NCBI GenBank assembly: GCA_020854825.1
Contig: JAHKLY010000002.1
Coordinates: 31,487-95,486, forward strand
Origin: Candidatus Micrarchaeota archaeon
GTDB lineage: Archaea; Micrarchaeota; Micrarchaeia; Anstonellales; JAHKLY01
Direction: 5' to 3'
Length of the DNA: 64,000 nt
In this document: piece after piece, positions 1-64,000 of the stretch
Layout of the letters: every line of letters begins with the position of its first letter
How positions within the stretch are numbered: the first letter of the stretch is position 1
Made by a program: the position numbers and the translations under genes
Notes under the pieces: generated by a model
The model's input: the letters and a program-made list of their open reading frames with translations, nothing else
Databases searched by the model: none
What the model was told of the DNA's origin: nothing

Positions 1-598
1 AATACAATTTCATTATTGTAATATGCATCATTGAATTTTTTTAGTCTGTTGATAATTCTTTCTTTTTTGAAAAAATATATTCTCCTTTTTAAATCTGGGT
101 TATTTCCTCTGATGATTGTTTTATTAAAAGTATTACAAAATAAATAAAAAAATATTCTTGATCTAATTACTGGACCACAGGAGTTTATTTTATTACAAAT
201 ATCTTCTAATTCCTCAGTTTTAATGCTGTAGATGTAATTAGGGAGAATTTCCAATAAAATTTCTTTTTGAATTTCAAATGGGATGTTTTTATTAGATAAA
301 ATTATTATATCCTTAAAAAAATCAGAATTTTTTGAAAATGCACCTTTTTCAATATCTTTTTTAAAAATTGAATTATATTTTTTATTAATAATTTCTTTTA
401 ATACAGTAATTAAGTTATGATAAAGTGGTTTTTTTTCCTCATATTCTTTTAATATTTTATTTATTAATTTTTGTTTTGGAGTTAATTTTATTTCATGAGG
501 GGTGTGTAATGAAACGATAGATAAAAATGGATTTCTATACCCTCTTCTTTTAGATTTTTGTGTAGGCGTACAGTTATAGTTATTACCAATCCTTTTCA
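1..598 (-). CDS. hypothetical protein (partial; starts at ATG 598..596, no stop before the window edge)
   Basis: Uninterrupted minus-strand reading frame from ATG at 598 to position 1 (MKRIGNNYNCTPTQKSKRRGYRNPF...). It is absent from the ORF track because it has no in-window stop. No recognisable motif. Confidence 0.3.
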
Positions 599-791
599 TA
601 AGAATATATTTATTACAAATGATTTTTATTTGTATTGAAAGTTCATTAATTTTTGTTTTTCTAATAATATGAAAAGCTTTAAAAAGAGTTCCCTTAAATA
701 AATAAATACTCTTTATGATTTAAAGTTAAATGAATATTTAAAAGGTGTCTATTTGGGAAAACGACCAAGAAAATGGAAGAAGAAAGGAAGA

Positions 792-866
792 ATGCGTTGG
801 AAATGGCTACAAAAAAGAAGACGCAGACTTAAAAAGAGAATGAAGAGAAGAAAAGGAGAGCTTTAA
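792..866 (+). CDS. rpl41e: ribosomal protein eL41 (L41e)-like 24-aa ultra-basic peptide
   Basis: ATG..TAA ORF encoding [24 protein letters not shown]. Its length and composition closely resemble eukaryotic/archaeal L41e ([21 protein letters not shown]...). An AT-rich promoter-like sequence lies upstream. Confidence 0.45.
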
Positions 867-927
867 GTTAAAGCTAATTTTTATAAATTATTCCTTCTTA
901 GTATTAACCATAAAAGGAGGGATATTT

Positions 928-1398
928 ATGGATTATGTTAAAATATTGGCTTCAGCAATTTTTGTAATGTTTGTTAGTTTAATTATATATACTGCAGGTT
1001 CATTTGTGGATATGGAGTATTATACTAATTCAGATAATTTTGGCCTATGGAGCAAAATAATGATGCCAAATATGGGTCCTCCGGGTGTTGAATTTTATTT
1101 TGTTTCGTTAGTATTTAAATTCATAATCGGATTGATATTTACTCTATTTTATATGGTAATTGCGAAATCTATAAGACAAGAATCAATACTCAAAACAGGA
1201 ATTTTCTATGGATGTTTATTATTTGTAATATTAGGGATACCTACTACATTAAACACGTTTTTACTTTTTGCAGTTCCATTGGGATTATTGATAAGTTGGA
1301 CAATACAGGGGCTACTAGTGTTAGTAATTAGCGGAATGGGAGTAGTATATATAATGCGTTATACTTGTAAGTTCAATAATGCAGGAAGTTTAAGATAG
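928..1398 (+). CDS. small integral membrane protein (about 4 TM), 7 nt upstream of hydA
   Basis: ORF with four hydrophobic helices. GGAGG-like RBS (aaaaggaggg) before the ATG. Tightly spaced with the downstream hydrogenase gene. Confidence 0.5.
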   Translation: MDYVKILASAIFVMFVSLIIYTAGSFVDMEYYTNSDNFGLWSKIMMPNMGPPGVEFYFVSLVFKFIIGLIFTLFYMVIAKSIRQESILKTGIFYGCLLFVILGIPTTLNTFLLFAVPLGLLISWTIQGLLVLVISGMGVVYIMRYTCKFNNAGSLR

Positions 1399-1405
1399 GG
1401 ATTTT

Positions 1406-2509
1406 ATGATATCCAAGGATTCAAAGCAAGTATTGGGAATGCTTGAAAATAAAAAAACTATTATGGTGGCGCAAATAGCACCAGCAGTAAGAGTTTCTAT
1501 GGGTGAAGAGTTTGGGTATAATTTAGGAACAGAAATAACTGAAAAATTAATAAGTGCTTTAAAGCAATTAGGTTTTGATTATGTTTTTGATACCTGTTTT
1601 GGTGCAGATGTTGTTACATTGGAAGAAGCATATGAGTTAGATTTAAGAATAAAAAATAATGGGCCTTTCCCTTTAATGACTTCTTGCTGTATTGGTTGGA
1701 GAAATCATGGATTGCAATTTTATCCTCAAAAATTAAAGAAGTTATCCACTTGTATGGCACCGCAAATAACTTTGGGTGCATTGATAAATAGTTATCTTCT
1801 TAAATATTTGAAAGTTAAAGATGATAAAAAAGTGGGAGTAGTTTCAATAATGCCTTGTATATTAAAAAAACAAGAAGCAAAACAAGAAGCTACAATTGGG
1901 TTAGAAGAAGTAAATTTTGTTTTAACAACAAAAGAATGTGCTGATTTATTAAAATATAAAAACATTGATTTGAAAAAATGTGGAAAAACTGATTTTGATA
2001 AATACTTAGGTCATGCAACTCAAGCAGGCAAAAAGTTTGGTGCGACAGGGGGAGTTTTAGAAGCAGTAATAAATACATATGCAGCAATGAAAGGTGATAA
2101 AACAAGAATAACAATTGATGATGATAAACCATTAAATGAATATTCTGTTAACATAGATGGAAAAAAATTGAATATCGCAAAGGTTTGGGGATTGCAGAAT
2201 TTAGATAAAATTATAGAACAAATTAAATGCGAAAAAAAAGAAATACATTTAATTGAAGTAATGGCTTGTCCATTTGGGTGTGTTGGAGGTCCAGGACAAC
2301 CAACTCCCGTAAATAATGAGAAGAATAAAAAACGTGCAAATGCATTAAGAAAATATGCTAAACAAGAAAATATGGAAACTCCATATGATAATAAAGATAT
2401 AAGAAAAATATATAATTTATATTTAGATAAAATAGGAACTGAAAAAACAAAAGAACTTTTACATATGGGTTTTATTCATTCAAAAATTAAAAATAATTTA
2501 AAAAGGTGA
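1406..2509 (+). CDS. hydA: [FeFe]-hydrogenase catalytic H-cluster domain protein (ultraminimal, no ferredoxin-like N-terminal domains)
   Basis: All three H-cluster signature motifs are present: P1 TSCCIGW (TSCCPxW), P2 MPCILKKQE (MPCxxKxxE), P3 EVMACPFGCVGGPGQP (ExMACxxGCxxGGGQP). The 367-aa protein begins directly with the H-domain. Confidence 0.8.
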   Translation: MISKDSKQVLGMLENKKTIMVAQIAPAVRVSMGEEFGYNLGTEITEKLISALKQLGFDYVFDTCFGADVVTLEEAYELDLRIKNNGPFPLMTSCCIGWRNHGLQFYPQKLKKLSTCMAPQITLGALINSYLLKYLKVKDDKKVGVVSIMPCILKKQEAKQEATIGLEEVNFVLTTKECADLLKYKNIDLKKCGKTDFDKYLGHATQAGKKFGATGGVLEAVINTYAAMKGDKTRITIDDDKPLNEYSVNIDGKKLNIAKVWGLQNLDKIIEQIKCEKKEIHLIEVMACPFGCVGGPGQPTPVNNEKNKKRANALRKYAKQENMETPYDNKDIRKIYNLYLDKIGTEKTKELLHMGFIHSKIKNNLKR

Positions 2510-2513
2510 ATCT

Positions 2514-3098
2514 ATAGTACAAGAAATAATTTTAGCAACAGGATCAAAACATAGAATTAAAGCTTTTGAAGAACTTAATCTCTCATTTATTTATGAAAAA
2601 AGTAATGTTGATGAGTATATAGATATAAGACCAAAAAATCCAGAAGAGTTAGTTAAATTTTTAGCAAGATTAAAAACTGAAGCAGTAGCTAAGAATTATT
2701 CTGAAGGTATAGTTATTGGTTTTGATTCTGTAGGTTATTTTGATAATAAAATATTGGAAAAACCAAAATCTAAAGAAGAAGCTTTTTTAAGATTACAAAA
2801 AATGTCTGAGCAGTCTTTTTCATTTTATACTGGAATTCATATAATAGATCTAGTTAAAAATATTTCAAGAACAGAAGTTTCAATTACAAATGCAAAATTA
2901 CGAAAAATAAGTAAGGATGAAATTGATAATTATTTAAATCAAGATCAAGATTATACTACATTCGCGTTAGGTTTTGATCCATTAAATATGTATAGCTGTA
3001 CATTTATTTCATCTATAACTGGAAGTTATAATAATATACTTAAAGGAATACCTTTGGAAAGAATAATAGAACTATTGAATGAGGTTAAGAAAAAATGA
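2514..3098 (+). CDS. maf: Maf-like nucleoside triphosphate pyrophosphatase (start codon uncertain)
   Basis: The frame is open from 2502. It translates ...IILATGSKHRIKAFEELNLSF...GFDSVGYFDNKILEKPKSKEEAF...GIPLERIIELL, which matches the Maf/Ham1 fold signature (ILASxSPRR-like N-terminus). There is no ATG/GTG/TTG before the Maf-homologous N-terminus. The track ORF at 2754 is only the C-terminal part. Confidence 0.55.
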   Translation: MVQEIILATGSKHRIKAFEELNLSFIYEKSNVDEYIDIRPKNPEELVKFLARLKTEAVAKNYSEGIVIGFDSVGYFDNKILEKPKSKEEAFLRLQKMSEQSFSFYTGIHIIDLVKNISRTEVSITNAKLRKISKDEIDNYLNQDQDYTTFALGFDPLNMYSCTFISSITGSYNNILKGIPLERIIELLNEVKKK

Positions 3099-3364
3099 AA
3101 AGAGAATCTGTATTAATTGCATTTATTCTTGCAGGAATAATATTAATTGGTATTTTTATATTTGATAATAATCCTTTAACTAATGACACATTTTGTTTAA
3201 CAGATGATGATTGTCATGTATATAGAATTGATAATTGTTGTACATTTATACCGTTAAATACATTTAATTATCAAACTGTGCATAAGTATGAGATACTTTG
3301 TGATGCAGTTTGCCCAGAATATGAATCAAAATGTGCTTATTTTAGATGTGAATTAATTACCTAA
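3095..3364 (+). CDS. small secreted Cys-rich protein
   Basis: N-terminal hydrophobic signal/TM segment followed by about 9 Cys in 60 aa. Overlaps the maf stop by 4 nt. Confidence 0.4.
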   Translation: MKRESVLIAFILAGIILIGIFIFDNNPLTNDTFCLTDDDCHVYRIDNCCTFIPLNTFNYQTVHKYEILCDAVCPEYESKCAYFRCELIT

Positions 3365-3416
3365 CAATAACTAATTTATTTTTAAATATAGCTTTAATTA
3401 ATCAATAGGTGATTGT

Positions 3417-3806
3417 ATGAAAAAATATTTTTATGTATTTGGAATTGGGATATTGTTAATACTTATGGGATGTATAGAAAGACAAGAAATTGATTATACA
3501 AATAATTCCACTCTTGTTAATCCTGCATCAAAATTTTGTGTAGATAATGGCGGAAAATTAGATATACGAACAGAAACAGATGGATCTCAGATAGGCTATT
3601 GTATATTTAGAGAAAAAGAATGTGAAGAATGGGAGTTCTATAGAGGAGAATGTAGTCAAGCACATATTTGTACTAATGAAGAGAAACAGAATGAGATATG
3701 TACTATGGAATATATTCCAGTATGTGGAGATGATGGAATAATATATGGAAATAAATGCGCAGCTTGTTCAGCTAAAATTATTTCCTGGATAATAGGAGAA
3801 TGCTAA
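3417..3806 (+). CDS. lipoprotein with DUF333-like domain and C-terminal Kazal-type inhibitor-like domain
   Basis: Lipobox-like LILMGC. NPASKFCVDNGGKLDIR...GYCIF..ECEEWEFYRGEC matches the DUF333 signature. CTMEYIPVCGDDGIIYGNKCAACSA matches the Kazal motif C-x(n)-PVCG-x-DG-x-TY-x-N-x-C. Confidence 0.55.
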   Translation: MKKYFYVFGIGILLILMGCIERQEIDYTNNSTLVNPASKFCVDNGGKLDIRTETDGSQIGYCIFREKECEEWEFYRGECSQAHICTNEEKQNEICTMEYIPVCGDDGIIYGNKCAACSAKIISWIIGEC

Positions 3807-3944
3807 TCCTATATTTTTATTTTTTTTAAATTATCAGAATAAAAAATTGTAATAAATCTAATTTTAAGTTTAACATAATATTTATAAATCTATTTTACAA
3901 AGTATTTTCATCATACTAGAAAAGTATAATAAAAAGGGAGATGA

Positions 3945-6900
3945 TTGTGTATGTCTAATATTATAAAAAATATATTTTTAGTAGCATTTGTTTTAATTGT
4001 ATTTAGTTTTGGCATTGTAAATGCTTGGGTTCCTCAATGTAGTGGAAATACATATGACTTTATTTGTGGAGATATAGTAGATGAAAGCTGTATAATGAAT
4101 GGTAATTTAACTTCTATAGGAACGTGTTTTACAGTATATGCAGACAATATTGTAATAGATTGTGATGGATATACAATCACAGGAAGTCAAACTGGATATG
4201 GAGTTTTAAATGACGGGTATGATAATGTTAGTATAAATGGATGTATAATACATGATTTTACAGTTGGAATACAATTTTATGATTCTACAATTGGATTAAT
4301 TTATAATAATACTGTTTATGATAATAATAATGGAATTACATTAGATAATAGTTCCTTAATTAATGTTTCTGGTAATGATGTATATGGTCATGATTATGGT
4401 ATTTCTTTAATAGATGGATCAAATAATAACACAGTAGCAGATAATAGTGTGAATGGCAATGACTTTGGTATTTATTTAACTATTAGTCCTGGTAATAATC
4501 TAACTAATAATTTTGTATGTAGAAATTCAGAAGTAGATGTATATGATAATGAATTTCCAAATAATAATTGGGCTAGAACTATATATTCCTCATCAGACCC
4601 AAATAATTCAACTTATTTTGCACAAGTAGGGGATTGTTCTTTTGAACAAGGAGTATGTGGACAATTTATAAATGAAGATATAGTATTAACTGAAGATATA
4701 GAATGTACTGAAGAAGGAATAGGAGATTCCGGAATTGTAGTTGAAGCTGATAATATTACAATAGATTGTAATGGATATTCAATAATTGGTTTTATGGGTT
4801 CAGGGATTGGAGTTGAAGTTAGTGGTTATGATGGAATTACAATTATAAATTGCAACGTTTCAAATTTCCTGACCGGAATTTATGTTGAAGATTCTATAGG
4901 TACTGAAGTTTATGACAGTATAATATATTACAATGGTATGTTGGGGCCCGATATGACTGGAATTCATTTCTATAATGTGAATTATTCAGCCATATATAAC
5001 AACTTAGTTCATGAAAATGATATTGGAATTGTTCTTGAAGATTCATACGAAAATGAAGTTTATGAAAATGAAGTGTATGATAATCTATTCCAAGGCATAC
5101 ATCTTGTAAATTCTGAACATAATGTGATTTATGATAATCACATATACTGGAATGCTGACATTGGTTTGTACATTTTAAATTCAACTAACAACTTGTTTGA
5201 AAATAATACAGTTTGCACTAATAGGTTATCTGATATTCTTTTTAGGGGGACAAGCGAAGGAAATGAAGGAGACAATACCTGCAATGTTCTTGATGATACT
5301 GAGGAAGATATGAACATGGAAGTAACTTGTTCAATTACTTGTCCATATTATGGCAATTGCGGTGATGAAATTGACGGAGATATTGTTTTAGCAAGGGATA
5401 TTGAAGATTGCGAAGACGGTTTAATAGTAACCACAGATAACATTGTAATTGACTGTAATGGATATAGAATTTATGGTGATGGAATAAATGGCGGAATAGG
5501 AATTTTAGTTGATAGTTTGGATAATATAACAATAAAGAATTGCACTATCAAATATTTCGGGGTAGGTATTGCTTTGTTTAATTCTAATTCCAGCACACTT
5601 ATGAGCAATTATATGGATTCCAATGGTATGGGTGGAGAAACCGGAATCTATATGTTTAATAGCAATTATACAACAGTTGAAAACAATTTAGTTGAAAATG
5701 ATGACGGCACGGGCATAAACCTGGAATTTGGGTTTTTGAATACTCTTACCAATAACACTTTGTTAAACAATCTTTATGGTATCTATTTAATATCTAGCCA
5801 CAATAATACTTTGACAGATAATACTGCGAATGAAAATGTATTCGGAATTGATTTAGGTAATTCTGCAAACAATACATTATCTGGAAACACTGCAAATAAA
5901 AATATAGTAGTAGGGGTTTATTTAACTGGTACGAGTACTAACAATTACTTAATTGAGAATACTGTAAATCAAAACATAGGTGAAACTTATGGAATATTAT
6001 TATCAGAGGGAGCAGATGAAAATACCTTAATAAACAATACAATAATTGGCAATACTGCGGGTATGAACGTAGGTTCTTTAAATAATACATTAATAGACAA
6101 TTTCGCTTGTGCAAATATTGTTGATATTATTGATTATACTGATGGAAATGATTGGACAAGAACAACTTATACTTTCTCTGATCCAGTGAACACAACATAT
6201 TTTGATCAATTAGCCACTTGTCCATTTATTCAAGGTTTATGCGGACAGACAGTAACTGAAAGTGTAACTTTAACAGAAGACATTGTTTGCGAAGAAGGGG
6301 ATATATTTAGTCCCCGGCCTACTGCATTGGTAATCGGGGCAAATAACCTCACAATTGACTGTGATGGAAACTATTTAATCGGATATGCAGATTATGCAGG
6401 AATTTTATCATCTGGATACAATAATACTGAAATAATAAATTGTGATATTTCAGGATTCTTTTACGGAATCTATTTTGAGGACTCAAACAATTCAATTGTA
6501 GAGGATTCAAATCTTCATGAAAATATGTGTGAGGGAATGTATATCTACTCTTCCAGTGAGGACCCATATCATGCATACGTTTATGATACAGTTTTTGAAG
6601 ATAATTATCAAGAATGTGTACTGACTGGATTGTATTTATCTTCGTCCACATTATTTATGTGGAACAGTGAATTCATAAATAATGGAGAATATGGGTTATA
6701 CGAGGAGTTTAGGGGCATTCCAGATACTGTTTATTGGACCATAGATGATTATGCATATTGCAAGGACAACGGAATTTATATCAGCACAGCAGACGGTTAC
6801 ATAACTTTTGATGAAGGTGTTTTGGAAATAGATAACTGTACAATTGAGATATATAACAGAGAAACAGAAACATGGGCAATATGGTCTATAGAAGGTAACA

Positions 6901-7670
6901 TGACTGATTATATACCAGAAAGAGAAGTTGAAGCAAATGAATCTGAAGAATTTGTGTTTGAAAATTCAGATGCAATAATAACTTTAGAATTAAATGAAAC
7001 AACAAATATTTCATTCTTTGTTGGTTTATTAAATGCAGGTCAATTAGAAGCATTAGGAGATTCTCCAACAGGATTAATTCCATTCAAAGGAATAAATGTA
7101 GAAATTAATGAAAATGAAATAAATGGTACTATAACAATTTGTATTACCTATACTGATGATGAATTAGATGATGCAGGAATAGAAGAAGATACATTAGTTA
7201 TGTATTATTTCAATGAAACATCTGATGAATGGGAAATAATAACTCTCCAAAGGCAAGGGTCAAATAGAGTATGTGCAGAAATACCACATTTCAGTATATA
7301 TGCATTATTTGGTGAAAAAACTGAAGAAGATGGAGGCTCACCTAGAGGAAGCAGTTATACTGGTGGCGGTGCAAGACCAGTAGGACAGAGTCCAATAACA
7401 ACTGAAGAAGAAGAGGAAGAATTACAAATAGATGAAGAAGAATTAGAAGAAGAAATAATAGTACCAGAAAAACCAAGTGAAGAAATACCAGATGAAAAAC
7501 CAATAGATACAACTAAACCATATGTACCTCCAACAATTGAAGAACAACAAGAAGAAAGTGATTTTACAGGTATATATATTGTTGCAGGAATAATTATAAT
7601 TGCAGGAATAATATACTGGTGGATGACAGCAGCAAAAGCAGGTAAAAAAGGATTAATGAGATTTAAATAA
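3945..7670 (+). CDS. large cell-surface protein with parallel beta-helix (NosD/pectate-lyase-like) repeats, acidic linker and C-terminal TM anchor
   Basis: Signal peptide. Repeated I(D/E)CNGY(T/S/R)I(T/I/Y)G and N-x-(I/V)-x-x-N repeat units typical of right-handed beta-helix proteins. Two long internal module duplications (WARTIYSSSDPNNSTYFAQVGDCSFEQGVCGQ / WTRTTYTFSDPVNTTYFDQLATCPFIQGLCGQ). E/P-rich spacer. C-terminal hydrophobic helix plus basic tail (..IIYWWMTAAKAGKKGLMRFK). Confidence 0.7.
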   Translation: MCMSNIIKNIFLVAFVLIVFSFGIVNAWVPQCSGNTYDFICGDIVDESCIMNGNLTSIGTCFTVYADNIVIDCDGYTITGSQTGYGVLNDGYDNVSINGCIIHDFTVGIQFYDSTIGLIYNNTVYDNNNGITLDNSSLINVSGNDVYGHDYGISLIDGSNNNTVADNSVNGNDFGIYLTISPGNNLTNNFVCRNSEVDVYDNEFPNNNWARTIYSSSDPNNSTYFAQVGDCSFEQGVCGQFINEDIVLTEDIECTEEGIGDSGIVVEADNITIDCNGYSIIGFMGSGIGVEVSGYDGITIINCNVSNFLTGIYVEDSIGTEVYDSIIYYNGMLGPDMTGIHFYNVNYSAIYNNLVHENDIGIVLEDSYENEVYENEVYDNLFQGIHLVNSEHNVIYDNHIYWNADIGLYILNSTNNLFENNTVCTNRLSDILFRGTSEGNEGDNTCNVLDDTEEDMNMEVTCSITCPYYGNCGDEIDGDIVLARDIEDCEDGLIVTTDNIVIDCNGYRIYGDGINGGIGILVDSLDNITIKNCTIKYFGVGIALFNSNSSTLMSNYMDSNGMGGETGIYMFNSNYTTVENNLVENDDGTGINLEFGFLNTLTNNTLLNNLYGIYLISSHNNTLTDNTANENVFGIDLGNSANNTLSGNTANKNIVVGVYLTGTSTNNYLIENTVNQNIGETYGILLSEGADENTLINNTIIGNTAGMNVGSLNNTLIDNFACANIVDIIDYTDGNDWTRTTYTFSDPVNTTYFDQLATCPFIQGLCGQTVTESVTLTEDIVCEEGDIFSPRPTALVIGANNLTIDCDGNYLIGYADYAGILSSGYNNTEIINCDISGFFYGIYFEDSNNSIVEDSNLHENMCEGMYIYSSSEDPYHAYVYDTVFEDNYQECVLTGLYLSSSTLFMWNSEFINNGEYGLYEEFRGIPDTVYWTIDDYAYCKDNGIYISTADGYITFDEGVLEIDNCTIEIYNRETETWAIWSIEGNMTDYIPEREVEANESEEFVFENSDAIITLELNETTNISFFVGLLNAGQLEALGDSPTGLIPFKGINVEINENEINGTITICITYTDDELDDAGIEEDTLVMYYFNETSDEWEIITLQRQGSNRVCAEIPHFSIYALFGEKTEEDGGSPRGSSYTGGGARPVGQSPITTEEEEEELQIDEEELEEEIIVPEKPSEEIPDEKPIDTTKPYVPPTIEEQQEESDFTGIYIVAGIIIIAGIIYWWMTAAKAGKKGLMRFK

Positions 7671-7696
7671 TTTAATCCTTTTTCTTTTTTATTTTT

Positions 7697-8281
7697 TTAT
7701 CTTTTTGCATACCTTACTCTATTTTCAATAATATCTGCGCGTGTTAGTACGTCTTTATCTCCAAATGATTTATATTCATCTAAGAAAAAAATACCTTTTA
7801 TTTCTCCCAATGCTTTTTTCATTGTGACAACATCCATAGCTTTATCTTCTATTTTTTTAGAGAAATAACCTAACCCAAAATCAATAACTACTAGTCCCTT
7901 CTTTGTTTGAATTAAATTAGCAGGTGTGTAATCGCCGTGTATTATATCTAGTTTATGAAGTTTTGCCAGTATTTCAGCTGCATGTTTTATTTGTGATTTA
8001 GAAATATTTTTATGATCATAAAGCATTTTACCTTCTACTCTTTTTAGAATTATTTTATTTTCATATATATCATATATAATAGGACACAATATTCCAGATT
8101 CTTTTGCAGTTGTTAATAATTTTGCTTCTTGTCTTGTTCTTTCAGTTCTTAATCTAATATCTAATGTTTTTTCTCTATATGATTTCTCAATACGTTCTTT
8201 TACTAATACATCTAGGTCAAAATATGATATTGGATAAACAATTGCTTCAGCACCTTTAAACTCCTGCATATCTTTGACCAC
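7697..8281 (-). CDS. bud32: Bud32/PRPK-type small protein kinase (KEOPS subunit)
   Basis: About 194 aa. GAEAIVY glycine loop, catalytic IIHGDYTPANL, VIDFG (DFG) motifs. Size and motif order are typical of archaeal Bud32. Confidence 0.7.
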   Translation of the reverse strand: MVKDMQEFKGAEAIVYPISYFDLDVLVKERIEKSYREKTLDIRLRTERTRQEAKLLTTAKESGILCPIIYDIYENKIILKRVEGKMLYDHKNISKSQIKHAAEILAKLHKLDIIHGDYTPANLIQTKKGLVVIDFGLGYFSKKIEDKAMDVVTMKKALGEIKGIFFLDEYKSFGDKDVLTRADIIENRVRYAKR

Positions 8282-9089
8282 CTAAAATAGATCTAAATAA
8301 GAACCCCATCAACATCATCATTACAATAAAGGATACAGCTCCGCCACCTCCAATTAAAAATAAGATGCTTATTGAAATTAGTACAATACCTAACCAAATG
8401 CCCATATTATAACTCATTACTTTTCCACCATCTAATGGATGCATAGGTACCATATTAAATGCTGCTAAAAATGCATTAATATATGCTGAAAATATTAATA
8501 CATGGAGCCAAAATCCAGTTGAAAATAATTGTCCTGCCTGAATTCCAAACCCTTCATTAGCGCCTTCAATAATTCCTATTGACGTTAAACTTGTTAACAA
8601 AAAGAATCCAATTAACATTATAATTGCTAAGATAATATTAATAACTGCACCTGCAGATGCAATATGGCCTCGTTCTTTTTTGCTTAAATATCCTGATGCA
8701 ATATAAACTGCACCTGGCGCTGCAAATATAAACCCTGCAAAAACACCGATTATAAACATAAATGCTAAACCAAATACCCAAGCTCTAAATTCTGCATAAC
8801 ACCCATATTTTATTGCAGTAAACTTATGTCCCATTTCATGAAGAATAAATGCGGGTGAAACTGCAAACAAAAATAACATAAAATTATATGTAAATTGTTC
8901 AGGAGGCTGTAATATTCTTTGAGTTATTACTTCAATTAGCCCAGCGTTTGGGTCATTGACTACTCCTGTTGCTATTGTTAAAGCTAATGAAATAGCTAAT
9001 ACAGAAATTATTATTTCTAATATTTCTCTCGAGGTAAATGTATATTTATTTTGAATTGGAAAGGGATATGGATCCATTTTATCACCCAA
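8256..9089 (-). CDS. site-2 protease family (M50) membrane metalloprotease
   Basis: Polytopic membrane protein with HEMGHK zinc-binding motif in a TM helix, plus a downstream hydrophobic region typical of S2P/M50. Confidence 0.7.
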
Positions 9090-11235
9090 ACATATAGGAA
9101 GTGGATTCTTTAAACTTTTCTAATCTTTCCTTATATTCTTTTTTTGTGCTTGGTTTTATTATTTCTTTGGCTCTTTCAAAATGCTTTTTAGAAACTTGTT
9201 TTGTTTTAATATTTTCTCTTAATGCTTCCATTCCTGCTTCTCTGCATAAATTTTCCAAATCTGCTCCGCTAAATGAATCAGTTTCAGATGCGATTTCTTT
9301 TAAATCTACATTTTTATCCAAAGGCATTTTTGAAGTATGAACTTTCAATATTTCCAATCTTGTATCTTCTTCTGGCATAGGTATATCTAAAACTCTATCA
9401 AATCTACCTGGCCTTAATAAAGCAGGGTCTAGAATATCTGGCCTATTAGATGCAGCTATAACAACGATATCTTTTATTGAGGATAACCCATCCATTTCTG
9501 TTAATAAAGTATCTACAAGTCTTTCCATAACTCCTGAATCTCCAGAACCTCTTCCTCTTCTTGGTGCAATTGCATCAATTTCATCAATAAATATTACACA
9601 AGGTGAAGCTAATTTTGCTTTTCTAAATATTTCTCTAACCATTTTCTCGCTTTCTCCAACCCATTTAGATAATATTGCAGGGCCTTTTATAGATATAAAA
9701 TTAGATTCACTTTCATTAGCAACAGCTTTAGCTAATAATGTTTTACCAGTTCCAGGTAAACCTACTAAAAGTATTCCTTTAATTGGTCTTATTCCCATTT
9801 TTGAAAATATATCTGGATTTTTTAAAGGTAATTCAATTGCTTCTTTTAACTCTCTTTTTTCTTTTTCTAATCCCCCAATATCTTCCCATTTTACATTTGG
9901 ATGTTCAACAAAAACTTCTCTTAATGCAGAGGGAGTTATTCCTTTAATTGCTTCAAAAAAATCATCTCTTTTAACATTTAAATTTTCTATAATTTCTGGA
10001 GGTATTGTTTCACTTTCTAAATCTATTTGTGGTATTATTCTTCTTAATGCCCTCATTGCAGCTTCTCTTATTAATGAAGATATATCTGCTCCAGTATACC
10101 CATGGGTTATAGATGCTAATTCATCTAAATCAACATCTTTTTCTAAAGGCATTCCTCTTGTGTGTATCATTAAGATTTCTTTTCTATCTTTTCTATCTGG
10201 TACTCCAATTTCTAATTCTCTGTCAAATCTACCAGGTCGCCTTAGTGCAGGATCAATTGAATTTACTCTATTTGTAGCTCCGATAACAATTACTTCTCCT
10301 CTTGCTTTCAAACCATCCATAAGAGATAATAATTGGGAAACCATCCTTTTTTCTACTTCTCCACTAACTTCTTCTCTTTTAGGAGCCAATGAATCTAATT
10401 CATCCATAAATATTATTGAAGGTGCATTTTCTTCAGCTTCCCTAAATACTTCTCTTAATTTTTCTTCTGATTCTCCAACAAATTTGCTTACTAGTTCTGG
10501 TCCTGCAATAGGTATAAAATGTGCTTCACTTTCATTAGCAACAGCTTTAGCTAATAATGTTTTACCAGTTCCAGGTGAGCCATGTAATAAAACTCCTTTT
10601 GGAGGGTCTATTCCTAGTTTTTCAAATAATTCTGGATGTCTTAATGGTAATTCTACCATCTCTCTTATTTTTTGAACCTCCTCTTTTAATCCCCCAACAT
10701 CTTCATATGATATTTGTGAAATTGGAGAAGTAGATATTGGTTCTGATTTTAATGTAACTTCTGTTGAATTATTGATTATAACAATTCCTGTTGGTTGTGA
10801 GTTTGCAACAACTAATGGGAATGAAGTTCCAAAAACTCCTATAAATAAATTATCTTCTCTTGTTACTGCTCTGCCAATTAATCTTTTTTTAACATATTCT
10901 TCAAATCCTGGTGAATATTTTATAGGTTGCAATGGAGCTAATGTTATTTTTTTAGCTTCTTTTGAGTCTGCTTTTTTTAATTTTACTTTATCTCCTATAC
11001 CTGTTTTTGTATTTTGTCTAATATATCCATCCATTCTTATTATTTCTAATCCTTCATCTTGAGGTCGTGCTTGCCAAACAATTGCAGCAGTTGATTTTTT
11101 TCCTTTAATTTCAATGATGTCTCCACTAATTACTCCTAATTGTTCCCTTGTTTTTGAATCTATACGAATTATATTTCTACCCACATCTGCTTGTAGTGCT
11201 TCAGCAACTTTTAATTGTATTTCGTTTTTTTCCAT
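9082..11235 (-). CDS. cdc48: CDC48/VCP-type AAA+ ATPase (two AAA domains)
   Basis: Two Walker A motifs ([16 protein letters not shown]) and two Walker B/SRH regions. N-terminal double-psi-barrel-like region. 717 aa. Confidence 0.9.
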
Positions 11236-11304
11236 ACAATGACCTCTAATGAATAAATACCTTTTGTATAGTATAATCTTTAAAAGGTTTTTAAAAGATT
11301 TTTA

Positions 11305-12396
11305 TTATCTAGAAAAGGTTATAATTCGTTTTTTTCCTTCATTTTTTATCATTATAATTTTTAATTTCTCAAATTTATCTAAAATATTGCGCACATTCCT
11401 TTTTTCATTTTCAGTTAATTTTAATTTTTTATATAATACAATATTTTCAATTTCTTTATTTTTTTTTAATATTTTTAAAATTCGTTTCTCATTATCATTA
11501 AATATTGAATAATCTAAAGGTTTTCCTAACTCTTTTTTAATTTCTTCTTCTGTTTTTAAAGAGTTTTTGATATTTTGAACATTTTCAATTTTAACTTTAT
11601 CTTCTCCTTTTTTCTCAGCATCTTTTGCTGCTTTCCATAATGCATTTATAGCAATTCTTGCATCTCCTTTATGGTTTAATCCTATTGCTGCACAAAGAGG
11701 AATTACTTCTTCGTCTAATATATTTGGATAAAATGCTAATTTGGCCCTATTAGATAAAATATTTTTTAATGCAATTGAATCATATGATTTAAATTCTAAA
11801 CTTCTTGGATTTAATGAACTTCTGATCCTATTATCTAATTTTGCTAAAATATCTCTATTATTTGAAATTGCAATAATTGATATATTAACTCCTAAATTTT
11901 CTTTAGATCTGCTTAAATCATATAAGACTTCTTTATCTCCAGTTTTTGAAACAAATAATCTATCTATTTCATCTAAAACAACAACAATACCTTTGTATAA
12001 ACTTTTGTTAAATCCTTCAACTATTTTTTCAGTTACTTCATCTACTGATATTCCTCTTCTTGGTATTAGCATATCTAATTCACTAGCAATTAATCCTAAA
12101 ATTACAAATCTTGAGGAGTGTTCCCAGCAATTGATATATATAGGTAAAATTCTTTGGGTATGCTGTTCTAATTCAGTTAGTATGTATTTAGAACAGCAGG
12201 TTTTTCCAGTTCCTGGGTTACCAATTAAAAATAAATTTTCTCCTTTTCTTCCGTGTATTAAGACGTTTATTGAACTTACAATCTCCTTTATTTCAGTTTC
12301 TCTATGTAAAATATCCGTAGGTAGGTAATCCGGCATTAGTATAACTTCATTTTTGAAAATGCTGTGTTCAGAGGAGAATTTATCAAATAGATTCAT
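11305..12396 (-). CDS. cdc6: Orc1/Cdc6 replication initiator
   Basis: AAA+ N-terminus with GNPGTGKT. 363 aa. Charged C-terminal region consistent with a winged-helix domain. Confidence 0.85.
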   Translation of the reverse strand: MNLFDKFSSEHSIFKNEVILMPDYLPTDILHRETEIKEIVSSINVLIHGRKGENLFLIGNPGTGKTCCSKYILTELEQHTQRILPIYINCWEHSSRFVILGLIASELDMLIPRRGISVDEVTEKIVEGFNKSLYKGIVVVLDEIDRLFVSKTGDKEVLYDLSRSKENLGVNISIIAISNNRDILAKLDNRIRSSLNPRSLEFKSYDSIALKNILSNRAKLAFYPNILDEEVIPLCAAIGLNHKGDARIAINALWKAAKDAEKKGEDKVKIENVQNIKNSLKTEEEIKKELGKPLDYSIFNDNEKRILKILKKNKEIENIVLYKKLKLTENEKRNVRNILDKFEKLKIIMIKNEGKKRIITFSR

Positions 12397-12477
12397 GATT
12401 AAATATCTTTAATCAGATTTAAATTCTTTTGCAATTTTTAACTTACCTTTTTAAATGTTATTTTCGTTGCAATATGT

Positions 12478-13539
12478 ATGGTAAATGATATTTTAGAACT
12501 TACAAAAGCATTAGTAGGTATGAAAACTCCTTGTGGAGACATAAGGAGATTAAACAGATGTATAGATTTTATAATGGATTATTATCATGGTATCGCGCGT
12601 GTTAAAAGATTCCAATATAACAGATTTCCTTCACTTATGATTTCTAATTATGTAAGGCCAAATTTAATATTAAATGCACATATAGACGTAGTAGGTGCAG
12701 ATGAATCTATGTTTACTCCTAGAATTAAAGGAGATAAATTGTATGGTAGGGGTGCATTTGATTCAAAAGCCCAAGTTGCTGCGTTTATGCAGGTTATGAA
12801 AGAAAATCCAAATTCAAGTATTGGATTAATGATAACTTCAGATGGAGAAGTAGGGGGAAAATGGGGGACTGGAAGATTAGCAAAGGAATATCCATGTAAA
12901 TTTGCAATTGTAGGTGAAGCAACAAATTTAGATATTATTTATGAAACAAAAGGTGCAATGTGGATTGATGTAGAATATAGAGGTAAAAGTGCACATGCAG
13001 TTGAACCTTGGAAAGGAGTTAATGCAATAGAAGAAGGTATGAAAAGATTAGAAAAAATATTCAAAAAATACAATAATAAGAAATCAGATTTTTCACCAAC
13101 TTACAATGTTGCAGCTGTTTCAACTAGAAATACTTTTTATAATAAATTACCAGATCAAGCAGTGTTTTCATTAGATATTAGATTTATTGGATCTCCAGAA
13201 CCAATTTTAAAAGAACTTAAAAAAGAGAATTTTGTATTTAATGGAAAAAGTTATCCTGCGTTGAATAAAAAAGTTTTTCCAGCGCTTAAAACAAAACAAA
13301 ATGATAAATATTTATTAGATTTTAAAAATATTGCTGAAAAAGCAACAAAAACTAAATTAAAATTAAGAAAAGATGCAGGATTTACAGATGCGCGGTATTT
13401 TAAAAATGCAATAGAATTTGGAGCAAAAGGAGGAGATGCGCATTCAGATACTGAATATGTTGAAATTAAAAGCATAGAAAAATTATATCAAGCAGTTTCA
13501 GCATTTTCTAAAACTCAAGAAGAAAAAACAAAAAAATAA
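12478..13539 (+). CDS. M20-family metallopeptidase/deacylase (ArgE/DapE/CPG2-like)
   Basis: AHIDVV, GRGAFDSKAQ and GEATN motifs typical of M20 zinc peptidases. Confidence 0.65.
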   Translation: MVNDILELTKALVGMKTPCGDIRRLNRCIDFIMDYYHGIARVKRFQYNRFPSLMISNYVRPNLILNAHIDVVGADESMFTPRIKGDKLYGRGAFDSKAQVAAFMQVMKENPNSSIGLMITSDGEVGGKWGTGRLAKEYPCKFAIVGEATNLDIIYETKGAMWIDVEYRGKSAHAVEPWKGVNAIEEGMKRLEKIFKKYNNKKSDFSPTYNVAAVSTRNTFYNKLPDQAVFSLDIRFIGSPEPILKELKKENFVFNGKSYPALNKKVFPALKTKQNDKYLLDFKNIAEKATKTKLKLRKDAGFTDARYFKNAIEFGAKGGDAHSDTEYVEIKSIEKLYQAVSAFSKTQEEKTKK

Positions 13540-13540
13540 T

Positions 13541-14461
13541 TTATTTTATTTCAAAATTATAACCTACAACCTTTTCATATGGATTGATTTCTATATTTCC
13601 AGTTGTTTCTATGTAATTTGAGTATGTATCAGTATTTATATAAACTAAAACGTGATTTATTTCTTTAGGATCTTCTATATTATCTAAATCAACGTAAACT
13701 AAATATACTTTCCAATCTGAGTTCATTGCTTTAAGTATACTTGCAGTTAAAACAGCTGTATCTTCACAATCTCCTCCTGCACCTAATAATGTTTCTAAAG
13801 GAAGTCTTGGAGTTTCTTCAATTTCTTGTGTGTATTTATATAAACTAGTTGTTACATACCAAACAGCTTCAATTCTTTCTTCATCAGTTAAATATTTATT
13901 ATAAATATGTTTTCCAAAAGTATAAAAATATTCTTTTTCAATATAAGGTCTTAAATCAATAGCTAATTGATTGTTTATAGATAGATATTTTGTATTATTA
14001 AATTTTTTAGATAATTCAGGTAAGTATTTGTCCATTTCAGAAATTTCTTTTTCTCTCATTATTTGGCCTTTATAAAAAGAATTTTCTAAACTTTCTAATG
14101 GCCAAGACCAAACTTGTAGTTTTGTTTCATTTTTAAAATAAAAATTTAATTTTATAGTTCTGTTAGTAATATGGACGTATGGGGGATTTAAAGAATTTTC
14201 ATCAAGTATTTTATATTCATTTAATAAGTCATTATATTTATCCACAAGAAGATTATAATCATTAATTTGTTCGTTAGCAGAAGAATTGTATGTATTTAAT
14301 ATAGAATTATATTCAGTAACTAATAAGTTATGTTTATCAATACATGAAGAATATTGGACTTTATATTCATTACTCTCATTGATTAAAGAAAATGAATATA
14401 TAAAAATAATAAAAATAATTAAACAAGCGAGTATTCCATAAATTTTAGCTCCAAATTCCAT
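13541..14461 (-). CDS. secreted/membrane-anchored protein with transglutaminase-like Cys protease-like C-terminal domain
   Basis: N-terminal TM helix and a coiled-coil-like N/K-rich region. C-terminal GAGGDCEDTAVLTASILKAMN...INHVLVYIN resembles the transglutaminase-like Cys-His core. Confidence 0.35.
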   Translation of the reverse strand: MEFGAKIYGILACLIIFIIFIYSFSLINESNEYKVQYSSCIDKHNLLVTEYNSILNTYNSSANEQINDYNLLVDKYNDLLNEYKILDENSLNPPYVHITNRTIKLNFYFKNETKLQVWSWPLESLENSFYKGQIMREKEISEMDKYLPELSKKFNNTKYLSINNQLAIDLRPYIEKEYFYTFGKHIYNKYLTDEERIEAVWYVTTSLYKYTQEIEETPRLPLETLLGAGGDCEDTAVLTASILKAMNSDWKVYLVYVDLDNIEDPKEINHVLVYINTDTYSNYIETTGNIEINPYEKVVGYNFEIK

Positions 14462-14474
14462 AGTAATTACCTCT

Positions 14475-16328
14475 TTATATTACTGGTCTTAAACTTAAAT
14501 GTTTATTAGTATTTAATGGCATAAAACTTCTGTCTTTTGTTTTTTCGTGTATTTCTTTAATTAATTCTTCTTTGTTCATTTCTTTTTTATTACTATTTCT
14601 AATATTAACTGCAAGAATATTTTTTTCCATTTCTTTTTCTCCTATTACAATAACATAGGGTATCCATTCTTTTTCTGCATTTCTTATTCTTTTACCTAAT
14701 GATTCATTTGTATCATCCATATCTATTCTAATATTTTCTTTTTCTAATTCTTTTGATAGATTTACACAATATTCTTTTTGTTCTTCACTTATAGGTATTA
14801 TTCTTACTTGTGTTGGGGATAACCAAACAGGAAACATTGGTTTTCCATCCTTTCTCATAAATTCTTGTTCTAATAATGCATAAATTATTCGTTCAATTGC
14901 CCCACTTATTGAAGCATGTAATATATATGGTCTCTTTTTTGATCCATCAGAATCAATGTATGAAATATCATAAGTATCTGCATTTTCAACATCTATTTGA
15001 ACAGTAGATAATGCAGCTGCTTTTGAAAACGCATCTACAAAATTAAATTCAAATTTAGTTATGAAATATGCGTATCTAATATCAAATAATTCTAATAAAA
15101 CAGGTCTACCTAATTCTTTAACCATTGAAATATACCAGTCTTTATTTTCTTTATAAAAATCATTTTGTACTCTAAATGCTGCTTCATAATTTTCAATTCC
15201 ACTAATTTTTAAAAATTCTATTGATTTTTTAAATTGAGCATCAAATTCTTGTTTTGAAGAGTCAACTGTTTTACAGAATGTATGCATATCTGGCATTGTA
15301 AATGCTCTTAATCTTTTTAATCCGGATAATTCTCCCCGCTGTTCTCTTCTAAATGAATATCTTGTTATTTCAACCATTCTTAATGGTAGGTTTTTATAAG
15401 AAATAACTGTATCATGTGCCATTAAAAACATTCCAAAACATGCTGCAAATCTTAAAAAGAATTTTTTATTATCTGATAAAACATTATATTGTCTTGCTGG
15501 AAATCTGTTTAAATATTTTTTTAATGTTGGATGTTCAAAATCATACATTATTGGAGTTTCAACTTCCATTGCTCCATAATCAACACAAAATTTTGTTATT
15601 TCTCTTTCTAAAAGTCTTTTCATTAATGTCCCATTAGGATACCATCTCATATTACCGCTATCACTGCCTGGTTCGTAATCTGCTATTCCGTGTTCTTTCA
15701 TTAATTTAATGTGAGGAGGTTCTTTTTCATCTGTTCTATTTCCTCCTTCTTCATATTTAGCAAATTTCTTTAAATTTTGATATTTTGAAAAATTAAATGT
15801 ATTTAAATCAATTTCTTCACCTTCTGGTGTTAAAATAAAAAATTCAGATTTTTTCTTTGATTCTTGTTTTATTGATTCGTTTTCTTCTTCAATTTTATTT
15901 TCTTCTTTTTTAGTATCTGCATAAATTTCCCTAGATAATTCAGATACAGGATGTCCTTTGCAGGATATTGTAAATGCTTTATACCACCCAAAAGGTGCAT
16001 TTTCAACGATATACTTTTCTGAACTTAAAGTTTCTGAAATTTCTTTTAATATTCTTTGAGCTTCATTTGGTGAAGAGGGTTTTGAACTTAAATGGACCCA
16101 TGGATATAAAACAATATTTTTTGTTTTAACTTGTTCTGCAATCTGTTTTATTTCTTTAACTGCTTTTTCTGCAATATTTGTTTCTTCATCCTCTTTTTCT
16201 ACAGAAGTTAAAACTACTAAACATTCTTCAAATCTTTTCATTTCTTTAGGAATTTCTTTAGCTGTTTTAAGCGCTTTTGAAACAGGCTTTATTTCAATAA
16301 AATCACTGTGTAATGCAATAAATCTCAT
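14475..16328 (-). CDS. thrS: threonyl-tRNA synthetase, archaeal type with N-terminal editing domain
   Basis: MRFIALHSDFIEIKPV... archaeal ThrRS editing-domain N-terminus. Class II aaRS core motifs. 617 aa. Confidence 0.85.
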   Translation of the reverse strand: MRFIALHSDFIEIKPVSKALKTAKEIPKEMKRFEECLVVLTSVEKEDEETNIAEKAVKEIKQIAEQVKTKNIVLYPWVHLSSKPSSPNEAQRILKEISETLSSEKYIVENAPFGWYKAFTISCKGHPVSELSREIYADTKKEENKIEEENESIKQESKKKSEFFILTPEGEEIDLNTFNFSKYQNLKKFAKYEEGGNRTDEKEPPHIKLMKEHGIADYEPGSDSGNMRWYPNGTLMKRLLEREITKFCVDYGAMEVETPIMYDFEHPTLKKYLNRFPARQYNVLSDNKKFFLRFAACFGMFLMAHDTVISYKNLPLRMVEITRYSFRREQRGELSGLKRLRAFTMPDMHTFCKTVDSSKQEFDAQFKKSIEFLKISGIENYEAAFRVQNDFYKENKDWYISMVKELGRPVLLELFDIRYAYFITKFEFNFVDAFSKAAALSTVQIDVENADTYDISYIDSDGSKKRPYILHASISGAIERIIYALLEQEFMRKDGKPMFPVWLSPTQVRIIPISEEQKEYCVNLSKELEKENIRIDMDDTNESLGKRIRNAEKEWIPYVIVIGEKEMEKNILAVNIRNSNKKEMNKEELIKEIHEKTKDRSFMPLNTNKHLSLRPVI

Positions 16329-16380
16329 ATAAAATCACCTTTTAAGTAGTTATTAATATAATAGAATAACTTTTAATAGT

Positions 16381-17220
16381 TTATCTTGATGTAAACGAAA
16401 GTTTATTGCCTGAAACTTTTTCTTCTTCTTTATGTTTTTTTAGAATTCTTTCTCTTAGTTCTCTTTTAAAAAACAATTCCCTCATAATTTTTTCTAATTC
16501 TTTTGATGAACATGATTTTATTTCTCTATTCTCTGGAGGACCAGTTTTTATTTTTTCTCTTAAAGCATCCAATTCCATTATCAATCTTCTTGTTTTTTTT
16601 GGGTTTCTTTGGTTGTTGCCTTTTCTATCTGGGTTAAGTTTCCATTCTATTTTTCTTATTCTTTGTTTTATTTGTAAATATTTTTCATTTTTATTTAATC
16701 TTGTTTGCATTAAACTTAAAATAGTTAATTCAGTTAATCCTTTTTTTTGTTCACATTCAATAATTTTTTCTAATATTGATGTTTTCCAGAAGAAAATTAG
16801 ATTTTCATTAATTATACTTTGTTCAAGAATATCAAAATGTCTGTTTGGTAATTCAAGATTATCGATTACAAAGGTTTCAAATTTTTTATTTCCTGGAGGT
16901 TGTCTCATTAATCTTATTAATTTAATTTTTTCTTCTAAACTAATTTTTTCTGAAACAAATACTACAAGATCTACATCCGAATGATTATGTGTTTTTTTTG
17001 GTTCTCTTGCATTACTTCCAAAAATTGCAGCCCCTAATATATTAGGATTCCATTCTTTTTTTGCTTTTTCTAATAGAACTTTAGTAAGTTTAATTACTTC
17101 AAGAACATCTGGATGTATAGGAGTTTCTTTTTTTAGAACTATATCTAAACCTTCTGCATCTGTTGAATTTTCAACCAATGTACTTATTTGTTTAAATTGG
17201 AGTATAATATCCATATACAT
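16381..17220 (-). CDS. nucleotidyltransferase-domain protein (Pol-beta superfamily) with basic C-terminal tail
   Basis: GSNAREPKKTHNHSDVDLVVFV matches the GS-x(n)-D-x-D minimal NTase motif. Confidence 0.5.
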   Translation of the reverse strand: MYMDIILQFKQISTLVENSTDAEGLDIVLKKETPIHPDVLEVIKLTKVLLEKAKKEWNPNILGAAIFGSNAREPKKTHNHSDVDLVVFVSEKISLEEKIKLIRLMRQPPGNKKFETFVIDNLELPNRHFDILEQSIINENLIFFWKTSILEKIIECEQKKGLTELTILSLMQTRLNKNEKYLQIKQRIRKIEWKLNPDRKGNNQRNPKKTRRLIMELDALREKIKTGPPENREIKSCSSKELEKIMRELFFKRELRERILKKHKEEEKVSGNKLSFTSR

Positions 17221-17259
17221 CGCCAGTTATTTTTTTAGTAATATAAAAGTTTATATACC

Positions 17260-17919
17260 TCACTTCGTCTTTACACAAATAGCAGCAAAACTCATACACT
17301 CTTGTTCTGATTTTCTTGTTAACTCTAAAAATTCATTTTTTAAGTTAAAATCTGATTCTTTTAAGAGTATCTCTTTTTTCTCATTTTCTGCTTTTCCATT
17401 AAAGATAATTGTCTTACCAAAATTTAAATTTAATATGGTTTCTATTCTTTTATAATTAGTTTGGATGTGATCTGGATTTGCTAGTTCATAATCATCAAAT
17501 GCATATATATCAAAAGAAATAACAAATATCCCTCCTTTTTTAATTATTCTAGTAGTTTTAGGTATAATTTTTTTTAAATTATTTCCACTATGTCCTTCTC
17601 CTTCAATATTTTTATTTGTAAACATATGTATATCTACTCTATCAAAAATATTATTCCAACTCTCTGGAAATTCTTTAGTAACCAAATCTAGTTTTACAAA
17701 TTCGAAATTATTTGGATATAATATGGTATATCCTTTAGAGCTTATTTCAACTCCATTAGAAATGTCAATAGCAATATGTTTTAAATTAGGATTTCTTAAA
17801 ATTAATAAGTTAAATAATCTAAATTCACTTCCACAAGCTAAATTAGCACTTCTAGAAACGGGTTTATCCAATAGTTTCTTTGCTTCTTCAATAGTTAACT
17901 TATTTTTGCTAATATACAT
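17260..17919 (-). CDS. putative class I SAM-dependent methyltransferase (weak)
   Basis: ANLACGSEF (motif I-like) and KKGGIFVISFD (post-II-like). Otherwise unassigned. Confidence 0.3.
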   Translation of the reverse strand: MYISKNKLTIEEAKKLLDKPVSRSANLACGSEFRLFNLLILRNPNLKHIAIDISNGVEISSKGYTILYPNNFEFVKLDLVTKEFPESWNNIFDRVDIHMFTNKNIEGEGHSGNNLKKIIPKTTRIIKKGGIFVISFDIYAFDDYELANPDHIQTNYKRIETILNLNFGKTIIFNGKAENEKKEILLKESDFNLKNEFLELTRKSEQECMSFAAICVKTK

Positions 17920-18082
17920 ATAAGATTAGTGTTCTTTGGTGTTTATAAATGTTTTTATTTAAGATATTTGTATTAAAAAATAAGCACAAGCTTTTTAAAT
18001 ATACTTTTTAATAATATGTTCTAGAAAAAGAATATACACAGAAGTTATTAATTAAAATTATATAAATAAATGAGGTGAATGT

Positions 18083-18787
18083 ATGTATCCTGTTTCTCCA
18101 CAGGCTTATGATAGGGCCATAACAGTATTTAGTCCAGATGGACGTTTATTTCAAGTTGAATATGCTAAAGAAGCAGTAAAAATGGGAGCTACTGCATTTG
18201 GAATGGTATGTAAAGAAGGAGTGATTTTAGTTTCTTTTAAGAATATTCAATCTACATTATTAGTTCCAGAATCAATGAAGAAAATATTTTCAATAGATGA
18301 CCATATTGCTGCAACAGCAAGCGGGATTGTAGGAGATTCTAGAAGGTTAATTGATTATGCTAGAGTTGAAGCTCAAAAACATAGAGTTTCATATAATGAA
18401 CCTTCAAAAGTTGAAACCGTTGCAAGAGAAATTGGGGATGTTATGCAATTATATACTCAATATGGTGGAGGACGGCCGTTTGGTGTCTCGTTATTAATAG
18501 GAGGAGTAGATGACGAACCTTATTTATTTGAAACAGAACCTAGCGGTTCAGTAATTGGATTAAATGCAGGAGTAATCGGAAGAAGTAAAAAAGAAGGCGA
18601 AGAATTTTTAGAAAAAAATTACAAAAAAGGGATTTCGATAGAAGAAGGGATTAAATTATGTATTAGAGCTTTGAAAAAAACTGGGGAATCCCCAATCACT
18701 AAAGAAACTGTTGAAATTGCAGTTTGTACTACTAAAGAAGGAAAGTTTAAAGAATTGACACAAAAAGAAGTCGCTTCTTATTTATAA
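18083..18787 (+). CDS. psmA: proteasome alpha subunit
   Basis: YDRAITVFSPDGRLFQVEYA alpha-subunit signature. 234 aa. Confidence 0.9.
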   Translation: MYPVSPQAYDRAITVFSPDGRLFQVEYAKEAVKMGATAFGMVCKEGVILVSFKNIQSTLLVPESMKKIFSIDDHIAATASGIVGDSRRLIDYARVEAQKHRVSYNEPSKVETVAREIGDVMQLYTQYGGGRPFGVSLLIGGVDDEPYLFETEPSGSVIGLNAGVIGRSKKEGEEFLEKNYKKGISIEEGIKLCIRALKKTGESPITKETVEIAVCTTKEGKFKELTQKEVASYL

Positions 18788-18796
18788 GGTGATTTT

Positions 18797-19489
18797 TTGG
18801 TATCATTGGATAACGCGCTTATAGCGCATTATGATAAAGATAATGTTAGATTTGAAATATTTGTTGATGCAGAAAAAGCATATGAGTTTAAAGAAGGAAA
18901 AATAAAAGAAGTAAGACAAGTTTTAGCAACTGATGAAATATTTAAAGATGCTAAGAATGGGGAAAGGCATAAAGATGAAAGTTTGATTATTGCATTTGGA
19001 ACAACTGACCCATTACAAATAGCTAAACAAATTATAACTATGGGGGAAGTTCCATTAACTACAAACTTAAGAAGAAAATTAATTGAAGACAAAACAAATA
19101 AAATTATTGCAATAATTTTGAGAGAATCAATTGATCCGCGTACAAAAGCACCACATACTAGAGTAAGATTGGAAAATGCATTAGAACAAGTAAAAGTACA
19201 TATTGATCCTTTTAAATCTGCTGAAATACAGGTTGATTCAGTTGTTGATGCATTAAAACCTGTTTTACCAATAAAATTTAAAAGGATACAAATTGCAGTA
19301 AAAGTACCTGCAGAGTATTCTCAAAAGAGCTATGGGCTTTTAAAAGAGTTCGGTATAAAAAAAGAACAGTGGACTAATACTGGTTCTTTAGTTGTAGTAA
19401 TAGAAATTCCGGCAGGAATACAAATGGAGTTTTATGATAAAATAAATTCATTTACTCATGGTAATGTTGAAACAAAAGTTTTAGAATAA
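18797..19489 (+). CDS. sdo1: ribosome maturation protein SDO1/SBDS
   Basis: IAHYDKDNVRFEIFVD N-terminal FYSH-like signature. 230 aa. TTG start. Conserved position after psmA. Confidence 0.8.
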   Translation: MVSLDNALIAHYDKDNVRFEIFVDAEKAYEFKEGKIKEVRQVLATDEIFKDAKNGERHKDESLIIAFGTTDPLQIAKQIITMGEVPLTTNLRRKLIEDKTNKIIAIILRESIDPRTKAPHTRVRLENALEQVKVHIDPFKSAEIQVDSVVDALKPVLPIKFKRIQIAVKVPAEYSQKSYGLLKEFGIKKEQWTNTGSLVVVIEIPAGIQMEFYDKINSFTHGNVETKVLE

Positions 19490-19543
19490 AAGTAAGGAGA
19501 TAGGAAGTATAAAAATTAGATTTTATATTACAAGAATAAAAAG

Positions 19544-20152
19544 GTGAAGTTTATGGAAGATGAAATTATAATGCCTGGAACACAGATTGCAGATAAACCA
19601 TTAAGGCTTTCTTATGGGCATGTGGAAAATGAAAAAACATATTCTACAGTTTTAGGTTTAAAAAGAGAAGATAAATTAATTCCTTTAAAAGGAATATATG
19701 AACCAAGATTTGGAGATTATATAATAGGTGTTGTATCAGAAGTAAAATTTTCAGGATACGATATAGAAATGAAAACTCCATATCCTGCATTTGTACCTGA
19801 TAGAATGTTAAGAGAAAAATTAGATCATGGAGAAGTAATTTTTGCAAAAGTTATGAATGTTAATGAGATAGGGGAATTAGATTTAGGACAAGTTAAAGTA
19901 TTAAAAAAAGGCAGAATAATTGAAGTTCCTGCTGTTAAAATACCAAGAGTTATTGGTAGAGACAATTCTATGATTACGTTAATAAGAGAGTCTACTGATT
20001 GTAGTATATTTGTAGGTAAAAATGGATTTGTTTGGATAAGTGAAAAAGGGAATTCTGCATTAGCAATATCTGCAATAAGAAAAATTGTAAGAGAAGCACA
20101 TACATCGGGGTTAACAGATAAAATGCAAGAATATCTCAAGAATTCTAATTAA
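19544..20152 (+). CDS. rrp4: exosome RNA-binding subunit Rrp4 (S1 + KH)
   Basis: VMPGTQIA...G.G pattern, S1 then KH-like C-terminus. Sits in the canonical rrp4-rrp41-rrp42 order. Confidence 0.7.
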   Translation: MKFMEDEIIMPGTQIADKPLRLSYGHVENEKTYSTVLGLKREDKLIPLKGIYEPRFGDYIIGVVSEVKFSGYDIEMKTPYPAFVPDRMLREKLDHGEVIFAKVMNVNEIGELDLGQVKVLKKGRIIEVPAVKIPRVIGRDNSMITLIRESTDCSIFVGKNGFVWISEKGNSALAISAIRKIVREAHTSGLTDKMQEYLKNSN

Positions 20153-20163
20153 AAGGTGATAAA

Positions 20164-20904
20164 ATGGAAGAAGTAGAATTATTCAAAAATGGAAAAAGAT
20201 ATGATGGGAGAACAGTTGAAGAATTAAGACATGTTAAAATAAAAGCGCATGTTTTAAATGATGCAGACGGTTCAGCATATTTAGAATGGGGAAATAATAA
20301 GATTATTGTTGGAGTATATGGTCCAAAAGAATGTATACCAAGACATTTAGCAAGTCCATATGGTGCAGTAGTTAAATGTATTTATAATATGTCTCCATTT
20401 TCTTCATTAGGAGAACATGGGAGAAGCGGACCTTCAAGAAGAAGTAGAGAGCTTTCAATGGTTATTGGGCAAGTATTTGAAAATGTTATTGAAAGGGAAA
20501 AATTCCCAAAAGCAGCAATTGAAATATTTGTAGATGTTCTTCAAGGAGATGGGGGAACAAGATGTGCTGCAGTAACAGCAGCATCAGTTGCATTAGCAGA
20601 TGCAGGAATACCTATGAAAGATATGGTTTCTGCTGTTGCAGTAGGAAAAGTAAAAGATACAGTTGTTATAGATTTAGATTATGTTGAGGATAGTCAAGGT
20701 CAGGCAGATTGTGCAATTGCATTTGCAAATCGTAATAAGGAAGTATTATTATTACAAATGGAAGGAGAAATGTCTAAAGAAGATATGCAAAAAGCATTTG
20801 AATTAGCATCAATTGCCCAAGAAAGATTACATCAATTACAAGTAGAAGCACTAAAAGAAGTGTATATGCATATTAATGAAGGAGATGCATTTGTAGATAT
20901 ATAA
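20164..20904 (+). CDS. rrp41: exosome RNase PH subunit Rrp41
   Basis: KRYDGRTVEELR..GSAYLEWGNNKIIVGVYGP RNase PH signature. Confidence 0.85.
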   Translation: MEEVELFKNGKRYDGRTVEELRHVKIKAHVLNDADGSAYLEWGNNKIIVGVYGPKECIPRHLASPYGAVVKCIYNMSPFSSLGEHGRSGPSRRSRELSMVIGQVFENVIEREKFPKAAIEIFVDVLQGDGGTRCAAVTAASVALADAGIPMKDMVSAVAVGKVKDTVVIDLDYVEDSQGQADCAIAFANRNKEVLLLQMEGEMSKEDMQKAFELASIAQERLHQLQVEALKEVYMHINEGDAFVDI

Positions 20905-20917
20905 AAGGTGATTATTT

Positions 20918-21700
20918 ATGGAAATTTTAGATCAATTAAAAAGAGATACAATTCAAAGTTTAGTATCTGCAGGTAAAAGAGCAGATGACAGAGATAATTT
21001 TTCTTATAGGGATATTTCTGTTAAAAAAAATATTTTAGAATATTCAGAAGGATCAGCATTAGTTAGAGTTGGTAAATCTCAAGTTTTATGTGCAATAAAG
21101 ATTGGAATTGGAGAGCCATTTCCAGATAGATTAGATGAAGGAATTTTAACCACATCAGCAGAATTAATGCCTTTAGCTTCATATTTATTTGATCCGGGTC
21201 CTCCAAGTGATGAGGCAATTGAATTGGCAAGAATTGTAGATAGAGGAGTTCGCGCAGCAGAAATTATTGATGTTAAAAAATTGTATATAAGTGAAAATAA
21301 AGTTTTTGTTGTATATATTGATGTTTATGTTATGGACCATGATGGTAATTTAATTGATGCAGCTGGATTAGCAGCAATGGCAGCATTACAATGTACTAGA
21401 ATGCCAAAAATAGAAAATGGTCAAATTGTAAAAGGAGAATATGAAGGAAAATTAGATTTATTAAAAGATGTAACAACTCATACCTTTGCAAAAGTAGGAA
21501 ATACCTTACTTATAGACCCTTGTTTAGATGAAGAAAAAGGTATGGATGCGAGAGTTACATTAGGTATAACTGATAAGAATACTATTTGTGCAATACAAAA
21601 ATGGGGGTCTGGTTCATTTTCTCAAGATGAACTTTTTCAGGTTATAGACATAGCATTTAAAAAGAGAAAAGAACTAAAAGAATTAATAGATAATGCTTGA
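20918..21700 (+). CDS. rrp42: exosome RNase PH-like subunit Rrp42
   Basis: Second RNase PH-fold protein immediately after rrp41. 260 aa. Confidence 0.8.
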   Translation: MEILDQLKRDTIQSLVSAGKRADDRDNFSYRDISVKKNILEYSEGSALVRVGKSQVLCAIKIGIGEPFPDRLDEGILTTSAELMPLASYLFDPGPPSDEAIELARIVDRGVRAAEIIDVKKLYISENKVFVVYIDVYVMDHDGNLIDAAGLAAMAALQCTRMPKIENGQIVKGEYEGKLDLLKDVTTHTFAKVGNTLLIDPCLDEEKGMDARVTLGITDKNTICAIQKWGSGSFSQDELFQVIDIAFKKRKELKELIDNA

Positions 21701-21710
21701 GGTGTGAAAT

Positions 21711-21944
21711 ATGGTAAGTAAACAAGTTAGAGGCGGAACAAAAATTAGAAAACGTGCGAAATCAATAGATAAATTGAAAAACAGTGTTTATGAATGTCCA
21801 GAATGCAGAAAGGTGTCTCTAAAAAGAGTGTCAAATGCAATTTGGAAATGTAATTCTTGTGGTGCAGAAATAGCAGGAGGTGCATATACTCCTTCAACAA
21901 CCCCAGGAAAAGATATTAAAAGGAAATTAGAGGGTAAATCCTAA
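21711..21944 (+). CDS. rpl37ae: ribosomal protein L37Ae (eL43)
   Basis: C4 zinc ribbon CPECRK...CNSCG. 77 aa. Basic. Confidence 0.85.
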   Translation: MVSKQVRGGTKIRKRAKSIDKLKNSVYECPECRKVSLKRVSNAIWKCNSCGAEIAGGAYTPSTTPGKDIKRKLEGKS

Positions 21945-21963
21945 TCAAGGAGGAGATAGCCGT

Positions 21964-22098
21964 ATGTATATTTGTGGAAGATGTGGCAAAGAAGTGAAAT
22001 CAATTGAAGACGGAAAATTTGTTAGGTGTCCTTTTTGTGGTTATAGAATGGTATACAAAACACGTGCACCTTTAGCAAGAGAAGTCAGTACTGATTAA
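21964..22098 (+). CDS. rpoP: RNA polymerase subunit P (Rpb12/RpoP), 44 aa
   Basis: MYICGRCGKEVKSIEDGKFVRCPFCGYRMVYKTRAP CxxC..CxxC zinc ribbon. Conserved position after rpl37ae. Too short for the ORF track. Confidence 0.65.
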   Translation: MYICGRCGKEVKSIEDGKFVRCPFCGYRMVYKTRAPLAREVSTD

Positions 22099-22167
22099 TT
22101 TTTATTCTTTTTTTTATTTTTACTATAGGTTTAAAAAGTATAACTTTAATATAATCTAGGGAGTTGT

Positions 22168-22410
22168 ATGGAGTTTATTAATTCACTGAAGATAAATTGT
22201 AATGACGAATTAGAAGCAAAAAATATCTATAAGTTATTAATAGTAGAAATGCAGAATAGTGATAGATTTTTTTCAAAAATTGAAAGAATTAAAAATATAG
22301 TGGATATTAATATAACAGCAAAAGATGCAACTGCACTAAGGTCTGTACTTAATAGTTATTTACGGATTTTATCTATGACAGAAAAAGTCGAAGAAATGGA
22401 GGATGATTAA
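22168..22410 (+). CDS. pcc1: KEOPS subunit Pcc1-like
   Basis: 80 aa. ...ITAKDATALRSVLNSYLRIL matches the Pcc1 A.D..ALRA.LNSYLR signature. Canonical superoperon position. Confidence 0.6.
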   Translation: MEFINSLKINCNDELEAKNIYKLLIVEMQNSDRFFSKIERIKNIVDINITAKDATALRSVLNSYLRILSMTEKVEEMEDD

Positions 22411-22693
22411 TATGACAGAAGGGGGAAATTTACAACAACAAATACAAATTTTAAATATGCAAAAACAACAATTATCAGCACAACAAAAAGAATTTGATAA
22501 TGCATTAGAAGAATTAAAAAATGCTAAAGGATTAGTTTATAAATCTGCAGGTAATTTGTTAATTGAGGTTTCAAAAGAAGATGCTAAAAAAGAATTAGAA
22601 GAAAAACAAGAGACTATAACTAAACGATTAGAAACCCTAGAACTCCAAGAAAAAAGATTAAATTCTAAGTTAAAAAACTTAGAAAAAGAGTAG
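22403..22693 (+). CDS. pfdB: prefoldin beta subunit
   Basis: 96-aa coiled-coil protein with Q-rich heptads (QQQIQILNMQKQQLSAQQKEF). Confidence 0.7.
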   Translation: MINMTEGGNLQQQIQILNMQKQQLSAQQKEFDNALEELKNAKGLVYKSAGNLLIEVSKEDAKKELEEKQETITKRLETLELQEKRLNSKLKNLEKE

Positions 22694-22701
22694 GTGATAT
22701 A

Positions 22702-23388
22702 GTGGAAAGAGTTCCATTTGATATAGAAGGGTTGGATAGGATTTTGTTTGGTGGGCTTCCAAAATACCATGATATTTCCATTTGTGGAGGTCCAGGAACA
22801 GGTAAAACATTATTAGGTTTTGAATATATATATAGAGGGGCTCTAAGGGGAGAACCGGGAGTTTTTATTTCATTAGTTGAAAATGAAGAATCAATTCTTG
22901 AAAATATGAAAGCAACATTTAAAAATTGGAAAGATATTGATAAACTAATAGAAAATGGAAAAATATTTATTGTAAAACCAGAATCATTAGATGTTTTGGC
23001 ATTAGCAGATATTTTAGAAAAACACATTATTGATCATAAAATAAATAGAGCAGTAATTGATTCAGCTACTGTATTAAGAACAACTTTTTCAGAGCATTCT
23101 AAATATAGACAAACTATGCAGGAATTATTATCTTTAATTGGAGGATTAAAATGTACCACTTTATTAACATATGAGTATCCATCCTATGAAAGGAATAATA
23201 TGACATTTTCAGTTGAACAGTTTATTGCAGATGGAATAATTAATTTGTATAATCTACAAAGAGCAGAAAAAAGAGTAAGAGCATTAGAAGTAGTTAAGAT
23301 GAGAGGAACAAGACATGTTGAAGAACTAGTTCCATTTAAAATTAGTGCTTCTGGATTAGAAGTGTATATAGGGGAAAAAGTATTTTGA
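22702..23388 (+). CDS. single-domain KaiC/RecA-superfamily ATPase
   Basis: Walker [17 protein letters not shown]. 228 aa. KaiC-like architecture (COG0467-like). Confidence 0.65.
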   Translation: MERVPFDIEGLDRILFGGLPKYHDISICGGPGTGKTLLGFEYIYRGALRGEPGVFISLVENEESILENMKATFKNWKDIDKLIENGKIFIVKPESLDVLALADILEKHIIDHKINRAVIDSATVLRTTFSEHSKYRQTMQELLSLIGGLKCTTLLTYEYPSYERNNMTFSVEQFIADGIINLYNLQRAEKRVRALEVVKMRGTRHVEELVPFKISASGLEVYIGEKVF

Positions 23389-23397
23389 GGGAGATAA

Positions 23398-24570
23398 TTG
23401 ACAACAGATAAAAAAATAGAGTATTGGTTTAAATTAACATATGATGCAGACGCAAAAACTAGATTAAAAGCTGCAAAGGAACTATCAGAATATCCAGAAT
23501 CTCCAACAGCTGTTTTTGCTATTTATGAATTGACTTATGATAAAGATGAAAAAGTAAAACAATTAGCTAAAGATATAATTAATTCTTGGAAAGAAGAAGA
23601 CGAAGAAATAATTCCATTAGGTGAAATATTAGCTGAAAAAATGAAAAAAGTTGAAGAAGGCACAGTAAAAGATGAAGAAAGAGATGAAAGAATAAAAGAA
23701 ATTAAGAAAAAATTAATGCCTTCGTTAGAAAATTATTTCAAATCAGAGGATACTAAAAATAAATTAATGCCTTCGTTAGAAAAGCTTTTTGAAAGGTTAG
23801 TAGAATTAGAAACTAAAGGACATCAAACATTTGAAAAGAAAAGATTAGTTGAAGAAAAATCAGAACAAGAAACACAAAAGAGTTTGTTTGATGAAGATGA
23901 AGAATTAGAGATGCCTCCAGAATATAGGGAATATTTAGATACATTATCACAGATTGATAGAATTGCGTTTTCGTCAGCACCTTCTTCAAAAGGAAAGAAA
24001 AAAATAAAAATCAAAAAGATTAAAGAGCATAGAGATAAAGAGGAAGTAGAAGAAATGCTTGAAGAAGTAGAAGAAGAAACTGAAGAAGAAGAAAAAATAC
24101 CTACTGCAGATATTTTTGAAAGGACAATTTATAAAAAAGCATTTAAATTACAAACAACTCCAGGTATTACACAGAGTCTAATAAATCAAGAGATGAAACG
24201 AACAATACATGAATATTCATTGAAGATTAAGTCCGCATTTTCATTAGCTAAATTAAGATCCACACGTAATGAAATAGATAAAATATCAGATTTAGAAAAA
24301 GGTATGAAAAATATATATACTGCTGCTTTTAAAGTTGAAGAAGTTGAAAATAAAGAAATTAAAAGAGGAACCAGAACTTCAAATTATTTAAGAATAGTAT
24401 TATCTGATAAATCTGGAAAATTCCCCGTTTTTATTTGGAAAGGAAGGGGCAGAGGGATATATGAAAATGAATATATTAAATTAGAAAATGCATTTGTAGA
24501 TGAATATCCAGAAATAGGTGAAATTGCACTTTCAATAGATAAAAAAGGAAAAATAATTGTTATAAAATAA
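23398..24570 (+). CDS. hypothetical protein: N-terminal HEAT-like repeats, E/K-rich low-complexity middle, OB-fold-like C-terminus
   Basis: TTG start. KAAKELSEYPESPTAVFAIYELTYDKDEKVKQLA HEAT-like pair. Short tandem KLMPSLE repeat. C-terminal beta-rich segment. Confidence 0.35.
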   Translation: MTTDKKIEYWFKLTYDADAKTRLKAAKELSEYPESPTAVFAIYELTYDKDEKVKQLAKDIINSWKEEDEEIIPLGEILAEKMKKVEEGTVKDEERDERIKEIKKKLMPSLENYFKSEDTKNKLMPSLEKLFERLVELETKGHQTFEKKRLVEEKSEQETQKSLFDEDEELEMPPEYREYLDTLSQIDRIAFSSAPSSKGKKKIKIKKIKEHRDKEEVEEMLEEVEEETEEEEKIPTADIFERTIYKKAFKLQTTPGITQSLINQEMKRTIHEYSLKIKSAFSLAKLRSTRNEIDKISDLEKGMKNIYTAAFKVEEVENKEIKRGTRTSNYLRIVLSDKSGKFPVFIWKGRGRGIYENEYIKLENAFVDEYPEIGEIALSIDKKGKIIVIK

Positions 24571-24647
24571 CTCTCATTTTAATGTTTTCAAACGCTTTTT
24601 AAATACTACTTATCAATATATTAATACGTCAATTTTTGGTGTTTTTT

Positions 24648-26117
24648 ATGAATGAGGAGGAATTTATTAAAGGAATTTTAGATAAAGGAATGCGATTAAC
24701 CCCAGAAGCATCAAAGTTGATTTTAGAAGTAAAAGATAAAGAAAAAATTCTTGATAATTTAATAAGAGAAGGATTTACAATAATAACTAAAGAAGATTTA
24801 GAATCAATTATCGCAGAATATGAAAAAATTCCAGAGCCAGAAGTTGAAATTAAAAGAAAAAACTCTTTTGAACCAATAGCAAAAGATTATGCTTTTAATA
24901 TTAGAGTTTATCCAGATAAAGACATAACAAACAATTCAAGATGCACTGGAAAACCTGAAGATTTTGTTATGTATTTTAGAAGTAGGTTATTAATGACTAA
25001 ATCTGTTTTATCTGAGCGTATCGGTGAAACACCAATAATTAGAATTAATGAATTAAAAACAAGAAACAATTCAGATGTTAGATTAATAGGTATGGTTATT
25101 GATAAAAGAGATTCACAAAAAGGAAATTTAATAGTTGAAATTGAAGATGAACAAGAAGTATGTTTAGTTATTATGATGAAAAGTGATGAAAATGTATATG
25201 CTTTAGCAGATCAAATTGTATTAGATGATATTTTATTATTTGAAGGAAGAGTTTATAATGGAATTTTAATAGCAAAAGAAATTATTTGGCCAGATATACC
25301 TATAATGAGGAATAAAAAAACAATAGAAGAGGATCTAGCTGTTGCTTATTTATCAGATCTGCATGTTGGGAGTAAATTATTTATGGAAAAAGAATTTAAC
25401 AAATTCTTAGATTGGATAAATGGGAATGGAGAAGATAAAGAGTTAGCAGGTAAGATAAAGTATATTAGTATTTCTGGAGATATAGTTGATGGGATAGGAA
25501 TTTATCCTAGACAAGAAGATGAATTAGTAGTTAAAGATATTTATAAACAATATGGAATTTTTATGGATTTAATGGAGAAAATACCAGATTATATTAAAGT
25601 TATTGTAAGTCCAGGAAATCACGATGCAGTAAGAAGAGCACAACCTCAACCACAGTTACCTAAGGAATTACTTAATGGAAAAACATTAAATGTTGGTAGT
25701 CCTTCTTGGATTGATTTAGAAGGATTTAAACATTTAATTTACCATGGGGATTCACTTGATTCAATAATTTCTTCTTTATCAAATTGTGATCATACTCATC
25801 CGGAAGTGCCTATGATAGAACTTTTAAAAAGAAGGAATTTATCTCCAATTTATGGAAGGAATCCAATTGTTCCTGAAAAAAAAGATTATCTATTCATTGA
25901 TCAAATACCAGATGTTTTACATATGGGACATGTACATAAAAATGGATACTCTTTGTATAGAGGAACACATATAATTAATTCAGGAACATTTCAAGAACGT
26001 ACAAATTTTCAAATAAAACAAGGACATATTCCAACTCCGGGCATAGTGCCAATTTTATGTATGAAAACTGGAGAGGTAGTGCATAAAAAATTTGTAGCTG
26101 GTGTTAATTATGGTTGA
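24648..26117 (+). CDS. dp1: DNA polymerase II (PolD) small subunit DP1
   Basis: Calcineurin-like phosphoesterase motifs (SGDIVDG, GNHD, GHVH) in the C-terminal half plus an OB region. About 490 aa. Confidence 0.85.
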   Translation: MNEEEFIKGILDKGMRLTPEASKLILEVKDKEKILDNLIREGFTIITKEDLESIIAEYEKIPEPEVEIKRKNSFEPIAKDYAFNIRVYPDKDITNNSRCTGKPEDFVMYFRSRLLMTKSVLSERIGETPIIRINELKTRNNSDVRLIGMVIDKRDSQKGNLIVEIEDEQEVCLVIMMKSDENVYALADQIVLDDILLFEGRVYNGILIAKEIIWPDIPIMRNKKTIEEDLAVAYLSDLHVGSKLFMEKEFNKFLDWINGNGEDKELAGKIKYISISGDIVDGIGIYPRQEDELVVKDIYKQYGIFMDLMEKIPDYIKVIVSPGNHDAVRRAQPQPQLPKELLNGKTLNVGSPSWIDLEGFKHLIYHGDSLDSIISSLSNCDHTHPEVPMIELLKRRNLSPIYGRNPIVPEKKDYLFIDQIPDVLHMGHVHKNGYSLYRGTHIINSGTFQERTNFQIKQGHIPTPGIVPILCMKTGEVVHKKFVAGVNYG

Positions 26118-29100
26118 AATTACAAAAAAAATGGAAAATTATTTTAATATGCTTGAAATGTATTTAAATAAAGAATATACTATTGCACAAAAAGCTAGAA
26201 AAAAAGGATTAGATCCAAAAACGGAAGTAGAAACTAAATTTGCACAAGATGTTGCAGGAAGAGTTGAAGGATTAGTAGGTCCGGAAGGAATTGCAGAAGA
26301 AATTAGAATTTTAGAAAACCAAGGAATGCAAAGAACAATTATTGCATATGAAATTGTAAAAAAATTAGTGAATTTAAATAAAGAAAAAGGAGTTGAAAAA
26401 GCAATTGATCAAGCTGTAAGAACAGGAGTTGCTATTTTAACCGAAGGAGTATTAGTTGCACCAACAGAAGGAATAGGAGGATTAAAAATAAATCAAAATC
26501 CGGATGGTACTGATTATTTATCTATATATTTTTCAGGACCTATTAGAAGTGCAGGAGGGACAATTGCAGCATTAAGTGTAGTATTAGCAGATGTTGCAAG
26601 AAGAGAAGTTGGAATTAAGGATTATAGACCAACAGATACGGAATTAGATAGATATGTTGAAGAAATAACTATTTATGATGCAAGAGATTCACGATTACAA
26701 TATATGCCAACAGAACAAGAAATAAAAACAATTGTAAAAAATTGTCCTGTTTGTATTGAAGGAGATCCAACAAGTAAATTTGAAGTTGCAGTATATAGGA
26801 ATATGGAAAGAATAAAAACAAATAGATTAAGGGGAGGTATGGCATTAGTTATAGGAGAGGGAATAGCACAAAAAGCACCAAAAGTTTTTAAATATACAAA
26901 ACAAATTGGATTAGATTGGGATTGGATTGAATCAATTATGAAAGTTAAATCATCAAGCAAAGGAACTGTTGAAATAAAACCAATAAATACATATATAAGT
27001 GAAATACTTGCAGGAAGACCTATTTTTTCATATCCTATGGTAAAAGGAGGATTTAGGTTAAGATATGGAAGAACAAGAATAAGTGGTATAATGGCCAAAT
27101 GTATTCATCCTGCCACTATGGAAATTTTAGATGAATTTCCTGCAATAGGTACTCAATTAAAAATCGAAAGGCCGGGAAAAGGGTGTATTGTTTTGCCTTG
27201 TGATTCAATAGATCCACCTATTGTTAAACTTACTAATGGAGATGTAATTAGAGTTAATTCTATACAAGAAGCAAAACAATTGAAATCCCAAGTAGAAGAA
27301 GTATTATTTTTAGGAGATATGTTAATTACAATTGGGGATTTTATAAAATCAAATCATCCATTAATACCAGGAGCTTTTTGTGAAGAGTGGTGGGATGTAA
27401 TTTGTGAATCTAAAAATTGTAAAATAAAAGAGGATTTTGATGTTTATGATGCATTTGAATTTTCAAAAGAAAATGAAGTTCCTTTACATCCGAGATATCT
27501 TTATTTTTGGGGGGATATAAGTTCTACGCAATTAAAAGAATTATCAGAAGAAATAGTAAACGCAGAAATTGAATTTGAGTCATTAGGTATTTTAGGTAAA
27601 ATTTCTAATTTCAAATTATCAACAGAAAACAAAAAAGTTAAAAGAACATTAGAGGAATTAGGAGTAATACATAGAGTTAGAGAAAATAAAATAATATTAG
27701 ATCCAGAAACTGCATATTCTGTTTTAACTACATTAGGAATAAAAAATGGTAAAGACCTTTCATTAGATAAATTCAATAAAGTTTGGGATGAGGACAAAAA
27801 AGTTTTGGAAATGTTGAATGAATTATCTGGAATAGAACTTAAAAATAAAGCACCCATATATATTGGTTCAAGAATGGGCCGTCCTGAAAAAGCTAAAGAA
27901 AGAGAAATGACTCCAGATGTTAATGTTTTATTTCCATTAGGACATATAAGCAAACACAGAGATATTATTAAAACATATAATGAATTAAAAGAAAAAACAA
28001 AAGATAGGGGAATAAAAATAGAAATCTCGAGAAGAAAGTGTAAAGAATGCGGGAAAATAACTTTTTATAATTTATGTGATTGTGGGAGTGAAACAGAACC
28101 TCAAAAAATATGTTCGAAATGTGGGAGAGAAATAAAGGTAGGGGATGAATGTCCTTGTGGAGGAAAGGTTTGTATTTATGATTCAAGATCCATTAATATT
28201 GTAAATATATTGGATGAACTAAAAGAAAGAATTGGGAATAAATTACCAGATAAAATAAAAGGAGTAAAAGGATTAATTAATAGCTCAAAAATACCTGAAA
28301 GACTTGAAAAAGGAGTATTTAGATCAAAATATGGATTATCTTGTTTTAAAGATGGGACTTCTAGATTTGATTTTACAGATGCACCTATGACTCATTTTAA
28401 ACCAAATGAAATTGGAGTTTCAGTTGAAAAGATAAAAGAATTAGGATATAAACATGATTATTTAGGAAAAGAAATAACAGACGGAGATCAAGTTATTGAA
28501 ATGTTTCCTCAAGATTTTATTGTTTCTGAAGATGGAATAAAATTTTTTATTAAAACAGCCAATTTTGTAGATGAGATATTAGTATATTTATATCATTTAC
28601 CTCCATATTATAATATTAAGACGCATGAAGATGTAATTGGTCATTTGACAGTTATACAATCCCCCCATACTTCTGCTGGAATTTTATCAAGACTTATTGG
28701 GTATACAAAAGGAAGAGTTGCATATATGCACCCGTATTTAGTTTGTGGTACAAGGAGAAATTGTGATGGAGATGAAAATTGTTTTATGGTTTTAATGGAT
28801 GTGTTGTTGAATTTTTCAAGAAGCTACTTACCTGAAACAAGAGGGGGAACTATGGATATTCCAATTGTTTTAACTACAATCTTAAATCCTAAAGAAGTTG
28901 ATGATGAAGTTCATGTAATGGAAGCAATAAATAAACTTCCCTTAGAATTTTATGAAAAAACGGAATTATTTGAAAACCCAAGTAATCTTAACTTAGAATT
29001 AATTGAAAATAAGTTAGAAAAACCAGATAAGTATGAAAATATATATTTTACACATGATGTTTCTAATATAAATCTTGGACCAACAAGAACTACTTATGTT

Positions 29101-29508
29101 CAATTTAAGAGTATGAAAGATAAAGTTGGTGCACAATTTGAGTTACATAAAAAGATAAGAGCAGTTGATGCAGTTGATGCAGCTGAAAAATTAATTTTGA
29201 GTCATTTTATACCAGATCTTTATGGTAATTTAAGAAAATTTTCACAACAAACTTTTAGGTGTGTAAATTGTAATGAGAAATATAGGCGGGTTCCTTTAAT
29301 TGGTAAATGCAGAAAATGTGGTGGAAAAATTGTTTTAACTGTATATCAAGGAGGAGTAACTAAATATCTTAAATTATCTCAAGAAATGGCGCAAAAATAT
29401 GATTTGCCTATTTATCTTAAACAGCGCCTTGAATTATTAGAAAAAGATATTGCAAGTATTTTCGTAGACGAAAAAGCCCCGCAAGTCTCACTTTCTGAAT
29501 TTATGTAA
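26110..29508 (+). CDS. dp2: DNA polymerase II (PolD) large subunit DP2 (no intein)
   Basis: MVEITKKMENYFN..EYTIAQKARKKGLDP N-terminus. Multiple Cys clusters (CKECG..CDCG, CVNCNEKY..CRKCGG). About 1130 aa, overlapping the dp1 stop. Confidence 0.9.
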   Translation: MVEITKKMENYFNMLEMYLNKEYTIAQKARKKGLDPKTEVETKFAQDVAGRVEGLVGPEGIAEEIRILENQGMQRTIIAYEIVKKLVNLNKEKGVEKAIDQAVRTGVAILTEGVLVAPTEGIGGLKINQNPDGTDYLSIYFSGPIRSAGGTIAALSVVLADVARREVGIKDYRPTDTELDRYVEEITIYDARDSRLQYMPTEQEIKTIVKNCPVCIEGDPTSKFEVAVYRNMERIKTNRLRGGMALVIGEGIAQKAPKVFKYTKQIGLDWDWIESIMKVKSSSKGTVEIKPINTYISEILAGRPIFSYPMVKGGFRLRYGRTRISGIMAKCIHPATMEILDEFPAIGTQLKIERPGKGCIVLPCDSIDPPIVKLTNGDVIRVNSIQEAKQLKSQVEEVLFLGDMLITIGDFIKSNHPLIPGAFCEEWWDVICESKNCKIKEDFDVYDAFEFSKENEVPLHPRYLYFWGDISSTQLKELSEEIVNAEIEFESLGILGKISNFKLSTENKKVKRTLEELGVIHRVRENKIILDPETAYSVLTTLGIKNGKDLSLDKFNKVWDEDKKVLEMLNELSGIELKNKAPIYIGSRMGRPEKAKEREMTPDVNVLFPLGHISKHRDIIKTYNELKEKTKDRGIKIEISRRKCKECGKITFYNLCDCGSETEPQKICSKCGREIKVGDECPCGGKVCIYDSRSINIVNILDELKERIGNKLPDKIKGVKGLINSSKIPERLEKGVFRSKYGLSCFKDGTSRFDFTDAPMTHFKPNEIGVSVEKIKELGYKHDYLGKEITDGDQVIEMFPQDFIVSEDGIKFFIKTANFVDEILVYLYHLPPYYNIKTHEDVIGHLTVIQSPHTSAGILSRLIGYTKGRVAYMHPYLVCGTRRNCDGDENCFMVLMDVLLNFSRSYLPETRGGTMDIPIVLTTILNPKEVDDEVHVMEAINKLPLEFYEKTELFENPSNLNLELIENKLEKPDKYENIYFTHDVSNINLGPTRTTYVQFKSMKDKVGAQFELHKKIRAVDAVDAAEKLILSHFIPDLYGNLRKFSQQTFRCVNCNEKYRRVPLIGKCRKCGGKIVLTVYQGGVTKYLKLSQEMAQKYDLPIYLKQRLELLEKDIASIFVDEKAPQVSLSEFM

Positions 29509-29564
29509 AATTTACTTTTGTAAATTTGACATATTTACAACAGAGTTGTAAATCATGTGATAAC

Positions 29565-29620
29565 CTTTTTCTTTCTTTTTAAAAAGAAAGAAAAACGTTA
29601 ACGAAAAAGAAAAGAAACAA
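29565..29620. repeat. orphan copy of a polypyrimidine/polypurine palindromic element (TTTCTTTCTTTTT|AAAAAGAAAGAAA + ...AACGAAAAAGAAAAGAAA) also found in two tRNA introns
   Basis: Perfect 26-bp palindrome at 29568..29593. About 55 bp aligns with 43851..43905 and with the minus strand of about 30040..30112. Confidence 0.5.
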
Positions 29621-29741
29621 AAAGAAAGAAAAATAAAGGAAAAAAATAAAACTTTAATGAAAAAGAGTATTTTAGTAGAGTTATAAAAAAGAAATTAAAA
29701 GCAACAAAAGAACTTTCTGATTTAGCAAATGAGATATTAAG

Positions 29742-30014
29742 TTAATCATCGTTTTTCATGCTTTCTAATGCGCTTAAAATAGTCCAAATTTGAGTTCTTG
29801 CATGTGAAGGAATATTTATATCTTCTGCTATCTCTTCAAGAGAATAAACAACTGCGCCAATTTTTAAAGTAGCATCTTCATTTGTTTTTAATCTTTTTTT
29901 AGCATCTGTAATTGTTTTTCTAATATTTTTTGGAATAGAAGTATCTTCTTCAATTTCATCCATAATATCTATAATATCATTAAGATTAATTTCTGTCATA
30001 TTCACCACCCTCAC
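29742..30014 (-). CDS. small conserved archaeal protein (UPF0147-like)
   Basis: 90 aa, acidic/helical. IPKNIRKTITDAKKRL...IPSHARTQIWTILSALE is a pattern I associate with the UPF0147 family. Recalled from memory, not verified. Confidence 0.35.
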   Translation of the reverse strand: MRVVNMTEINLNDIIDIMDEIEEDTSIPKNIRKTITDAKKRLKTNEDATLKIGAVVYSLEEIAEDINIPSHARTQIWTILSALESMKNDD

Positions 30015-30024
30015 AATTAATAAG

Positions 30025-30233
30025 CGGGCCTGGAGAGATTTATTTGTTTATTTCTTTTCTTTTTAGTTGAGTTTTTTATTTTCTTTTTTAAAGAAAAGAA
30101 AAAAGTCATTGAACTCTCGACCATCAGCTTAGAAGGCTTACGTGATATAGTTTTCTTTTTTGGAAAACGTAGCTTTTTTCTTTTACAAAAGAAAAAAGAT
30201 CGTGCCGCTCTGTCCAAGCTGAGCTACAGGCCC
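30025..30233 (-). tRNA. intron-containing tRNA, candidate tRNA-Arg(UCU), with at least 2 introns (one in the T-loop, one 5' of the anticodon arm)
   Basis: Minus strand: GGGCCTG-TA-GCTC-AGCTTGGACA-GAGC-G ... TAAGC-CTTCTAA-GCTGA-TGGTC-GAGAG-TTCAA[69-nt intron]AT-CTCTC-CAGGCCC-G. The acceptor, D and T stems pair perfectly and the T-loop reconstitutes TTCAAAT. The anticodon arm TAAGC/CTTCTAA/GCTGA has one A.G mismatch, and the exact 5' exon junction is ambiguous because of a repeated CACG. Confidence 0.5.
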
Positions 30234-30293
30234 ATTAATTGTATAATCTTATTTGTATAACCATTTAAAAAGGTTCTTTTGCATTTATATTAT

Positions 30294-30542
30294 ATGGCAG
30301 AAGCAGGATTTGCACAAAAGAAAAAACAAGATATTATGAAAAATATAATCAAATGCCCTAAATGTAGCGCAGATAATGCAGTAGGTGCATTAAGATGTGG
30401 GAGATGTGGATATTCATTTGTAAAACCTGAAGAAGAATTCACAAAAGAGGAGGATGAGAAAAAGAAATGTCCTGTCTGCAGTGAAGATAATTTAAAAAGC
30501 GCAAAAGAATGCAAATACTGTGGTTATAAATTTCATGTTTAA
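30294..30542 (+). CDS. double zinc-ribbon protein
   Basis: CPKC..CGRCG and CPVC..CKYCG pairs. Acidic linker. Confidence 0.45.
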   Translation: MAEAGFAQKKKQDIMKNIIKCPKCSADNAVGALRCGRCGYSFVKPEEEFTKEEDEKKKCPVCSEDNLKSAKECKYCGYKFHV

Positions 30543-30543
30543 T

Positions 30544-32322
30544 TTACATTTTTTCTAATTCTGTTAAGCCTAATAAATTCATTCCTGTTTTAAGAGTTTC
30601 TGCTGTTTTTTCTAAAATTAATAATCTAAAGTTCTGTGCATCCTTATTTTCTTCTTTAAGAACAGAAACAGCGCTGTAAAAACTTGCAAATTCAGATGAA
30701 GTGCGCAATAAGTAATCACATATTTGATGTGGTTTTAATTCGTCTGCAGATTTTTCAATAATTTCTGAAAATTCTGATAGTAAAAGTAATAGTTTTTTTT
30801 CAGTATCATTTATTTTAATATTTTGTATATCTATCTTGAATGTTGGTTTTTTCTTTTTGAGAATACTTTTACATCTTACATAGGAGTACATAACATAGGG
30901 TGCAGAATCACCTTCTAAACTTAAAGCTTCCTCCCAATCAAAAGCAATTTTAGTTTCAGGTGCATATTTTAAAATGTAAAAGATCATTGAGTTAGTTGCT
31001 ATTGTTTTTGCTATTTTTTTATCTTCACAGTTTTTTTCTAATGCTTTTTCTATTCCTTGTTCAATAAAATCATCTACTGAATATCCTATCCATGTTCCTT
31101 TTCTTCCTGAAAATTTAATATTTTTTAAAGTGACTTGTTCATAAGTTAAATGATGATAATTTTCTGATTGTTTTGTATAACCCATTTGATTTAAACTATG
31201 TTTAACTACTTTTTGAGGATAAATTTGTTCATTGCCAATCACATTTACTATTTTATCTGCTTTAATTTTTTTCTTAGAACCTTTTTTATTGGTCATATAT
31301 GCAATTTTTTTAGAGGGTTGTGTCATAAATTTAGAAAAATTAAAATCACTTTTTAATAAACCAAATTTCCACATGTGAAAAATAATGTCTTTCCCAGTAT
31401 AGGTTGCAATTCCATTACTTCTTATTAAAATTTTATCTGGATTTTTCATTTTATCAAATTCTTTCCCAGACATTTTTATCACATAACATCCGTTATTCTC
31501 TCCAGTTTTTTCTAAATGAATTATTTTATTTTCTTTTAAGTGTTTGATTCCTTCATTAAAAATAGTATTCATTATATCTGATTCAAATACTAATATTTCG
31601 TGTTCAATATTGAAATTAAAACCAGTTTCCCATTGTGCTTTAACACATTTTTCACTTATTTCTCTTGCTTTTTTTGATATTTTTTCGTCTCCTTGTTCTA
31701 ATTTATGTAATAGTTCTTCTATTTCTTTTTTGATATTGGGATCTTCTGTTTTTAAAGCAACTTTAACATATTCTCTTCCCATCCATTGATCAAATTTAAG
31801 ATTACTATCTGGTTTATTATTTAAGTTTAGAATTCCCCATAAACTTTGTGCAACCTGTAATCCTAAATCATCAATATAATCCATTCTAATAACATCATAT
31901 CCTGAATATGACATTAAATTTGATACTGAATTTCCTAATACTGCATTTCTAAAGTGTCCTATATGCCATGGTTTATTTGGATTAACTGAAGGGAATTCAA
32001 TTATCACTGTTTTTTTATTTTTTTTATTTTTTTCTTTATTTTTCAAAACTTCTTCAAAAAAATTATTTGAAAAATAGATATTGATGTATGGGCCAATACA
32101 GTCTATTTTTTCAATATTTTTATCTTTTAATTCATTACTTATTTTTTTTGCTATTAAATTAGGATTTGTTTTATCTTTTTTAGCAATAGAAAAAGCGATA
32201 GTACACGCTAGATCGCCAAATGAACTTTTTGGTTTTTCTAAAGAGGAATAACATATTGGATAGTCTAAATTAGTAATTTTATTTAGTTTTATCGCTATTG
32301 TTTCCTTTATTTTAGTATACAT
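30544..32322 (-). CDS. argS: arginyl-tRNA synthetase
   Basis: HIGH motif (PNKPWHIGHFRNAVLG). N-terminal Arg-tRNA-synthetase additional domain. C-terminal DALR-like helical domain. 592 aa. Confidence 0.85.
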   Translation of the reverse strand: MYTKIKETIAIKLNKITNLDYPICYSSLEKPKSSFGDLACTIAFSIAKKDKTNPNLIAKKISNELKDKNIEKIDCIGPYINIYFSNNFFEEVLKNKEKNKKNKKTVIIEFPSVNPNKPWHIGHFRNAVLGNSVSNLMSYSGYDVIRMDYIDDLGLQVAQSLWGILNLNNKPDSNLKFDQWMGREYVKVALKTEDPNIKKEIEELLHKLEQGDEKISKKAREISEKCVKAQWETGFNFNIEHEILVFESDIMNTIFNEGIKHLKENKIIHLEKTGENNGCYVIKMSGKEFDKMKNPDKILIRSNGIATYTGKDIIFHMWKFGLLKSDFNFSKFMTQPSKKIAYMTNKKGSKKKIKADKIVNVIGNEQIYPQKVVKHSLNQMGYTKQSENYHHLTYEQVTLKNIKFSGRKGTWIGYSVDDFIEQGIEKALEKNCEDKKIAKTIATNSMIFYILKYAPETKIAFDWEEALSLEGDSAPYVMYSYVRCKSILKKKKPTFKIDIQNIKINDTEKKLLLLLSEFSEIIEKSADELKPHQICDYLLRTSSEFASFYSAVSVLKEENKDAQNFRLLILEKTAETLKTGMNLLGLTELEKM

Positions 32323-32395
32323 GTAGTAATTATAGTAATAAATACATATAAAAACATTAGTTGATATAATATATATACAATGTGGGGGTGGTTTA

Positions 32396-32800
32396 ATGGG
32401 AGATGGAGGAATCAGACCAACACATTTATCAAAAAAAAAGATTACATCTCGAAGAACTGAGCGTCAGTCAAGTTTTGGAAAGCATAGCGGAATAAAAGGA
32501 GATTCTAAGTATATTGAGAACGAGAAAGAATATCTACTTGCTAGATATATGTTAATAGATGCAGATAATATCTACAAATTATCTAGAGGAATTGATTTAA
32601 TAGAATTTTTAAAAAAGAAGTATAAGTCAGAAGCATTAAAATATTTAAAAGAAGTATCAAATATTTATGCGGATAAAATAGCAAAAGAAGGAACAGAAAA
32701 ATATCAAAAGCAATTTGAAAAATTAATTTTTCTTGCTAATTCCTTAAAATCTAAGGAAATACTTAATTTTCTTGAAAATGTGTCAGATAAATACCTTTAA
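32396..32800 (+). CDS. hypothetical protein
   Basis: ORF only. Basic N-terminus. Confidence 0.3.
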   Translation: MGDGGIRPTHLSKKKITSRRTERQSSFGKHSGIKGDSKYIENEKEYLLARYMLIDADNIYKLSRGIDLIEFLKKKYKSEALKYLKEVSNIYADKIAKEGTEKYQKQFEKLIFLANSLKSKEILNFLENVSDKYL

Positions 32801-32825
32801 ATAGGCAAAAACACTTAATAAATAG

Positions 32826-33623
32826 GTGTTGGTTATGGAGAAAAGAACTTTACCTATTGAGAAATCTAAACGCAAAAAAAATATCTTAGAAGATGAGGTA
32901 TTCCTCAGAAATATTCAGGGCCAAACAGGAGAAATAGAAGAATTAAAAGGATTATTTTTAGAATATTATATACGTGGAGAAATTAAACAATTAAATTCAT
33001 TAGCTTTTGAAATTAAAGAAAAATATAACTCTAAACTTGAAATATATAAAAATAAAGAATTTGAATATATTTCACTTTGTCTTGATGCATTAGATTTTTT
33101 TTTAAAATATTCAGATAAGTATCAAGATTTTTGTAATGAATTTTATGATCTAGTAAAAAGTAGGTTAACTCCAGAAGTATTAACTAATTTAAGTGGTTCA
33201 ATTTTAATTTTTAAAATAATAAGATTATCAAAGAAAATGGAAGATATAGGATTCTCTGATAAAGTATATGATGATTTTTTAATTATTGAAGAATCCAAAA
33301 TGGATGAGATAGTAAAACAGAGTGTAAAAACTCAAGGCCCATCTGGGAATTTATCTGTAGATTTTGATATTTCTTTATTATTATCAAGAATTAATTCAGC
33401 TTTACATTGGTTTATTTTTGCAGGGGAAAACGGAATTTTATTTTCGCAGCAAGAGCTTTGTATAGTGGGGGAATTATTTTTTAATTTACAGAATAAAAAT
33501 AAATTTCTAGAAAATGAATTAAAACGAGTATGGAAACATATTTTTAATGAAGACTTTAATGAATTTAACCTAGATAAACAACGAGAACATTTAAAAGGGA
33601 TTAAAAATGGAAGAAGAGATTAA
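32826..33623 (+). CDS. hypothetical protein
   Basis: ORF only. Confidence 0.3.
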   Translation: MLVMEKRTLPIEKSKRKKNILEDEVFLRNIQGQTGEIEELKGLFLEYYIRGEIKQLNSLAFEIKEKYNSKLEIYKNKEFEYISLCLDALDFFLKYSDKYQDFCNEFYDLVKSRLTPEVLTNLSGSILIFKIIRLSKKMEDIGFSDKVYDDFLIIEESKMDEIVKQSVKTQGPSGNLSVDFDISLLLSRINSALHWFIFAGENGILFSQQELCIVGELFFNLQNKNKFLENELKRVWKHIFNEDFNEFNLDKQREHLKGIKNGRRD

Positions 33624-33810
33624 AGTATGTCCTGTTTGTGGAAATACAAACTTTCAATGGGTTGGTGGGGGATTAGAACAAATAGGAATATCTTCTGTAT
33701 CTGGAAAATCAAGATGTATTGGATGTGGAAATGTTATTATTCCAATTTATTTTAAACAGAAGGATTACAAAAAATTTTTAGAACATTTAAAACTTTTATC
33801 TAAAAAATAA
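33607..33810 (+). CDS. small zinc-ribbon protein
   Basis: CPVCGN...CIGCGN. Overlaps the upstream ORF by 17 nt. Confidence 0.35.
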   Translation: MEEEIKVCPVCGNTNFQWVGGGLEQIGISSVSGKSRCIGCGNVIIPIYFKQKDYKKFLEHLKLLSKK

Positions 33811-33847
33811 ATCGCGCAGGGTAACACCCCCCGCTAAATTAACAATA

Positions 33848-34006
33848 TTACTTTTTCTTTGTAGTTTTTTTCTTTGTTGTTGTTTTTTTAACTGCAGTTT
33901 TTTTTGTTGCAGGTTTTTTCTTTACTGTTTTTTTCTTTGTTGTTGTTTTTTTAACTGCAGTTTTTTTTGTTGCAGTTTTCTTTTTTGCACATTTTTTTAC
34001 AACCAT
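33848..34006 (-). CDS. 52-aa Lys/Thr-rich basic repeat protein (histone H1/Hc1-tail-like), putative nucleic-acid binding
   Basis: ATG(34006)..TAA(33848) encodes MVVKKCAKKKTATKKTAVKKTTTKKKTVKKKPATKKTAVKKTTTKKKTTKKK. It contains a tandem KKTAVKKTTTKKK repeat produced by a direct DNA repeat. Confidence 0.35.
   Translation of the reverse strand: MVVKKCAKKKTATKKTAVKKTTTKKKTVKKKPATKKTAVKKTTTKKKTTKKK
33865..33975. repeat. two 48-bp direct repeats (period 63 bp), T-rich on the + strand
   Basis: tttttttctttgttgttgtttttttaactgcagttttttttgttgcag occurs at 33865..33912 and again at 33928..33975. Confidence 0.6.
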
Positions 34007-34160
34007 TTGTAAAACACCTCAAATTTTTTATAGTTTAGTCTCTGCAATAACTTTTATAAACGTTCCTTCAATTTTTAATTTTTCTAAAATTTTATTTTTT
34101 AAAATTTTTCATTAAAAAATTTAGAAAAGTTTTATAAATTAGTTTATTTAAATTTAAATC

Positions 34161-34781
34161 ATGGATCAGAAAAACAAAGCGAGTAAAGAAGAAGAATTAA
34201 AGAAAAAAGTTTATGAAGCAGCAATTGATACTGCAATCTTAATTGCTAAAAAAGGAGAAGGAGGATTAATAGTTATTGGAAAAACAAAAGATTATGAATG
34301 CCATTTTCCAAATTTTTTTGAAAATAAAAAATTTTATATAACTGATAATGGAATGACTGAAGTTTTATCTAAATTAGGTATTGTTGATGGCGCAATAGTT
34401 TTAGATCCAGATGGCAGAATTAAAGCATATGGTGCAAGAATTTTAAAACAAGAAACTGCTAAAGGGTTTGGAACAAGGCATTCTGCAGCAAAAGGAATTT
34501 CTAATTCTGGTTGTTTAGCAATTTTAGCATCAGAACAAGATAAAGTAGTTAGAATTTTTAAAGAAGGAAATAAAGTTATGGAAATAAACCCCCATACAAA
34601 AACAGTAGAAAAAAATGTATCCAAAATTGTTAAAATTTTAACAAAAACAGAAACAGCAGGATTAATTGCAGGGGCAGCAGCAGTTCCCATTATTGGGATA
34701 CCAGGAGTCATAGTTTTTGGAGGGAGTTATTTTGTTTCTAAAACTTTACTGGGAATGATTAGAGAGATAGACTTTAAATAA
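34161..34781 (+). CDS. diadenylate cyclase (DAC/DisA_N domain) with C-terminal hydrophobic segment
   Basis: DAC signature motifs DGAIVL and GTRHSAA (canonical DGA... and GTRHRAA). C-terminal GLIAGAAAVPIIGIPGVIVFGG membrane-like helix. Confidence 0.7.
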   Translation: MDQKNKASKEEELKKKVYEAAIDTAILIAKKGEGGLIVIGKTKDYECHFPNFFENKKFYITDNGMTEVLSKLGIVDGAIVLDPDGRIKAYGARILKQETAKGFGTRHSAAKGISNSGCLAILASEQDKVVRIFKEGNKVMEINPHTKTVEKNVSKIVKILTKTETAGLIAGAAAVPIIGIPGVIVFGGSYFVSKTLLGMIREIDFK

Positions 34782-34832
34782 GTTTCTTTTTATAATTAAT
34801 TACTTATTTTATATATTAAATGAGGAATTTTT

Positions 34833-35951
34833 ATGAAAATACCAAATATTTATGAACAAGATTACAAAAAACTAATGGTTCTTCCAATTCTATTAATTAT
34901 AATTTCGTTATTTTTTATACCTCAAATCAAAGTAGGAATTGATTTTAAAGGAGGCACTATAATTACATTATATTCAGATTATACAATACAAACAGAAAAT
35001 TTAGAAAATGATTTATTACAAGCAGGAATTAGTTTACATTCAGTAAAACAATTTAAAACCACATTAGGAAATGTAGTTGAAATTGAAATTGAAAATGAAG
35101 AATTAATATATGAAGCAGAACAATTAAGATCTGATTTTTCAAATATTTTTGAAAATGTTTCAAGACTTGAATCATATGTTGCACAAACAAATGGGGAAAA
35201 TCAAACTATAATTAATGAATATACTAATGAAAGAAGCAAAGCAGATAAAATTGCAAATAATTTATTTAAGTTATCTGGTTATACCGAAAAAACAGCAGAA
35301 CAAGCAGAATCAACAAATGAATTGAAAAGTTTAGTAACTAAAGCGTATCTGAATATAAAATCTGATTATGAAGATAAATTAGATAGTATATTAAAAAGTA
35401 ATGTTAATTACTCTTCTATAACAGTAGATATTGTTTCACCCTCTCTAAGTTCTAAATTTATTGAAAAAGCAACGTTTGTAACAGTAATTGCAATAGTTTT
35501 TGCTGTTATACTTTCATTTATTGTTTTTAGAGATATTATGCCAAGTTTACTTGTATTAACTGGTGCAGCAGCAGATATTATTATTTGTTTAGGTGCTATG
35601 GGGTTATTTCAAATTCCATTTACTTTGCCTTCATTTGCGGCATTATTAATGATGTTAGGGTTTTCACTAGATACAGATATGCTTTTAACTATGAGAATGT
35701 TAAAACAACATGAAGGAACACCAAAAGAAAGAGCATATGAAGCAATGAAGACAGGTGCAACAATGAGTTTAACTGATTTTATTGCATTTGTAGCATTATT
35801 TGTTCTTGCAATAATGACAAATATATCAACATATTATGAAATTTCTGCAATAGCAATTTGTGGATTAATAGGAGATATAATTGCAACATGGTTATTTAAT
35901 GCAGTTATATTACTAATATATTTAGAAAAAACAAAAAAGGTGTATATATGA
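34833..35951 (+). CDS. secF: protein-export membrane protein SecF
   Basis: GIDFKGGT motif after TM1, periplasmic domain, C-terminal 5-TM bundle. Overlaps the downstream secD-like gene. Confidence 0.65.
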   Translation: MKIPNIYEQDYKKLMVLPILLIIISLFFIPQIKVGIDFKGGTIITLYSDYTIQTENLENDLLQAGISLHSVKQFKTTLGNVVEIEIENEELIYEAEQLRSDFSNIFENVSRLESYVAQTNGENQTIINEYTNERSKADKIANNLFKLSGYTEKTAEQAESTNELKSLVTKAYLNIKSDYEDKLDSILKSNVNYSSITVDIVSPSLSSKFIEKATFVTVIAIVFAVILSFIVFRDIMPSLLVLTGAAADIIICLGAMGLFQIPFTLPSFAALLMMLGFSLDTDMLLTMRMLKQHEGTPKERAYEAMKTGATMSLTDFIAFVALFVLAIMTNISTYYEISAIAICGLIGDIIATWLFNAVILLIYLEKTKKVYI

Positions 35952-37513
35952 GTTTTTCAAGTTTAATTAGAGATAAAAGAGTAATTGCATTGTTTATATT
36001 TACATTATTAGCTATTAGCATAGCTTATTTTGGCGGATTAAAATTTGGTATTGATTTTAGTGGGGGTACAAGAATTCCTGTTATACTTGAAAGACCGGTT
36101 TCAACAGAAGTCATGGATCAAATGATTGAGACTATTAAAACAAGAGTAAGCACTTTTGGTTTAACTGAAATTAAAGTTAGGGCCAGAGGGGATGATGAAA
36201 TAATTGTAGAAATTCCAAGTTATGACGATCAGACTGTAAGACAAACAATAGAAATATTAGAAAGACAAGGAGTATTTTTAGCAGTTTTTGATGGAAAATC
36301 TGCACTCAAAGGGAGTGAAATTTATACTGGTTCCATAGTTCAAATTCCAGCAGAAAGATCCGGTTGGTGGTCTGTTAGTGTTTCTGTATCAAATGCTGCA
36401 TCAACAAAGTTTGGAGAAGTTTCAGAAGGAAAAGCAGGATACCCAATTTATATGTTTTTAGATAGGCCTTCAGACGCATCTATATTTATTACAAAAGAAC
36501 ATTTAGTACAAGATACGGAGTTATCTACTGAAGATGCAATAACAATGCTTAATGATGCATTAAGATTAGAAGGTAATTCAATTGGTTTATATTTAATTGA
36601 CGCTTTTGATAATTATAAAGAAGATTTAACTCCAATTTCAAATACTTCAAAAGCAATAATTTCTAAAGAAACATCTAATGAAATTAAACAAGAATTAAGA
36701 GATAAGGGATTTATTTTAATTGAAAAGGAGGATAAAGATTTATATCCCAAATATTCAATATCCACAACACATAATACTGTTGTTAAATGGGATGCAATTG
36801 GACTAGTATCAGTTCCTTATTTAAGTCCTTCGTTAGCAGGGGGCCCAGCATCACATAGAGGAACATATGCTATTTCTGGACCTGGAGAAGGGAATACAGT
36901 TCAAGAGATGAATTTTAATGCTCAGTTAAAAGCAAGAGAGATGCAATCAATACTCAAAGGAGGATCATTACCTGTAGGTATATCAGTTGGAAGTAAAACC
37001 TCAATTCCAGCCCCATTAGGGTCTAAGTTTTTAGAATGGAGTGCAATTGGAGGATTAGTGGCATTATTAATAATAAGTTTAGTGGTAAGTATAAGATATA
37101 TGGATTTTAAATTAGTATTTCCAATATTAATTGTTTCATTAGCACAAATAACCATTTTAGTTTGTATAATTGGGTATTTTACAATTGATTTGGGTGCATT
37201 TGCAGGTCTAATCGCAGCAGTAGGTACTAGTGTTGATGAACAAATTGTTATTACAGATGAATTAATGAAAAAAGATGGTTCTGATGTTAGGACTAAACTA
37301 AAGCGTGCTTATGCAATTGTTACAAGGTCAAGAGCAATTATTATTGTTGCAATGCTTCCTTTGTTATTATTTTCAGGATTAGTAGAAATTATTGGTTTTG
37401 CAACATCTACAATCTTAGGTGCATTTTTAGGAGTATTATTAGCAAGGTATTCATATGCAGCATTTGTTGAACATTTAATTTTGAAAAAGAAAATACCTTC
37501 TGAAAAAAAGTAA
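35948..37513 (+). CDS. secD: protein-export membrane protein SecD
   Basis: GIDFSGGT motif, large periplasmic domain, C-terminal 6-TM domain. 521 aa. Confidence 0.65.
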   Translation: MSFSSLIRDKRVIALFIFTLLAISIAYFGGLKFGIDFSGGTRIPVILERPVSTEVMDQMIETIKTRVSTFGLTEIKVRARGDDEIIVEIPSYDDQTVRQTIEILERQGVFLAVFDGKSALKGSEIYTGSIVQIPAERSGWWSVSVSVSNAASTKFGEVSEGKAGYPIYMFLDRPSDASIFITKEHLVQDTELSTEDAITMLNDALRLEGNSIGLYLIDAFDNYKEDLTPISNTSKAIISKETSNEIKQELRDKGFILIEKEDKDLYPKYSISTTHNTVVKWDAIGLVSVPYLSPSLAGGPASHRGTYAISGPGEGNTVQEMNFNAQLKAREMQSILKGGSLPVGISVGSKTSIPAPLGSKFLEWSAIGGLVALLIISLVVSIRYMDFKLVFPILIVSLAQITILVCIIGYFTIDLGAFAGLIAAVGTSVDEQIVITDELMKKDGSDVRTKLKRAYAIVTRSRAIIIVAMLPLLLFSGLVEIIGFATSTILGAFLGVLLARYSYAAFVEHLILKKKIPSEKK

Positions 37514-38254
37514 CTAAAGGTGTATATTTCTTCCTTTTATATATGTTGCTTTTTGACATAAAAATCTTATTTTTTTGTTTTTGAAATTATTAAACTGCTC
37601 TTCAAGTGTACTTCCTATGCAGTCAAGCATTTTCCAAGGTTTTCTACATATTAAATCATTTGATATTTTTGTTTTGTATGAACTTGTTATTGCCCAATAG
37701 TCTTCTTTTTTCTCTCTGTTTTCTAGAATATATTTTATAGCACCAGATCCACAACTTAGTATGAAAAGGACTTTTATTCCGTTTATCTCATCAAGCATAT
37801 CAAATAAGGTCTCATATTCTAATTTTGTATCTTCTAATCTCAAATAAGGATTGATTTTTTTTCCATTTCCATGTGCTGCAATTATTATAAAGGTTATATC
37901 ATTTTCTTTAGATATTTTAGACGTATTTGTAATCTGAGTAATAAAATCTTCGTAAGTTAAACTAATATTCTCTCCAAAAGTTTTTTTTAACTCTGAATTT
38001 ACAAATTCTTTTTTATTATCTAAGAAGTTTAATACAGGTTTAACTATTAAATATGGGATTCTATCAAAAAAAGGCATTTTGTTAATTTCTGGTAGTATCT
38101 TTGGATTTGTTCTTCTAAAACCGATTACTCGGTTTGTTCCACAAAAAGGAATACTCTCTGTATTTGATTTAGGATTAGTTAAAATAGTTGAGATTTCTCT
38201 ATTTTGTGAGGATGTAATTAAAGTTATTGGATTGTCTTGTTGTATCATGTTCAT
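37514..38254 (-). CDS. caspase/clostripain-fold (CHF-class) cysteine peptidase-like protein
   Basis: His-Cys dyad context IIAAHGNG ... LFILSCGSGA, typical of caspase/legumain/gingipain-like peptidases. Confidence 0.4.
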   Translation of the reverse strand: MNMIQQDNPITLITSSQNREISTILTNPKSNTESIPFCGTNRVIGFRRTNPKILPEINKMPFFDRIPYLIVKPVLNFLDNKKEFVNSELKKTFGENISLTYEDFITQITNTSKISKENDITFIIIAAHGNGKKINPYLRLEDTKLEYETLFDMLDEINGIKVLFILSCGSGAIKYILENREKKEDYWAITSSYKTKISNDLICRKPWKMLDCIGSTLEEQFNNFKNKKIRFLCQKATYIKGRNIHL

Positions 38255-38392
38255 AATAAACTTGTGTATTTTTATGTTTATAAATGTTTTTATATCTTGT
38301 TTTAAATATATATTTTATATTTTTATAGCAGTTATTTTTTAGAATATATTAAAATAGCATAAGAATATAAATAATATCTTCTTATTTTTTTT

Positions 38393-39043
38393 ATGAAACA
38401 ATTTTCAGTTTATCTAGATGATTTACATGCAATTTATATATTAGATCCTAAGAATAAATTTAATTTTCAGTTTTTTCAAGATAAACCAAAGGAGATTTAT
38501 ATTCACCATACAGGAAATAATTCACATAGTTTAGAAGAAGCTTATAATATAGGAATTTCAAGATTTAATCAGCCTTCATATCATTTTATAATAGATAGAA
38601 AAGGGTCAATATATCAAACTCTTCCAATAAATGTAGCAGGTGCACATGTTAGACGCCATAATGAAAACTCATTTGGGATCGCACTTTTAGATTTAATTTC
38701 ACCTTCTTCTCCTACTCTAGCGATGAAATATTCATTGGGTGCATTAATTGATTTTCTTAAATCTAATTATCCCATAGAAAAAGTCTCTACTCATGTTGAA
38801 GCAACAGTTTCTGATGTTAATGAAATAATAGAACAGACGAGAATAAAACAGGATTTACCTTTATTAGATATAAATGAGATAGGTGAATTGACATTAAGTA
38901 ATGTCGAAAAGTATAAGGAAAATGTTAAAAAAGAAATTAAATATTCAGATGTAGATAAGATTGTAAAAGATTTGTTAAACCAAAGAGTAGAATATGTTAA
39001 AAATTGTCCAGGTCCATATTTCAAAGATCTTTTAGATTTATAA
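38393..39043 (+). CDS. N-acetylmuramoyl-L-alanine amidase (Amidase_2/PGRP) domain protein
   Basis: IYIHHTGN...YHFIIDRKGSIYQ...AGAHV...NSFGIALLD matches the Amidase_2 zinc-amidase core (HHT, IDR.G, AxH, S.GI). Confidence 0.6.
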   Translation: MKQFSVYLDDLHAIYILDPKNKFNFQFFQDKPKEIYIHHTGNNSHSLEEAYNIGISRFNQPSYHFIIDRKGSIYQTLPINVAGAHVRRHNENSFGIALLDLISPSSPTLAMKYSLGALIDFLKSNYPIEKVSTHVEATVSDVNEIIEQTRIKQDLPLLDINEIGELTLSNVEKYKENVKKEIKYSDVDKIVKDLLNQRVEYVKNCPGPYFKDLLDL

Positions 39044-39185
39044 TCTAAAAATAATAGTATAAATTTAATTTATAAAGTTAAAGTTGCTATTTCTGTTAAG
39101 ACATCAAAGTATAATTATTGCACATTATCTCGAAAGATCTATATGCTTTAAAAACCTATATGTTGTAGTATTAGAGTACTTATAA

Positions 39186-39201
39186 ACACAATATATTGTG
39201 T
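39186..39201. promoter_or_regulatory. NrdR-box operator (perfect 16-bp palindrome ACACAATATATTGTGT)
   Basis: Matches the bacterial NrdR-box consensus acaCwAtATaTwGtgt. Lies 53 bp upstream of the nrdR start, inside the nrdR-nrdDG leader. Confidence 0.6.
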
Positions 39202-39253
39202 TTTAAGATATTTATCAATAGGTGTGAAAAATGATTAAAATGAGGCGTAATTT

Positions 39254-39706
39254 ATGAGATGTCCATATTGTATGTATGAAGATACTAAAGTTATTGATTC
39301 AAGGCAAGATGAGGACATTGTTAGAAGAAGAAGGGAGTGCGAAAAATGTGAAAAAAGATTCACTACTTTTGAAAGAGCAGAAATTGTCGAGTTTTATGTT
39401 ATTAAAAAAGATGGGAGAAGAGAGCTTTTTGACAGAAAAAAATTAAGATCGGGCATAATAAAAGCATGTGAAAAAAGACCAATAAGTCAAGAACAAATAG
39501 AAGAATTAGTTGATATAATAGAAAAAAAATTGAGGCAACGAAAAACATTGGAAGTTAATTCAACTTTAGTAGGAGATTGTGTTATGAAAAAACTAAAAGT
39601 AATAGACACAATTGCATATATTCGATTTGCTTCAGTTTATAAAGAATTTGATGATATTGAGTCTTTTGAAGCAACTCTTGAAAATCTTAAGAATAAAAAG
39701 GGGTGA
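39254..39706 (+). CDS. nrdR: transcriptional repressor NrdR (zinc ribbon + ATP-cone)
   Basis: MRCPYCMYEDTKVIDSRQ...RRRRECEKCEKRFTTFE is the canonical NrdR N-terminus. ATP-cone follows. 150 aa. Confidence 0.85.
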   Translation: MRCPYCMYEDTKVIDSRQDEDIVRRRRECEKCEKRFTTFERAEIVEFYVIKKDGRRELFDRKKLRSGIIKACEKRPISQEQIEELVDIIEKKLRQRKTLEVNSTLVGDCVMKKLKVIDTIAYIRFASVYKEFDDIESFEATLENLKNKKG

Positions 39707-39710
39707 AAAA

Positions 39711-41906
39711 ATGGAAGTATCGCAAATAAGAAAAAGAGATGGGACAATCGTTTTGTTTAATAAACAAAAGATTATTGATGCAATTTGGAAAGCTATGAGA
39801 ACTGTTAATGAAGGAGATAGAGATAGGGCAGAAGAAGTAGCAGATCAAGTAGTTGAATTATTAAATCATAAATTTAGGAAAACAACTTCCCCTACAGTTG
39901 AAGAAATTCAAGACGTTATTGAAGAAGTGTTAATTTTAAATAAGTATGTTAAAACTTCAAAAGCATTTATTTTATATAGAAAACAGCATTCAGATGTTAG
40001 AAGAATGGCTAGTTTAATGAATACAGTAGAAACAATAGAAAAGTATATAGACCAAGCAGACTGGAGAGTAAAAGAAAATGCTAATATGACATATTCATTA
40101 CAAGGATTAAATAATCATATTGCAAGTTTAGTTGTTGCAGAATATTGGTTAGATAAATTATATCCTTCAAAAATTGCATTTGCACATAGAAATGCAGAGA
40201 TACATATACATGATTTAAGTACTTTAGGAGCTTATTGTGTAGGTTGGGATTTACAAGATGTATTGATGACAGGGTTCACAGGAGTGGAAGGAAAGATACA
40301 ATCAAAACCACCCAAACATTTAAGAGTAGTTTTAGGACAAATAGTCAATTATATTTATACATTGCAAGGTGAGACTGCAGGTGCGCAAGCATTTAGTAAT
40401 TTTGATACGCTTTTAGCTCCATTTGTAAGATATGATAGATTAGATTACCAGCAATTAAAACAAACTTTTCAGGAATTTTTATTTAACATGAATGTACCTA
40501 CGAGAGTTGGATTTCAAACACCATTTTCTAATATAACTATGGACCTAACTCCCCATCCTAGTTATAAAAATTTACCTGTAATCATTGGGGGTAAAATGAC
40601 TGACGATGTTTATGGTGATTTTCAAGAAGAAATGAATATGATTAATCAAGTTTTTGCTGAAGCAATGATAGAAGGAGATGCACATGGAAGAATTTTTACT
40701 TTTCCAATACCTACATATAATATTACAAAAGATTTTGATTGGGATTCACCAGAAGTTAAAAAAGTATTTGAAATGACTGCAAAATATGGAATTCCTTATT
40801 TTTCAAATTTTATAAATAGTGATATGAAACCAGAAGATGCCCGCAGTATGTGTTGCCGACTTAGGCTTGACAATAGGGAATTAAGAAAAAGAGGCGGAGG
40901 ATTATTTGGTGCAAATCCGCTAACTGGCAGTATAGGAGTAGTAACGATTAATCTTCCAAGAATTGGATATTTAGCAAGAACTGAAGAAGAATATTTTGAA
41001 AAATTAGATGAAGCAATGGATTTAGCATATACTAGTTTAGAAATAAAAAGAAAAGTATTAGAAAGTTTTACAGAACGTGGATTGTACCCATATTCTAAAT
41101 TTTATTTAAGAAAAATAAAAGAAACTCATAACCAATATTGGAAAAATCATTTTAGTACAATAGGATTAATTGGTATGAATGAGTCTATGATGAATATGTT
41201 TGGTTCTGGGTTATTAGATACTGAAAGTAGAAAATTTGCAATAAAAATTTTAGATTACATGAGAAAAAAATTAGAAGACTATCAGTTAGAGTCAGGCAAT
41301 ATATTTAATTTAGAAGCAACACCTGGAGAAGGAACAACACACAGACTCGCAAAAATTGATAAAACAAATTATCCAAGCATAATTGTAGCTAATGAAGAAT
41401 CCTATCAGGAAAGAGGAGCAGCACCTTACTATACAAATTCAACCCAATTACACGTTGCATCAACAATAGATTTGTTTGACGCGTTGGATATAGAAGATGA
41501 ATTGCAAACCAAGTATACTGGGGGGACCGTATTTCATACTTTTCTAGGAGAAAAAATTCAAGATTGGAAAATGACAAGAGAGTTAGTTAAAAAAATTGCA
41601 CATAATTTTAAACTCCCGTATTTTACATTGACTCCAACTTTCAGTGTTTGTCCCGTTCATGGGTATATTGCAGGAGAATATGAAGTATGCCCTAAATGTG
41701 ATGAAGAAATAGGGTATGCAGGCATGATAAGACAACTTAATCAAGGTAAAACTATAGATCAAGAAATTTTAGAAGCAACAAAGAAAAAAAGGAATTATTG
41801 TGAAGTATATAGTAGAGTGGTTGGATATATACGACCAGTTAAACAATGGAATGCAGGAAAGGTAGAGGAATATAAGGAAAGAAAAGTTTTTGACAAATGT
41901 TTTTAA
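39711..41906 (+). CDS. nrdD: anaerobic ribonucleoside-triphosphate reductase (class III) NrdD
   Basis: N-terminal ATP-cone. C-terminal Zn ribbon CPVHG...CPKCDE. Glycyl-radical motif SRVVGY near the C-terminus. About 730 aa. Confidence 0.9.
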   Translation: MEVSQIRKRDGTIVLFNKQKIIDAIWKAMRTVNEGDRDRAEEVADQVVELLNHKFRKTTSPTVEEIQDVIEEVLILNKYVKTSKAFILYRKQHSDVRRMASLMNTVETIEKYIDQADWRVKENANMTYSLQGLNNHIASLVVAEYWLDKLYPSKIAFAHRNAEIHIHDLSTLGAYCVGWDLQDVLMTGFTGVEGKIQSKPPKHLRVVLGQIVNYIYTLQGETAGAQAFSNFDTLLAPFVRYDRLDYQQLKQTFQEFLFNMNVPTRVGFQTPFSNITMDLTPHPSYKNLPVIIGGKMTDDVYGDFQEEMNMINQVFAEAMIEGDAHGRIFTFPIPTYNITKDFDWDSPEVKKVFEMTAKYGIPYFSNFINSDMKPEDARSMCCRLRLDNRELRKRGGGLFGANPLTGSIGVVTINLPRIGYLARTEEEYFEKLDEAMDLAYTSLEIKRKVLESFTERGLYPYSKFYLRKIKETHNQYWKNHFSTIGLIGMNESMMNMFGSGLLDTESRKFAIKILDYMRKKLEDYQLESGNIFNLEATPGEGTTHRLAKIDKTNYPSIIVANEESYQERGAAPYYTNSTQLHVASTIDLFDALDIEDELQTKYTGGTVFHTFLGEKIQDWKMTRELVKKIAHNFKLPYFTLTPTFSVCPVHGYIAGEYEVCPKCDEEIGYAGMIRQLNQGKTIDQEILEATKKKRNYCEVYSRVVGYIRPVKQWNAGKVEEYKERKVFDKCF

Positions 41907-41912
41907 TTATTT

Positions 41913-42638
41913 GTGTATGAAATAAATGCGGGAGGTCAAAGGATGGAATTTGCATATATACAGAAGACTAGTCTAGTAGATTATCCAGGGAATATTTGTT
42001 CAACAGTATTTACCATAGGGTGTAATTTTAAGTGTCCTTTCTGTTATAATAAATCCTTAGTACTTCCTGAAGAGTTTCCAAGAAATCCTTTAACTGAAGA
42101 ACAAGTTTTATCAACTTTAATTAAAAGAAAAAAATTTGTTTCTGCAGTATGTATTACAGGAGGGGAACCCACAATGTATGATGAATTATATAATTTTATT
42201 AAATCTTTAAAAAATGAAGGTTTTTTAGTAAAATTAGATACTAATGGTACAAATCCTAAAATAATAAAAAAGTTAATAGAAAATAAATTAGTTGATTATA
42301 TTGCGATGGATATTAAAAATTCTTTTGAAAATTATACTCTTACTACAGGTGTAGATACCAATACTGATAATATTCAAGAGACAATTAAAATACTAAAAAA
42401 TAGTGATTTGGAATATGAATTAAGAATTACCATTGTTCCTTCAATTCATAAAATTGAGGATATCGAAAAAATAGGTATGGTATCTGGAGGAAATAATTTT
42501 TCAATACAAATTTTCAAAAGAACAAACACATTAATTGATTCTTCTTTAGTAAATGTTGCTCCTTTTTCACAAAATGAATTAAGTATGTTTAAAAAAACAG
42601 CAGAAAAATATTTTAGCAAAGTAGAGTTAAAAGGGTAA
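41913..42638 (+). CDS. nrdG: anaerobic RNR activating enzyme NrdG (radical SAM)
   Basis: CNFKCPFCYN radical-SAM CxxxCxxC cluster motif. 241 aa. Immediately downstream of nrdD. Confidence 0.8.
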   Translation: MYEINAGGQRMEFAYIQKTSLVDYPGNICSTVFTIGCNFKCPFCYNKSLVLPEEFPRNPLTEEQVLSTLIKRKKFVSAVCITGGEPTMYDELYNFIKSLKNEGFLVKLDTNGTNPKIIKKLIENKLVDYIAMDIKNSFENYTLTTGVDTNTDNIQETIKILKNSDLEYELRITIVPSIHKIEDIEKIGMVSGGNNFSIQIFKRTNTLIDSSLVNVAPFSQNELSMFKKTAEKYFSKVELKG

Positions 42639-43712
42639 ACTCTTTTCTTTGCCAATAATAGTTTTTATGTTAATTAATGCTTCACTAACAGATGAAGGTA
42701 AATCCCATCCATTTCCAACTGCATTAATCACTTTATTTTCTATTTCTAATCTTGCCATTACTGTATATCTATTGCCATATTTTTTAATATGTAAAGCAAG
42801 TTTTCCAATGTGTTTATTATGTTTTGTTAATTTATCTAAAAGTTTTTCCCCTTCATGTATTATTTCTTTTGCAAAAGGTTTGTCATATCTATCTAATCCG
42901 GAGATATTAATTCTAAGTTCTCTTTCTTTTGAGTTAATCATAGTTTCAAATATATCTTTTGTACTAACTAATCCAACAGGTTCTCCATTTAAACATACAA
43001 TTAATGAAGGAACTTTTTTATCTATCATTTTTTTAATTGCTTCTGTCAAAGTTTTTTCTGGAGTTATCATCTCAATTTTAGATTTTATAAATGGACTAAT
43101 TGGTTGTTCCCAAGGATTAATTTTTTCATGTTTTAGTTTTGGTAATCTTTCAGCTGGTTTTATTAATTGTAATCCAATGTCATAAGCACTTAATAATCCA
43201 ATTAATTTTTTATTATCATCAACAACAGCAAGTCTTCTTACTCCATATTTTCTCATTTTTGTTGTTGCTTCATTTGATAATGCGTTTTTATTTATAGTTA
43301 TTATGGGAGAAGACATAATTTCTACAACTCTTTTTTTAGGAATATCTTTTTCTCTTAATAATTCGGTTAATACATCAAATCTAGATAAAGAACCTACAAC
43401 TTTTCCTTTTTTTGTTGTGACTGCTAAGTTTTGAAATCTAACACTAAAAAATGCATTTGATATTTCTAAAATATCTGTATTTTCTTCAAAAATTGTTGGT
43501 GCTTTTTGTGTTATTCGTCCACATGGCGTATTGCTGGGATCTTTTACTATATGTTCTATTGTATGTCTTGTATCTAATATTCCATAATATTTATTATCTT
43601 TAATCACAATTATAGATTCTTTTTTCTTACCTATTTTAGCCTGGGCTTTTGTTATACTATCATTAAAATTTATCAAATTTGCTTTATTAATTCTAACCAT
43701 TTCCTCACCCAT
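42627..43712 (-). CDS. CBS-domain protein (tandem CBS pairs)
   Basis: Repeated CBS-like segments (e.g. VVEIMSSPIITINKN..., LIVCLNGEPVGLVSTKDI). No catalytic domain recognised. Confidence 0.55.
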   Translation of the reverse strand: MGEEMVRINKANLINFNDSITKAQAKIGKKKESIIVIKDNKYYGILDTRHTIEHIVKDPSNTPCGRITQKAPTIFEENTDILEISNAFFSVRFQNLAVTTKKGKVVGSLSRFDVLTELLREKDIPKKRVVEIMSSPIITINKNALSNEATTKMRKYGVRRLAVVDDNKKLIGLLSAYDIGLQLIKPAERLPKLKHEKINPWEQPISPFIKSKIEMITPEKTLTEAIKKMIDKKVPSLIVCLNGEPVGLVSTKDIFETMINSKERELRINISGLDRYDKPFAKEIIHEGEKLLDKLTKHNKHIGKLALHIKKYGNRYTVMARLEIENKVINAVGNGWDLPSSVSEALINIKTIIGKEKSLPF

Positions 43713-43790
43713 TTCTTTTTTTAAATAAAAATGTTTAAAACGGCTACATTTATAAAGGGTTTCTAACCTTAAAATAATAGTTTTGTAATT

Positions 43791-43959
43791 GCAGGGCTGA
43801 CAGATCGGCTATGTGTTCGGCTGCAGACCGAAATAGGGGGGTTCGAATGATCTTTTTCTTTCTTTTGAGAAAAGAAAGAAAAACCTCAACGAAAAAGAAA
43901 GAAAATGAGGTTTCTTAAAAAAAGGAAGAAACAGGAAAGAACAACTCCCTCGCCCTGCT
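43791..43959 (+). tRNA. tRNA-Cys(GCA) with an about 98-nt intron in the T-arm (after the T-loop)
   Basis: GCAGGGC-TG-ACAG-ATCGGCT-ATGT-G-TTCGG-CTGCAGA-CCGAA-ATAG-GGGGG-TTCGAAT[intron]CCCTC-GCCCTGC-T. Perfect 7-bp acceptor and 5-bp anticodon stems. Anticodon GCA. TATA-like TTTATAAA about 35 bp upstream and an oligo-T after the 3' end. Confidence 0.6.
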
Positions 43960-44061
43960 TTTTTAGGTATGTACTCAAAAAATCAAAGAAGAACCTTTTT
44001 AAATATTCTTATATTAAGATAAACTATAAGAGTACTTATTTTTAACCAATCAGGTGATTAT

Positions 44062-44676
44062 GTGGATGATTCTAATAAAGTAAAAACAGGAACAACAACA
44101 TTAGGTCTTGTTTGTTCTGATGGCGTTGTATTTGCTTCTGATAAAAGAGCAACTATGTGGCATTTTATTGCTGATAAAAATATACAAAAAGTATATCCTA
44201 TAACAGATTATATTGCAATAACTACTGCAGGAAGTGTAGGTGATGCACAGGCTTTAGTTAGATATATACAGTCAGATATAAAGTTATATGAAACTAGAGA
44301 AGGAAGAAAAATGACAGTTCAAGGAGCAACAACATTAATGTCAAATATATTATTTGGTTACAAAATGTTTCCATTTTTAGTTCAATTAATTATTGGGGGA
44401 GTAGATAAGGAACCAAGATTATATTCATTAGATCCTGGTGGAGGAGTTACTTCTGAAGATTTTATTTCAACAGGAAGTGGTTCTCCAATAGCATATGGTG
44501 TATTAGAAACTAACTATAAAAAAGATAAATCTATTAAAGAAAACTTACCTTTAGCAGTAAAAGCAATAGCTACTGCTATGAAAAGAGATAGTGCAACAGG
44601 AGATGGAATTGATTTAGTTTCAATTGATAAATCAGGATTTAAAAGATATACAAAAGAAGAGATCGAAAAATTTTAA
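44062..44676 (+). CDS. psmB: proteasome beta subunit (propeptide then catalytic Thr)
   Basis: MDDSNKVKTG-TTTLGLVCSDGVVFASDKRAT: short propeptide followed by the TTT active-site N-terminus. Confidence 0.9.
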   Translation: MDDSNKVKTGTTTLGLVCSDGVVFASDKRATMWHFIADKNIQKVYPITDYIAITTAGSVGDAQALVRYIQSDIKLYETREGRKMTVQGATTLMSNILFGYKMFPFLVQLIIGGVDKEPRLYSLDPGGGVTSEDFISTGSGSPIAYGVLETNYKKDKSIKENLPLAVKAIATAMKRDSATGDGIDLVSIDKSGFKRYTKEEIEKF

Positions 44677-44774
44677 TAATTCACTAACCTCTTTGTTTAG
44701 TTAACCAGGTTTATTTTCAAAATTTGAATAAATTTATAGGTGTATTTTGTTCAAAATATATAGAGAGTGATTTT

Positions 44775-46661
44775 ATGGATTTTAAAGAAATAGAGCAAAA
44801 AATAAGAGAAATTGTCCCTGAGCAATGTGGGATTACAAATATAGAAGCAGAAGGATTAGATGTAGTTATATATCTCAAAAATGTTAAATTATTTTATGAT
44901 TCAGAATATTTAATTAAACGACTTTCTGGAAGCATAAGAAAGAGAATAATAGTTAGGGTTGAGTCTAATTTATTAATGGAACCAGAAAAAGCAGAAACTA
45001 AAATAAGGGAATTAATCCCAGTAGAAGCAGAAGTTCATAAAATAAGATTTGATCCTATTTTTTCAGAAGTTTGGATTGAATCAGTTAAACCAGGATTAGT
45101 TATAGGAAAAAAAGGTATAACATTAAGGAGTATAATAGAAACAGTAGGGTGGACCCCAAAAATATTAAGAGTCCCTACTATGAAATCAGAAACTATAGAG
45201 GGGATAAGAAGTTCTTTATTTAAAGAAAGTAAGAAAAGAAAAAAATTTTTAGAAAAATTAGGTAAAAGTATTTGTAAAAATGTTGAAAAAAGTGAATGGG
45301 TCAAAGCAACTGCCTTAGGTGGATTTAAGGAAGTGGGAAGATCAAGTGTATTAATTCAAACTCAAAATACAAATGTTTTAATAGACTGTGGGATAAATCC
45401 AGTTGTATTTGAAGGATCAAAGGCATTTCCTTATTTAAAATCAATGAATTTAGAACCCTCTGATTTAGATGCAGTTATATTATCACATACTCATTTAGAC
45501 CATACTGGATTTGTTCCATATTTGTATGCTTATGGGTATAGAGGGCCAGTATATTGTACTGAACCTACAAGAGACCTTATGATAATGTTGCAAAGAGATT
45601 ATTTAAACATAGTAAATAGATATGCGGGAGTTACTGCTCCATATGCAGTTAAAGATATTCATGAAGAATTATTACATACAGTTACAATTGGATATAATGA
45701 AGTAGTAGATATATCCCCAGATGTAAAATTAACATTTTATAATGCGGGCCACGTTCTAGGAAGTTCAATGATACATTTACATATTGATAATGGGTTACAT
45801 AATTTAGTATATACTGGAGATTTTAAATTTGGGTTTACTAGATTATGTAATAATGCAAATAATCTATTTCCAAGAGTCGAATCTTTATTTATGGAAAGTA
45901 CTTATGGGGGAAAATTGGATGTTTTACCAGATAGGAGAGAAACTGATGAAAAATTAATTTCAGTAATAAAAGAAGTAACTGATAATGGAGGAAAGGTATT
46001 AATTCCTGCTTTTGCAGTTGGAAGATCACAAGAGGTCATGTTAGTTTTAGAAGATGCATTTCAAAGAGGAGAGTTAAAAGTACCAGTATATTTAGATGGA
46101 ATGATTTTGGAAGCATCAGCAGTACATACTGCATATCCAGAGTATTTAAGGAACACACTTAAAAGAAAAGTTTTATCAAACCAAAGTCCATTTGAATGTG
46201 AAATTTTTGAAATTGCTAGTGATAGACAAGCAATAATTGATGGGGGACCATGTGTTATTATATCAACATCAGGTATGCTTTCTGGAGGTCCGATAATGGA
46301 ATATTTAAGACAATTATCAGATGATCCAAAGAATTTAATGGTATTTATTGGGTATCAGTCTCCTTTGTCGTTAGGACATAAAATACAAAGGGGAGAAAAA
46401 GAGATTCCTTTACTCACTAAAGATGGAAGAAGTGAGATGGTGAAATTAAATATGCGTGTTGAAACTGTTGAAGGTTTTTCTGGACACTCAGGAAGAAGAC
46501 AATTAATGGCATTTGTACATAATATTTCTCCAAAACCTGAAAGAATATTTGTTATGCATGGGGATGAGAAAAAGTGTTTAGATTTAAGTCAATCTATAAA
46601 AAATACCTTGAAAGTTGAAGCACAATCACCGATGAACATGGATACAATTCGTTTAAGATAA
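44775..46661 (+). CDS. archaeal beta-CASP ribonuclease aCPSF1 (FttA-like; KH + metallo-beta-lactamase + beta-CASP)
   Basis: N-terminal KH-like segments. HTHLDHTG MBL motif. Beta-CASP region. Conserved position downstream of psmB. An upstream in-frame ATG at 44724 is possible. Confidence 0.8.
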   Translation: MDFKEIEQKIREIVPEQCGITNIEAEGLDVVIYLKNVKLFYDSEYLIKRLSGSIRKRIIVRVESNLLMEPEKAETKIRELIPVEAEVHKIRFDPIFSEVWIESVKPGLVIGKKGITLRSIIETVGWTPKILRVPTMKSETIEGIRSSLFKESKKRKKFLEKLGKSICKNVEKSEWVKATALGGFKEVGRSSVLIQTQNTNVLIDCGINPVVFEGSKAFPYLKSMNLEPSDLDAVILSHTHLDHTGFVPYLYAYGYRGPVYCTEPTRDLMIMLQRDYLNIVNRYAGVTAPYAVKDIHEELLHTVTIGYNEVVDISPDVKLTFYNAGHVLGSSMIHLHIDNGLHNLVYTGDFKFGFTRLCNNANNLFPRVESLFMESTYGGKLDVLPDRRETDEKLISVIKEVTDNGGKVLIPAFAVGRSQEVMLVLEDAFQRGELKVPVYLDGMILEASAVHTAYPEYLRNTLKRKVLSNQSPFECEIFEIASDRQAIIDGGPCVIISTSGMLSGGPIMEYLRQLSDDPKNLMVFIGYQSPLSLGHKIQRGEKEIPLLTKDGRSEMVKLNMRVETVEGFSGHSGRRQLMAFVHNISPKPERIFVMHGDEKKCLDLSQSIKNTLKVEAQSPMNMDTIRLR

Positions 46662-46702
46662 TCACATAAAGATAGTTTTTTAAACACTTAGTTATTTATT
46701 TA

Positions 46703-47011
46703 TTGCTGGTGATTAATTTGGCTAAAAAAAAGAAAACTAGTGAAGTTGAAGATAAGTTAAAGGCATTAGTTCCAGAACTATTTGATACCTCTGAGGTTTT
46801 TGTTAATTCAGATGATTTATCTGAGGAATCTAAAAGTAAAGTAAGAGAATGGGGCGATAAATTTATGACTAATTGTGAATCAGCTAATACTCCGTTTAAT
46901 ATTATGACAGAAGATGAAAAAAGGGCGTATTTATCGAAAATCAGAAATATAATGAGAGCAACAGAAGCAAAAGAAATAGCTGAAGGTAAACACAAAAAAG
47001 TATCTATCTAA
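46703..47011 (+). CDS. hypothetical charged protein (non-ATG start: TTG 46703 or GTG 46709)
   Basis: ORF with charged, helical-looking composition. Preferred over the antisense ORF 46696..46995. Confidence 0.3.
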   Translation: MLVINLAKKKKTSEVEDKLKALVPELFDTSEVFVNSDDLSEESKSKVREWGDKFMTNCESANTPFNIMTEDEKRAYLSKIRNIMRATEAKEIAEGKHKKVSI

Positions 47012-47756
47012 TAAATTTAGCAGTTAATAATGCAAACAGGCCTCCTAAAATAGGAAAAGTTATTATTGTTATACCTAATCTTGTGATTATTCCATTTAAA
47101 TTTAAAGCAACGTTTCCACCAGATAGTGCTATAATAAGATTTAATAAATTTGTATCTAAGAATCCAAATATACTTGAGACTATTCCATATATTTGAGCGC
47201 CCAAAAATACTTCTAAGGATATAATTAAAATTAAAGACACTAAAGCAGCAACAATTCCGGTTAATGCTCCGGTTATAAATCCTGTTTTAGCACTAATATA
47301 TACTTTATAATCATGTTCTGCTCTTAAGTAAATGATAGAAACTATACCTCCAATTGGGAGAATTATAAAAAATAATAAACTTAGGATAGGAATCCCACAT
47401 AATATTCCAGTTATTGTTCCGACAAATAATACAGGGGTTAAAAGTTCTGCATTAATCTTGTTTGTTTCATTTAGATCTTTTTTTTCATTAAATAATTTTT
47501 GAAATAATCCAGATCCTGCAGGTTTTGAAGAATATGAAGAACTAATTTGTGAGGGAATTCTTTGTTCTGGTTCGTTTTTAGTGCCTGTATTAATTAAAGG
47601 TCTTCTATCTTGTTTAAGCATTTGTATTCCTTTTCTCATGCAATTTTTACATATGAGTTCAGGTGTATCATCTCCAACGCAATCTTTACATATAGCTTTA
47701 TAGCATACTGAGCAAAGACCAACTGCATCTTTTTTTGGATGAAAATAACATTTCAA
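47004..47756 (-). CDS. membrane protein with N-terminal B-box-like zinc finger
   Basis: CYFHP...CSVCYKAICKDC...CKNC N-terminus, then S/P-rich linker and 4-5 TM helices. Confidence 0.35.
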   Translation of the reverse strand: MKCYFHPKKDAVGLCSVCYKAICKDCVGDDTPELICKNCMRKGIQMLKQDRRPLINTGTKNEPEQRIPSQISSSYSSKPAGSGLFQKLFNEKKDLNETNKINAELLTPVLFVGTITGILCGIPILSLLFFIILPIGGIVSIIYLRAEHDYKVYISAKTGFITGALTGIVAALVSLILIISLEVFLGAQIYGIVSSIFGFLDTNLLNLIIALSGGNVALNLNGIITRLGITIITFPILGGLFALLTAKFIR

Positions 47757-47761
47757 ATTAA

Positions 47762-48337
47762 TTACCTCTTAGTTTTCTTTGTACTTTTTCTTTTTACATG
47801 TATCTTTTTATTGCTTTCGTTTTTTTTATTTAATAAACCAATTAAAAAAAAAGGCATAATAAATCCAGCGAGCATACCAGTAATTATTCTTAATATGTTA
47901 TTGCTCTGTCTTATTCCGAGTATTTGAGTAATCCCATCTATTGCTAACGGAGTTATAAAAAGTATAAAAACCCATAACGGAGGAACATATGAATAAGGTT
48001 TTCCTTTATATAAATAAATGATCATCCCCCCAATTAACATAAATAAGAAAAAAGAAACATCTCTCGCACAAACTGGAAGTTTATATCCTATTCCTTGTGA
48101 ATTTTCAACAAATATTTTAGTAGTTAAGTTATTATACATAATTGTTTGATCATAACAATCTCCTATTGTGTTTTCATACATACAAAGCGATCTTTGAGTT
48201 ATTTGATGACAAAAAGGACTAAATATTGAATAAATTAATGGATTTTCAAAAGTTTGGTATATAAATGGAGTTGCCCAAATAAGCAGATTAAATATTACTA
48301 GAATTAAAATATACATCTCTAACACATTGATTTTCAT
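47762..48337 (-). CDS. DUF2085-like membrane protein
   Basis: FCHQITQRSLCMY...PVCARD Cys/His pattern between TM helices. Confidence 0.35.
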   Translation of the reverse strand: MKINVLEMYILILVIFNLLIWATPFIYQTFENPLIYSIFSPFCHQITQRSLCMYENTIGDCYDQTIMYNNLTTKIFVENSQGIGYKLPVCARDVSFFLFMLIGGMIIYLYKGKPYSYVPPLWVFILFITPLAIDGITQILGIRQSNNILRIITGMLAGFIMPFFLIGLLNKKNESNKKIHVKRKSTKKTKR

Positions 48338-48382
48338 AGTTTCTTTATTTCCCTTAAGTTTTTAAATACGTATATATAAAGA

Positions 48383-48793
48383 ATGTATATGGAAAACTAT
48401 GAGTCATTATTAGATAAGGCATATGAAGAAATTCCAAAAAAAGCAAAGACCAGTGAAAGGTTTGAAGTGCCAAAACCAGAAATTTTAGTTGAAGGATCAA
48501 AAACAATAATCAAAAATTTTGATCAAATTTTAATAACTTTGAGATCTAATAAGGATTTGATGATAAAATATTTTAGTAAAGAATTAGCAGTGCCTGTTGC
48601 GATAGAAGGTAAAAGATTAGTATTATATGGTAAGGTTCAGCCAAGATTATTTGTAGAGAAATTAAATACGTTTGTTAAAAAATTTGTAGTTTGCAGAGAA
48701 TGTAATAGGCCAGATACTTCTATTAAAGAAATGGATAAAGGAATTAAAGTAATGATTTGTGAAGCTTGTGGTGCTAGAACTCCTATAAGGTGA
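48383..48793 (+). CDS. eif2b: translation initiation factor aIF2 beta subunit
   Basis: ILITLRSNKDLMIKYFSKELA...VVCRECNRPDT...CEACG zinc-ribbon C-terminus characteristic of a/eIF2beta. Confidence 0.8.
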   Translation: MYMENYESLLDKAYEEIPKKAKTSERFEVPKPEILVEGSKTIIKNFDQILITLRSNKDLMIKYFSKELAVPVAIEGKRLVLYGKVQPRLFVEKLNTFVKKFVVCRECNRPDTSIKEMDKGIKVMICEACGARTPIR

Positions 48794-48797
48794 ATAA

Positions 48798-49106
48798 ATG
48801 GAAGATGATGAAAAAAAAGTAATGCGTGTTAGACTCCCAAATGAAAAAGATGGTGAAATGTTTGGATTAGTAATAAGTTTATTAGGTGCAGGAAGATTAT
48901 TAGTTTCTTGCGAAGATGGCAATGAAAGAGTTTGTAGGATACCTGGGAAAATGAAAAGGTTTATCTGGGTTAGAGAAAGTAATTATGTTATTGTTAAACC
49001 TTGGGAAATTGAGAGAGATAAAAAAGGAGATGTAATCTGGAGATATAATAAATTTCAAGAAGATTGGTTAAAGGCAAAAGGGCATTTAAAAAATATCGAA
49101 TTGTAA
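48798..49106 (+). CDS. eif1a: translation initiation factor aIF1A
   Basis: S1-like OB with RIPGKMKRFIWVRESNYVIV. About 100 aa. Confidence 0.85.
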   Translation: MEDDEKKVMRVRLPNEKDGEMFGLVISLLGAGRLLVSCEDGNERVCRIPGKMKRFIWVRESNYVIVKPWEIERDKKGDVIWRYNKFQEDWLKAKGHLKNIEL

Positions 49107-50102
49107 ATTTATTATTGTTTTAAATCTAATTTTTAATCCTTCATCTATCTCTGAATATTTTTCGCCGTCATATAGTATTAATGTTTTTGCATGTCTTTTA
49201 TGTAACACTTTTGAATATAATCCAGGAGTTGTAATTAAGATATCCTCACCAAATAATGGGGGTTTTGTATTATTTGTAATTGAGGTGCAGAATATATCAG
49301 AATTATTTAAATAATGTGAGATATATTCAATCTGTTTTTTATCAGAAACTAATATTATTGTTTTTCCAGAATTTTCTAAAGTTTTTAATAAGTAATTTAA
49401 TTTTGGATCTTCTTTTTCATTATTTAAAATCTTTAAAATTGAGATGATAATCTGTTTTTTAAATAAGATATTTGTTTTTGAACAAATAGATAGTTCTTTA
49501 GTTAAAAGGTCTTTTACACTATATCCCTCAAAGTATTTTTCATTTAAGGTTTCAAAAAATGTTTTTATTCTTTTATTTTTTTCCATATTTTTTAAATCTT
49601 CTATATATTCAGTTAATTTCATTCCGTTATTTAAATTTAAATTTAAATTGGTATAACTGTTTTTTAATTCATCTAAAAAGCTACAAATTTTTTCATCAAC
49701 ATAATCCAAAAATCTTTGGATTCCATAAAAAGTTAGAAATTGTTCCATGTTCTTTATTTCTAAAATATGTTTTATTGCTCCAAAAAATTTCCTTTTTTGT
49801 GGGCCACTTACTTTTTTTTCTATGTAGTTACTTATTGTATTTAATTCATTATATGATAAATCTTTTTTATTTGTTAAGTCTTTAAATACTAGATATAATA
49901 TAGAATTAGACAACCCTTCAATTTGTTTTATTTTAAATTCTTGTAAAACGGTTAAAATATCTGTTAGTTTGGAATTTTTTAATTTTATTTTTTTAATTAA
50001 TGTTTCATCTATTTCTGGATTAATTCCTTTAATTGATCTATGTATTTCTGTATTAGTAGGAGTAAAAAGATCTCCAACCCAGTCTCCGTTATTAAATTCC
50101 AT
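49086..50102 (-). CDS. hypothetical protein
   Basis: ORF only. N/K-rich. Confidence 0.3.
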   Translation of the reverse strand: MEFNNGDWVGDLFTPTNTEIHRSIKGINPEIDETLIKKIKLKNSKLTDILTVLQEFKIKQIEGLSNSILYLVFKDLTNKKDLSYNELNTISNYIEKKVSGPQKRKFFGAIKHILEIKNMEQFLTFYGIQRFLDYVDEKICSFLDELKNSYTNLNLNLNNGMKLTEYIEDLKNMEKNKRIKTFFETLNEKYFEGYSVKDLLTKELSICSKTNILFKKQIIISILKILNNEKEDPKLNYLLKTLENSGKTIILVSDKKQIEYISHYLNNSDIFCTSITNNTKPPLFGEDILITTPGLYSKVLHKRHAKTLILYDGEKYSEIDEGLKIRFKTIINLQFDIF

Positions 50103-50174
50103 TATGAATTAATGCATTTCTTGCTTTTTAAATCTTTTGTACCTATTTAAATACTTTCTTGTTATAATAAATAA

Positions 50175-50936
50175 ATGGCAATTAGAAAATCTAAGACAAA
50201 AGCACCTGCGCGTGAGAAAAAGCAATATAAACAAAAAAGAATGATTGAATCGCAGGTATTTGATATTCCTACTCTTAAAGAGCTTTCTCGTTTAATTGGA
50301 AAAAGAATATTTGATACTTTAGATCACCCAATAGCTATTGGAAAAGAAGCGAAAGTATTCAGAGCAACAAAAGAATCAGTTAATGGAAAAAAAACATACT
50401 TAGCAGTTAAAATATATAGAATTGAAACTTCTTCATTTGATAAAATGATGGATTATTTAAAAGGAGATGCAAGGTTTAACAAAGTTAAAAATAAAAAATT
50501 AGATATTATCAAAACTTGGACAAGAAAAGAATACACAAATTTAAGACTTGCTTATGGTGCAAAAATACATGTTCCTAAACCAATTGGGTATGCAAGAAAT
50601 GTTTTAATAATGCATTTTCTTGGGGAAAAAGGCAAACCATATCCAACCTTACATGATTATGGGCCAATAAATCCAAAAGAAGATTTTAATCAACTATTGG
50701 TAGATATCAGAAAGTTATATACGCTTGGATTAGTTCACGGTGATCTAAGTCCATTTAATATTTTACAAACTCCAAAAGGACTTTATATGATTGATATGGG
50801 GCAAGCAGTAATATTAAAACATCCAAAGGCCCAAGAGTTTTTAGAGCGGGATGTTAGAAATATATTAAAATATTTTAAAAAATATGGTATTAAAAAATCA
50901 GAAGAAGAAATGATTAAGTACATAAAACAGAAGTAA
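50175..50936 (+). CDS. rio1: RIO-type serine/threonine kinase (Rio1-like)
   Basis: IAIGKEAKVFRA...LAVKIYRI and LVHGDLSPFNIL RIO motifs. Conserved position after eif1a. Confidence 0.8.
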   Translation: MAIRKSKTKAPAREKKQYKQKRMIESQVFDIPTLKELSRLIGKRIFDTLDHPIAIGKEAKVFRATKESVNGKKTYLAVKIYRIETSSFDKMMDYLKGDARFNKVKNKKLDIIKTWTRKEYTNLRLAYGAKIHVPKPIGYARNVLIMHFLGEKGKPYPTLHDYGPINPKEDFNQLLVDIRKLYTLGLVHGDLSPFNILQTPKGLYMIDMGQAVILKHPKAQEFLERDVRNILKYFKKYGIKKSEEEMIKYIKQK

Positions 50937-50944
50937 TCCTTTCT

Positions 50945-51691
50945 TTAATCTTCTTCTTTTCTTGGTGCTAAATAGTATGTTAGATCTGCGTCTTCAATAT
51001 TATATTTTACTTTAATAGGCATATCTGATTTTAAAAATAAATTTATAATATTGGCATCTGGGCATGCTTTTATTATATTTTCTAAATATTGAAGTGAAAA
51101 GCTGGCCCTTGCTTTTTTATCTGCTTTTACTTCTCTTATAATATTTCCATCTTTTTGATTTTCAATCCTTAATTTTCCAGAGTCTCCTTTAACATCAAAT
51201 GTTAGAGTTTCTCCATTTACTTCTAATGCTAGATATGAACTAACTAATCCTGCGTCTTTTAAAGATTCTTTAATACTTCCAGATAACATTTTAATTTCAG
51301 CATCTGCATCAATATTTAATTCTTTTTGAACCATATCTTTTGTTTCTAATAAGGGTATTTTGAAAGTTCTTTTACTTTTTTCTGAAGAGAATTCTATTAT
51401 TAATGTATTTTCATCTAAATTTAATGTTAAATTTTCTTTTGGTCTTGCTCTCGCAAGTATTTTATCTAGATTTACAAAATTAAGTCCAAGCGTTGTAGGT
51501 GAATCAACAGTATATTCCACAAAAGCTTCTTTTGGAACATTTAAGGTTATCATTGCAATCTGTGATGGATCTATAGCTCTTAAAAATAATCCATCTTTTT
51601 TAATTTCTAAGGGTCCTTCATCTATTAAATTAACGACAGCATCAATTATATTCTTTAACGATTTTGCGTTTTGCATTACAATTTTAAACAT
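50945..51691 (-). CDS. pcn: DNA polymerase sliding clamp PCNA
   Basis: MFKIVMQNAKSLKNIIDAVVNLIDEGPLEIKKDGLFLRAIDPS matches the PCNA N-terminal pattern. About 249 aa. Confidence 0.8.
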   Translation of the reverse strand: MFKIVMQNAKSLKNIIDAVVNLIDEGPLEIKKDGLFLRAIDPSQIAMITLNVPKEAFVEYTVDSPTTLGLNFVNLDKILARARPKENLTLNLDENTLIIEFSSEKSKRTFKIPLLETKDMVQKELNIDADAEIKMLSGSIKESLKDAGLVSSYLALEVNGETLTFDVKGDSGKLRIENQKDGNIIREVKADKKARASFSLQYLENIIKACPDANIINLFLKSDMPIKVKYNIEDADLTYYLAPRKEED

Positions 51692-51753
51692 TAATAGCAC
51701 CTCCTATTGAATATATTTACTTATGAAATGTTTATAATCATTTGTTTTATACT

Positions 51754-52710
51754 TCAATATTCAACAATAAAGCTTTCACATCCTTGTGGTTCTACCCACA
51801 TCCCAAATAAAAATAGTTTTGCATACCCAACATATGGAATTCTTAATATCACAATTCCCTTTGATTGTTGTTTTGATACAAGTGAATTACCCCTTTGATA
51901 TGTGGAAGAATGCATTTGTAAGTCAAAAATAGCATTATTATCTCCTTTTATTAAATAGTATTCACCTTGCGGTGAATTTATTTTTAAATAGACTCTATGG
52001 ATTATATCTCCAGTTAAAGCAAATAAATCCTCTTTTTTTGGTTCATAAACCATTATATCATTAGTTTTATTTAATTCATATATTTTTTCTTTGAATTCTA
52101 TATTTTTTACACAAATAGTATTAATATTAGATTTGTCTTGATACTCTCTTTTACAAGTTCCATAATTAAATTTTAATGGCCCATGCATTTCGTAATATTT
52201 TTCAGGATATATTTTAAAGTCTGTACAAAAATCAGTATTTTTATCTAAACAATATACAAATATTGATCCATTTAGGCCATATGTATTTCCTTCAATTTCT
52301 ATGATTGCTGTATTATTTATGTCATTTATATTTTCAACATATATGCTGGGAGCATTAATTTCTTGTTCTCCTTTTAATATGATCAGATCTCCTCTTTCAT
52401 AGTCAGGTAACATACTACAAGATACTATTGCATTTATAGGAATAGAAGTACCTAATAAAAATACAAGTCCAAACCATATACTTAAAGCTAATACAATGGC
52501 TATGACAATTTCTTTTATTTCATTTTTCATTCCTTTTTTAATTGTTCCTTTAACAATATCCATACCTACTATTAACAGAATGGATGATCCTCCTAAAACC
52601 GCAAAAATAACATGTCTAGTAAGTAGATATAATAAAAAAGAAATAATAAGCAGGATATAATGTAAATAATATTTTTCAATAACATCTATTTTTTTTAATA
52701 TTTTTTTCAT
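51754..52710 (-). CDS. signal peptidase I (S26/Sec11-like) with extended C-terminal domain
   Basis: SCSMLPDYERGDLIIL resembles the catalytic-Ser box SGSMEP...GDL. N-terminal TM helices. Confidence 0.5.
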   Translation of the reverse strand: MKKILKKIDVIEKYYLHYILLIISFLLYLLTRHVIFAVLGGSSILLIVGMDIVKGTIKKGMKNEIKEIVIAIVLALSIWFGLVFLLGTSIPINAIVSCSMLPDYERGDLIILKGEQEINAPSIYVENINDINNTAIIEIEGNTYGLNGSIFVYCLDKNTDFCTDFKIYPEKYYEMHGPLKFNYGTCKREYQDKSNINTICVKNIEFKEKIYELNKTNDIMVYEPKKEDLFALTGDIIHRVYLKINSPQGEYYLIKGDNNAIFDLQMHSSTYQRGNSLVSKQQSKGIVILRIPYVGYAKLFLFGMWVEPQGCESFIVEY

Positions 52711-52719
52711 TAATTATCC

Positions 52720-52986
52720 CTATTTTTTAAGTTGTGATTCTATTTTATCAAGGTCTTTTTGAAATTCTTCAACAGCATTTTTAATTAAACCTAATGCATC
52801 TTTTTTAGTAGTTCGTACATACAATATGTGATTATCCTTTAAAAAATGTCCTCTTTTAACTGCAGTAAATTCTACATCTTTATCTTTTAGAAGTTTTTCT
52901 TTAATAGAATTTAATAAACCAATATCTAAATCTTCAACTTCAATTTCTATATAATTTTTTTCTTTTTTAAGAAATTTAAATTTCAT
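52720..52986 (-). CDS. rpoL: RNA polymerase subunit L (Rpb11-like)
   Basis: 88 aa. NYIEIEVEDLDIGLLNSIKEKLLKDKDVEF pattern. Sits at the conserved csl4-rpoL locus. Confidence 0.6.
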   Translation of the reverse strand: MKFKFLKKEKNYIEIEVEDLDIGLLNSIKEKLLKDKDVEFTAVKRGHFLKDNHILYVRTTKKDALGLIKNAVEEFQKDLDKIESQLKK

Positions 52987-53004
52987 TTTTATCCCCCCTT
53001 ATTT

Positions 53005-53574
53005 TTATTTTAAAGCCAGGTTTCTATAATCATTACTAATCACTCTATTATCTTTAAATCCACATTGTTCACAAACAAGTGTGTTGTCTTCTTTTTTTAG
53101 TATATTTCTACATTTTGAACAAAATGCTTTTACCACTCCTAAATTAGGTTTATCTGTTGCTATTTCTATTTGTCCTTTTCTGATATCCACATTGATTACT
53201 ATTGCTTTAATTATATCTCCTATTTTTACTTCATTTTTTAAACTATCTACAAAACCTTGTTTTACATTTGAAACATGTAAACTGGCATAGTCATTCGTTT
53301 TTGGGTATCTCCCAATTTTTTGATCTATGGGTATAATTGAAGCTAAAGCCATTTGATCACTAACTTTTTCTATTCTTCCAAAAACCAATACTCCCCTATG
53401 GAGATTTCTATACCTATAAGGTCGGTCTACAGTCATTTTTCTATCCTCTATTTTTTTCTCTCCTAGTAATAGAGAACATATTTTTTCATTTTCTAGATAA
53501 GTTCCAGTTCCTTTAAGGAATTCTTCTTCTGTGCCTAATTCTTCTCCAGGTTTGGTTAAATCCATATTTATCAC
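53005..53574 (-). CDS. csl4: exosome subunit Csl4 (S1 + C-terminal zinc ribbon)
   Basis: S1-like middle domain. C-terminal CSKCRN...CEQCG ribbon. 189 aa. Confidence 0.65.
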   Translation of the reverse strand: MINMDLTKPGEELGTEEEFLKGTGTYLENEKICSLLLGEKKIEDRKMTVDRPYRYRNLHRGVLVFGRIEKVSDQMALASIIPIDQKIGRYPKTNDYASLHVSNVKQGFVDSLKNEVKIGDIIKAIVINVDIRKGQIEIATDKPNLGVVKAFCSKCRNILKKEDNTLVCEQCGFKDNRVISNDYRNLALK

Positions 53575-53647
53575 TAAAAATAGCTTTTATTTGTATATTA
53601 TTGTTAAATACCAATATTTAAATATGTTGCCTATGCTTTTATAATAC

Positions 53648-54871
53648 ATGAAAGGAATTCTTATACTATCTGTAGATAGGGATAATGATTTATTTGAGAA
53701 AGCTAAGATATCCGGTCCAATTATAGGCAGGGAAGCAAACTTAAATGCAGCGAATAAATTAGCGTTAGCAGATCCTCAGGATACAGATGCAAATGCTATT
53801 TTTCAAGCAGTTAAAAAGTATGATGAATTAGGAAAAGATTATGAAGTTCAAATAGTTACTTTAACTGGGAATAAGAAACTAGGGTATGAAGCAGATAAAA
53901 CAATTGCTAATCAATTAGATAAAATATTGCAAGGGTCTTCTTTTACTTCTTGTGTTTTAGTTACAGATGGTCAACATGATGAAGAGATTATTCCAATTCT
54001 TAAATCTAGAATTAAAATAGATTCAGCTCAAATTGTAGTTATGAAACAAGCAAAAGAATTAGAGAAAACATATGTAGTTTTATTAGAAAAATTAAAGGAT
54101 CCATATTACGCAAGAATTATTTTAGGAATTCCTGCGTTATTACTTATAATGTTTGCTTTAAGTAGTTATATGAATTGGGGATGGGAACCAGTAGCAATTG
54201 TTATTGCATTATTTCTTTTAATGAGATTATTTGGGATTGATGAATATATAGTTTCAACTTCAAGACATTTTAATTTTTCAGTAGAGAATAGTAGTTTTGT
54301 GATATATTTATCTGCATTTGCAATAATACTTGTTTCATTTTGGACAACCTATCAAACATATTCAATAAATTTTATGGAGTTTGATGCAGTTAAAATTCTA
54401 GGTATGAGTTTACAATCTTTAATGAGATTATTACCTTGGGGATTATTATTATTAGTTATAGGAAAAGTATTTGATGCATATAAAGAAGGAAAAAAGATAA
54501 AAATAACAAAATACGGGGCATATATGACTTCAATTATGTTATTTTGGTTAATATTTTCAGTAGGTGCAGATTGGGTTGTTAATATTTCTCCACCTTATGT
54601 TTCATTTGGAGATTTTATTTTAGTAATTTTGATAAGTTTAATTTTGGGGTATATATGTATTTATGTAATACATAAGATAAAAGTAGATATTGTATCAAGA
54701 CTTAAACTTGAAGATAAAGAAGTTATAAATGAATATGGATCTTTTATAGGAACTGTAGTTGGGGTAGATAAGAAGAAATCTATATTAATAGTTCAATCTC
54801 CTTTTGGACAAAAGAAAAAACTTAATTTTGATTTGATATCTGAAGTTAATGAAAGAATAATAGTCAAATGA
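53648..54871 (+). CDS. archaeal membrane protein (DUF373-like: soluble N-domain + multi-TM C-domain)
   Basis: ILILSVDRDNDL N-terminus then about 7 TM helices. The family assignment is from memory. Confidence 0.4.
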   Translation: MKGILILSVDRDNDLFEKAKISGPIIGREANLNAANKLALADPQDTDANAIFQAVKKYDELGKDYEVQIVTLTGNKKLGYEADKTIANQLDKILQGSSFTSCVLVTDGQHDEEIIPILKSRIKIDSAQIVVMKQAKELEKTYVVLLEKLKDPYYARIILGIPALLLIMFALSSYMNWGWEPVAIVIALFLLMRLFGIDEYIVSTSRHFNFSVENSSFVIYLSAFAIILVSFWTTYQTYSINFMEFDAVKILGMSLQSLMRLLPWGLLLLVIGKVFDAYKEGKKIKITKYGAYMTSIMLFWLIFSVGADWVVNISPPYVSFGDFILVILISLILGYICIYVIHKIKVDIVSRLKLEDKEVINEYGSFIGTVVGVDKKKSILIVQSPFGQKKKLNFDLISEVNERIIVK

Positions 54872-54877
54872 TTTATT

Positions 54878-55858
54878 TTAAATTAATTTTATTAATCCCC
54901 TGCCTATTTCTGCTAAATCCGCACCTAACATCATAGCAAATGAACGTATAAAGGTATAAGTAATAATTAATGCTATTACTGGTGAAATAAATATTCTCAA
55001 TAATATTGCAAAAAAACTACTTTCAAAAAACATTCCAAGTATTGTTTGATAATCAATACTCATTGCCATGTTCTTAATTAAACTTGCAGTTGCTATATTA
55101 TTACCAATACATAATTCTTCTAACATTTTATTATACTCATCTAGATTTTCAATTTCAAATGCTTCTAAGGATTCTGATGTACTACCTGATACAAAAAGAG
55201 TCATTAAAAAAGCAGAGGGAAGCACAATTGCAAAACCTAATCCCATAGCAATAAACATTGCTCCTACACCCCTAGTTGGAGGAAATGCTCTTAATATAAT
55301 ACCCATGGGTAATATTATTACTGCTAGATAATCTCCAAATTTCATTACCTCAACAAAAAAATACATCCACATTACAAATATCCCTAATACGTTTATTATC
55401 CAAGTGAATGTTCCGATAATTGTATTTGGGAGTGAGGCTGCACCAGGAATAAATGTTTTACTTAATAATCCTCCCATATCAGTTCCTATTATTGAAATTT
55501 CTTTACCAAATGCAAAAAAGAAACCTGCACTAAATACATTTCTATATGTTTTTTTAATTGGCCCCAATATTTTATAAACTTCAAAAACTGCGGCATTAAC
55601 AGGGTCTGAACCAAGTACTGGTGCAGTTGAAGTTGTATGTGTTAATTCATTTGAAACTTCTTGGGTTAAATAAAGCATACCTTGAATAAATCCTATAATT
55701 GCTAAAATTATAAATGCAGTTATTAAAATTTCCATATACTCACTTTTACACCATTTTTCTAATCCTTTTAAAGAAAATGCTCTCGCCATCATATAGAATA
55801 TAGTAATTCCCCCCAAGCAAAAAATTGCCAATATTAGAGTTAATATTATCCAATCCAT
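54878..55858 (-). CDS. paralog 6 of tandem polytopic membrane protein family (R-x-F-P-x-T-R motif)
   Basis: LPMGIILRAFPPTRGVGAMFIAMG motif. C-terminal MLGADLAEIGRGLIKLI. Its start overlaps the upstream gene's stop. Confidence 0.6.
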   Translation of the reverse strand: MDWIILTLILAIFCLGGITIFYMMARAFSLKGLEKWCKSEYMEILITAFIILAIIGFIQGMLYLTQEVSNELTHTTSTAPVLGSDPVNAAVFEVYKILGPIKKTYRNVFSAGFFFAFGKEISIIGTDMGGLLSKTFIPGAASLPNTIIGTFTWIINVLGIFVMWMYFFVEVMKFGDYLAVIILPMGIILRAFPPTRGVGAMFIAMGLGFAIVLPSAFLMTLFVSGSTSESLEAFEIENLDEYNKMLEELCIGNNIATASLIKNMAMSIDYQTILGMFFESSFFAILLRIFISPVIALIITYTFIRSFAMMLGADLAEIGRGLIKLI

Positions 55859-56979
55859 TATATCATCCGTGTTAGATTTGATAAATCTATTTGTTCACCA
55901 AAGAACCTTGAAAATTCTCTCATTGATGTTGCCAATATAGCAAAATTTAATAGGGGTAAAAATAAACTACCCAAAATATTAATTGCCAACATTTTCCAAG
56001 TTGCCATAGATAATGCACTAAACATTATTTTCATAGGTTCAATTATACCAATCTTAAAAGTTATTGGTGCACTTGTATGTATATTTCCATCAAACATATC
56101 TGCAGGACTATTAATATGTAGATTAATAAATTGATTTGCTTGCATTTGTTCTGCAACAAATTCAATAATTCCTTCCCACATTCCAAATACTCCAATACCT
56201 TGTAATGCGACACTATTAATAACTAAGAGCATAGGCCAAAATAAACCCAATGCAATTGTTAATCCAATAAGTGTTCCCCCAAACCTTCTTGTAGGTTCAA
56301 AGCATCTTAGTAATATGCCAATAGGCAGGTATATAGTAAACATTCCAGCATATACATAATTAAATAACATAAGTTGGGTTATAGATGTTACAAGCATTGT
56401 TATTATTCCTATTTGTGCTATTTCAAATACTCTATTTAAACTATTTAATCCCTTTCCAGGAGTAATGCCAATACCCAAACCTATAATATCCACTGAAAAT
56501 TTAAAATTTCCAATAGTTTCTCTTTGAATATTAAAGAAAAGTATGCTTGTTAAAGAAATAGTATTCATTCTCATAAGTGTGGTTAAATAATCTTTTGCTT
56601 CTACGACCATTGAGTCATCGCCAGCACCTAGAACATTACCAAAAATCATTTTAGGAGTTAAACCTCCAGAACATAAAATAAATTCTGAAAATCCAACAAT
56701 AACGAGCAATATTAATACAGTTGCACCAACTTGTAGCATTTCATATTTTGCCCATGTTTCACCTTTTTGTATTTGCATCCCCCTACATATAAGAAATATA
56801 ATTAATAGAATTAAAAGAGAAATCATTATTGCTATATAGCAAGTGACAGCCCATGAAGACATAAATGCATTCAAATCTCCCCCACAAACATCATCTGGAA
56901 ATATATCAAATAATGCAGAATGCGACAGATTAAATAGTAGAATTATGCATAGGATAAATAAGGGAATTTTTTTGATCAT
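55858..56979 (-). CDS. paralog 5 of tandem membrane protein family
   Basis: LPIGILLRCFEPTRRFGGTLIGLT. C-terminal FFGEQIDLSNLTRMI. Signal-peptide-like N-terminus. Confidence 0.6.
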   Translation of the reverse strand: MIKKIPLFILCIILLFNLSHSALFDIFPDDVCGGDLNAFMSSWAVTCYIAIMISLLILLIIFLICRGMQIQKGETWAKYEMLQVGATVLILLVIVGFSEFILCSGGLTPKMIFGNVLGAGDDSMVVEAKDYLTTLMRMNTISLTSILFFNIQRETIGNFKFSVDIIGLGIGITPGKGLNSLNRVFEIAQIGIITMLVTSITQLMLFNYVYAGMFTIYLPIGILLRCFEPTRRFGGTLIGLTIALGLFWPMLLVINSVALQGIGVFGMWEGIIEFVAEQMQANQFINLHINSPADMFDGNIHTSAPITFKIGIIEPMKIMFSALSMATWKMLAINILGSLFLPLLNFAILATSMREFSRFFGEQIDLSNLTRMI

Positions 56980-58181
56980 ATTAATTTCACCAATTCTGCT
57001 ACATTCATATCTGAACCTAAGAATTTTCCCATTTCTTGTATAAATGTAAATGTAATGAATATATTTAATGAAGGCAATATAAAACTACCTATCATTACTA
57101 GAAAAATACCTTCTTGGAGCATAATATAAAAGGCGTCCATATATAAATCACTAATTGCTCCAGCAACCATTGGATAAAGAAGCTGCCGATTTTTAAATAT
57201 AGTGGGAGTTCCACTTGTCATAAATTCTTTAAATGATTTATATAATGGATCTATTATGGCATTTGTAATTTCTCTACCTGGCCTATTAAGAGTAGGAGGG
57301 AAAGCATAGAAATGGTCTTGTGCATAATTTATCATTTCATAAGGATATACTCCAATATATGCAGACATTATTAAATTATTGAGATTAAGCATAATTGGAT
57401 AAACAAAATATAGGCCTAGTGCAAGGGCAATTAATCCCCCCCCTACAGAACGAGTAGTTGGAAAACTTCGCAATATTAATCCCAATGGTAAAAATAAAGC
57501 AAGCATTTTATCTGAAGTAAAACATAGAATAAACATATTACCAATCCAGCTTGTTATTGCAGGTAATAAAATAACCAAAGACCAATCAGTTAGTTTAGAC
57601 ACAATGCCAAACATTGAACCAAAATCATAATTAATTCCAATCATATTAAATGGAGTGAAATTAATTTCTATTGAGAATAACCCTTCTAAAAACATATTTA
57701 TAGTTAACATATGGTATCCTAAATGCATTAGTTCTGCAGCCATTGCTTCTGAATAATAATATGCAGTTTGTAATAAAGTGCACCCCGCATTTGGATCGCT
57801 TGGGTCAGAGTATCCACATAAAGTTACATCACAATCACCTACATTTTGACAAGAAGGGTTATTTAATTTTCCAATTTGATCTAAAGGCCCTATCAATGCA
57901 AGCAATAAAACAATAAGTATGAAGGATGCACTAACTTGCCAAATTTCATTTTTTCCCCATGCACTAATATTTGGAAGGTCCACTGCTTTTCCGATTAAAA
58001 ACACACAAACAGCAATCATAAATACAAGAAAAACTCCAGTAATAGATAGTACTAACCAGTTTAATGATGAATCTTGTAGTCCAATTGTTGGGCATGTTTG
58101 AGTCGGTTGTACTAAACTAAATCCTGTGATATTATTAATACAAAGGAAAAACATAATTACTAAAATTAATTTATTATTCAT
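56976..58181 (-). CDS. paralog 4 of tandem membrane protein family
   Basis: LPLGLILRSFPTTRSVGGGLIALA. C-terminal FLGSDMNVAELVKLI. Confidence 0.6.
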   Translation of the reverse strand: MNNKLILVIMFFLCINNITGFSLVQPTQTCPTIGLQDSSLNWLVLSITGVFLVFMIAVCVFLIGKAVDLPNISAWGKNEIWQVSASFILIVLLLALIGPLDQIGKLNNPSCQNVGDCDVTLCGYSDPSDPNAGCTLLQTAYYYSEAMAAELMHLGYHMLTINMFLEGLFSIEINFTPFNMIGINYDFGSMFGIVSKLTDWSLVILLPAITSWIGNMFILCFTSDKMLALFLPLGLILRSFPTTRSVGGGLIALALGLYFVYPIMLNLNNLIMSAYIGVYPYEMINYAQDHFYAFPPTLNRPGREITNAIIDPLYKSFKEFMTSGTPTIFKNRQLLYPMVAGAISDLYMDAFYIMLQEGIFLVMIGSFILPSLNIFITFTFIQEMGKFLGSDMNVAELVKLI

Positions 58182-58189
58182 TTTTTCAC

Positions 58190-59437
58190 CTATAAGAAAT
58201 GTGATAATCCTGCAATTGATGCATCTCCTCCAAAAAATGGAGCCATTGTTTTTATTGAAGCTAAAATAGCGAATAATACAAGTAAAGGTATAATAACAGT
58301 TAGCATAGCAATTTTACCAATCATATGTAAGATACCGTCTATTTCAAGAGCCATATTCTGTCCTTTAAGATGCATAAGAAGATATGCATCAGAAATCGAA
58401 AAAACTCTATTATAATATTCAGTAAATCCTTTACCTATATTTTTAAGCGATTCAAGAGGATGAAGAAAATCAAAATGTGCATTTTCAAAATCAAATTGAG
58501 GTAACAAACTTGCACTTCCTTCAGTCATAAAATCAGCATAAGGCAGTAGTTTTTGTCCAGTCAAAGAGGTCTGTAATCCTATAAAGTTTCCTGATTCAAA
58601 CATTGCCCTATGGCCAATAATATATGGTAATGGAGCAATATAATACAGGCTAAGAGATGTAGCTATTAAAAACCCCCCCAATTTTCTAGTAAATTCAAAA
58701 CTTCTAAATACAAATCCACTAATTAATAAAACTGGAAATAAAACTTGTGCTACTATATCTACTGCATTTTTTTGAATTATATTAATAATTAAAGAATGTG
58801 ATAAAAGTTTGAATGCTTTAGCATACATTCCAAATTCTACTGAATATCCTACTCCCGGCATAATTTTTAGTATTTCTGGAAGCAACAAGAAAGGAGGTTT
58901 AGGCGCAATTACGTATCCTTGTAATAAAAATTTAAAAGATGAAAAAAAGCTTAATTGTTGGTATAATAATAACATTTGTGTCATTGTTTCTGATATCAAC
59001 CATTCTGTTCTATCTAAAAATGATAGTGTTACACATATATGAGGAGCGTAATTTCTGCCTACTACTTCAAATCCTTTTTTTGTATATAAACACTTTCCAT
59101 CTGGATTTAATGCAACACCTGCCTCTTGCATAGTCAAAGTATTGGATAATATTAAATCAATATTTGGAGTTGTATCTATTGAAGAATATGGATCTAATTG
59201 CACAATTCCTTTGGGGATGATTTCGTTATCTATAATTGGTATTGCAACAACGACAATCAAAAAGAAAAAGAATAGATTTAGAATGACTTGCCCATATTCA
59301 GTTTTTGCCTTTGCTCTTAAAGATTCGTCTTGTAATATAAATGAAAATAAATGTATTAGAACATAAATTCCAAGCATAATTAAAGATAGTACAAATGTAA
59401 GCAAAAGCCCCTGTGTTTGTAATTCTATAGGTATCAT
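58190..59437 (-). CDS. paralog 3 of tandem membrane protein family
   Basis: FPVLLISGFVFRSFEFTRKLGGFLIATS. C-terminal FFGGDASIAGLSHFL. Confidence 0.6.
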   Translation of the reverse strand: MIPIELQTQGLLLTFVLSLIMLGIYVLIHLFSFILQDESLRAKAKTEYGQVILNLFFFFLIVVVAIPIIDNEIIPKGIVQLDPYSSIDTTPNIDLILSNTLTMQEAGVALNPDGKCLYTKKGFEVVGRNYAPHICVTLSFLDRTEWLISETMTQMLLLYQQLSFFSSFKFLLQGYVIAPKPPFLLLPEILKIMPGVGYSVEFGMYAKAFKLLSHSLIINIIQKNAVDIVAQVLFPVLLISGFVFRSFEFTRKLGGFLIATSLSLYYIAPLPYIIGHRAMFESGNFIGLQTSLTGQKLLPYADFMTEGSASLLPQFDFENAHFDFLHPLESLKNIGKGFTEYYNRVFSISDAYLLMHLKGQNMALEIDGILHMIGKIAMLTVIIPLLVLFAILASIKTMAPFFGGDASIAGLSHFL

Positions 59438-60390
59438 TAATCAAACCTCTGTATTAAGAATTTTTGAAAACTATTTATAAAAGATACTGTTATTGCCATA
59501 CTTATTGTAGGTAAAAATAATCCCTGCATTAAAACAACTGACAGCATTATAAATCCATTAAATATTTCATATAGTTTTGGCTCTATTACTTGAAATGTTT
59601 TTCCCCAAGCACCTGTAAATGCATCAAATGTTGTGCTATTTGGTATTTCATCAAATATTATTTGAGTTATTGAAATCATGAAGTTATCTTGTATATCTGA
59701 AACAATATTTTCAACTATTGCTGCGTGGATTACATATGAAAATGGAAAAACAATATAAAATCCAATTGCAACTGCGATTAAAAATGAACCTGAATTTCTT
59801 GTAGTTGGAAATATTCTTAAGAAAATTCCGATTGGCAATACAAAAGGAATCATTATTGCTTTTATAATTGATAATGCAAATTGTTGTATTGCTAAACTTG
59901 CATAAAATGGACTCATTAAAGCAAATACTTTATCTAATGCTTTTGTTAAAGTACTTAAATCAAACGGAGGAAAGGTAACGTCTGCTCTTATTGGAATTCC
60001 TATCAAGGCTACTCCAGGTATGTCATTTAATCCTATCTTTATATTTATTTTAGTTAATATATCCATTCCCACCCTCCCATAGAATACAGATTTCATAGTT
60101 CCAAATGTATCAACAAGTAGGTTTTCTAAATATTCTAAAGATATAGTAAATGGGTCATTTCCAATTAATTGAGTGCTTATTTCAAATAATCCTTGTATTC
60201 CAAATATAATAAATAACAAAATAGCAATAGATACCAATATCTGATATAATTCCATTCTTGCAAAAATTTCAAATTCTTTATTATTTAATAATTTAGAAAG
60301 CAAATAAGAAATTGCAGTTAATGCTACCATAATCATTAAAGGTACGATAGAAAGTTGCAATGCAGTTATAAATGCTTGATCAAATGCCAT
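59437..60390 (-). CDS. paralog 2 of tandem membrane protein family
   Basis: LPIGIFLRIFPTTRNSGSFLIAVA. Stop/start overlap with neighbours. Confidence 0.6.
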   Translation of the reverse strand: MAFDQAFITALQLSIVPLMIMVALTAISYLLSKLLNNKEFEIFARMELYQILVSIAILLFIIFGIQGLFEISTQLIGNDPFTISLEYLENLLVDTFGTMKSVFYGRVGMDILTKINIKIGLNDIPGVALIGIPIRADVTFPPFDLSTLTKALDKVFALMSPFYASLAIQQFALSIIKAIMIPFVLPIGIFLRIFPTTRNSGSFLIAVAIGFYIVFPFSYVIHAAIVENIVSDIQDNFMISITQIIFDEIPNSTTFDAFTGAWGKTFQVIEPKLYEIFNGFIMLSVVLMQGLFLPTISMAITVSFINSFQKFLIQRFD

Positions 60391-60391
60391 A

Positions 60392-61663
60392 TTATCCCAA
60401 CTTTAATTTTTCAATTCCAAATATTTTTGTTTCTCCTCCTAAAATTCCAGAGATATTTGCAAATAAGGTTAAACAAATAATAACATCCATAAAAAAACAA
60501 ATAGCAATAAAAATAAACTTCTGTAAAACTTGATTTGCTAAAGCGGCTGTGTAATGAATTGGTTCAGCTGCAAATTCACTTAAATTAATGCCTAATGCAG
60601 CACCAGCAAGTGCAGTTGTTAATTTGGATAATTTACTTAAGGTTCCAAATAATAAATTGTTTATTGTATTGCTAATTACTTCTCCTGCTCTTATCACAGA
60701 TCTTCCAATATATGCAAAAAAGTTTTTTATTTTATCACCTAAATTTGAATTCCAATTAGTTTCTTCGTTTATATCATTTATATTATCTGTTAATGAACCA
60801 AATTCATCAATTAATATATCTCCCCCTTCAGGATAATGTTCATCCATTTTTTCCTGCATTTTTGTTTCATCTTCAAGTTTTTGTTCTAATCTTTCTTCTA
60901 ATAATGCAACAGAAATTGGATCCTCATTATCATATGATAAACCACCTAAGAACATATTGACATATATATATTGATTAAATAAAATAGTCATTGGAAAAAT
61001 GAAATAAAAAGTAATTGCTAATGCAATTAATGTAGAACCTAATCTTCTTGTTATGGGTAATGCGCGTAATATTATCCCCAATGGGAAAAATATTGTGAAT
61101 GAAGTTATTTTAATAAAATCCAATATGGAATCCATTACAGATACTAAAAAGTTTGTCATAATAACAGTTTTAGTTATATCTCCAATCATATCTGCAACTA
61201 TATTCAATCCTGCTAATGGTTGCATGCTTACACTCACTACAAAACCAACAAGACCCCCCATAGGTATGGGAACTCCAAATGTTATTCCATATTTAGAATA
61301 ACCAGATAAAATTGCACTAGTTCGTACTCCTCTTTCCGCAATATTTTGTAGATTTAAATCCAGTACTTTTAGAAACACTTTTCCTTGTGTAAAATATACG
61401 GGATCGTTTATATCTAAAGGTCCTGAATAACCTATTAATGCATAACATACTAATAATACCACATAATGAAGTAAAAACATCCCAAGAAAAACTATTAATA
61501 CAGAATAAATCAATTCTTTAAATTCTTTTTGTGCCCAGCCTTTTAATTGAGGAAATCCTCCCAAAGTAGATATTAAATATGCAAATAAAGCACCGCCTAG
61601 ACTTATCATTAATCCTATAAATACTAGTACATATGCTTGTGAACTAAATACCATATAATTCAT
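60392..61663 (-). CDS. paralog 1 (first gene) of tandem membrane protein family, with acidic insertion
   Basis: FPLGIILRALPITRRLGSTLIALA motif. E/D-rich insertion (EERLEQKLEDETKMQEKMDEH). C-terminal FGIEKLKLG. Confidence 0.6.
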   Translation of the reverse strand: MNYMVFSSQAYVLVFIGLMISLGGALFAYLISTLGGFPQLKGWAQKEFKELIYSVLIVFLGMFLLHYVVLLVCYALIGYSGPLDINDPVYFTQGKVFLKVLDLNLQNIAERGVRTSAILSGYSKYGITFGVPIPMGGLVGFVVSVSMQPLAGLNIVADMIGDITKTVIMTNFLVSVMDSILDFIKITSFTIFFPLGIILRALPITRRLGSTLIALAITFYFIFPMTILFNQYIYVNMFLGGLSYDNEDPISVALLEERLEQKLEDETKMQEKMDEHYPEGGDILIDEFGSLTDNINDINEETNWNSNLGDKIKNFFAYIGRSVIRAGEVISNTINNLLFGTLSKLSKLTTALAGAALGINLSEFAAEPIHYTAALANQVLQKFIFIAICFFMDVIICLTLFANISGILGGETKIFGIEKLKLG

Positions 61664-61724
61664 TTAATTGTGTTAAATATATAAAGGTTTATTTATCGGG
61701 CATTTATAAAGAAATAGTATAAAT

Positions 61725-61790
61725 CGCTCAGTCCGCTCGTCAATCCTCATTGGCTTGCGCCTTAGTGATCACCTTCGTCCTCATTGCGAT
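61725..61790 (-). ncRNA. candidate box C/D-like sRNA or structured 5' leader, upstream of the membrane-paralog operon
   Basis: Minus strand: AUCGC-AAUGAGGA-[12 nt CGAAGGUGAUCA]-CUAA-GGCGCAAGCC-AAUGAGGA-[12 nt UUGACGAGCGGA]-CUGA-GCG. Two C-like boxes (UGAGGA variant of UGAUGA), D'/D boxes, two 12-nt spacers, terminal CGC/GCG stem. It is the only GC-rich intergenic island in the window. Confidence 0.3.
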
Positions 61791-61827
61791 ATAAATATTA
61801 TTGGGTTTTCCTTTATAAATATGTGTA

Positions 61828-62526
61828 TTAATTTATAGTTCTTTTCTTTAAATGTTTAGGCATTTTTTCAATAGCATATCTTAAAGCGGTTCTTGGCATC
61901 TTATGTTTATTTTTCATTACATATTCAAAAACTTGTTTTTGATCTTGATCTGCGCCTACTTTAAGCGCCCAGCCATATGCTTTTTGTACTAGATATTCTT
62001 TGTCCTGCAATAAAATATCAGATATTTCAAAAATAGTTTTTAAGAATTTTTTATCTTTTCTTACAGGAAGAATAAGAGAAACAGCTGATGCTCTTTTCAT
62101 CCACATATTTTTATGTTTTGCCCATTTTTTTAAATGTTTTACATATTTCGGATATTCTAAAATAAAATAACCCATTGTATGACAGCAGAAATCATCACAT
62201 TTTGCCCAATTATTTACATATTTATTTATCCATCTTTCAAATATTTTAAAATCTTGTTCTGTTATTTGTTTTTTTCTTTTATATATCCATTGAAAAACGA
62301 TAAATGTTTCTTCAATTGATTTTGTTTTTAATAGTTCTTCACATTTCTTATAAAATTCCTTTTTATCTAATTCTTTAATATCTTTAAAATATCCATTAGC
62401 TATTTTTCTTACAATAGGAACTCTAACTCCGTGTGCTTTTATTTTATGTCCAAATGCACGATGTAAATTATTTCTATATTTTATATCAATATTTTTTCCT
62501 AATTCTTTTTGTATTTGTTTTAACAT
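61828..62526 (-). CDS. DNA alkylation repair protein (AlkD/AlkC-like HEAT-repeat glycosylase family)
   Basis: All-helical. W..KRASAVSL and KAYGWALK motifs resemble the DNA_alkylation family. Confidence 0.55.
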   Translation of the reverse strand: MLKQIQKELGKNIDIKYRNNLHRAFGHKIKAHGVRVPIVRKIANGYFKDIKELDKKEFYKKCEELLKTKSIEETFIVFQWIYKRKKQITEQDFKIFERWINKYVNNWAKCDDFCCHTMGYFILEYPKYVKHLKKWAKHKNMWMKRASAVSLILPVRKDKKFLKTIFEISDILLQDKEYLVQKAYGWALKVGADQDQKQVFEYVMKNKHKMPRTALRYAIEKMPKHLKKRTIN

Positions 62527-62644
62527 ACTTTATACCTCATGTTATACTTATCCAGTATATACTAGAATGCATAACCTTTATATACTCTACGATACATTGG
62601 ATATATATAAATAATAGAAATATTATAAAATATGAGGTGATTTT

Positions 62645-62884
62645 GTGGTTAATATAAATTTAGGAGCCCCATACGAAGCAATAATTAAAAGAATAATTGA
62701 AAAAGAATATGCAGGAAACCAAACAGAAGTTATAAGACAAGCACTTGTAGAATATGAGAATAAGATACAAGATGATGAAGCAGAAGTAATTAATCGATTT
62801 ATTGAAGATAGAAGAAGAAAAATAAATTCTGGAGAATTAAAACTAATCTCAGCAGAAGAAATTAAAAAGAAATATAAGTTGTGA
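62645..62884 (+). CDS. parD: type II antitoxin, ParD-like
   Basis: YAGNQTEVIRQALVEYEN matches ParD (GRYGSASEVIRAALRLLE). 79 aa. GTG start. Confidence 0.6.
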   Translation: MVNINLGAPYEAIIKRIIEKEYAGNQTEVIRQALVEYENKIQDDEAEVINRFIEDRRRKINSGELKLISAEEIKKKYKL

Positions 62885-62888
62885 TTTC

Positions 62889-63149
62889 ATGGAATTATTA
62901 TTTACTGAAGAAGCTAAAGAAGATCTTCTAAAACTTGATAAATATGAACAAAAAATATTTATGAAACACGCTGAAAAAATTTTAATTTATGAAAATCGAA
63001 AACATTTGAAACATGGTGTTCCACTTTATGTTGAAAAAGTTTCAAAACAAGCTAGGATAATTTACGATATTCAAAAAGAAAAATTAATAATATTAAAAAT
63101 TTGTGCAACACATAAAGAGTATGAAAAGATATATAATGAATTTAGATAA
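62889..63149 (+). CDS. parE: type II toxin, ParE/RelE family
   Basis: 86 aa. ARIIYDIQKEKLIILKICATHKEYEKIY matches the RelE/ParE C-terminal YRI.Y....I.I..I.HR..Y pattern. 4 nt after parD. Confidence 0.6.
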   Translation: MELLFTEEAKEDLLKLDKYEQKIFMKHAEKILIYENRKHLKHGVPLYVEKVSKQARIIYDIQKEKLIILKICATHKEYEKIYNEFR

Positions 63150-63993
63150 TCTGGATATCTAAACATATTTGAAAAACATTGGGTGCATAAGGCCTAACTA
63201 GTTTTTTATTTAATAATTTAGTTTTAAATCCATATTTTTTAGCTATTATTTCAACTTTTTTTATTTTTCTTTCAAATGGGTATTCTTTAGAATCAAACGC
63301 ATTTAAATGCTGTGCATTTAAATATTCGCCAGCTTTGCTGTCGAAAGCATAGATATGTAAAATAGTTCCTGTTTTAGCGCATTTTAAAACATAAGGTAAA
63401 AAATCTAGTGCATTTTTAGGTAAAGGCATAATTATTCTGTCTGCCCATTTTTTAAATTCAGGATATTTTTCAACTATTTTTGAAGCATCTCCTAAAAGCG
63501 CTTTACAATTATTTAATTTATTTAATTTTATATTTTCTTCAAAATATTTTACTGCTTCAGGATTTAATTCAATACCCACTACTTTTGTTTTTGGATTTTT
63601 TTTTGCAATTGTAATTGCAAACGGACCGTATCCTGCAAATGGTACTAAAATGTTTTCATTTCGCCCAGATTGTTCTGCAATACGTTTTCTATCTGTTGAT
63701 AATTTAGTTGAATAAAACATATTAGAAATATCTAATTTAAATAAACAGCTATTTTCTTTATAAGTAGTAACAAAATTTTTTTCTCCAGTAATAACTTTTA
63801 CTTTTCTTATTCTAAATTTACCAGACATCCCTGTTTCTTTTTTTAATACTGTTTTAATATTTTTATGCATCTGCATTACTGCATTACCAATTTGTTGTTC
63901 ATATTTTTCTAATGAGTTGGGTATTTCTATAATTGCAATAGTATTTAAAACTTCAAAAGATGAAACTAATTCATTTAATTCTTTTTCATTCAT
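63142..63993 (-). CDS. trm5: tRNA (guanine37-N1)-methyltransferase Trm5/Taw2-like (Met-10+ family); may extend beyond the window end
   Basis: VPFAGYGPFAITIAKKN...VVGIELNPEAVKYF...GDASKI...DRIIMPLP class-I MTase motifs typical of Trm5/TYW2. The upstream frame is still open at the window edge. Confidence 0.6.
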   Translation of the reverse strand: MNEKELNELVSSFEVLNTIAIIEIPNSLEKYEQQIGNAVMQMHKNIKTVLKKETGMSGKFRIRKVKVITGEKNFVTTYKENSCLFKLDISNMFYSTKLSTDRKRIAEQSGRNENILVPFAGYGPFAITIAKKNPKTKVVGIELNPEAVKYFEENIKLNKLNNCKALLGDASKIVEKYPEFKKWADRIIMPLPKNALDFLPYVLKCAKTGTILHIYAFDSKAGEYLNAQHLNAFDSKEYPFERKIKKVEIIAKKYGFKTKLLNKKLVRPYAPNVFQICLDIQII

Positions 63994-64000
63994 TAAATTT

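What the first reader, a model, noticed from the sequence alone, without database searches (positions are those of the whole stretch)
38393..39043. Peptidoglycan amidase (Amidase_2/PGRP-like) encoded by an archaeon
The Amidase_2 zinc-amidase signature (IYIHHTGN, IDRKGSIYQ, AGAHV, SFGIALL) indicates N-acetylmuramoyl-L-alanine amidase activity. Archaea lack murein, so this is a candidate tool against bacterial cell walls, either predation or host interaction with a bacterial partner, or a phage-derived remnant. No signal peptide is evident, so export, if any, would be non-classical.
Basis: partly seen in the sequence, partly recalled or inferred. Interest (0 to 1): 0.6.

Follow-up and report, generated by a model that had tools for sequence, protein, structure and literature searches.

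The report
Archaeal amidase with split zinc site
A small-genome (DPANN, Micrarchaeota) archaeon carries a conserved relative of the zinc enzymes that cut bacterial cell walls; it has no export signal and an unusual 63-residue insert inside its metal site, so it is a real enzyme gene but nothing here shows it to be a secreted anti-bacterial weapon or a phage leftover.

Summary
The ORF at 38393-39043 (+, 216 aa) is real. It matches Pfam Amidase_2 (E 1e-14, 55.4 bits against a cutoff of 26). The host is archaeal (PolD, aCPSF1, proteasome, exosome, PCNA), and NCBI labels the identical protein Candidatus Micrarchaeota. All T7-lysozyme/PGRP catalytic residues are present: His38, Tyr63, His134, Lys203 and Cys205. 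The Cys lies 71 residues after the second His instead of the usual 8, because a 63-residue helical insert (residues 139-201) splits the domain. Removing the insert in silico restores a full-length Pfam match. An AlphaFold model has pLDDT 93.3, and its best structural matches are phage endolysin amidases, T7 lysozyme and PGRPs.

The insert defines a rare family. Every member found in an informative context sits among archaeal genes, and none has a signal-peptide-like N-terminus. The window gene lies in conserved housekeeping synteny (SecF-SecD-x-amidase-NrdR-NrdD-NrdG), has host-like composition, and has dN/dS of about 0.14. It is therefore native, not phage-derived.

In sister lineages the amidase is followed by a signal-less class A beta-lactamase-fold gene.

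The window clade has replaced the DAP-binding Arg with Leu.

Best reading: an intracellular amidase acting on soluble muramyl-peptide-like substrates. This rests on inference only.

It is a new variant of a known kind, of moderate interest.

The parts
38393..39043 (+). Complete gene: 216-aa insert-bearing Amidase_2 protein (end includes the stop codon)
   Evidence: ORF listing; Pfam Amidase_2 1e-14; identical protein on 12 contigs; AF2 model pLDDT 93.3, pTM 0.89
38393..38443 (+). N-terminal beta-hairpin (residues 1-17, FSVYL..LHAIY), outside the Pfam domain; not a signal peptide
   Evidence: AF2 strands E2-8 and E11-17, pLDDT 93-94; invariant across the Micrarchaeota-type clade; low hydropathy
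38480..38806 (+). Amidase_2 core, first part (residues 30-138), aligning to T7 lysozyme residues 7-127
   Evidence: Pfam match residues 30-134 = profile positions 3-119 of 131; hhalign probability 98.7% to T7 lysozyme; Foldseek probability 1.00 to 6srt, 7f5i, 1aro, 7nsx and 2y28
38504..38506 (+). His38 codon, zinc ligand 1 (= T7 lysozyme His17, PGRP-LB His42)
   Evidence: Invariant in 26/26 family sequences; aligned to the T7 His by hhalign and BLASTP
38579..38584 (+). Tyr63-His64 codons; Tyr63 = catalytic Tyr (T7 Tyr46, PGRP-LB Tyr78)
   Evidence: Alignments; Tyr in 12/15 of the window clade and 24/25 other insert-type members; role of the Tyr from PMC8124813
38621..38623 (+). Leu77 codon, at the position of the DAP-recognising Arg (PGRP-LB Arg92, T7 Arg60)
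   Evidence: Leu in 15/15 of the window clade; Arg in 24/25 other insert-type and 104/130 canonical Amidase_2 hits. Role of Arg92 from PMC8124813. The equivalence rests on the Tyr+14 spacing and the hhalign alignment
38792..38794 (+). His134 codon, zinc ligand 2 (= T7 His122, PGRP-LB His152)
   Evidence: At least 90% conserved in A2; aligned to the T7 His
38807..38995 (+). Family-specific helical insert (residues 139-201) between zinc ligands 2 and 3, in the loop equivalent to the PGRP-LB beta6-alpha3 loop
   Evidence: AF2 helices H134-148, H160-163, H168-184 and H189-199, pLDDT 93-97. The segment from His134 to the C-terminus (residues 134-216, which contains the insert) has no significant Pfam match on its own. 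Excising the insert raises the Pfam score from 55.4 to 63.9 bits and completes the profile to 131/131. His-to-Cys spacing is 71 here against 8 in 72/138 of the other Amidase_2 hits
38999..39013 (+). K203-N-C205-P-G207 motif: displaced end of the Amidase_2 domain; Cys205 = zinc ligand 3 (T7 Cys130), Lys203 = T7 Lys128
   Evidence: C205 and P206 invariant and G207 at least 90% in 26 sequences. With the insert removed, BLASTP aligns STHVEATVKNCP to T7 RAHHEVAPKACP
38255..38392 (.). 138-bp AT-rich spacer shared with the divergent 246-aa caspase/C13-like gene (37514-38254, minus strand); presumed promoter region, no Shine-Dalgarno-like sequence seen
   Evidence: Sequence read directly; no archaeal promoter tool was available, so this is inference only

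Best explanation
The gene encodes a native, vertically inherited zinc amidase of the Amidase_2 (T7 lysozyme/PGRP) fold. It belongs to a rare subfamily, found here only next to archaeal genes, in which a helical subdomain of about 50-87 residues is inserted between the second zinc-binding His and the zinc-binding Cys. Shown: the fold, the complete catalytic residue set (His38, Tyr63, His134, Lys203, Cys205), the insert, the archaeal housekeeping context, purifying selection, and the absence of any hydrophobic N-terminal signal in the whole subfamily. Inferred: the protein stays inside the cell and hydrolyses the amide bond between a lactyl/muramyl-type acid and a peptide in small soluble substrates. 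The most likely substrates are peptidoglycan fragments taken up from neighbouring bacteria, as with bacterial AmpD or the putatively intracellular isoform of insect PGRP-LB. It would not lyse bacterial walls from outside. Also inferred: the insert sits at the rim of the catalytic cleft, next to the loop that carries Lys203 and Cys205, and probably restricts or re-specifies substrate access. The clade-wide Arg-to-Leu change at the DAP-recognition position suggests the preferred stem peptide is not DAP-type.
For: Family and fold: Pfam Amidase_2 at 55.4 bits. AF2 model pLDDT 93.3. Foldseek probability 1.00 to amidase endolysins, T7 lysozyme, PGRP-LB and AmpD, with TM-score up to 0.69 normalised to T7 lysozyme.

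Catalytic set: H38, H64, C205 and P206 are invariant and H134 is at least 90% conserved across 26 sequences of 21-75% identity. hhalign and BLASTP place H38, Y63, H134, K203 and C205 on T7 His17, Tyr46, His122, Lys128 and Cys130. These ligands are conserved only in catalytic PGRPs (PMC8124813; PMC4573324). Excising the insert completes the Pfam profile.

Native gene: synteny DAC-SecF-SecD-(variable)-amidase-NrdR-NrdD-NrdG holds in the window, L001/L022, L011 and L021, and partly in L020, L023 and L002/L003. Gene GC is 27.0% and GC3 13.4%, against 11-17% GC3 in housekeeping genes. dN/dS against the 75% orthologue is 0.158/1.134.

Intracellular location: no TM or signal-like segment. None of 24 insert-type representatives has a hydrophobic N-terminus, and the N-terminus is a structured hairpin.

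Peptidoglycan-like substrate: the groove residues H85 and N90, shared with canonical amidases, are retained. In 7 of 7 distinct loci from the other insert-type lineages (L004/5, L006, L007/8, L009, L016, L017), the amidase is immediately followed by a class A beta-lactamase/DD-peptidase-fold gene. That gene also lacks a signal peptide.

Precedents for intracellular Amidase_2 enzymes: AmpD (PMC5036320) and the putatively intracellular PGRP-LB isoform (PMC5365318).
Against: No activity, metal content or localisation was measured. Hydropathy cannot exclude non-classical export.

The window holds no muropeptide permease, NagZ, MurQ or NagA/B-type gene. It also holds no homologue of the beta-lactamase-fold partner. 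The operon evidence therefore comes only from relatives at 21-27% identity.

The window clade has Leu at the position of the peptidoglycan (DAP)-binding Arg in 15/15 members. This could mean a non-peptidoglycan substrate.

Three clade members (P0008, P0009, P0174) have Thr in place of the catalytic Tyr, and one (P0004) has Pro in place of His134. Catalysis may therefore not be essential everywhere in the clade.

The core is closer in sequence to phage/Firmicute endolysins than to AmpD, and it uses Cys rather than AmpD's Asp as the third ligand.
Confidence: 0.45

Rival explanations
1. Exported or injected antibacterial lysin. The amidase leaves the cell by a non-classical route (vesicles, a contact-dependent apparatus or a cell-cell bridge) and cuts the wall of a bacterial host or competitor. 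This would parallel what is proposed for DPANN lytic transglycosylases and shown for haloarchaeal peptidoglycan hydrolases.
For: The catalytic set is intact, and the closest sequence and structure matches are true lytic endolysins. Archaeal peptidoglycan hydrolases that kill bacteria exist; only 32% of them carry recognised signal peptides, and signal-less ones are somewhat enriched in genomes with contractile injection systems (PMC12352652). Peptidoglycan-degrading genes have been taken as signs of predation in Woesearchaeota (PMC9723730). The gene stays next to SecF-SecD across the clade.
Against: There is no signal peptide, TM anchor or wall-binding domain here or in any of 24 insert-type representatives. 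No secretion, holin or injection genes are adjacent. The operon partners in sister lineages also lack signal peptides. The DAP-binding Arg is lost. The SecDF adjacency is interrupted by variable genes and can be explained by inherited synteny.
Confidence: 0.2
2. Repurposed enzyme with a non-peptidoglycan role. The Amidase_2 scaffold now cleaves an endogenous archaeal amide (an envelope glycan-peptide, metabolite or cofactor intermediate), or acts mainly through binding via the new helical subdomain, as T7 lysozyme does when it binds T7 RNA polymerase.
For: The host lacks murein. The gene is a long-resident gene under purifying selection in housekeeping context. A large, confidently modelled insert sits next to the active site. 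The Arg-to-Leu change at the peptidoglycan-recognition position is fixed in the clade. The catalytic Tyr is replaced by Thr in one sub-branch, which nevertheless keeps the gene.
Against: The zinc ligands and groove residues H85 and N90 are kept as in peptidoglycan amidases. Sister lineages pair the gene with a DD-peptidase/beta-lactamase-fold protein, a fold tied to D-Ala-containing peptides. From general knowledge of the family, no non-peptidoglycan substrate is known for Amidase_2.
Confidence: 0.25
3. Non-catalytic PGRP-like binding protein that senses or sequesters peptidoglycan fragments without cleaving them.
For: NCBI's name for the identical protein is 'peptidoglycan recognition protein family protein'. 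Some clade members carry substitutions at Tyr63 or His134.
Against: The window protein keeps His38, Tyr63, His134 and Cys205. His, His and Cys are conserved only in catalytic PGRPs (PMC8124813).
Confidence: 0.07
4. Remnant of a virus or prophage endolysin, or a recent transfer from bacteria.
For: The best PHROG and PDB matches are phage amidases.
Against: There are no phage genes around it. The chromosomal position is conserved across species of 37-75% identity. Composition is identical to the host, and dN/dS is about 0.14. The ORF is intact and the same length as its orthologues. No viral structure matches the full length, and TM-score normalised to the query is at most 0.49.
Confidence: 0.03

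Closest known systems
T7 lysozyme and catalytic PGRPs such as Drosophila PGRP-LB (Amidase_2, PF01510)
   Same: Same fold (Foldseek probability 1.00; 1aro TM 0.69 normalised to the target, rmsd 2.2 A over 126 columns). Same catalytic residues: His, Tyr, His, Lys and Cys.
   Different: His-to-Cys spacing is 71 residues instead of 8, because of a three-to-four-helix insert in the beta6-alpha3 loop. There is an extra N-terminal beta-hairpin. Leu replaces the DAP-binding Arg (PGRP-LB Arg92). The host is an archaeon.
Clostridial phage/host amidase endolysins LysCS/LysC (6srt, 6ssc) and the C. perfringens-specific amidase (7f5i)
   Same: These are the closest solved sequences (E 1.3e-7 to 4.9e-7, 26-27% identity over the core).
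   Different: Those enzymes function in host-cell lysis and have the canonical short His-to-Cys loop. The archaeal protein has no lysis-cassette context and carries the insert.
AmpD, the cytoplasmic 1,6-anhydro-MurNAc-L-Ala amidase of peptidoglycan recycling
   Same: Amidase_2 fold (Foldseek 2y28 E 4.6e-6). Cytoplasmic, signal-less, and acts on soluble muropeptides (PMC5036320). This is the proposed functional analogue.
   Different: From general knowledge, AmpD uses Asp as its third ligand, whereas this protein uses Cys. There is no AmpD NCBIfam hit. No AmpG or NagZ neighbours were found. Sequence similarity to AmpD is lower than to endolysins.
Archaeal modular peptidoglycan hydrolases (Woldo/Danwoldo of Halogranum salarium; Strock et al. 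2025, PMC12352652)
   Same: Peptidoglycan-hydrolase homologues encoded by archaea that themselves lack murein.
   Different: Those proteins combine a catalytic domain with peptidoglycan-binding domains, and the characterised examples carry Tat signal peptides and are secreted. This protein has a single catalytic domain, no binding domain and no signal, so that survey's modular definition would not capture it.
Lytic murein transglycosylases reported in Woesearchaeota and other DPANN MAGs (PMC9723730, PMC10634959)
   Same: Peptidoglycan-related enzymes in DPANN archaea, interpreted as signs of interaction with bacteria.
   Different: A different enzyme class (GH23 glycosidase rather than zinc amidase). 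Those are described as large proteins that bind and degrade peptidoglycan strands, whereas this is a small signal-less protein.

Membership tests
Amidase_2 / PGRP superfamily (PF01510) | Significant match to the family profile above the curated threshold | tested here: met
   55.4 bits against a cutoff of 26, E 1e-14; 63.9 bits and full profile coverage (3-131 of 131) after in-silico removal of residues 139-201
Amidase_2 / PGRP superfamily (PF01510) | T7-lysozyme-like alpha/beta fold | tested here: met
   AF2 pLDDT 93.3, pTM 0.89. Foldseek probability 1.00 to 6srt, 7f5i, 6su5, 1aro, 1lba, 7nsx and 2y28. TM-score normalised to the query is only 0.45-0.49 because about 80 residues (hairpin plus insert) have no counterpart
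Catalytic (zinc amidase) subset of Amidase_2 | Zinc ligands His, His and Cys/Asp present | tested here: met
   His38 and Cys205 are invariant and His134 is at least 90% conserved in 26 sequences. They align to T7 His17, His122 and Cys130
Catalytic (zinc amidase) subset of Amidase_2 | The three ligands converge on one metal site in three dimensions | not testable with these tools
The only support is high pLDDT (89-97) around the ligands
Catalytic (zinc amidase) subset of Amidase_2 | Catalytic Tyr (T7 Tyr46, PGRP-LB Tyr78) and Lys/Thr two residues before the Cys | tested here: met
   Tyr63 and Lys203 are present. Y78F abolishes PGRP-LB activity (PMC8124813)
Catalytic (zinc amidase) subset of Amidase_2 | Canonical short loop (8-10 residues) between the second His and the Cys | tested here: not met
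   Spacing is 71 residues here. It is 8 in 72, and 9 or 10 in a further 20, of the 138 hits not classed as insert-type, and 50-87 in the insert-type family. This is a typical feature rather than a strictly defining one
Catalytic (zinc amidase) subset of Amidase_2 | [quoted passage not shown] | not testable with these tools
   Needs a biochemical assay
DAP-type-specific PGRP/amidase | Arg at the meso-DAP-binding position (PGRP-LB Arg92) | tested here: not met
   Leu77 in 15/15 of the window clade; Arg in 24/25 other insert-type and 104/130 canonical hits; role of Arg92 from PMC8124813
Phage endolysin / prophage remnant | Located in a viral or lysis-cassette context, or bearing marks of recent transfer | tested here: not met
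   Neighbours are SecD, a C13-like peptidase and NrdR-NrdD-NrdG. The neighbour has no PHROG hit. Synteny is conserved. Composition is host-like
AmpD-type recycling amidase | Cytoplasmic location (no signal peptide) | tested here: met
   Hydropathy only
AmpD-type recycling amidase | His-His-Asp triad, AmpD-level sequence similarity, and linkage to AmpG/NagZ-type recycling genes | tested here: not met
   The third ligand is Cys. There is no AmpD NCBIfam hit. No recycling genes lie in the 64-kb window. The rest of the genome was not examined
Archaeal modular secreted peptidoglycan hydrolases (Strock et al. 2025) | Catalytic domain plus peptidoglycan-binding domain, often with a Sec or Tat signal | tested here: not met
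   Only the Amidase_2 domain is detected. The C-terminal segment that contains the insert (residues 134-216) has no significant family match. No signal-like segment was found

The most novel reading that the evidence does not exclude
DPANN archaea possess an intracellular pathway for consuming bacterial cell-wall fragments. An insert-bearing Amidase_2 strips the stem peptide from imported muropeptides. In Woesearchaeota-like lineages a co-operonic, signal-less class A beta-lactamase-fold peptidase and two uncharacterised proteins of about 500-580 aa process the products. The window's Micrarchaeota clade keeps a re-specified (Arg-to-Leu) stand-alone version. If so, murein-less, biosynthetically poor archaea would feed on peptidoglycan turnover products of their bacterial neighbours.
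Probability: 0.2. Interest if true: 0.75.

Novelty: new variant of a known kind. Interest (0 to 1): 0.45.

Why it matters
Peptidoglycan hydrolase homologues in archaea are currently read as weapons against bacteria, and the published survey covers only modular enzymes, about a third of which carry secretion signals. This gene represents a different class. It is small, lacks any export signal, is vertically inherited, and was found here only in archaeal genomic contexts. Its catalytic residues are complete but are split by a helical subdomain. In sister lineages it is fixed next to a signal-less beta-lactamase-fold gene. If it is an intracellular muropeptide amidase, some DPANN archaea would use bacterial wall fragments as nutrients, which bears on the unresolved question of who their partners are. 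If it acts on something else, it would be the first Amidase_2 enzyme with a non-murein substrate. Either outcome can be tested with one recombinant protein. For the window itself, the practical message is that the annotation 'amidase/PGRP family' is right, and the 'phage remnant or secreted weapon' gloss is not supported.

Tried and rejected
(1) The first AlphaFold run used the 8-sequence alignment A1 and gave pLDDT 49.7. It was unusable and was replaced by the run on the 26-sequence alignment A2.

(3) The search for related loci with A2 failed because the alignment has no conserved stretch. With A1 it found only one locus among the GTDB species representatives and 8 loci in JGI metagenomes. 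The family is rare.

(4) A search for tRNAs or Rfam families in the window to help place the organism found nothing.

(5) tblastn of the beta-lactamase-fold partner and the two unknown partner proteins against the window gave no hit below E = 0.06. The operon seen in sister lineages is absent from these 64 kb.

(6) I asked whether the variable gene between SecD and the amidase is a conserved partner. It is not. It is C13-like in the window and L021, an unrelated 371-aa protein in L001, a 244-aa membrane protein in L011, an SNF transporter in L002/L003, and absent in L020.

(7) A profile of the 519-581-aa partner protein found nothing in the PDB, Pfam or NCBIfam. Its resemblance, recalled from memory, to PafA/Dop/GCS2-type carboxylate-amine ligases remains an untested lead.

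(8) A neighbour-joining tree of the core domain, rooted at the midpoint, was uninformative. Rooted on a canonical multi-domain hit, all 40 insert-type sequences fall in one 47-tip clade. The other seven tips are three canonical-spacing sequences, one sequence lacking the CPG motif, two truncated fragments and one CPE variant. This is low resolution and only suggests monophyly.

(9) The 87-aa hydrophobic ORF at 38079-38342 was considered as a possible holin. It overlaps the C13-like gene on the opposite strand and no gene caller called it in L012-L015, so it was rejected as probably spurious.

(10) The NCBIfam hits of the C-terminus to NtdP and PRK13662 (E 0.026-0.044, far below their cutoffs) were dismissed as chance.
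Full report
**1.

The ORF listing gives one ORF at exactly 38393..39043 on the + strand, starting with ATG and encoding 216 aa. No upstream extension is possible, because the tool reports the longest ORF after the preceding stop.

The similarity to known amidases is well above chance.
- Pfam-A gives a single hit, PF01510 Amidase_2, E = 1e-14 and 55.4 bits against a gathering cutoff of 26. It covers residues 30-134, which correspond to profile positions 3-119 of 131.
- PHROGs returns only lysis amidase and endolysin families, the best being phrog_822 at 1.3e-15.
- phmmer against PDB sequences finds amidase endolysins 7f5i (1.3e-7) and 6srt/6ssc (about 4e-7), then XlyA, PGRPs and T7 lysozyme.

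The identical protein is called on 12 contigs from several independent assemblies, with the same neighbours in the four places shown. This is not an assembly artefact.

**2. The host is an archaeon and the gene is native to it**

The window encodes many archaeal markers:
- PolD small and large subunits, aCPSF1, a CDC48 ATPase, archaeal-type SecD, SecF, ThrRS and ArgRS;
- proteasome alpha and beta subunits, aIF2-beta, exosome subunits Rrp4, Rrp41, Rrp42 and Csl4, SBDS, PCNA, Cdc6/Orc1 and RIO kinases.

NCBI's name for the identical protein is 'peptidoglycan recognition protein family protein [Candidatus Micrarchaeota archaeon]'. The only hit among GTDB species representatives is another Micrarchaeota MAG.

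The gene's composition matches the host. Its GC is 27.0% and its GC3 13.4%, against window GC of 28.1% and housekeeping GC3 of 11-17%.

Its chromosomal position is conserved. The order DAC-SecF-SecD-(one variable gene or none)-amidase-NrdR-NrdD-NrdG appears in the window, in L001/L022 (75% identity), in L021 (70%) and in L011 (37%). It appears partly in L020, L023 and L002/L003 (38-39%).

Against the 75% orthologue, dN = 0.158 and dS = 1.134, a ratio of about 0.14; dS is close to saturation.

No neighbour is phage-like. A prophage remnant or a recent transfer is therefore rejected. An ancient acquisition from bacteria or phage remains likely, given that the nearest characterised relatives are endolysins.

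**3. Anatomy: a complete catalytic set, split by an insert**

The Pfam match stops at His134 and lacks the last 12 profile positions, which normally carry the third zinc ligand.

An alignment of the eight close homologues (A1) shows a conserved C-terminal C-P-G motif. So does an alignment of 26 sequences at 21-75% identity that includes distant full-length relatives from the exhaustive profile search (A2).
- Invariant across A2: His38, His64, Gly83, Leu118, Cys205 and Pro206.
- At least 90% conserved: His134, Gly207, Asn90, Gly71 and Ile96.

hhalign of A2 against T7 lysozyme gives probability 98.7%. It places His38 on His17, Tyr63 on Tyr46 and His134 on His122.

I then deleted residues 139-201 in silico.
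- The Pfam score rose from 55.4 to 63.9 bits and the match extended to profile positions 3-131 of 131.
- BLASTP aligned STHVEATVKNCP to T7 RAHHEVAPKACP. This puts Lys203 on Lys128 and Cys205 on Cys130.

The literature identifies these residues as the active set. His, His and Cys bind zinc and the Tyr is catalytically essential. The His, His and Cys positions are conserved only in catalytic PGRPs (PMC4573324; PMC8124813).

The new feature is the spacing between the second His and the Cys. It is 71 residues here. It is 8 residues in 72, and 9 or 10 in a further 20, of the 138 hits not classed as insert-type in the exhaustive search. It is 50-87 residues in at least 24 insert-type cluster representatives.

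**4. Structure**

The shallow alignment A1 gave an unusable model (pLDDT 49.7). The 26-sequence alignment A2 gave pLDDT 93.3 and pTM 0.89. The model contains:
- an N-terminal beta-hairpin (residues 2-17);
- the Amidase_2 alpha/beta core;
- a helix that begins at His134 (134-148), followed by helices 160-163, 168-184 and 189-199;
- the loop that carries Lys203 and Cys205.

The insert is modelled with pLDDT 93-97.

Foldseek against the PDB returns only Amidase_2 proteins at probability 1.00. These include LysCS/LysC, the C. perfringens-specific amidase endolysin 7f5i, the Thermus phage endolysins, PGRPs, T7 lysozyme (TM 0.69 normalised to the target, rmsd 2.2 A) and AmpD. TM-score normalised to the query is only 0.45-0.49, because the hairpin and insert have no counterpart.

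No predicted viral structure matches the full length either.

I could not read the coordinates, so the zinc-site geometry and the position of the insert relative to the groove remain unmeasured. By sequence position, the insert lies in the loop equivalent to the PGRP-LB beta6-alpha3 loop, which shifts when Cys160 is mutated (PMC8124813). It should therefore border the catalytic cleft. This is an inference.

**5. The family**

The exhaustive profile search of 1.84 billion representatives found 1223 Amidase_2 proteins at E <= 1e-3, but only 5 at E <= 1e-30. The close family is rare.

Forty sequences in hand carry the insert architecture. In a neighbour-joining tree of the core domain they all fall within one 47-tip clade. 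The other seven tips are three canonical-spacing sequences, one that lacks the CPG motif, two truncated fragments and one CPE variant. The tree has low resolution.

Every insert-type locus with informative context is archaeal.
- r-proteins L21e, L7Ae, S28e, L24e, L44e and S27e, and the factors EF1-beta, aIF5B, eIF2-alpha, Nop10, GINS, Cdc6, TrmB and SepF appear nearby.
- One member is labelled Candidatus Woesearchaeota.
- L016 and L018 are uninformative.

None of the 24 insert-type representatives examined has a hydrophobic N-terminus. The maximum 12-residue Kyte-Doolittle mean is at most 1.77.

**6. Context in sister lineages**

Outside the Micrarchaeota-type clade, 7 of 7 distinct loci share a gene order (L004/5, L006, L007/8, L009, L016, L017).
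- First, the amidase.
- Second, a 338-422-aa class A beta-lactamase/DD-peptidase-fold protein. Pfam Beta-lactamase2 scores 1e-39 to 5e-43, with weak Peptidase_S11; PDB 4ewf scores 1e-20.
- Third, in six of the seven loci, a 519-581-aa protein with no detectable family. In L017 its homologue lies three genes further downstream.
- Fourth, in L004/5, L006 and L007, a protein of about 510 aa with FG-GAP-like repeats in L006 and L007.

None of these partners has an N-terminal signal-like segment.

The window contains no homologue of them. This evidence therefore bears on the family rather than directly on the window gene.

**7. A clade-specific change in the substrate site**

Residue 77 lies 14 positions after the catalytic Tyr. 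In PGRP-LB, Arg92 is likewise 14 after Tyr78, and T7 has an Arg at the equivalent spot. PGRP-LB Arg92 hydrogen-bonds the meso-DAP residue of TCT, and Lys-type PGRPs have Thr or Val there (PMC8124813).

| Group | Residue at position 77 |
|---|---|
| Window clade | Leu in 15/15 |
| Other insert-type proteins | Arg in 24/25 |
| Canonical Amidase_2 hits | Arg in 104/130 |

His85 and Asn90, shared with canonical amidases, are retained.

Two findings are cautionary. The P0008/P0009/P0174 sub-branch has Thr in place of the catalytic Tyr. P0004 has Pro in place of His134.

**8. Interpretation**

Shown:
- a native archaeal gene under purifying selection;
- an Amidase_2 fold with the full catalytic residue set;
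- a large family-specific insert between two metal ligands;
- no recognisable export signal or wall-binding module.

Inferred, at confidence 0.45: the protein works inside the cell on small muramyl-peptide-like substrates. This would resemble AmpD in bacterial wall recycling (PMC5036320) or the putatively intracellular PGRP-LB isoform (PMC5365318). The insert and the Arg-to-Leu change would alter which substrates fit.

Rivals:
- an exported or injected antibacterial lysin (0.20). This is plausible because archaeal peptidoglycan hydrolases that kill bacteria exist and most lack recognised signal peptides (PMC12352652). It has no positive support here;
- a repurposed enzyme or binding protein with a non-murein role (0.25);
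- a non-catalytic PGRP-like binder (0.07);
- a phage remnant (0.03).

**9. Comparison with what is known, and novelty**

Peptidoglycan-related genes in DPANN have been reported, mainly GH23 lytic transglycosylases in Woesearchaeota (PMC9723730; PMC10634959).

Archaeal peptidoglycan hydrolases have been surveyed and shown to kill bacteria. That survey required a catalytic domain plus a binding domain (PMC12352652), so this protein would not qualify.

My full-text searches found no description of an Amidase_2 with a displaced Cys ligand. Nor did they find a DPANN amidase/beta-lactamase-fold gene pair. The library covers open-access papers only, so absence is weak evidence.

I rate this a new variant of a known kind. 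The annotation 'amidase/PGRP family' already exists in NCBI. What is new is the split-site architecture, the family-wide lack of export signals, the restriction to archaeal contexts in the loci examined, and the conserved partner gene in sister lineages.

Interest is moderate (0.45). A specialist would not be surprised by a murein-hydrolase homologue in a DPANN genome. The intracellular, insert-bearing family does, however, offer a cheap, testable route to learning what these archaea do with bacterial wall material.

Noticed in passing
L004:6001-11062, L006:6001-11191, L007:6001-11203, L009:6001-9391, L016:2240-5175, L017:1067-7416: Conserved gene cluster, in archaeal context in most of these loci. 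It runs: insert-bearing Amidase_2, then a class A beta-lactamase/DD-peptidase-fold protein, then (in six of the seven loci) a 519-581-aa protein with invariant G-x-E-x-E, Y-x-D, P-E and G-x-S-x-H-x-N motifs and no Pfam, NCBIfam or PDB match. A roughly 510-aa protein, with FG-GAP-like repeats in L006 and L007, follows in L004/5, L006 and L007. None has a signal-like N-terminus. The motif pattern of the 519-581-aa protein recalls PafA/Dop/GCS2-type carboxylate-amine ligases; this is from memory and untested.
   Followed up: partly
window 39186-39201: A perfect 16-bp palindrome, ACACAATATATTGTGT, lies 53 bp upstream of nrdR. It occurs once in the window at 0 mismatches. From memory it looks like a bacterial-type NrdR box, here in front of an nrdR-nrdD-nrdG operon in an archaeon.
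   Followed up: partly
window 54878-61663 (minus strand): Six consecutive paralogous polytopic membrane proteins (317-423 aa; pairwise 20-42% identity, E 1e-4 to 1e-12). None has a Pfam hit. This is a tandemly expanded family of unknown function.
   Followed up: partly
window 37514-38254 (minus strand): The divergent neighbour of the amidase is a 246-aa protein with a sub-threshold Peptidase_C13 hit (E 0.0027). It has caspase-fold-like AAHGNG and LSCGSG motifs and no signal peptide. A 48% homologue sits at the same place in L021, but the slot holds unrelated genes in other relatives.
   Followed up: partly
window 1406-2509 (+): A 367-aa [FeFe]-hydrogenase-like protein (Fe_hyd_lg_C 1e-74 plus the small-subunit domain) in a Micrarchaeota genome. 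It is unusually short for this enzyme class.
   Followed up: no
L001:10122-14564 versus window 39711-41906: The NrdD orthologue in the 75%-related genome is 1480 aa and carries an intein with a LAGLIDADG homing endonuclease. The window's NrdD (about 731 aa) lacks it.
   Followed up: no
window 34161-34781 (+): A DAC (diadenylate cyclase) domain protein is conserved immediately upstream of SecF-SecD in the window, L001, L011 and L003. This indicates c-di-AMP signalling in these archaea.
   Followed up: no
window 3945-7670 (+): A 1241-aa protein with parallel beta-helix repeats (NosD-like; TIGR03804 1.7e-49). It may be a surface or adhesin protein.
   Followed up: no
P0008, P0009, P0174 (L002:4478-5215, L003:5965-6702) and P0004: Within the window's clade, one sub-branch has Thr in place of the catalytic Tyr63 and Gly or Trp in place of His39. 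One orthologue (P0004) has Pro in place of zinc ligand His134. These are possible losses of catalysis in genes that are otherwise conserved.
   Followed up: partly
P0014 (171 aa): A database protein fuses the N-terminus of ribosomal protein S10 to the C-terminal half of the P0008 amidase. In L002/L003 these two genes are convergent neighbours, so P0014 is probably a chimeric assembly or gene-calling artefact.
   Followed up: no
window 38079-38342 (+): An 87-aa, very hydrophobic ORF lies just upstream of the amidase and overlaps the C13-like gene on the opposite strand. No gene caller called it in identical contigs. It is probably spurious, as AT-rich antisense sequence often is.
   Followed up: partly

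What the first reader, a model, noticed from the sequence alone, without database searches (positions are those of the whole stretch)
39186..42638. Bacterial-type nrdR-nrdD-nrdG module with a perfect NrdR-box operator in an archaeal genome
A canonical NrdR repressor (zinc ribbon + ATP-cone) precedes a class III anaerobic RNR (glycyl-radical motif RVVGY, C-terminal Zn ribbon) and its radical-SAM activase. The leader carries a perfect 16-bp NrdR box, ACACAATATATTGTGT, 53 bp before nrdR. NrdR is predominantly a bacterial regulator. The complete regulator, operator and target arrangement suggests en-bloc acquisition from a bacterium and that dNTP synthesis here is strictly anaerobic and ATP/dATP-sensed.
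Basis: partly seen in the sequence, partly recalled or inferred. Interest (0 to 1): 0.6.

Follow-up and report, generated by a model that had tools for sequence, protein, structure and literature searches.

The report
NrdR-repressed anaerobic ribonucleotide reductase operon, Micrarchaeota
A DPANN archaeon (Micrarchaeota) carries an ordinary, complete NrdR repressor, a two-box operator and an anaerobic ribonucleotide reductase operon; the module is inherited within archaea rather than recently taken from a bacterium, and its operator appears to sit behind an archaeal TATA box where bacteria have a -35 element.

Summary
nrdR (39254-39706), nrdD (39711-41906) and nrdG (43 nt... 41943-42638) form one + strand operon on a clearly archaeal contig (100% identical proteins are filed as Candidatus Micrarchaeota). 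The perfect NrdR box (39186-39201) is unique in the window. In six relatives these two boxes plus an abutting TTTAAAAA are the only conserved non-coding blocks.

Recent en-bloc capture from a bacterium is not supported. All named top hits of NrdD are archaeal (Micrarchaeota, Aenigmarchaeota, Bathyarchaeia). The nearest NrdR and NrdG are from DPANN archaea, then CPR bacteria. The same nrdR-nrdD-nrdG cassette with boxes occurs in other Micrarchaeota, Parvarchaeota and Bathyarchaeia. Local synteny and codon usage are native. Deep origin stays unresolved. "Strictly anaerobic dNTP supply" cannot be judged from 64 kb.

One result goes beyond the finding. In 9 of 9 bacterial relatives a TTGAC -35 abuts the distal box and a -10 lies in the spacer. 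In 0 of 19 archaeal loci is this so; instead 17 of 19 have a TATA-like element upstream. This is a new member of a known kind and of modest interest.

The parts
39147..39154 (+). TTTAAAAA, candidate archaeal TATA box; its 3' end overlaps positions 1-2 of the distal NrdR box
   Evidence: Invariant in 7 related Micrarchaeota leaders whose flanks have diverged (alignment A1). TTTAAAWA/TTTATAAA motifs lie 30-70 nt upstream of many genes in the window. The TATA function is inferred, not shown.
39153..39168 (+). Distal (weaker) NrdR box, AACCTATATGTTGTAG
   Evidence: It matches 11 of 16 consensus positions and all 6 critical ones (C4 A6 A8 T9 T11 G13). The core CCTATATGTTGT is invariant in relatives apart from two substitutions in L001.
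39169..39185 (+). 17-bp spacer, not conserved in sequence; predicted transcription start near 39178
   Evidence: The six relatives have 16 bp and the window has a 1-nt insertion. Spacers of 14-17 bp bind and repress in four tested NrdRs (PMC12051234). The start site is inferred from the usual archaeal distance between TATA box and start (established knowledge).
39186..39201 (+). Proximal NrdR box, ACACAATATATTGTGT (perfect; the 20-bp palindrome is 39184-39203)
   Evidence: It matches 16 of 16 consensus positions and is unique in the window. It is conserved in relatives and in other archaeal phyla.
39242..39245 (+). GAGG ribosome-binding site of nrdR
   Evidence: Read from the sequence. Similar GGTG/GAGG motifs precede most genes of the window.
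39254..39706 (+). nrdR: Zn-ribbon plus ATP-cone repressor, 150 aa
   Evidence: TIGR00244 191 bits. Full-length match to E. coli and S. coelicolor NrdR structures, E 1e-39 and 2e-32. C3, C6, C29, C32, D15, R17, R24-27 and R35 are present.
39711..41906 (+). nrdD: class III ribonucleoside-triphosphate reductase with its own N-terminal ATP-cone, 731 aa, no intein
   Evidence: NF006126 1043 bits; Pfam ATP-cone and NRDD. It starts 4 nt after the nrdR stop codon.
41943..42638 (+). nrdG: radical-SAM activase of NrdD, 231 aa
   Evidence: TIGR02495 NrdG2 191 bits. GGAGGT lies upstream of the ATG.

Best explanation
This is a functional, self-regulated nrdR-nrdD-nrdG operon of a Micrarchaeota (DPANN) archaeon, inherited within its lineage.

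Proposed mechanism, by homology with S. coelicolor and E. coli NrdR. When dATP rises relative to ATP, NrdR carrying ATP plus dATP forms a tetramer. Its two Zn-ribbon pairs bind the two boxes (39153-39168 and 39186-39201). Bound there, it shuts off transcription of its own gene, of the class III reductase and of the activase. When only ATP is bound, it forms an oligomer that cannot bind DNA, and the operon is expressed. NrdD carries a second ATP-cone, so the enzyme itself is probably also inhibited by dATP.

Proposed promoter. It is archaeal: a TATA-like TTTAAAAA (39147-39154) abuts the distal box. That places the boxes at about -25 to -10 and +9 to +24 around a start near 39178, where a bound tetramer would exclude TFB and RNA polymerase.

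What is shown: gene identities, both boxes, their conservation, their spacing, and conservation of the DNA-contact residues.
What is inferred: nucleotide switching, repression, TATA function and the start site.
For: - Family membership above the curated cut-offs for all three proteins.
- NrdR aligns end to end with solved NrdRs. The residues that contact DNA in the S. coelicolor complex (PMC9110341) are invariant in 22 archaeal and 62 bacterial sequences, apart from single D15E and R24K exchanges.
- The perfect box plus a partner keeping all six critical positions is the only such pair in 64 kb.
- Phylogenetic footprint: the two boxes plus TTTAAAAA are the only conserved non-coding blocks among 7 leaders.
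- Box pairs 31-32 bp apart lie upstream of nrdR in archaeal loci from Micrarchaeota, Aenigmatarchaeota, Woesearchaeota, Parvarchaeota and Nanoarchaeota, with a weaker, half-degenerate pair in Bathyarchaeia.
- A 17-bp spacer is within the functional range.
- In archaea nrdR always directly precedes an RNR gene, class III or class II, or in one case a cobalamin adenosyltransferase.
- TATA-like motifs lie upstream of the distal box in 17 of 19 archaeal loci. In 9 of 9 bacterial loci the same place holds TTGAC, with a -10 in the spacer.
- Vertical inheritance: conserved neighbourhood, window clade supported 200 of 200, native composition.
Against: - There is no experimental datum for any archaeal NrdR.
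- The transcription start is unknown. A second TATA-like CTTATAAA (39179-39186) in the spacer is not conserved in relatives but could be used in this genome.
- The distal box is weak (11 of 16).
- The 19 archaeal loci are not independent; 6 belong to the window's own clade.
- Two GC-rich Micrarchaeota loci (L008, L010) show no TATA-like motif upstream of the boxes.
- The trees are neighbour-joining on a sample biased towards the query.
Confidence: 0.78

Rival explanations
1. One reading: the regulator, operator and target genes were captured together from a bacterium by this genome or its recent ancestors.
For: - NrdR is commoner in bacteria (77% against 22% of genomes).
- Haloarchaeal nrdR-nrdAB operons were attributed to transfer from bacteria (PMC3019208).
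- CPR bacteria intermingle with DPANN in the NrdR tree, and a Gottesmanbacteria locus (L020) has the same gene order with NrdD 57% identical.
- NrdG hits include CPR at 44-48%.
Against: - NrdD's named top hits are all archaeal, and it is only 22-29% identical to the Bacillota and Elusimicrobia NrdDs.
- The closest NrdR, NrdD and NrdG are all from Micrarchaeota.
- The cassette and its boxes occur across several archaeal phyla, including non-DPANN Bathyarchaeia.
- Synteny with secDF and the amidase is conserved.
- There is no compositional signal.
- The promoter is of archaeal type, not sigma-70 type.
Confidence: 0.07
2. The module is functional, but NrdR acts on a different promoter geometry. 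Transcription could start downstream of the proximal box, using the spacer's CTTATAAA or the AT core of a box as the TATA box, so that NrdR competes directly with TBP. Alternatively it could act as a roadblock in a long leader transcribed from further upstream.
For: - CTTATAAA at 39179-39186 abuts the proximal box.
- Box cores (ATATAT) resemble TATA boxes.
- In L008 and L010 the only TATA-like motif lies in the spacer.
- In L003, L004, L009, L014, L015 and L088 the TATA-like motif lies 15-22 bp further upstream of the distal box, so the geometry varies between lineages.
Against: - CTTATAAA is not conserved in the six relatives, whereas TTTAAAAA upstream of the distal box is invariant.
- The conserved position matches that of the bacterial -35.
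Confidence: 0.13
3. The palindrome is not an NrdR operator. It could be a chance AT-rich palindrome, the terminator of the upstream amidase gene, a leader-RNA hairpin, or the site of another factor.
For: - The genome has 28% GC.
- The loose published box-pair regular expression fires 14 times in the window.
- As RNA the palindrome folds into a hairpin followed by U's.
Against: - It is a 16 of 16 match, unique in the window.
- A strict-core pair is expected in 3% of simulated windows.
- Box identity and spacer length, but not spacer sequence, are conserved across archaeal phyla and bacteria, always in front of nrdR.
- The leader fold is unremarkable (z -0.37), and no terminator-like site was found.
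Confidence: 0.02

Closest known systems
Streptomyces coelicolor nrdRJ operon with NrdR (cryo-EM complex 7P37; PMC9110341)
   Same: - nrdR is the first gene of an RNR operon and is preceded by two 16-bp NrdR boxes, so it regulates itself.
- The architecture is Zn-ribbon plus ATP-cone.
- D15, R17, the RRRR motif and the CxxC pairs are conserved.
   Different: - The target here is class III (nrdDG), not class II.
- The host is an archaeon with a presumed TATA/TFB promoter instead of sigma-70 -35/-10 elements.
- The spacer is 17 bp rather than 15 bp.
- The protein has no C-terminal extension (150 against 195 aa).
Escherichia coli NrdR and its nrdDG promoter (PMC12176259, PMC13584703)
   Same: - NrdR represses a class III nrdDG operon through a pair of boxes.
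- The window NrdR aligns over its full length with E. coli NrdR at E 1e-39.
   Different: - In E. coli nrdR is unlinked to nrdDG and controls three RNR operons.
- Here a single operator was found in 64 kb, and nrdR is co-transcribed with its target.
Haloarchaeal nrdR-nrdAB / nrdR-nrdBA operons (Lundin et al. 2010, PMC3019208)
   Same: An archaeal genome with nrdR placed directly upstream of an RNR operon.
   Different: - Those are class I operons, some on plasmids, shown phylogenetically to come from bacteria.
- Here NrdD is of an archaeal-dominated subtype, and the cassette is chromosomal, syntenic among relatives and widespread in DPANN and Bathyarchaeia.
Archaeal repressors of bacterial type that bind downstream of the TATA box and block polymerase recruitment (for example MDR1, LrpA, Phr; from general knowledge, not tested here)
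   Same: The operator is predicted to lie between the TATA box and the start site and to overlap the start.
   Different: NrdR uses a Zn-ribbon, not a helix-turn-helix, kinks DNA sharply at each box, and is switched by ATP/dATP-driven oligomerisation.

Membership tests
NrdR (TIGR00244) transcriptional repressor | N-terminal Zn-ribbon with two CxxC motifs | tested here: met
   C3/C6 and C29/C32; PF22811 64.7 bits; invariant in the 84-sequence alignment.
NrdR (TIGR00244) transcriptional repressor | ATP-cone domain following the Zn-ribbon, with a full-length match above the curated cut-off | tested here: met
   PF03477 79.9 bits over residues 48-134; TIGR00244 191.1 bits against a cut-off of 124.65, model positions 1-147 of 147.
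NrdR (TIGR00244) transcriptional repressor | DNA-contact residues of the S. coelicolor complex: D15 and R17 (specificity); R12, R26-29 and R37 (backbone) | tested here: met
   D15, R17, K12, R24-27 and R35 (a two-residue shorter loop) are present and conserved in archaeal and bacterial relatives.
NrdR (TIGR00244) transcriptional repressor | A pair of 16-bp NrdR boxes with conserved C4, A6, A8, T9, T11 and G13, separated by 14-17 (or 24-27) bp, upstream of an RNR operon | tested here: met
   Boxes at 39153-39168 and 39186-39201 with a 17-bp spacer. Criteria taken from PMC13584703 and PMC12051234.
NrdR (TIGR00244) transcriptional repressor | DNA binding that depends on ATP plus dATP, with switching between oligomeric states | not testable with these tools
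   Needs purified protein (MST/EMSA, GEMMA or SEC).
Class III ribonucleotide reductase NrdD | NRDD catalytic domain with C-terminal glycyl-radical motif (RVVGY), thiyl-radical cysteine and C-terminal Cys cluster | tested here: met
   PF13597 641 bits; NF006126 1043 bits; TIGR02487 561 bits. RVVGY, MCCRL and four C-terminal Cys read in the translation.
Class III ribonucleotide reductase NrdD | Allosteric activity site (N-terminal ATP-cone) | tested here: met
   PF03477 72.6 bits over residues 5-94. Function is inferred from P. copri NrdD as cited in PMC12051234.
NrdG activase (TIGR02495, NrdG2) | Radical-SAM core with a CxxxCxxC cluster, encoded next to nrdD | tested here: met
   TIGR02495 191.3 bits against a cut-off of 131.15; GCNFKCPFC in the translation; the gene starts 36 nt after nrdD ends.
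Recently transferred bacterial gene cluster | Nearest relatives bacterial; atypical composition; no synteny in related archaea | tested here: not met
   Nearest relatives are archaeal. GC, GC3 and codon usage lie within the background. Synteny is conserved.

The most novel reading that the evidence does not exclude
The NrdR operator may be a repression cassette that works in both domains. The same two-box geometry sits just downstream of the first core-promoter element in each: the -35 TTGACA in bacteria, the TATA box in archaea. The regulator-operator-enzyme unit could then move between CPR bacteria and DPANN or Bathyarchaeia archaea with only the core promoter being rewritten. NrdR would then be a nucleotide-sensing Zn-ribbon repressor acting on a TBP/TFB promoter, widespread in archaea, contrary to published statements that NrdR boxes or NrdR orthologues are absent from archaea (PMC4009431; bioRxiv 2025.03.28.645925).
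Probability: 0.5. Interest if true: 0.5.

Novelty: new member of a known kind. Interest (0 to 1): 0.33.

Why it matters
NrdR has been studied only in bacteria and is promoted as a bacteria-specific drug target. Papers disagree on whether archaea have it at all. This locus and about 20 related ones show a canonical NrdR with canonical paired boxes in front of class III or class II reductase genes. They span DPANN phyla and Bathyarchaeia. For organisms with tiny genomes and few regulators, keeping a dedicated dNTP-supply repressor is informative about what they must still control. The contrast between TATA and -35 at the same place beside the operator gives a simple, testable case of how one operator design serves two different transcription machineries. 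None of this changes what NrdR is, so the finding is solid but ordinary in kind.

Tried and rejected
- The published regular expression for NrdR box pairs (PMC12051234) was applied to the window. It fires 14 times against about 4 in simulations and matches many non-NrdR AT-rich stretches, so it is useless at 28% GC. It was replaced by a strict six-position core.
- The three 3-mismatch matches to the palindrome (6190, 15479, 16109) lie in coding sequence without a partner and were rejected as chance.
- A downstream second box (39217-39233) is not present (read).
- An Rfam and tRNA scan of the window found nothing.
- The leader RNA structure is not better than shuffles. The sigma-70 promoter and terminator scan gave no excess.
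- Monophyly of archaeal NrdR was rejected (0 of 200 bootstraps). The split of archaea plus CPR plus Elusimicrobia from other bacteria has only 52% support, so no direction of transfer is claimed.
- A search of the window for a class I or II reductase with three DPANN NrdJ sequences hit only the ATP-cone of NrdD.
- A literature search linking NrdR with DPANN, Micrarchaeota or Bathyarchaeota found no paper that holds NrdR.
Full report
**1. What is in the sequence**

The + strand from 39254 to 42638 holds three tightly packed genes.
- nrdR, 39254-39706 (150 aa): Zn_ribbon_NrdR plus ATP-cone; TIGR00244 at 191 bits against a cut-off of 124.65.
- nrdD, 39711-41906 (731 aa): ATP-cone plus NRDD; NF006126 at 1043 bits. 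It starts 4 nt after the nrdR stop codon.
- nrdG, 41943-42638 (231 aa): TIGR02495 NrdG2 at 191 bits.

The glycyl-radical motif RVVGY, the MCCRL thiyl loop and four C-terminal cysteines are visible in the NrdD translation.

The palindrome ACACAATATATTGTGT lies at 39186-39201, 52 nt before the ATG. It is the only perfect match in the window. It is the core of a 20-bp perfect palindrome (39184-39203).

**2. The host**

The contig is archaeal beyond doubt. It also encodes:
- both subunits of DNA polymerase D;
- proteasome alpha and beta subunits;
- the exosome core and SBDS;
- FttA/aCPSF1, CDC48, and a ThrRS with the archaea-specific editing domain.

NrdR, NrdD and NrdG are each 100% identical to NCBI proteins of a 'Candidatus Micrarchaeota archaeon' on a 239-kb contig, where they are already annotated under these names. 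GC is about 28% throughout. The nrd genes do not stand out in GC, GC3 or codon usage.

**3. The operator**

Published work defines a functional NrdR site as two boxes in which C4, A6, A8, T9, T11 and G13 matter most, separated by 15-16 bp (PMC13584703). Spacers of 14-17 bp, and 24-27 bp, bind in vitro and repress in vivo (PMC12051234).
- The window has such a partner: AACCTATATGTTGTAG at 39153-39168. It keeps all six positions and has a 17-bp spacer.
- A strict-core pair at 30-33 bp occurs once in the window and in 3% of simulated windows.
- The looser published regular expression is uninformative at this base composition.
- No other credible NrdR site is in the 64 kb.

**4. Comparative support**

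I aligned the leader with six relatives whose NrdR is 70-94% identical. Only two blocks are conserved: TTTAAAAAC joined to the distal box, and the proximal box. The spacer is free to vary in sequence. It is 16 bp in all six relatives, so the window's 17 bp is a single-base insertion.

Among species-representative genomes, the 15 loci closest to the window NrdR are all DPANN archaea. Box pairs 31-32 bp apart precede nrdR in Micrarchaeota, Aenigmatarchaeota, Woesearchaeota, Parvarchaeota and Nanoarchaeota loci. A Bathyarchaeia locus has one good box and a degenerate partner.

In these archaea nrdR always sits directly in front of one of the following:
- a reductase gene: class III in the window's relatives, a Pacearchaeota locus and Bathyarchaeia, class II in many others;
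- in one case, a cobalamin adenosyltransferase.

The residues that contact DNA in the S. coelicolor complex (D15, R17, the RRRR motif, R37) are invariant across 22 archaeal and 62 bacterial sequences, apart from single D15E and R24K exchanges. The protein aligns end to end with the solved E. coli and S. coelicolor NrdRs.

**5. How it most likely works**

By homology (inference): NrdR loaded with ATP alone is sequestered in an oligomer that cannot bind DNA. As dATP rises, an ATP/dATP-loaded tetramer binds both boxes and kinks the DNA (PMC9110341). Because the boxes precede nrdR itself, the circuit is self-regulating. NrdD's own ATP-cone adds control at the enzyme level.

The promoter part is new but unproven.
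- TTTAAAWA/TTTATAAA motifs precede many genes of this window at 30-70 nt. The invariant TTTAAAAA (39147-39154) abuts the distal box.
- With the usual archaeal distance from TATA box to start site (established knowledge), transcription would begin near 39178. The boxes would then lie at about -25 to -10 and +9 to +24. This is the position from which archaeal repressors typically exclude TFB and RNA polymerase.
- In all 9 bacterial relatives with a clear box pair, TTGAC(A) abuts the distal box and a -10-like hexamer opens the spacer. None of 19 archaeal loci has either element.
- Instead, 17 of 19 archaeal loci have a TATA-like motif within 34 nt upstream. In 9 of these it directly abuts the box.

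Caveats:
- The loci are not independent.
- The offset varies between archaeal lineages.
- Two GC-rich loci lack an upstream TATA-like motif.
- This window has an unconserved CTTATAAA in the spacer that could be an alternative TATA box.

**6. Origin**

- NrdD: every named hit among the best 120 is archaeal (Micrarchaeota 64-100%, Aenigmarchaeota, and many Bathyarchaeia at 60-62%). The Bacillota and Elusimicrobia NrdDs next to related nrdR genes are 22-29% identical. Solved bacterial and phage NrdDs match only weakly. In a neighbour-joining tree the window NrdD lies in an archaeal-dominated clade, whose one bacterial member is a CPR Gottesmanbacteria sequence (57% identity). That locus has the same gene order but a sigma-70-type promoter.
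- NrdG: the ranking is Micrarchaeota, Woesearchaeota, Diapherotrites, then CPR.
- NrdR: the window clade has 200 of 200 support. Archaea are never monophyletic to the exclusion of CPR (0 of 200). The deeper split from other bacteria has only 52% support.
- Neighbourhood: secF-secD-(gene)-amidase-nrdR-nrdD is retained in relatives.

The evidence therefore fits long residence in archaea, with some ancient exchange with CPR bacteria in an unresolved direction. 'Strictly anaerobic' dNTP synthesis cannot be judged: no class I or II reductase is in the window, but most of the genome was not available.

**7. Relation to what is known**

NrdR and its boxes are well characterised in bacteria. For archaea the literature is inconsistent:
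- 'some archaea' or 'rare in archaea' (PMC9110341, PMC12176259);
- 22% of archaeal genomes (PMC13584703);
- the NrdR box 'absent in archaea' (PMC4009431);

The one analysed archaeal case is the haloarchaeal nrdR-nrdAB operons, ascribed to transfer from bacteria (PMC3019208). No paper in the searchable library links NrdR to DPANN or Bathyarchaeia.

The locus passes every testable membership criterion for NrdR, NrdD and NrdG. It is a new member of a known kind, already correctly annotated in GenBank.

**8. Verdict**

Interest is modest. The main added value is documentation that canonical NrdR operators are common in DPANN and Bathyarchaeia, and the testable TATA-for--35 substitution beside an otherwise identical operator.

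Noticed in passing
L081:4458-8453, L083:4461-8453, L084:4459-8453 (compare window 39711-41906): The NrdD genes of the closest relatives (NrdR 83-94% identical) are interrupted by inteins with LAGLIDADG domains. The insertions fall at window-NrdD residues about 270 and about 381, the second next to the MCCRL active-site cysteines. The window's NrdD has none at either site.
   Followed up: partly
L009:4335-6815 and L088:3001-5559 (protein P0223, 852 aa): In two independent loci nrdR and nrdD are fused in frame with no stop codon. The single polypeptide has a Zn-ribbon, an ATP-cone, a second ATP-cone and NRDD, that is, a repressor joined to the enzyme it regulates. Both loci keep an NrdR box pair upstream.
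   Followed up: partly
window 38393-39043 (+): An N-acetylmuramoyl-L-alanine amidase (Amidase_2) gene lies directly upstream of the nrd operon in an archaeon. It is syntenic in relatives (L081-L084). It may act on bacterial cell walls rather than on the archaeon's own envelope.
   Followed up: no
L017, L018, L020, L022, L027, L036, L038, L049, L075 (upstream of nrdR): In all nine bacterial relatives with a clear box pair, the -35 hexamer TTGAC(A) directly abuts the distal NrdR box. A -10-like hexamer (TATAAT, TAAGCT, TACTAT) opens the spacer. This is a very regular operator-promoter interlock.
   Followed up: yes
L008:1149-1676: In one Micrarchaeota locus nrdR is followed by a cobalamin adenosyltransferase instead of a reductase gene. 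This suggests NrdR control of supply of the class II RNR cofactor.
   Followed up: no
L020:5001-8338 (Candidatus Gottesmanbacteria, CPR): A CPR bacterium carries nrdR-nrdD-nrdG with an NrdD 57% identical to the window's archaeal-type enzyme, but behind a sigma-70-type promoter. It is a candidate for inter-domain exchange of the whole cassette.
   Followed up: partly
window, whole: The published loose regular expression for NrdR box pairs matches 14 times in this window against about 4 in Markov simulations. Apart from the nrdR leader, most matches are plain AT-rich sequence. Genome-wide box counts in AT-rich genomes made with it would be inflated.
   Followed up: partly
window 3945-7670 (+): A 1241-aa protein made of repeated right-handed beta-helix/NosD units, probably a large surface protein.
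   Followed up: no

What the first reader, a model, noticed from the sequence alone, without database searches (positions are those of the whole stretch)
43791..43959. tRNA-Cys(GCA) interrupted by an about 98-nt intron in the T-arm
The locus reads as acceptor GCAGGGC/GCCCTGC (7/7 bp), anticodon stem TTCGG/CCGAA with loop CTGCAGA (GCA), and T-stem GGGGG followed by an intact TTCGAAT loop. Then come 98 nt of polypyrimidine/polypurine-rich sequence before the 3' T-stem strand CCCTC and the acceptor. An intron at the T-loop/T-stem junction (position about 59-61) is non-canonical. A TATA-like box (TTTATAAA) lies about 35 bp upstream and oligo-T follows the gene.
Basis: seen in the sequence. Interest (0 to 1): 0.65.

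Follow-up and report, generated by a model that had tools for sequence, protein, structure and literature searches.

The report
Split tRNA-Cys gene with T-loop intron
This is a real cysteine tRNA gene of a tiny DPANN archaeon (Micrarchaeota), interrupted in its T-loop by a 98-base intron of a known archaeal type, and the intron carries an unusual conserved pyrimidine/purine/mirror-purine element that recurs around tRNA genes in this lineage.

Summary
Removing 98 nt from 43791-43959 gives a 71-nt tRNA-Cys(GCA). It is identical to the uninterrupted tRNA-Cys at the same syntenic position in the closest relative found. That ortholog and bulge-helix-bulge (BHB) geometry place the intron at 43847-43944, tRNA position 58/59.

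The BHB has a central helix GUUC/GAAC, 3-nt bulges GA|A and AA|C, and an outer helix formed by a register-shifted T-stem. Two further relatives have the same intron at the same site, 84 and 68 nt long.

The organism is a Micrarchaeota archaeon. In ARMAN-2, of the same phylum, a tRNA-Cys(GCA) T-loop intron (59/60, 13 nt) is cleaved in vitro by the epsilon-2 endonuclease. As an intron this is therefore a new member of a known kind.

The new part is the payload: a pyrimidine tract, its Watson-Crick purine partner, and a second purine tract that mirrors the first. This is an intrastrand-triplex signature. It covaries across lineages and recurs in 37/38 introns, 58/59 introns and tRNA 3' trailers. 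It also occurs in a second disrupted gene in this window, tRNA-Arg(TCT).

The parts
43750..43757 (.). TATA-like box TTTATAAA (palindromic), 33 nt upstream of the tRNA 5' end and 38-45 nt from the start codon of the divergent CBS-domain gene
   Evidence: The block GGCTAYATTTATAAAGRGTTT is conserved in L006, L007 and L010. Its direction of use was not determined.
43791..43846 (+). 5' exon of tRNA-Cys(GCA): tRNA positions 1-58 (acceptor 5' strand, D-arm, anticodon arm with GCA, 4-nt variable region, T-stem 5' strand, T-loop UUCGA)
   Evidence: ARAGORN on the spliced sequence. Identical to L006 2326-2381.
43847..43944 (+). 98-nt BHB intron at tRNA position 58/59
   Evidence: This is the only strict 3-4-3 BHB geometry that restores a tRNA. 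The boundaries are fixed by the intronless ortholog L006. Homologous introns lie at the same site in L007 (84 nt) and L010 (68 nt).
43945..43959 (+). 3' exon: T-loop CU (59-60), T-stem 3' strand CCCUC, acceptor 3' strand GCCCUGC, discriminator U73. No CCA is encoded.
43836..43840 (+). BHB outer helix h, 5' strand GGGGG. It pairs with UCCCU 43946-43950, which is the T-stem shifted by one register.
   Evidence: h = 5 bp. The enforced cloverleaf+BHB fold has -45.8 kcal/mol against an MFE of -49.3.
43841..43847 (+). BHB central helix 5' strand GUUC (43841-44) and the 5' bulge G A | A (43845-47). Cleavage falls after A43846.
   Evidence: GTTC followed by a bulge of RA plus one nucleotide is conserved in L007 and L010.
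43939..43945 (+). BHB central helix 3' strand GAAC (43939-42) and the 3' bulge A A | C (43943-45). Cleavage falls after A43944.
   Evidence: AGAACAA|CTCCCTC is invariant in window, L007 and L010, while the intron interior diverges.
43851..43883 (+). Module hairpin 1: pyrimidine tract Y UCUUUUUCUUUCUUUU (43851-66), loop GAG, purine tract R1 AAAAGAAAGAAAAA (43870-83). The stem is 14 bp and perfect.
   Evidence: (I2)
43884..43910 (+). Module hairpin 2: stem CCUCA/UGAGG enclosing R2 AAAAAGAAAGAAAA (43892-43905). R2 is the mirror image of R1, which equals the parallel complement of Y.
   Evidence: Hairpin 2 stems by inspection: window CCUCA/UGAGG and L010 UCCCA/UGGGA differ by two compensatory pairs.
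43917..43938 (+). R3: a third purine tract, AAAAAAAGGAAGAAACAGGAAA. It is Watson-Crick complementary to Y, with G-U pairs and one bulge. The Y:R3 pairing closes the intron as the inner helix h' next to the BHB.
   Evidence: MFE and constrained folds. The equivalent Y:R3 pairing in L007 was read from the sequence.
43959..43964 (+). Oligo-T run (U73 plus TTTTT): an archaeal-type terminator signal
   Evidence: Conserved after the gene in L006, L007 and L010.

Best explanation
This is the functional tRNA-Cys(GCA) gene of a Micrarchaeota (DPANN) archaeon, interrupted by a 98-nt archaeal bulge-helix-bulge (BHB) intron at T-loop position 58/59.

Proposed mechanism, with shown and inferred steps marked:
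1. The gene is transcribed from an upstream A/T-rich promoter and terminated at the oligo-T run. This is inferred.
2. The pre-tRNA T-arm refolds into an alternative structure. GGGGG (43836-40) pairs one register out with UCCCU (43946-50). G53-U54-U55-C56 pairs with the intron's GAAC (43939-42). Two 3-nt bulges are exposed. This is shown in the sequence and is 3.5 kcal/mol above the MFE.
3. The tRNA-splicing endonuclease cuts after the second nucleotide of each bulge (43846|47 and 43944|45). By lineage it is most likely the broad-specificity epsilon-2 type known from ARMAN-2. This is inferred. No EndA gene lies in this window.
4. An RtcB-type ligase joins the exons to give a 71-nt tRNA with T-loop UUCGACU, and the intron is probably released as a circle. 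This is inferred from established archaeal splicing.

The intron interior is a lineage-wide module, not filler. It consists of a pyrimidine tract Y, its antiparallel purine complement R1 (hairpin 1), a mirror-image purine tract R2 held in the loop of hairpin 2, and a further complement R3 that closes the intron next to the BHB.
For: - In-silico splicing gives an ARAGORN tRNA-Cys(GCA).
- The product spliced at 43846/43945 is 71/71 identical to the uninterrupted syntenic tRNA-Cys of the closest relative, L006 (relatedness).
- That junction is the only strict 3-4-3 BHB that restores a tRNA: h 5 bp, H GUUC/GAAC.
- The same BHB rule predicts both introns of L007 and L010 and the single intron of L016. 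Each prediction yields a 71-nt tRNA-Cys.
- The exons and the BHB-forming intron end AGAACAA are invariant in three species, while the intron interior diverges and varies in length: 98, 84 and 68 nt.
- Synteny NrdD-NrdG-CBS-tRNACys-PsmB-aCPSF1 is conserved.
- The locus is identical in three assemblies.
- The organism is Micrarchaeota.
- ARMAN-2 pre-tRNA-Cys(GCA), with a T-loop intron at 59/60, is cleaved in vitro by epsilon-2 EndA (PMC3239211; PMC12397907).
- U73 and GCA, the canonical tRNA-Cys identity elements (own knowledge), are intact.
Against: - There are no RNA data. Splicing is inferred only.
- The inner helix h' is imperfect next to the 5' bulge: one U-A pair, then G.A and A.A mismatches before the long Y:R3 helix. 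The 5' site is therefore relaxed and needs a broad-specificity enzyme.
- The unconstrained MFE prefers a competing 8-bp helix that buries the BHB.
- The intron contains a T5 run (43853-57), which could act as an archaeal termination signal inside the gene.
- No EndA gene was found among the roughly 50 window ORFs scanned or in the fetched loci (a weak test).
- The rest of the genome could not be checked for a second, intact tRNA-Cys.
Confidence: 0.88

Rival explanations
1. This is a tRNA-Cys pseudogene. A repetitive polypyrimidine/polypurine element inserted into the T-loop and inactivated the gene, and a second intact tRNA-Cys elsewhere does the work.
For: The same module occurs outside tRNA exons: a standalone copy at 29566-29640 and copies in tRNA 3' trailers. 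It therefore behaves like a dispersed element. ARAGORN and Rfam do not recognise the gene. The whole genome was not available.
Against: The exons are 100% identical to the intact ortholog despite about 11% aCPSF1 and 35% CBS protein divergence. The insertion is flanked by an exact BHB. The interrupted state is retained with intact exons in three species. The upstream A/T box and the oligo-T run are conserved. Each related MAG in the genome scan shows a single tRNA-Cys of this type, except one MAG with two.
Confidence: 0.05
2. One reading: the intron lies at the T-loop/T-stem junction (59/60 or 60/61), leaving the loop TTCGAAT.
For: Deleting 43849-43946 or 43848-43945 also gives an ARAGORN tRNA-Cys.
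Against: No helix can form at those boundaries: H would be TTCG/AACA or TCGA/ACAA (read; absent from the list). The intronless ortholog has TTCGACT, not TTCGAAT. In L007 and L010 the conserved BHB gives TTCAA|CT.
Confidence: 0.02
3. The intron is spliced, but its interior is only a selfish or neutral spreading intron family, like the 'transposing' introns of Thermoproteales. Under this view the Y/R tracts matter only because Y:R pairing provides the inner BHB helix, and the mirror tract has no structural role.
For: Similar introns occur at different positions and in different tRNAs: Cys 37/38, Cys 58/59, Arg 29/30 and 58/59, Lys and Arg 37/38. This is the pattern described for Thermoproteales (PMC4090602). 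Y:R3 does form h'. Gain and loss are rapid within one genus-level clade.
Against: Neutral drift or replication does not generate mirror repeats. In 19 of 23 Y-tract loci the second purine tract matches the parallel complement of Y better than the antiparallel one (2 the other way, 2 ties). It covaries with Y and R1 between orthologs. The window holds 4 modules against 0 in 200 Markov-1 nulls.
Confidence: 0.45

Closest known systems
ARMAN-2 (Candidatus Micrarchaeum acidiphilum) pre-tRNA-Cys(GCA) T-loop intron, cleaved by the epsilon-2 splicing endonuclease (Fujishima et al. 2011, PMC3239211; Hirata et al. 2012, PMC3488258; PMC12397907)
   Same: Same phylum, same tRNA (Cys, GCA), and an intron inside the T-loop. 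Both use a BHB-type junction whose 5' site is relaxed.
   Different: ARMAN-2 has 13 nt at 59/60, described as hBH/BHL. This locus has 98 nt at 58/59, with both 3-nt bulges and a 4-bp central helix formed through a register-shifted T-stem, and a structured payload. Cleavage here is untested.
Non-canonical and multiple BHB introns of Thermoproteales, and their 'transposing' intron families (Sugahara 2008 and Fujishima 2010, as summarised in PMC4090602 and PMC4033280)
   Same: Introns at non-canonical positions, including 29/30 and T-loop sites. Related intron sequences are shared between different positions and different tRNAs. Gain and loss are rapid among close relatives.
   Different: A different phylum (DPANN, 28% G+C). 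The shared intron core here is a homopyrimidine/homopurine module with a mirror repeat. I found no description of this for Thermoproteales introns in the papers searched.
BHB introns that carry a functional RNA: the box C/D sRNA in the tRNA-Trp intron of Haloferax and other Euryarchaeota (cited in PMC4090602)
   Same: An intron excised by EndA that contains a conserved structured RNA rather than random spacer.
   Different: No C/D boxes are present here. AUGAUC at 43847-52 is only a partial C-box match and there is no D box. The intron position is 58/59, not 37/38. The payload is a Y-R-R(mirror) module of unknown function.
Intrastrand triplex motifs and H-DNA mirror repeats in prokaryotic genomes, e.g. 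TMECO, a Y-loop-R-loop-R motif (Holder et al. 2015, PMC4666352)
   Same: Three consecutive blocks on one strand: a pyrimidine block, its purine complement, and a second purine block. This arrangement is compatible with a purine-motif (antiparallel, reverse-Hoogsteen) triplex.
   Different: The known motifs are bacterial, G/C-rich and studied as DNA, have loops of 1-6 nt, and are linked to genome instability. The motif here is archaeal and A/U-rich, with a second linker of 8-17 nt that often forms a hairpin stem. It sits inside transcribed tRNA introns and trailers in a fixed orientation.

Membership tests
Archaeal BHB tRNA intron (non-canonical position) | Removing the intron restores a canonical cloverleaf tRNA | tested here: met
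   ARAGORN calls a 71-nt tRNA-Cys(GCA). It is identical to the intronless ortholog L006.
Archaeal BHB tRNA intron (non-canonical position) | Two 3-nt bulges separated by a 4-bp helix at the exon-intron junctions, with the cut after the second bulge nucleotide | tested here: met
   H is GUUC/GAAC, the bulges are GA|A and AA|C, and the outer helix is 5 bp. The same rule reproduces the canonical 37/38 introns of L007, L010 and L016.
Archaeal BHB tRNA intron (non-canonical position) | Inner helix h' directly flanking the 5' bulge (strict hBHBh') | tested here: inconclusive
   Only one U-A pair adjoins the bulge. Two mismatches follow, then a helix of about 16 bp (Y:R3). h' is 0-1 bp in L007 and L010. 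The motif is relaxed at the 5' site.
Archaeal BHB tRNA intron (non-canonical position) | The host encodes a splicing endonuclease able to cut relaxed or non-canonical BHBs (epsilon-2 or (alpha-beta)2) and an RtcB ligase | not testable with these tools
   No EndA Pfam hit among the roughly 50 window ORFs scanned. Nothing was found in the fetched loci with a recalled M. jannaschii EndA probe. Lineage-level inference only, from ARMAN-2.
Archaeal BHB tRNA intron (non-canonical position) | Spliced mature tRNA observed | not testable with these tools
   No RNA data are available.
Box C/D sRNA-bearing tRNA intron | C (RUGAUGA) and D (CUGA) boxes with a 10-12 nt guide | tested here: not met
   Sequence inspection. 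No snoRNA or sRNA family reached significance in Rfam.
Group I / group II intron | Ribozyme core recognisable by covariance models, size over about 200 nt | tested here: not met
   The intron is 98 nt. There were no Rfam hits.
Intrastrand triplex motif (Y-R-R, purine motif) | The third block is the mirror of the second (antiparallel A.A-U / G.G-C register), with a stem of at least 8 | tested here: met
   R1 is AAAAGAAAGAAAAA and R2 is AAAAAGAAAGAAAA. The mirror match is 14 nt against 13 for the direct match. Across loci the second tract favours the parallel complement of Y in 19, the antiparallel in 2, with 2 ties. The window has 4 modules against 0 in 200 nulls.
Intrastrand triplex motif (Y-R-R, purine motif) | Short loops (1-6 nt) between the blocks, as in the ITxF definition | tested here: not met
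   The first loop is 3-4 nt. The R1-R2 linker is 8-17 nt (8 nt in the window, CCUCAACG) (definition from PMC4666352).
Intrastrand triplex motif (Y-R-R, purine motif) | Triplex actually forms (CD, NMR, melting, footprint) | not testable with these tools
   ViennaRNA does not model base triples. RNA purine-motif triplexes are reported as disfavoured in vitro (Semerad & Maher 1994, cited in PMC7583470).

The most novel reading that the evidence does not exclude
The 98-nt intron may be a vehicle for a previously undescribed, lineage-wide structured element of Micrarchaeota and Iainarchaeota. The element is a pyrimidine tract, its Watson-Crick purine partner, and a mirror-image purine tract presented from a second hairpin. 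Together they would fold into an extended (9-14 triple) intramolecular purine-motif triple helix, with A.A-U and G.G-C triples antiparallel to R1. On the opposite strand the same DNA would give a U.A-U / C+.G-C triplex.

The element is delivered from tRNA transcripts in three ways: a 37/38 intron, a 58/59 intron or a 3' trailer. It would then be released by EndA or RNase Z, possibly as a stable circular RNA. If it forms as RNA, it would be the first long natural purine-motif RNA triplex that I am aware of. It would also be a new payload class for archaeal tRNA introns.
Probability: 0.3. Interest if true: 0.78.

Novelty: new variant of a known kind. Interest (0 to 1): 0.5.

Why it matters
- **tRNA detection.** Standard tRNA finders (ARAGORN, Rfam) see no tRNA at all in this 64-kb window, although it holds two. 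In such DPANN genomes the tRNA complement, and the completeness estimates that depend on it, will be badly undercounted.
- **Intron dynamics.** The locus shows intron dynamics at fine scale. There is an apparently precise loss in the closest relative, and 37/38 introns are gained or lost among species that share 87-93% PsmB identity.
- **A testable covariation.** The intron interior shows a three-way covariation (Y, R1, mirror R2) that ordinary base pairing cannot explain. This makes one question directly testable: do long purine-motif triple helices exist in natural RNAs, or is this a DNA-level H-DNA-like signal? It also prompts the question of why tRNA genes carry the element.

Tried and rejected
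- **tRNA finders on raw sequence.** ARAGORN with anticodon-loop intron options, and Rfam at gathering score and at E<=10, do not detect the gene. ARAGORN hits at lowered thresholds elsewhere in the window are spurious.
No pairing is possible there, so this was rejected.
- **C/D-box or H/ACA payload.** There are only weak, non-significant Rfam hits on the minus strand (E 0.2-0.3, far below gathering score). Rejected.
- **EndA in the window.** A Pfam scan of about 50 ORFs found none. A phmmer probe with an M. jannaschii EndA sequence recalled from memory found nothing in any fetched locus. This test is weak and says nothing about the genome.
- **ARMAN-2 pre-tRNA-Cys sequence.** I tried to obtain it from supplementary files for a direct alignment. 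It is not held as text.
- **Strict BHB for the two introns of the window's tRNA-Arg.** None was found. Only relaxed versions exist, with a 3-bp H plus one mismatch.
- **Other dispersed copies.** An exact-ish pattern search for the hairpin found only the tRNA-Cys copy. The looser custom scan was needed to find the others.
- **Literature.** Searches for a described triplex or mirror motif in archaeal tRNA introns found nothing.

Full report
**1. Observation**

The sequence at 43791-43959 reads as the first-stage reader described:
- Acceptor GCAGGGC/GCCCTGC, 7/7.
- A D-arm (ACA/TGT plus a G.A pair).
- Anticodon arm TTCGG-CTGCAGA-CCGAA.
- A 4-nt variable region, then GGGGG-TTCGA..., about 98 nt of homopyrimidine/homopurine sequence, then ...CTCCCTC.
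- The acceptor 3' strand, U73 and an oligo-T run.

ARAGORN finds no tRNA in the whole window. Rfam finds nothing at gathering score, and it does not find a tRNA even at E<=10 in this region. After 98 nt are removed, ARAGORN calls a 71-nt tRNA-Cys(GCA). The locus is 100% identical in three separate ENA assemblies, and two short Logan contigs break inside the intron. It is therefore not an assembly artefact.

**2. Organism and context**

The window has 28% G+C. The flanking genes are:
- NrdD and NrdG.
- A CBS-domain protein on the minus strand.
- The proteasome beta subunit.
- aCPSF1.

These come, the Pfam columns. The proteasome beta subunit is 100% identical to a protein that NCBI names 'Candidatus Micrarchaeota archaeon', and all close homologues are Micrarchaeota. 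The host is therefore a DPANN archaeon of the ARMAN-2 phylum.

**3. Where the intron really is**

Three relatives keep the same gene order.
- **L006** (GCA_015657915.1) is the closest to the window by three proteins: 93%, 89% and 65% identity. It has an uninterrupted tRNA-Cys with T-loop TTCGACT.
- The window's gene becomes 71/71 identical to L006 only if the 5' exon ends at A43846 and the 3' exon starts at C43945.

I calibrated the archaeal BHB rule on the canonical 37/38 introns of L010, L007 and L016. In that rule the cut falls after the second nucleotide of each 3-nt bulge, and the bulges are separated by 4 bp. Applied here, this junction is the only one that both satisfies the geometry and restores a tRNA:
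- Outer helix GGGGG (43836-40) with UCCCU (43946-50).
- Central helix GUUC (43841-44) with GAAC (43939-42).
- Bulges GA|A and AA|C.

The outer helix is the T-stem slipped by one register. The cloverleaf+BHB fold costs 3.5 kcal/mol relative to the MFE (-45.8 against -49.3).

The inner helix is imperfect next to the 5' bulge: one U-A pair, then two mismatches, then a helix of about 16 bp. The 5' site is therefore relaxed. This fits a broad-specificity endonuclease rather than a strict alpha4 or alpha'2 enzyme.

**4. Conservation**

- **L007** (GCA_041653315.1) has the T-loop intron at the same site (84 nt).
- **L010** has it at the same site too (68 nt).
- Both keep GUUC...AGAACAA|CU, while the interior has diverged.
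- Both also carry a canonical 37/38 intron (65 nt and 31 nt) that the window lacks.
- BHB-guided double splicing yields 71-nt tRNA-Cys in both.

The window groups with intronless L006. The simplest history is an ancestral 58/59 intron that was precisely lost in the L006 lineage. Intron content is fluid within this genus-level clade.

A scan of GTDB species genomes and JGI metagenomes with a D-arm/anticodon pattern found about 35 Micrarchaeota-type tRNA-Cys genes. Most are intronless, several have 37/38 introns, and only this clade has the 58/59 intron.

**5. What is known**

- In ARMAN-2, pre-tRNA-Cys(GCA) has a 13-nt intron at 59/60 with a relaxed hBH motif. It is cleaved in vitro by the three-unit epsilon-2 endonuclease (PMC3239211; PMC12397907).
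- Non-canonical positions, including 29/30, 53/54, 56/57 and 59/60, are established in Archaea.
- Families of similar introns shared between positions and tRNAs are also established (PMC4090602; PMC4033280).

As a tRNA intron, this is therefore a new member of a known kind. It sits at a neighbouring position and is much longer, with both bulges present.

**6. The intron interior is not filler**

The intron contains four tracts:
- Y: UCUUUUUCUUUCUUUU.
- R1: AAAAGAAAGAAAAA, a perfect 14-bp hairpin partner of Y.
- R2: AAAAAGAAAGAAAA, in the loop of a CCUCA/UGAGG hairpin.
- R3: pairs with Y to close the intron.

R2 is R1 read backwards, which equals the parallel complement of Y.

The same architecture recurs in these places:
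- The T-loop introns of L007 and L010.
- The 37/38 introns of tRNA-Cys in L007, L014, L016, L018, L043 and L055.
- The 37/38 introns of tRNA-Lys and tRNA-Arg in L018, L017 and L049.
- Directly 3' of intronless tRNA-Cys genes in L015, L030, L032, L038, L040, L048 and L052.
- Both introns of a second disrupted gene in this window, tRNA-Arg(TCT).
- One standalone copy at 29566-29640.

Two automated tests address the mirror relation:
- In hairpins with pure Y/R arms, the downstream tract matches the mirror of R1 better than a direct copy in 15 cases, against 2 the other way.
- Starting from Y tracts, the first purine tract is usually the antiparallel complement. The second is better explained as the parallel complement in 19 of 23 loci, with 2 opposite and 2 ties.

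Orthologous pairs change all three tracts together. L014 has T5CT3 / A3GA5 / A5GA.., and L016 has T3CT4 / A4GA3 / A3GA4. The L017/L049 pair behaves the same way.

The window has 4 such modules. None appeared in 200 first-order Markov randomisations.

A mirror repeat cannot arise from Watson-Crick pairing or from copying. It is the classical signature of triplex potential. On the tRNA-sense strand this would be the purine motif, with R2 antiparallel to R1 and A.A-U / G.G-C triples. On the opposite strand it would be the pyrimidine motif (definitions in PMC7583470; PMC13541005).

Bacterial Y-R-R 'intrastrand triplex motifs' are a DNA-level precedent (PMC4666352). I found no description of such an element in archaeal tRNA introns.

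In every intron case the orientation is Y-R1-R2 in the tRNA sense. That could reflect RNA function. It could equally reflect avoidance of several U-runs that would terminate transcription. Whether the triplex forms, and whether as RNA or DNA, cannot be decided here. RNA purine-motif triplexes are reported to be disfavoured in vitro.

**7. Mechanism and confidence**

I am 88% confident that this is the organism's functional tRNA-Cys gene and that EndA and a ligase splice it at 43846/47 and 43944/45.
- **Shown:** the sequence, the structural compatibility and the comparative support.
- **Inferred:** the enzymology, from the lineage.

The pseudogene alternative (5%) is disfavoured by perfect exon conservation, the exact BHB and retention of the intron in three species.

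The reading that the payload is a functional triplex-forming element gets about 30%. The competing view gets about 45%: a spreading intron family in which Y:R pairing merely supplies the inner helix. That view leaves the mirror covariation unexplained.

**8. Verdict**

The intron type is known, and the payload makes it a new variant worth a bench test. Interest: 0.5.

Noticed in passing
window 30233-30025 (minus strand): A second disrupted tRNA gene: tRNA-Arg(TCT), just downstream of the arginyl-tRNA synthetase gene (30544-32322, minus strand). Two introns are proposed: 65 nt at 29/30 (30202-30138) and 69 nt at 58/59 (30108-30040). Each carries a Y-R1-R2(mirror) module. ARAGORN accepts the 76-nt in-silico spliced product. 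Only relaxed BHBs (3-bp central helix plus one mismatch) could be drawn, and ARAGORN and Rfam miss the gene on raw sequence.
   Followed up: partly
window 29566-29640 (+): A standalone copy of the module (TTTTTCTTTCTTTTT/AAAAAGAAAGAAAAA hairpin followed by two more purine tracts). It lies in the intergenic region between the convergent PolD-DP2 gene (ends 29508) and the UPF0147 gene (29742-30014, minus strand). On either strand it supplies T-runs, so it may act as a bidirectional terminator.
   Followed up: partly
L015, L030, L032, L038, L040, L048, L052 (immediately 3' of tRNA-Cys): In another Micrarchaeota clade the same module sits 2-4 nt after the discriminator of an intronless tRNA-Cys, as a 3' trailer rather than an intron. 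Within this one orthologous set the A-run lengths around the G take four different states. In each state R2 mirrors R1. In L040 R1 is missing, but R2 is still the parallel complement of Y.
   Followed up: partly
L017 5197-5250 and L049 (orthologous): A module lies directly upstream of a tRNA-Lys(TTT) gene but on the opposite strand. In the tRNA-sense strand it would read as the pyrimidine-motif version (Y2...Y-loop-R). This is the only case seen in that orientation relative to a tRNA.
   Followed up: no
window ~61727-61790 (minus strand): A G+C-rich island (57% in 40 nt, against 28% for the window) in an intergenic region. On the minus strand it reads AUGAGGA-12 nt-...-AUGAGGA-12 nt-CUGA, a box C/D sRNA-like layout, with a TATA-like TTTATAAA upstream. 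Rfam does not call it.
   Followed up: no
window 33850-33990: A tandemly repeated T-rich low-complexity stretch (units such as CTTTGTTGTTGTTTTTTTAACTGCAGTTTTTTTTGTTGCAG) in a 537-nt stretch with no called ORF. The opposite strand may encode a lysine-rich peptide.
   Followed up: no
L006 and L007, upstream NrdD genes: The anaerobic ribonucleotide reductase NrdD of the relatives is 1480 and 1953 aa, with intein and LAGLIDADG Pfam hits. The window's NrdD ORF is 764 aa with no such insert. Intein content therefore varies in this clade, as tRNA intron content does.
   Followed up: no
L030 and L033 (same MAG, JBGQMB01): Two tRNA-Cys copies occur in one MAG. The L030 copy has an A7.A66 mismatch in the acceptor stem and a 3' module. 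The L033 copy is cut at the contig end.
   Followed up: no
L023 and L034, tRNA-Cys 37/38 introns: A different, module-free family of about 42-nt introns contains CTGA and GATGA-like boxes (e.g. ...CTTTTCTGAGGC...CCGATGACCGG...). This may be a circularly permuted C/D-box arrangement.
   Followed up: no
L018 / L035, tRNA-Cys: A very long interruption after the anticodon (over 150 nt) in a Bilamarchaeaceae MAG. It contains a module whose Y and R1 tracts are separated by an extra inserted hairpin-rich segment. The 3' end of the gene was not resolved.
   Followed up: no
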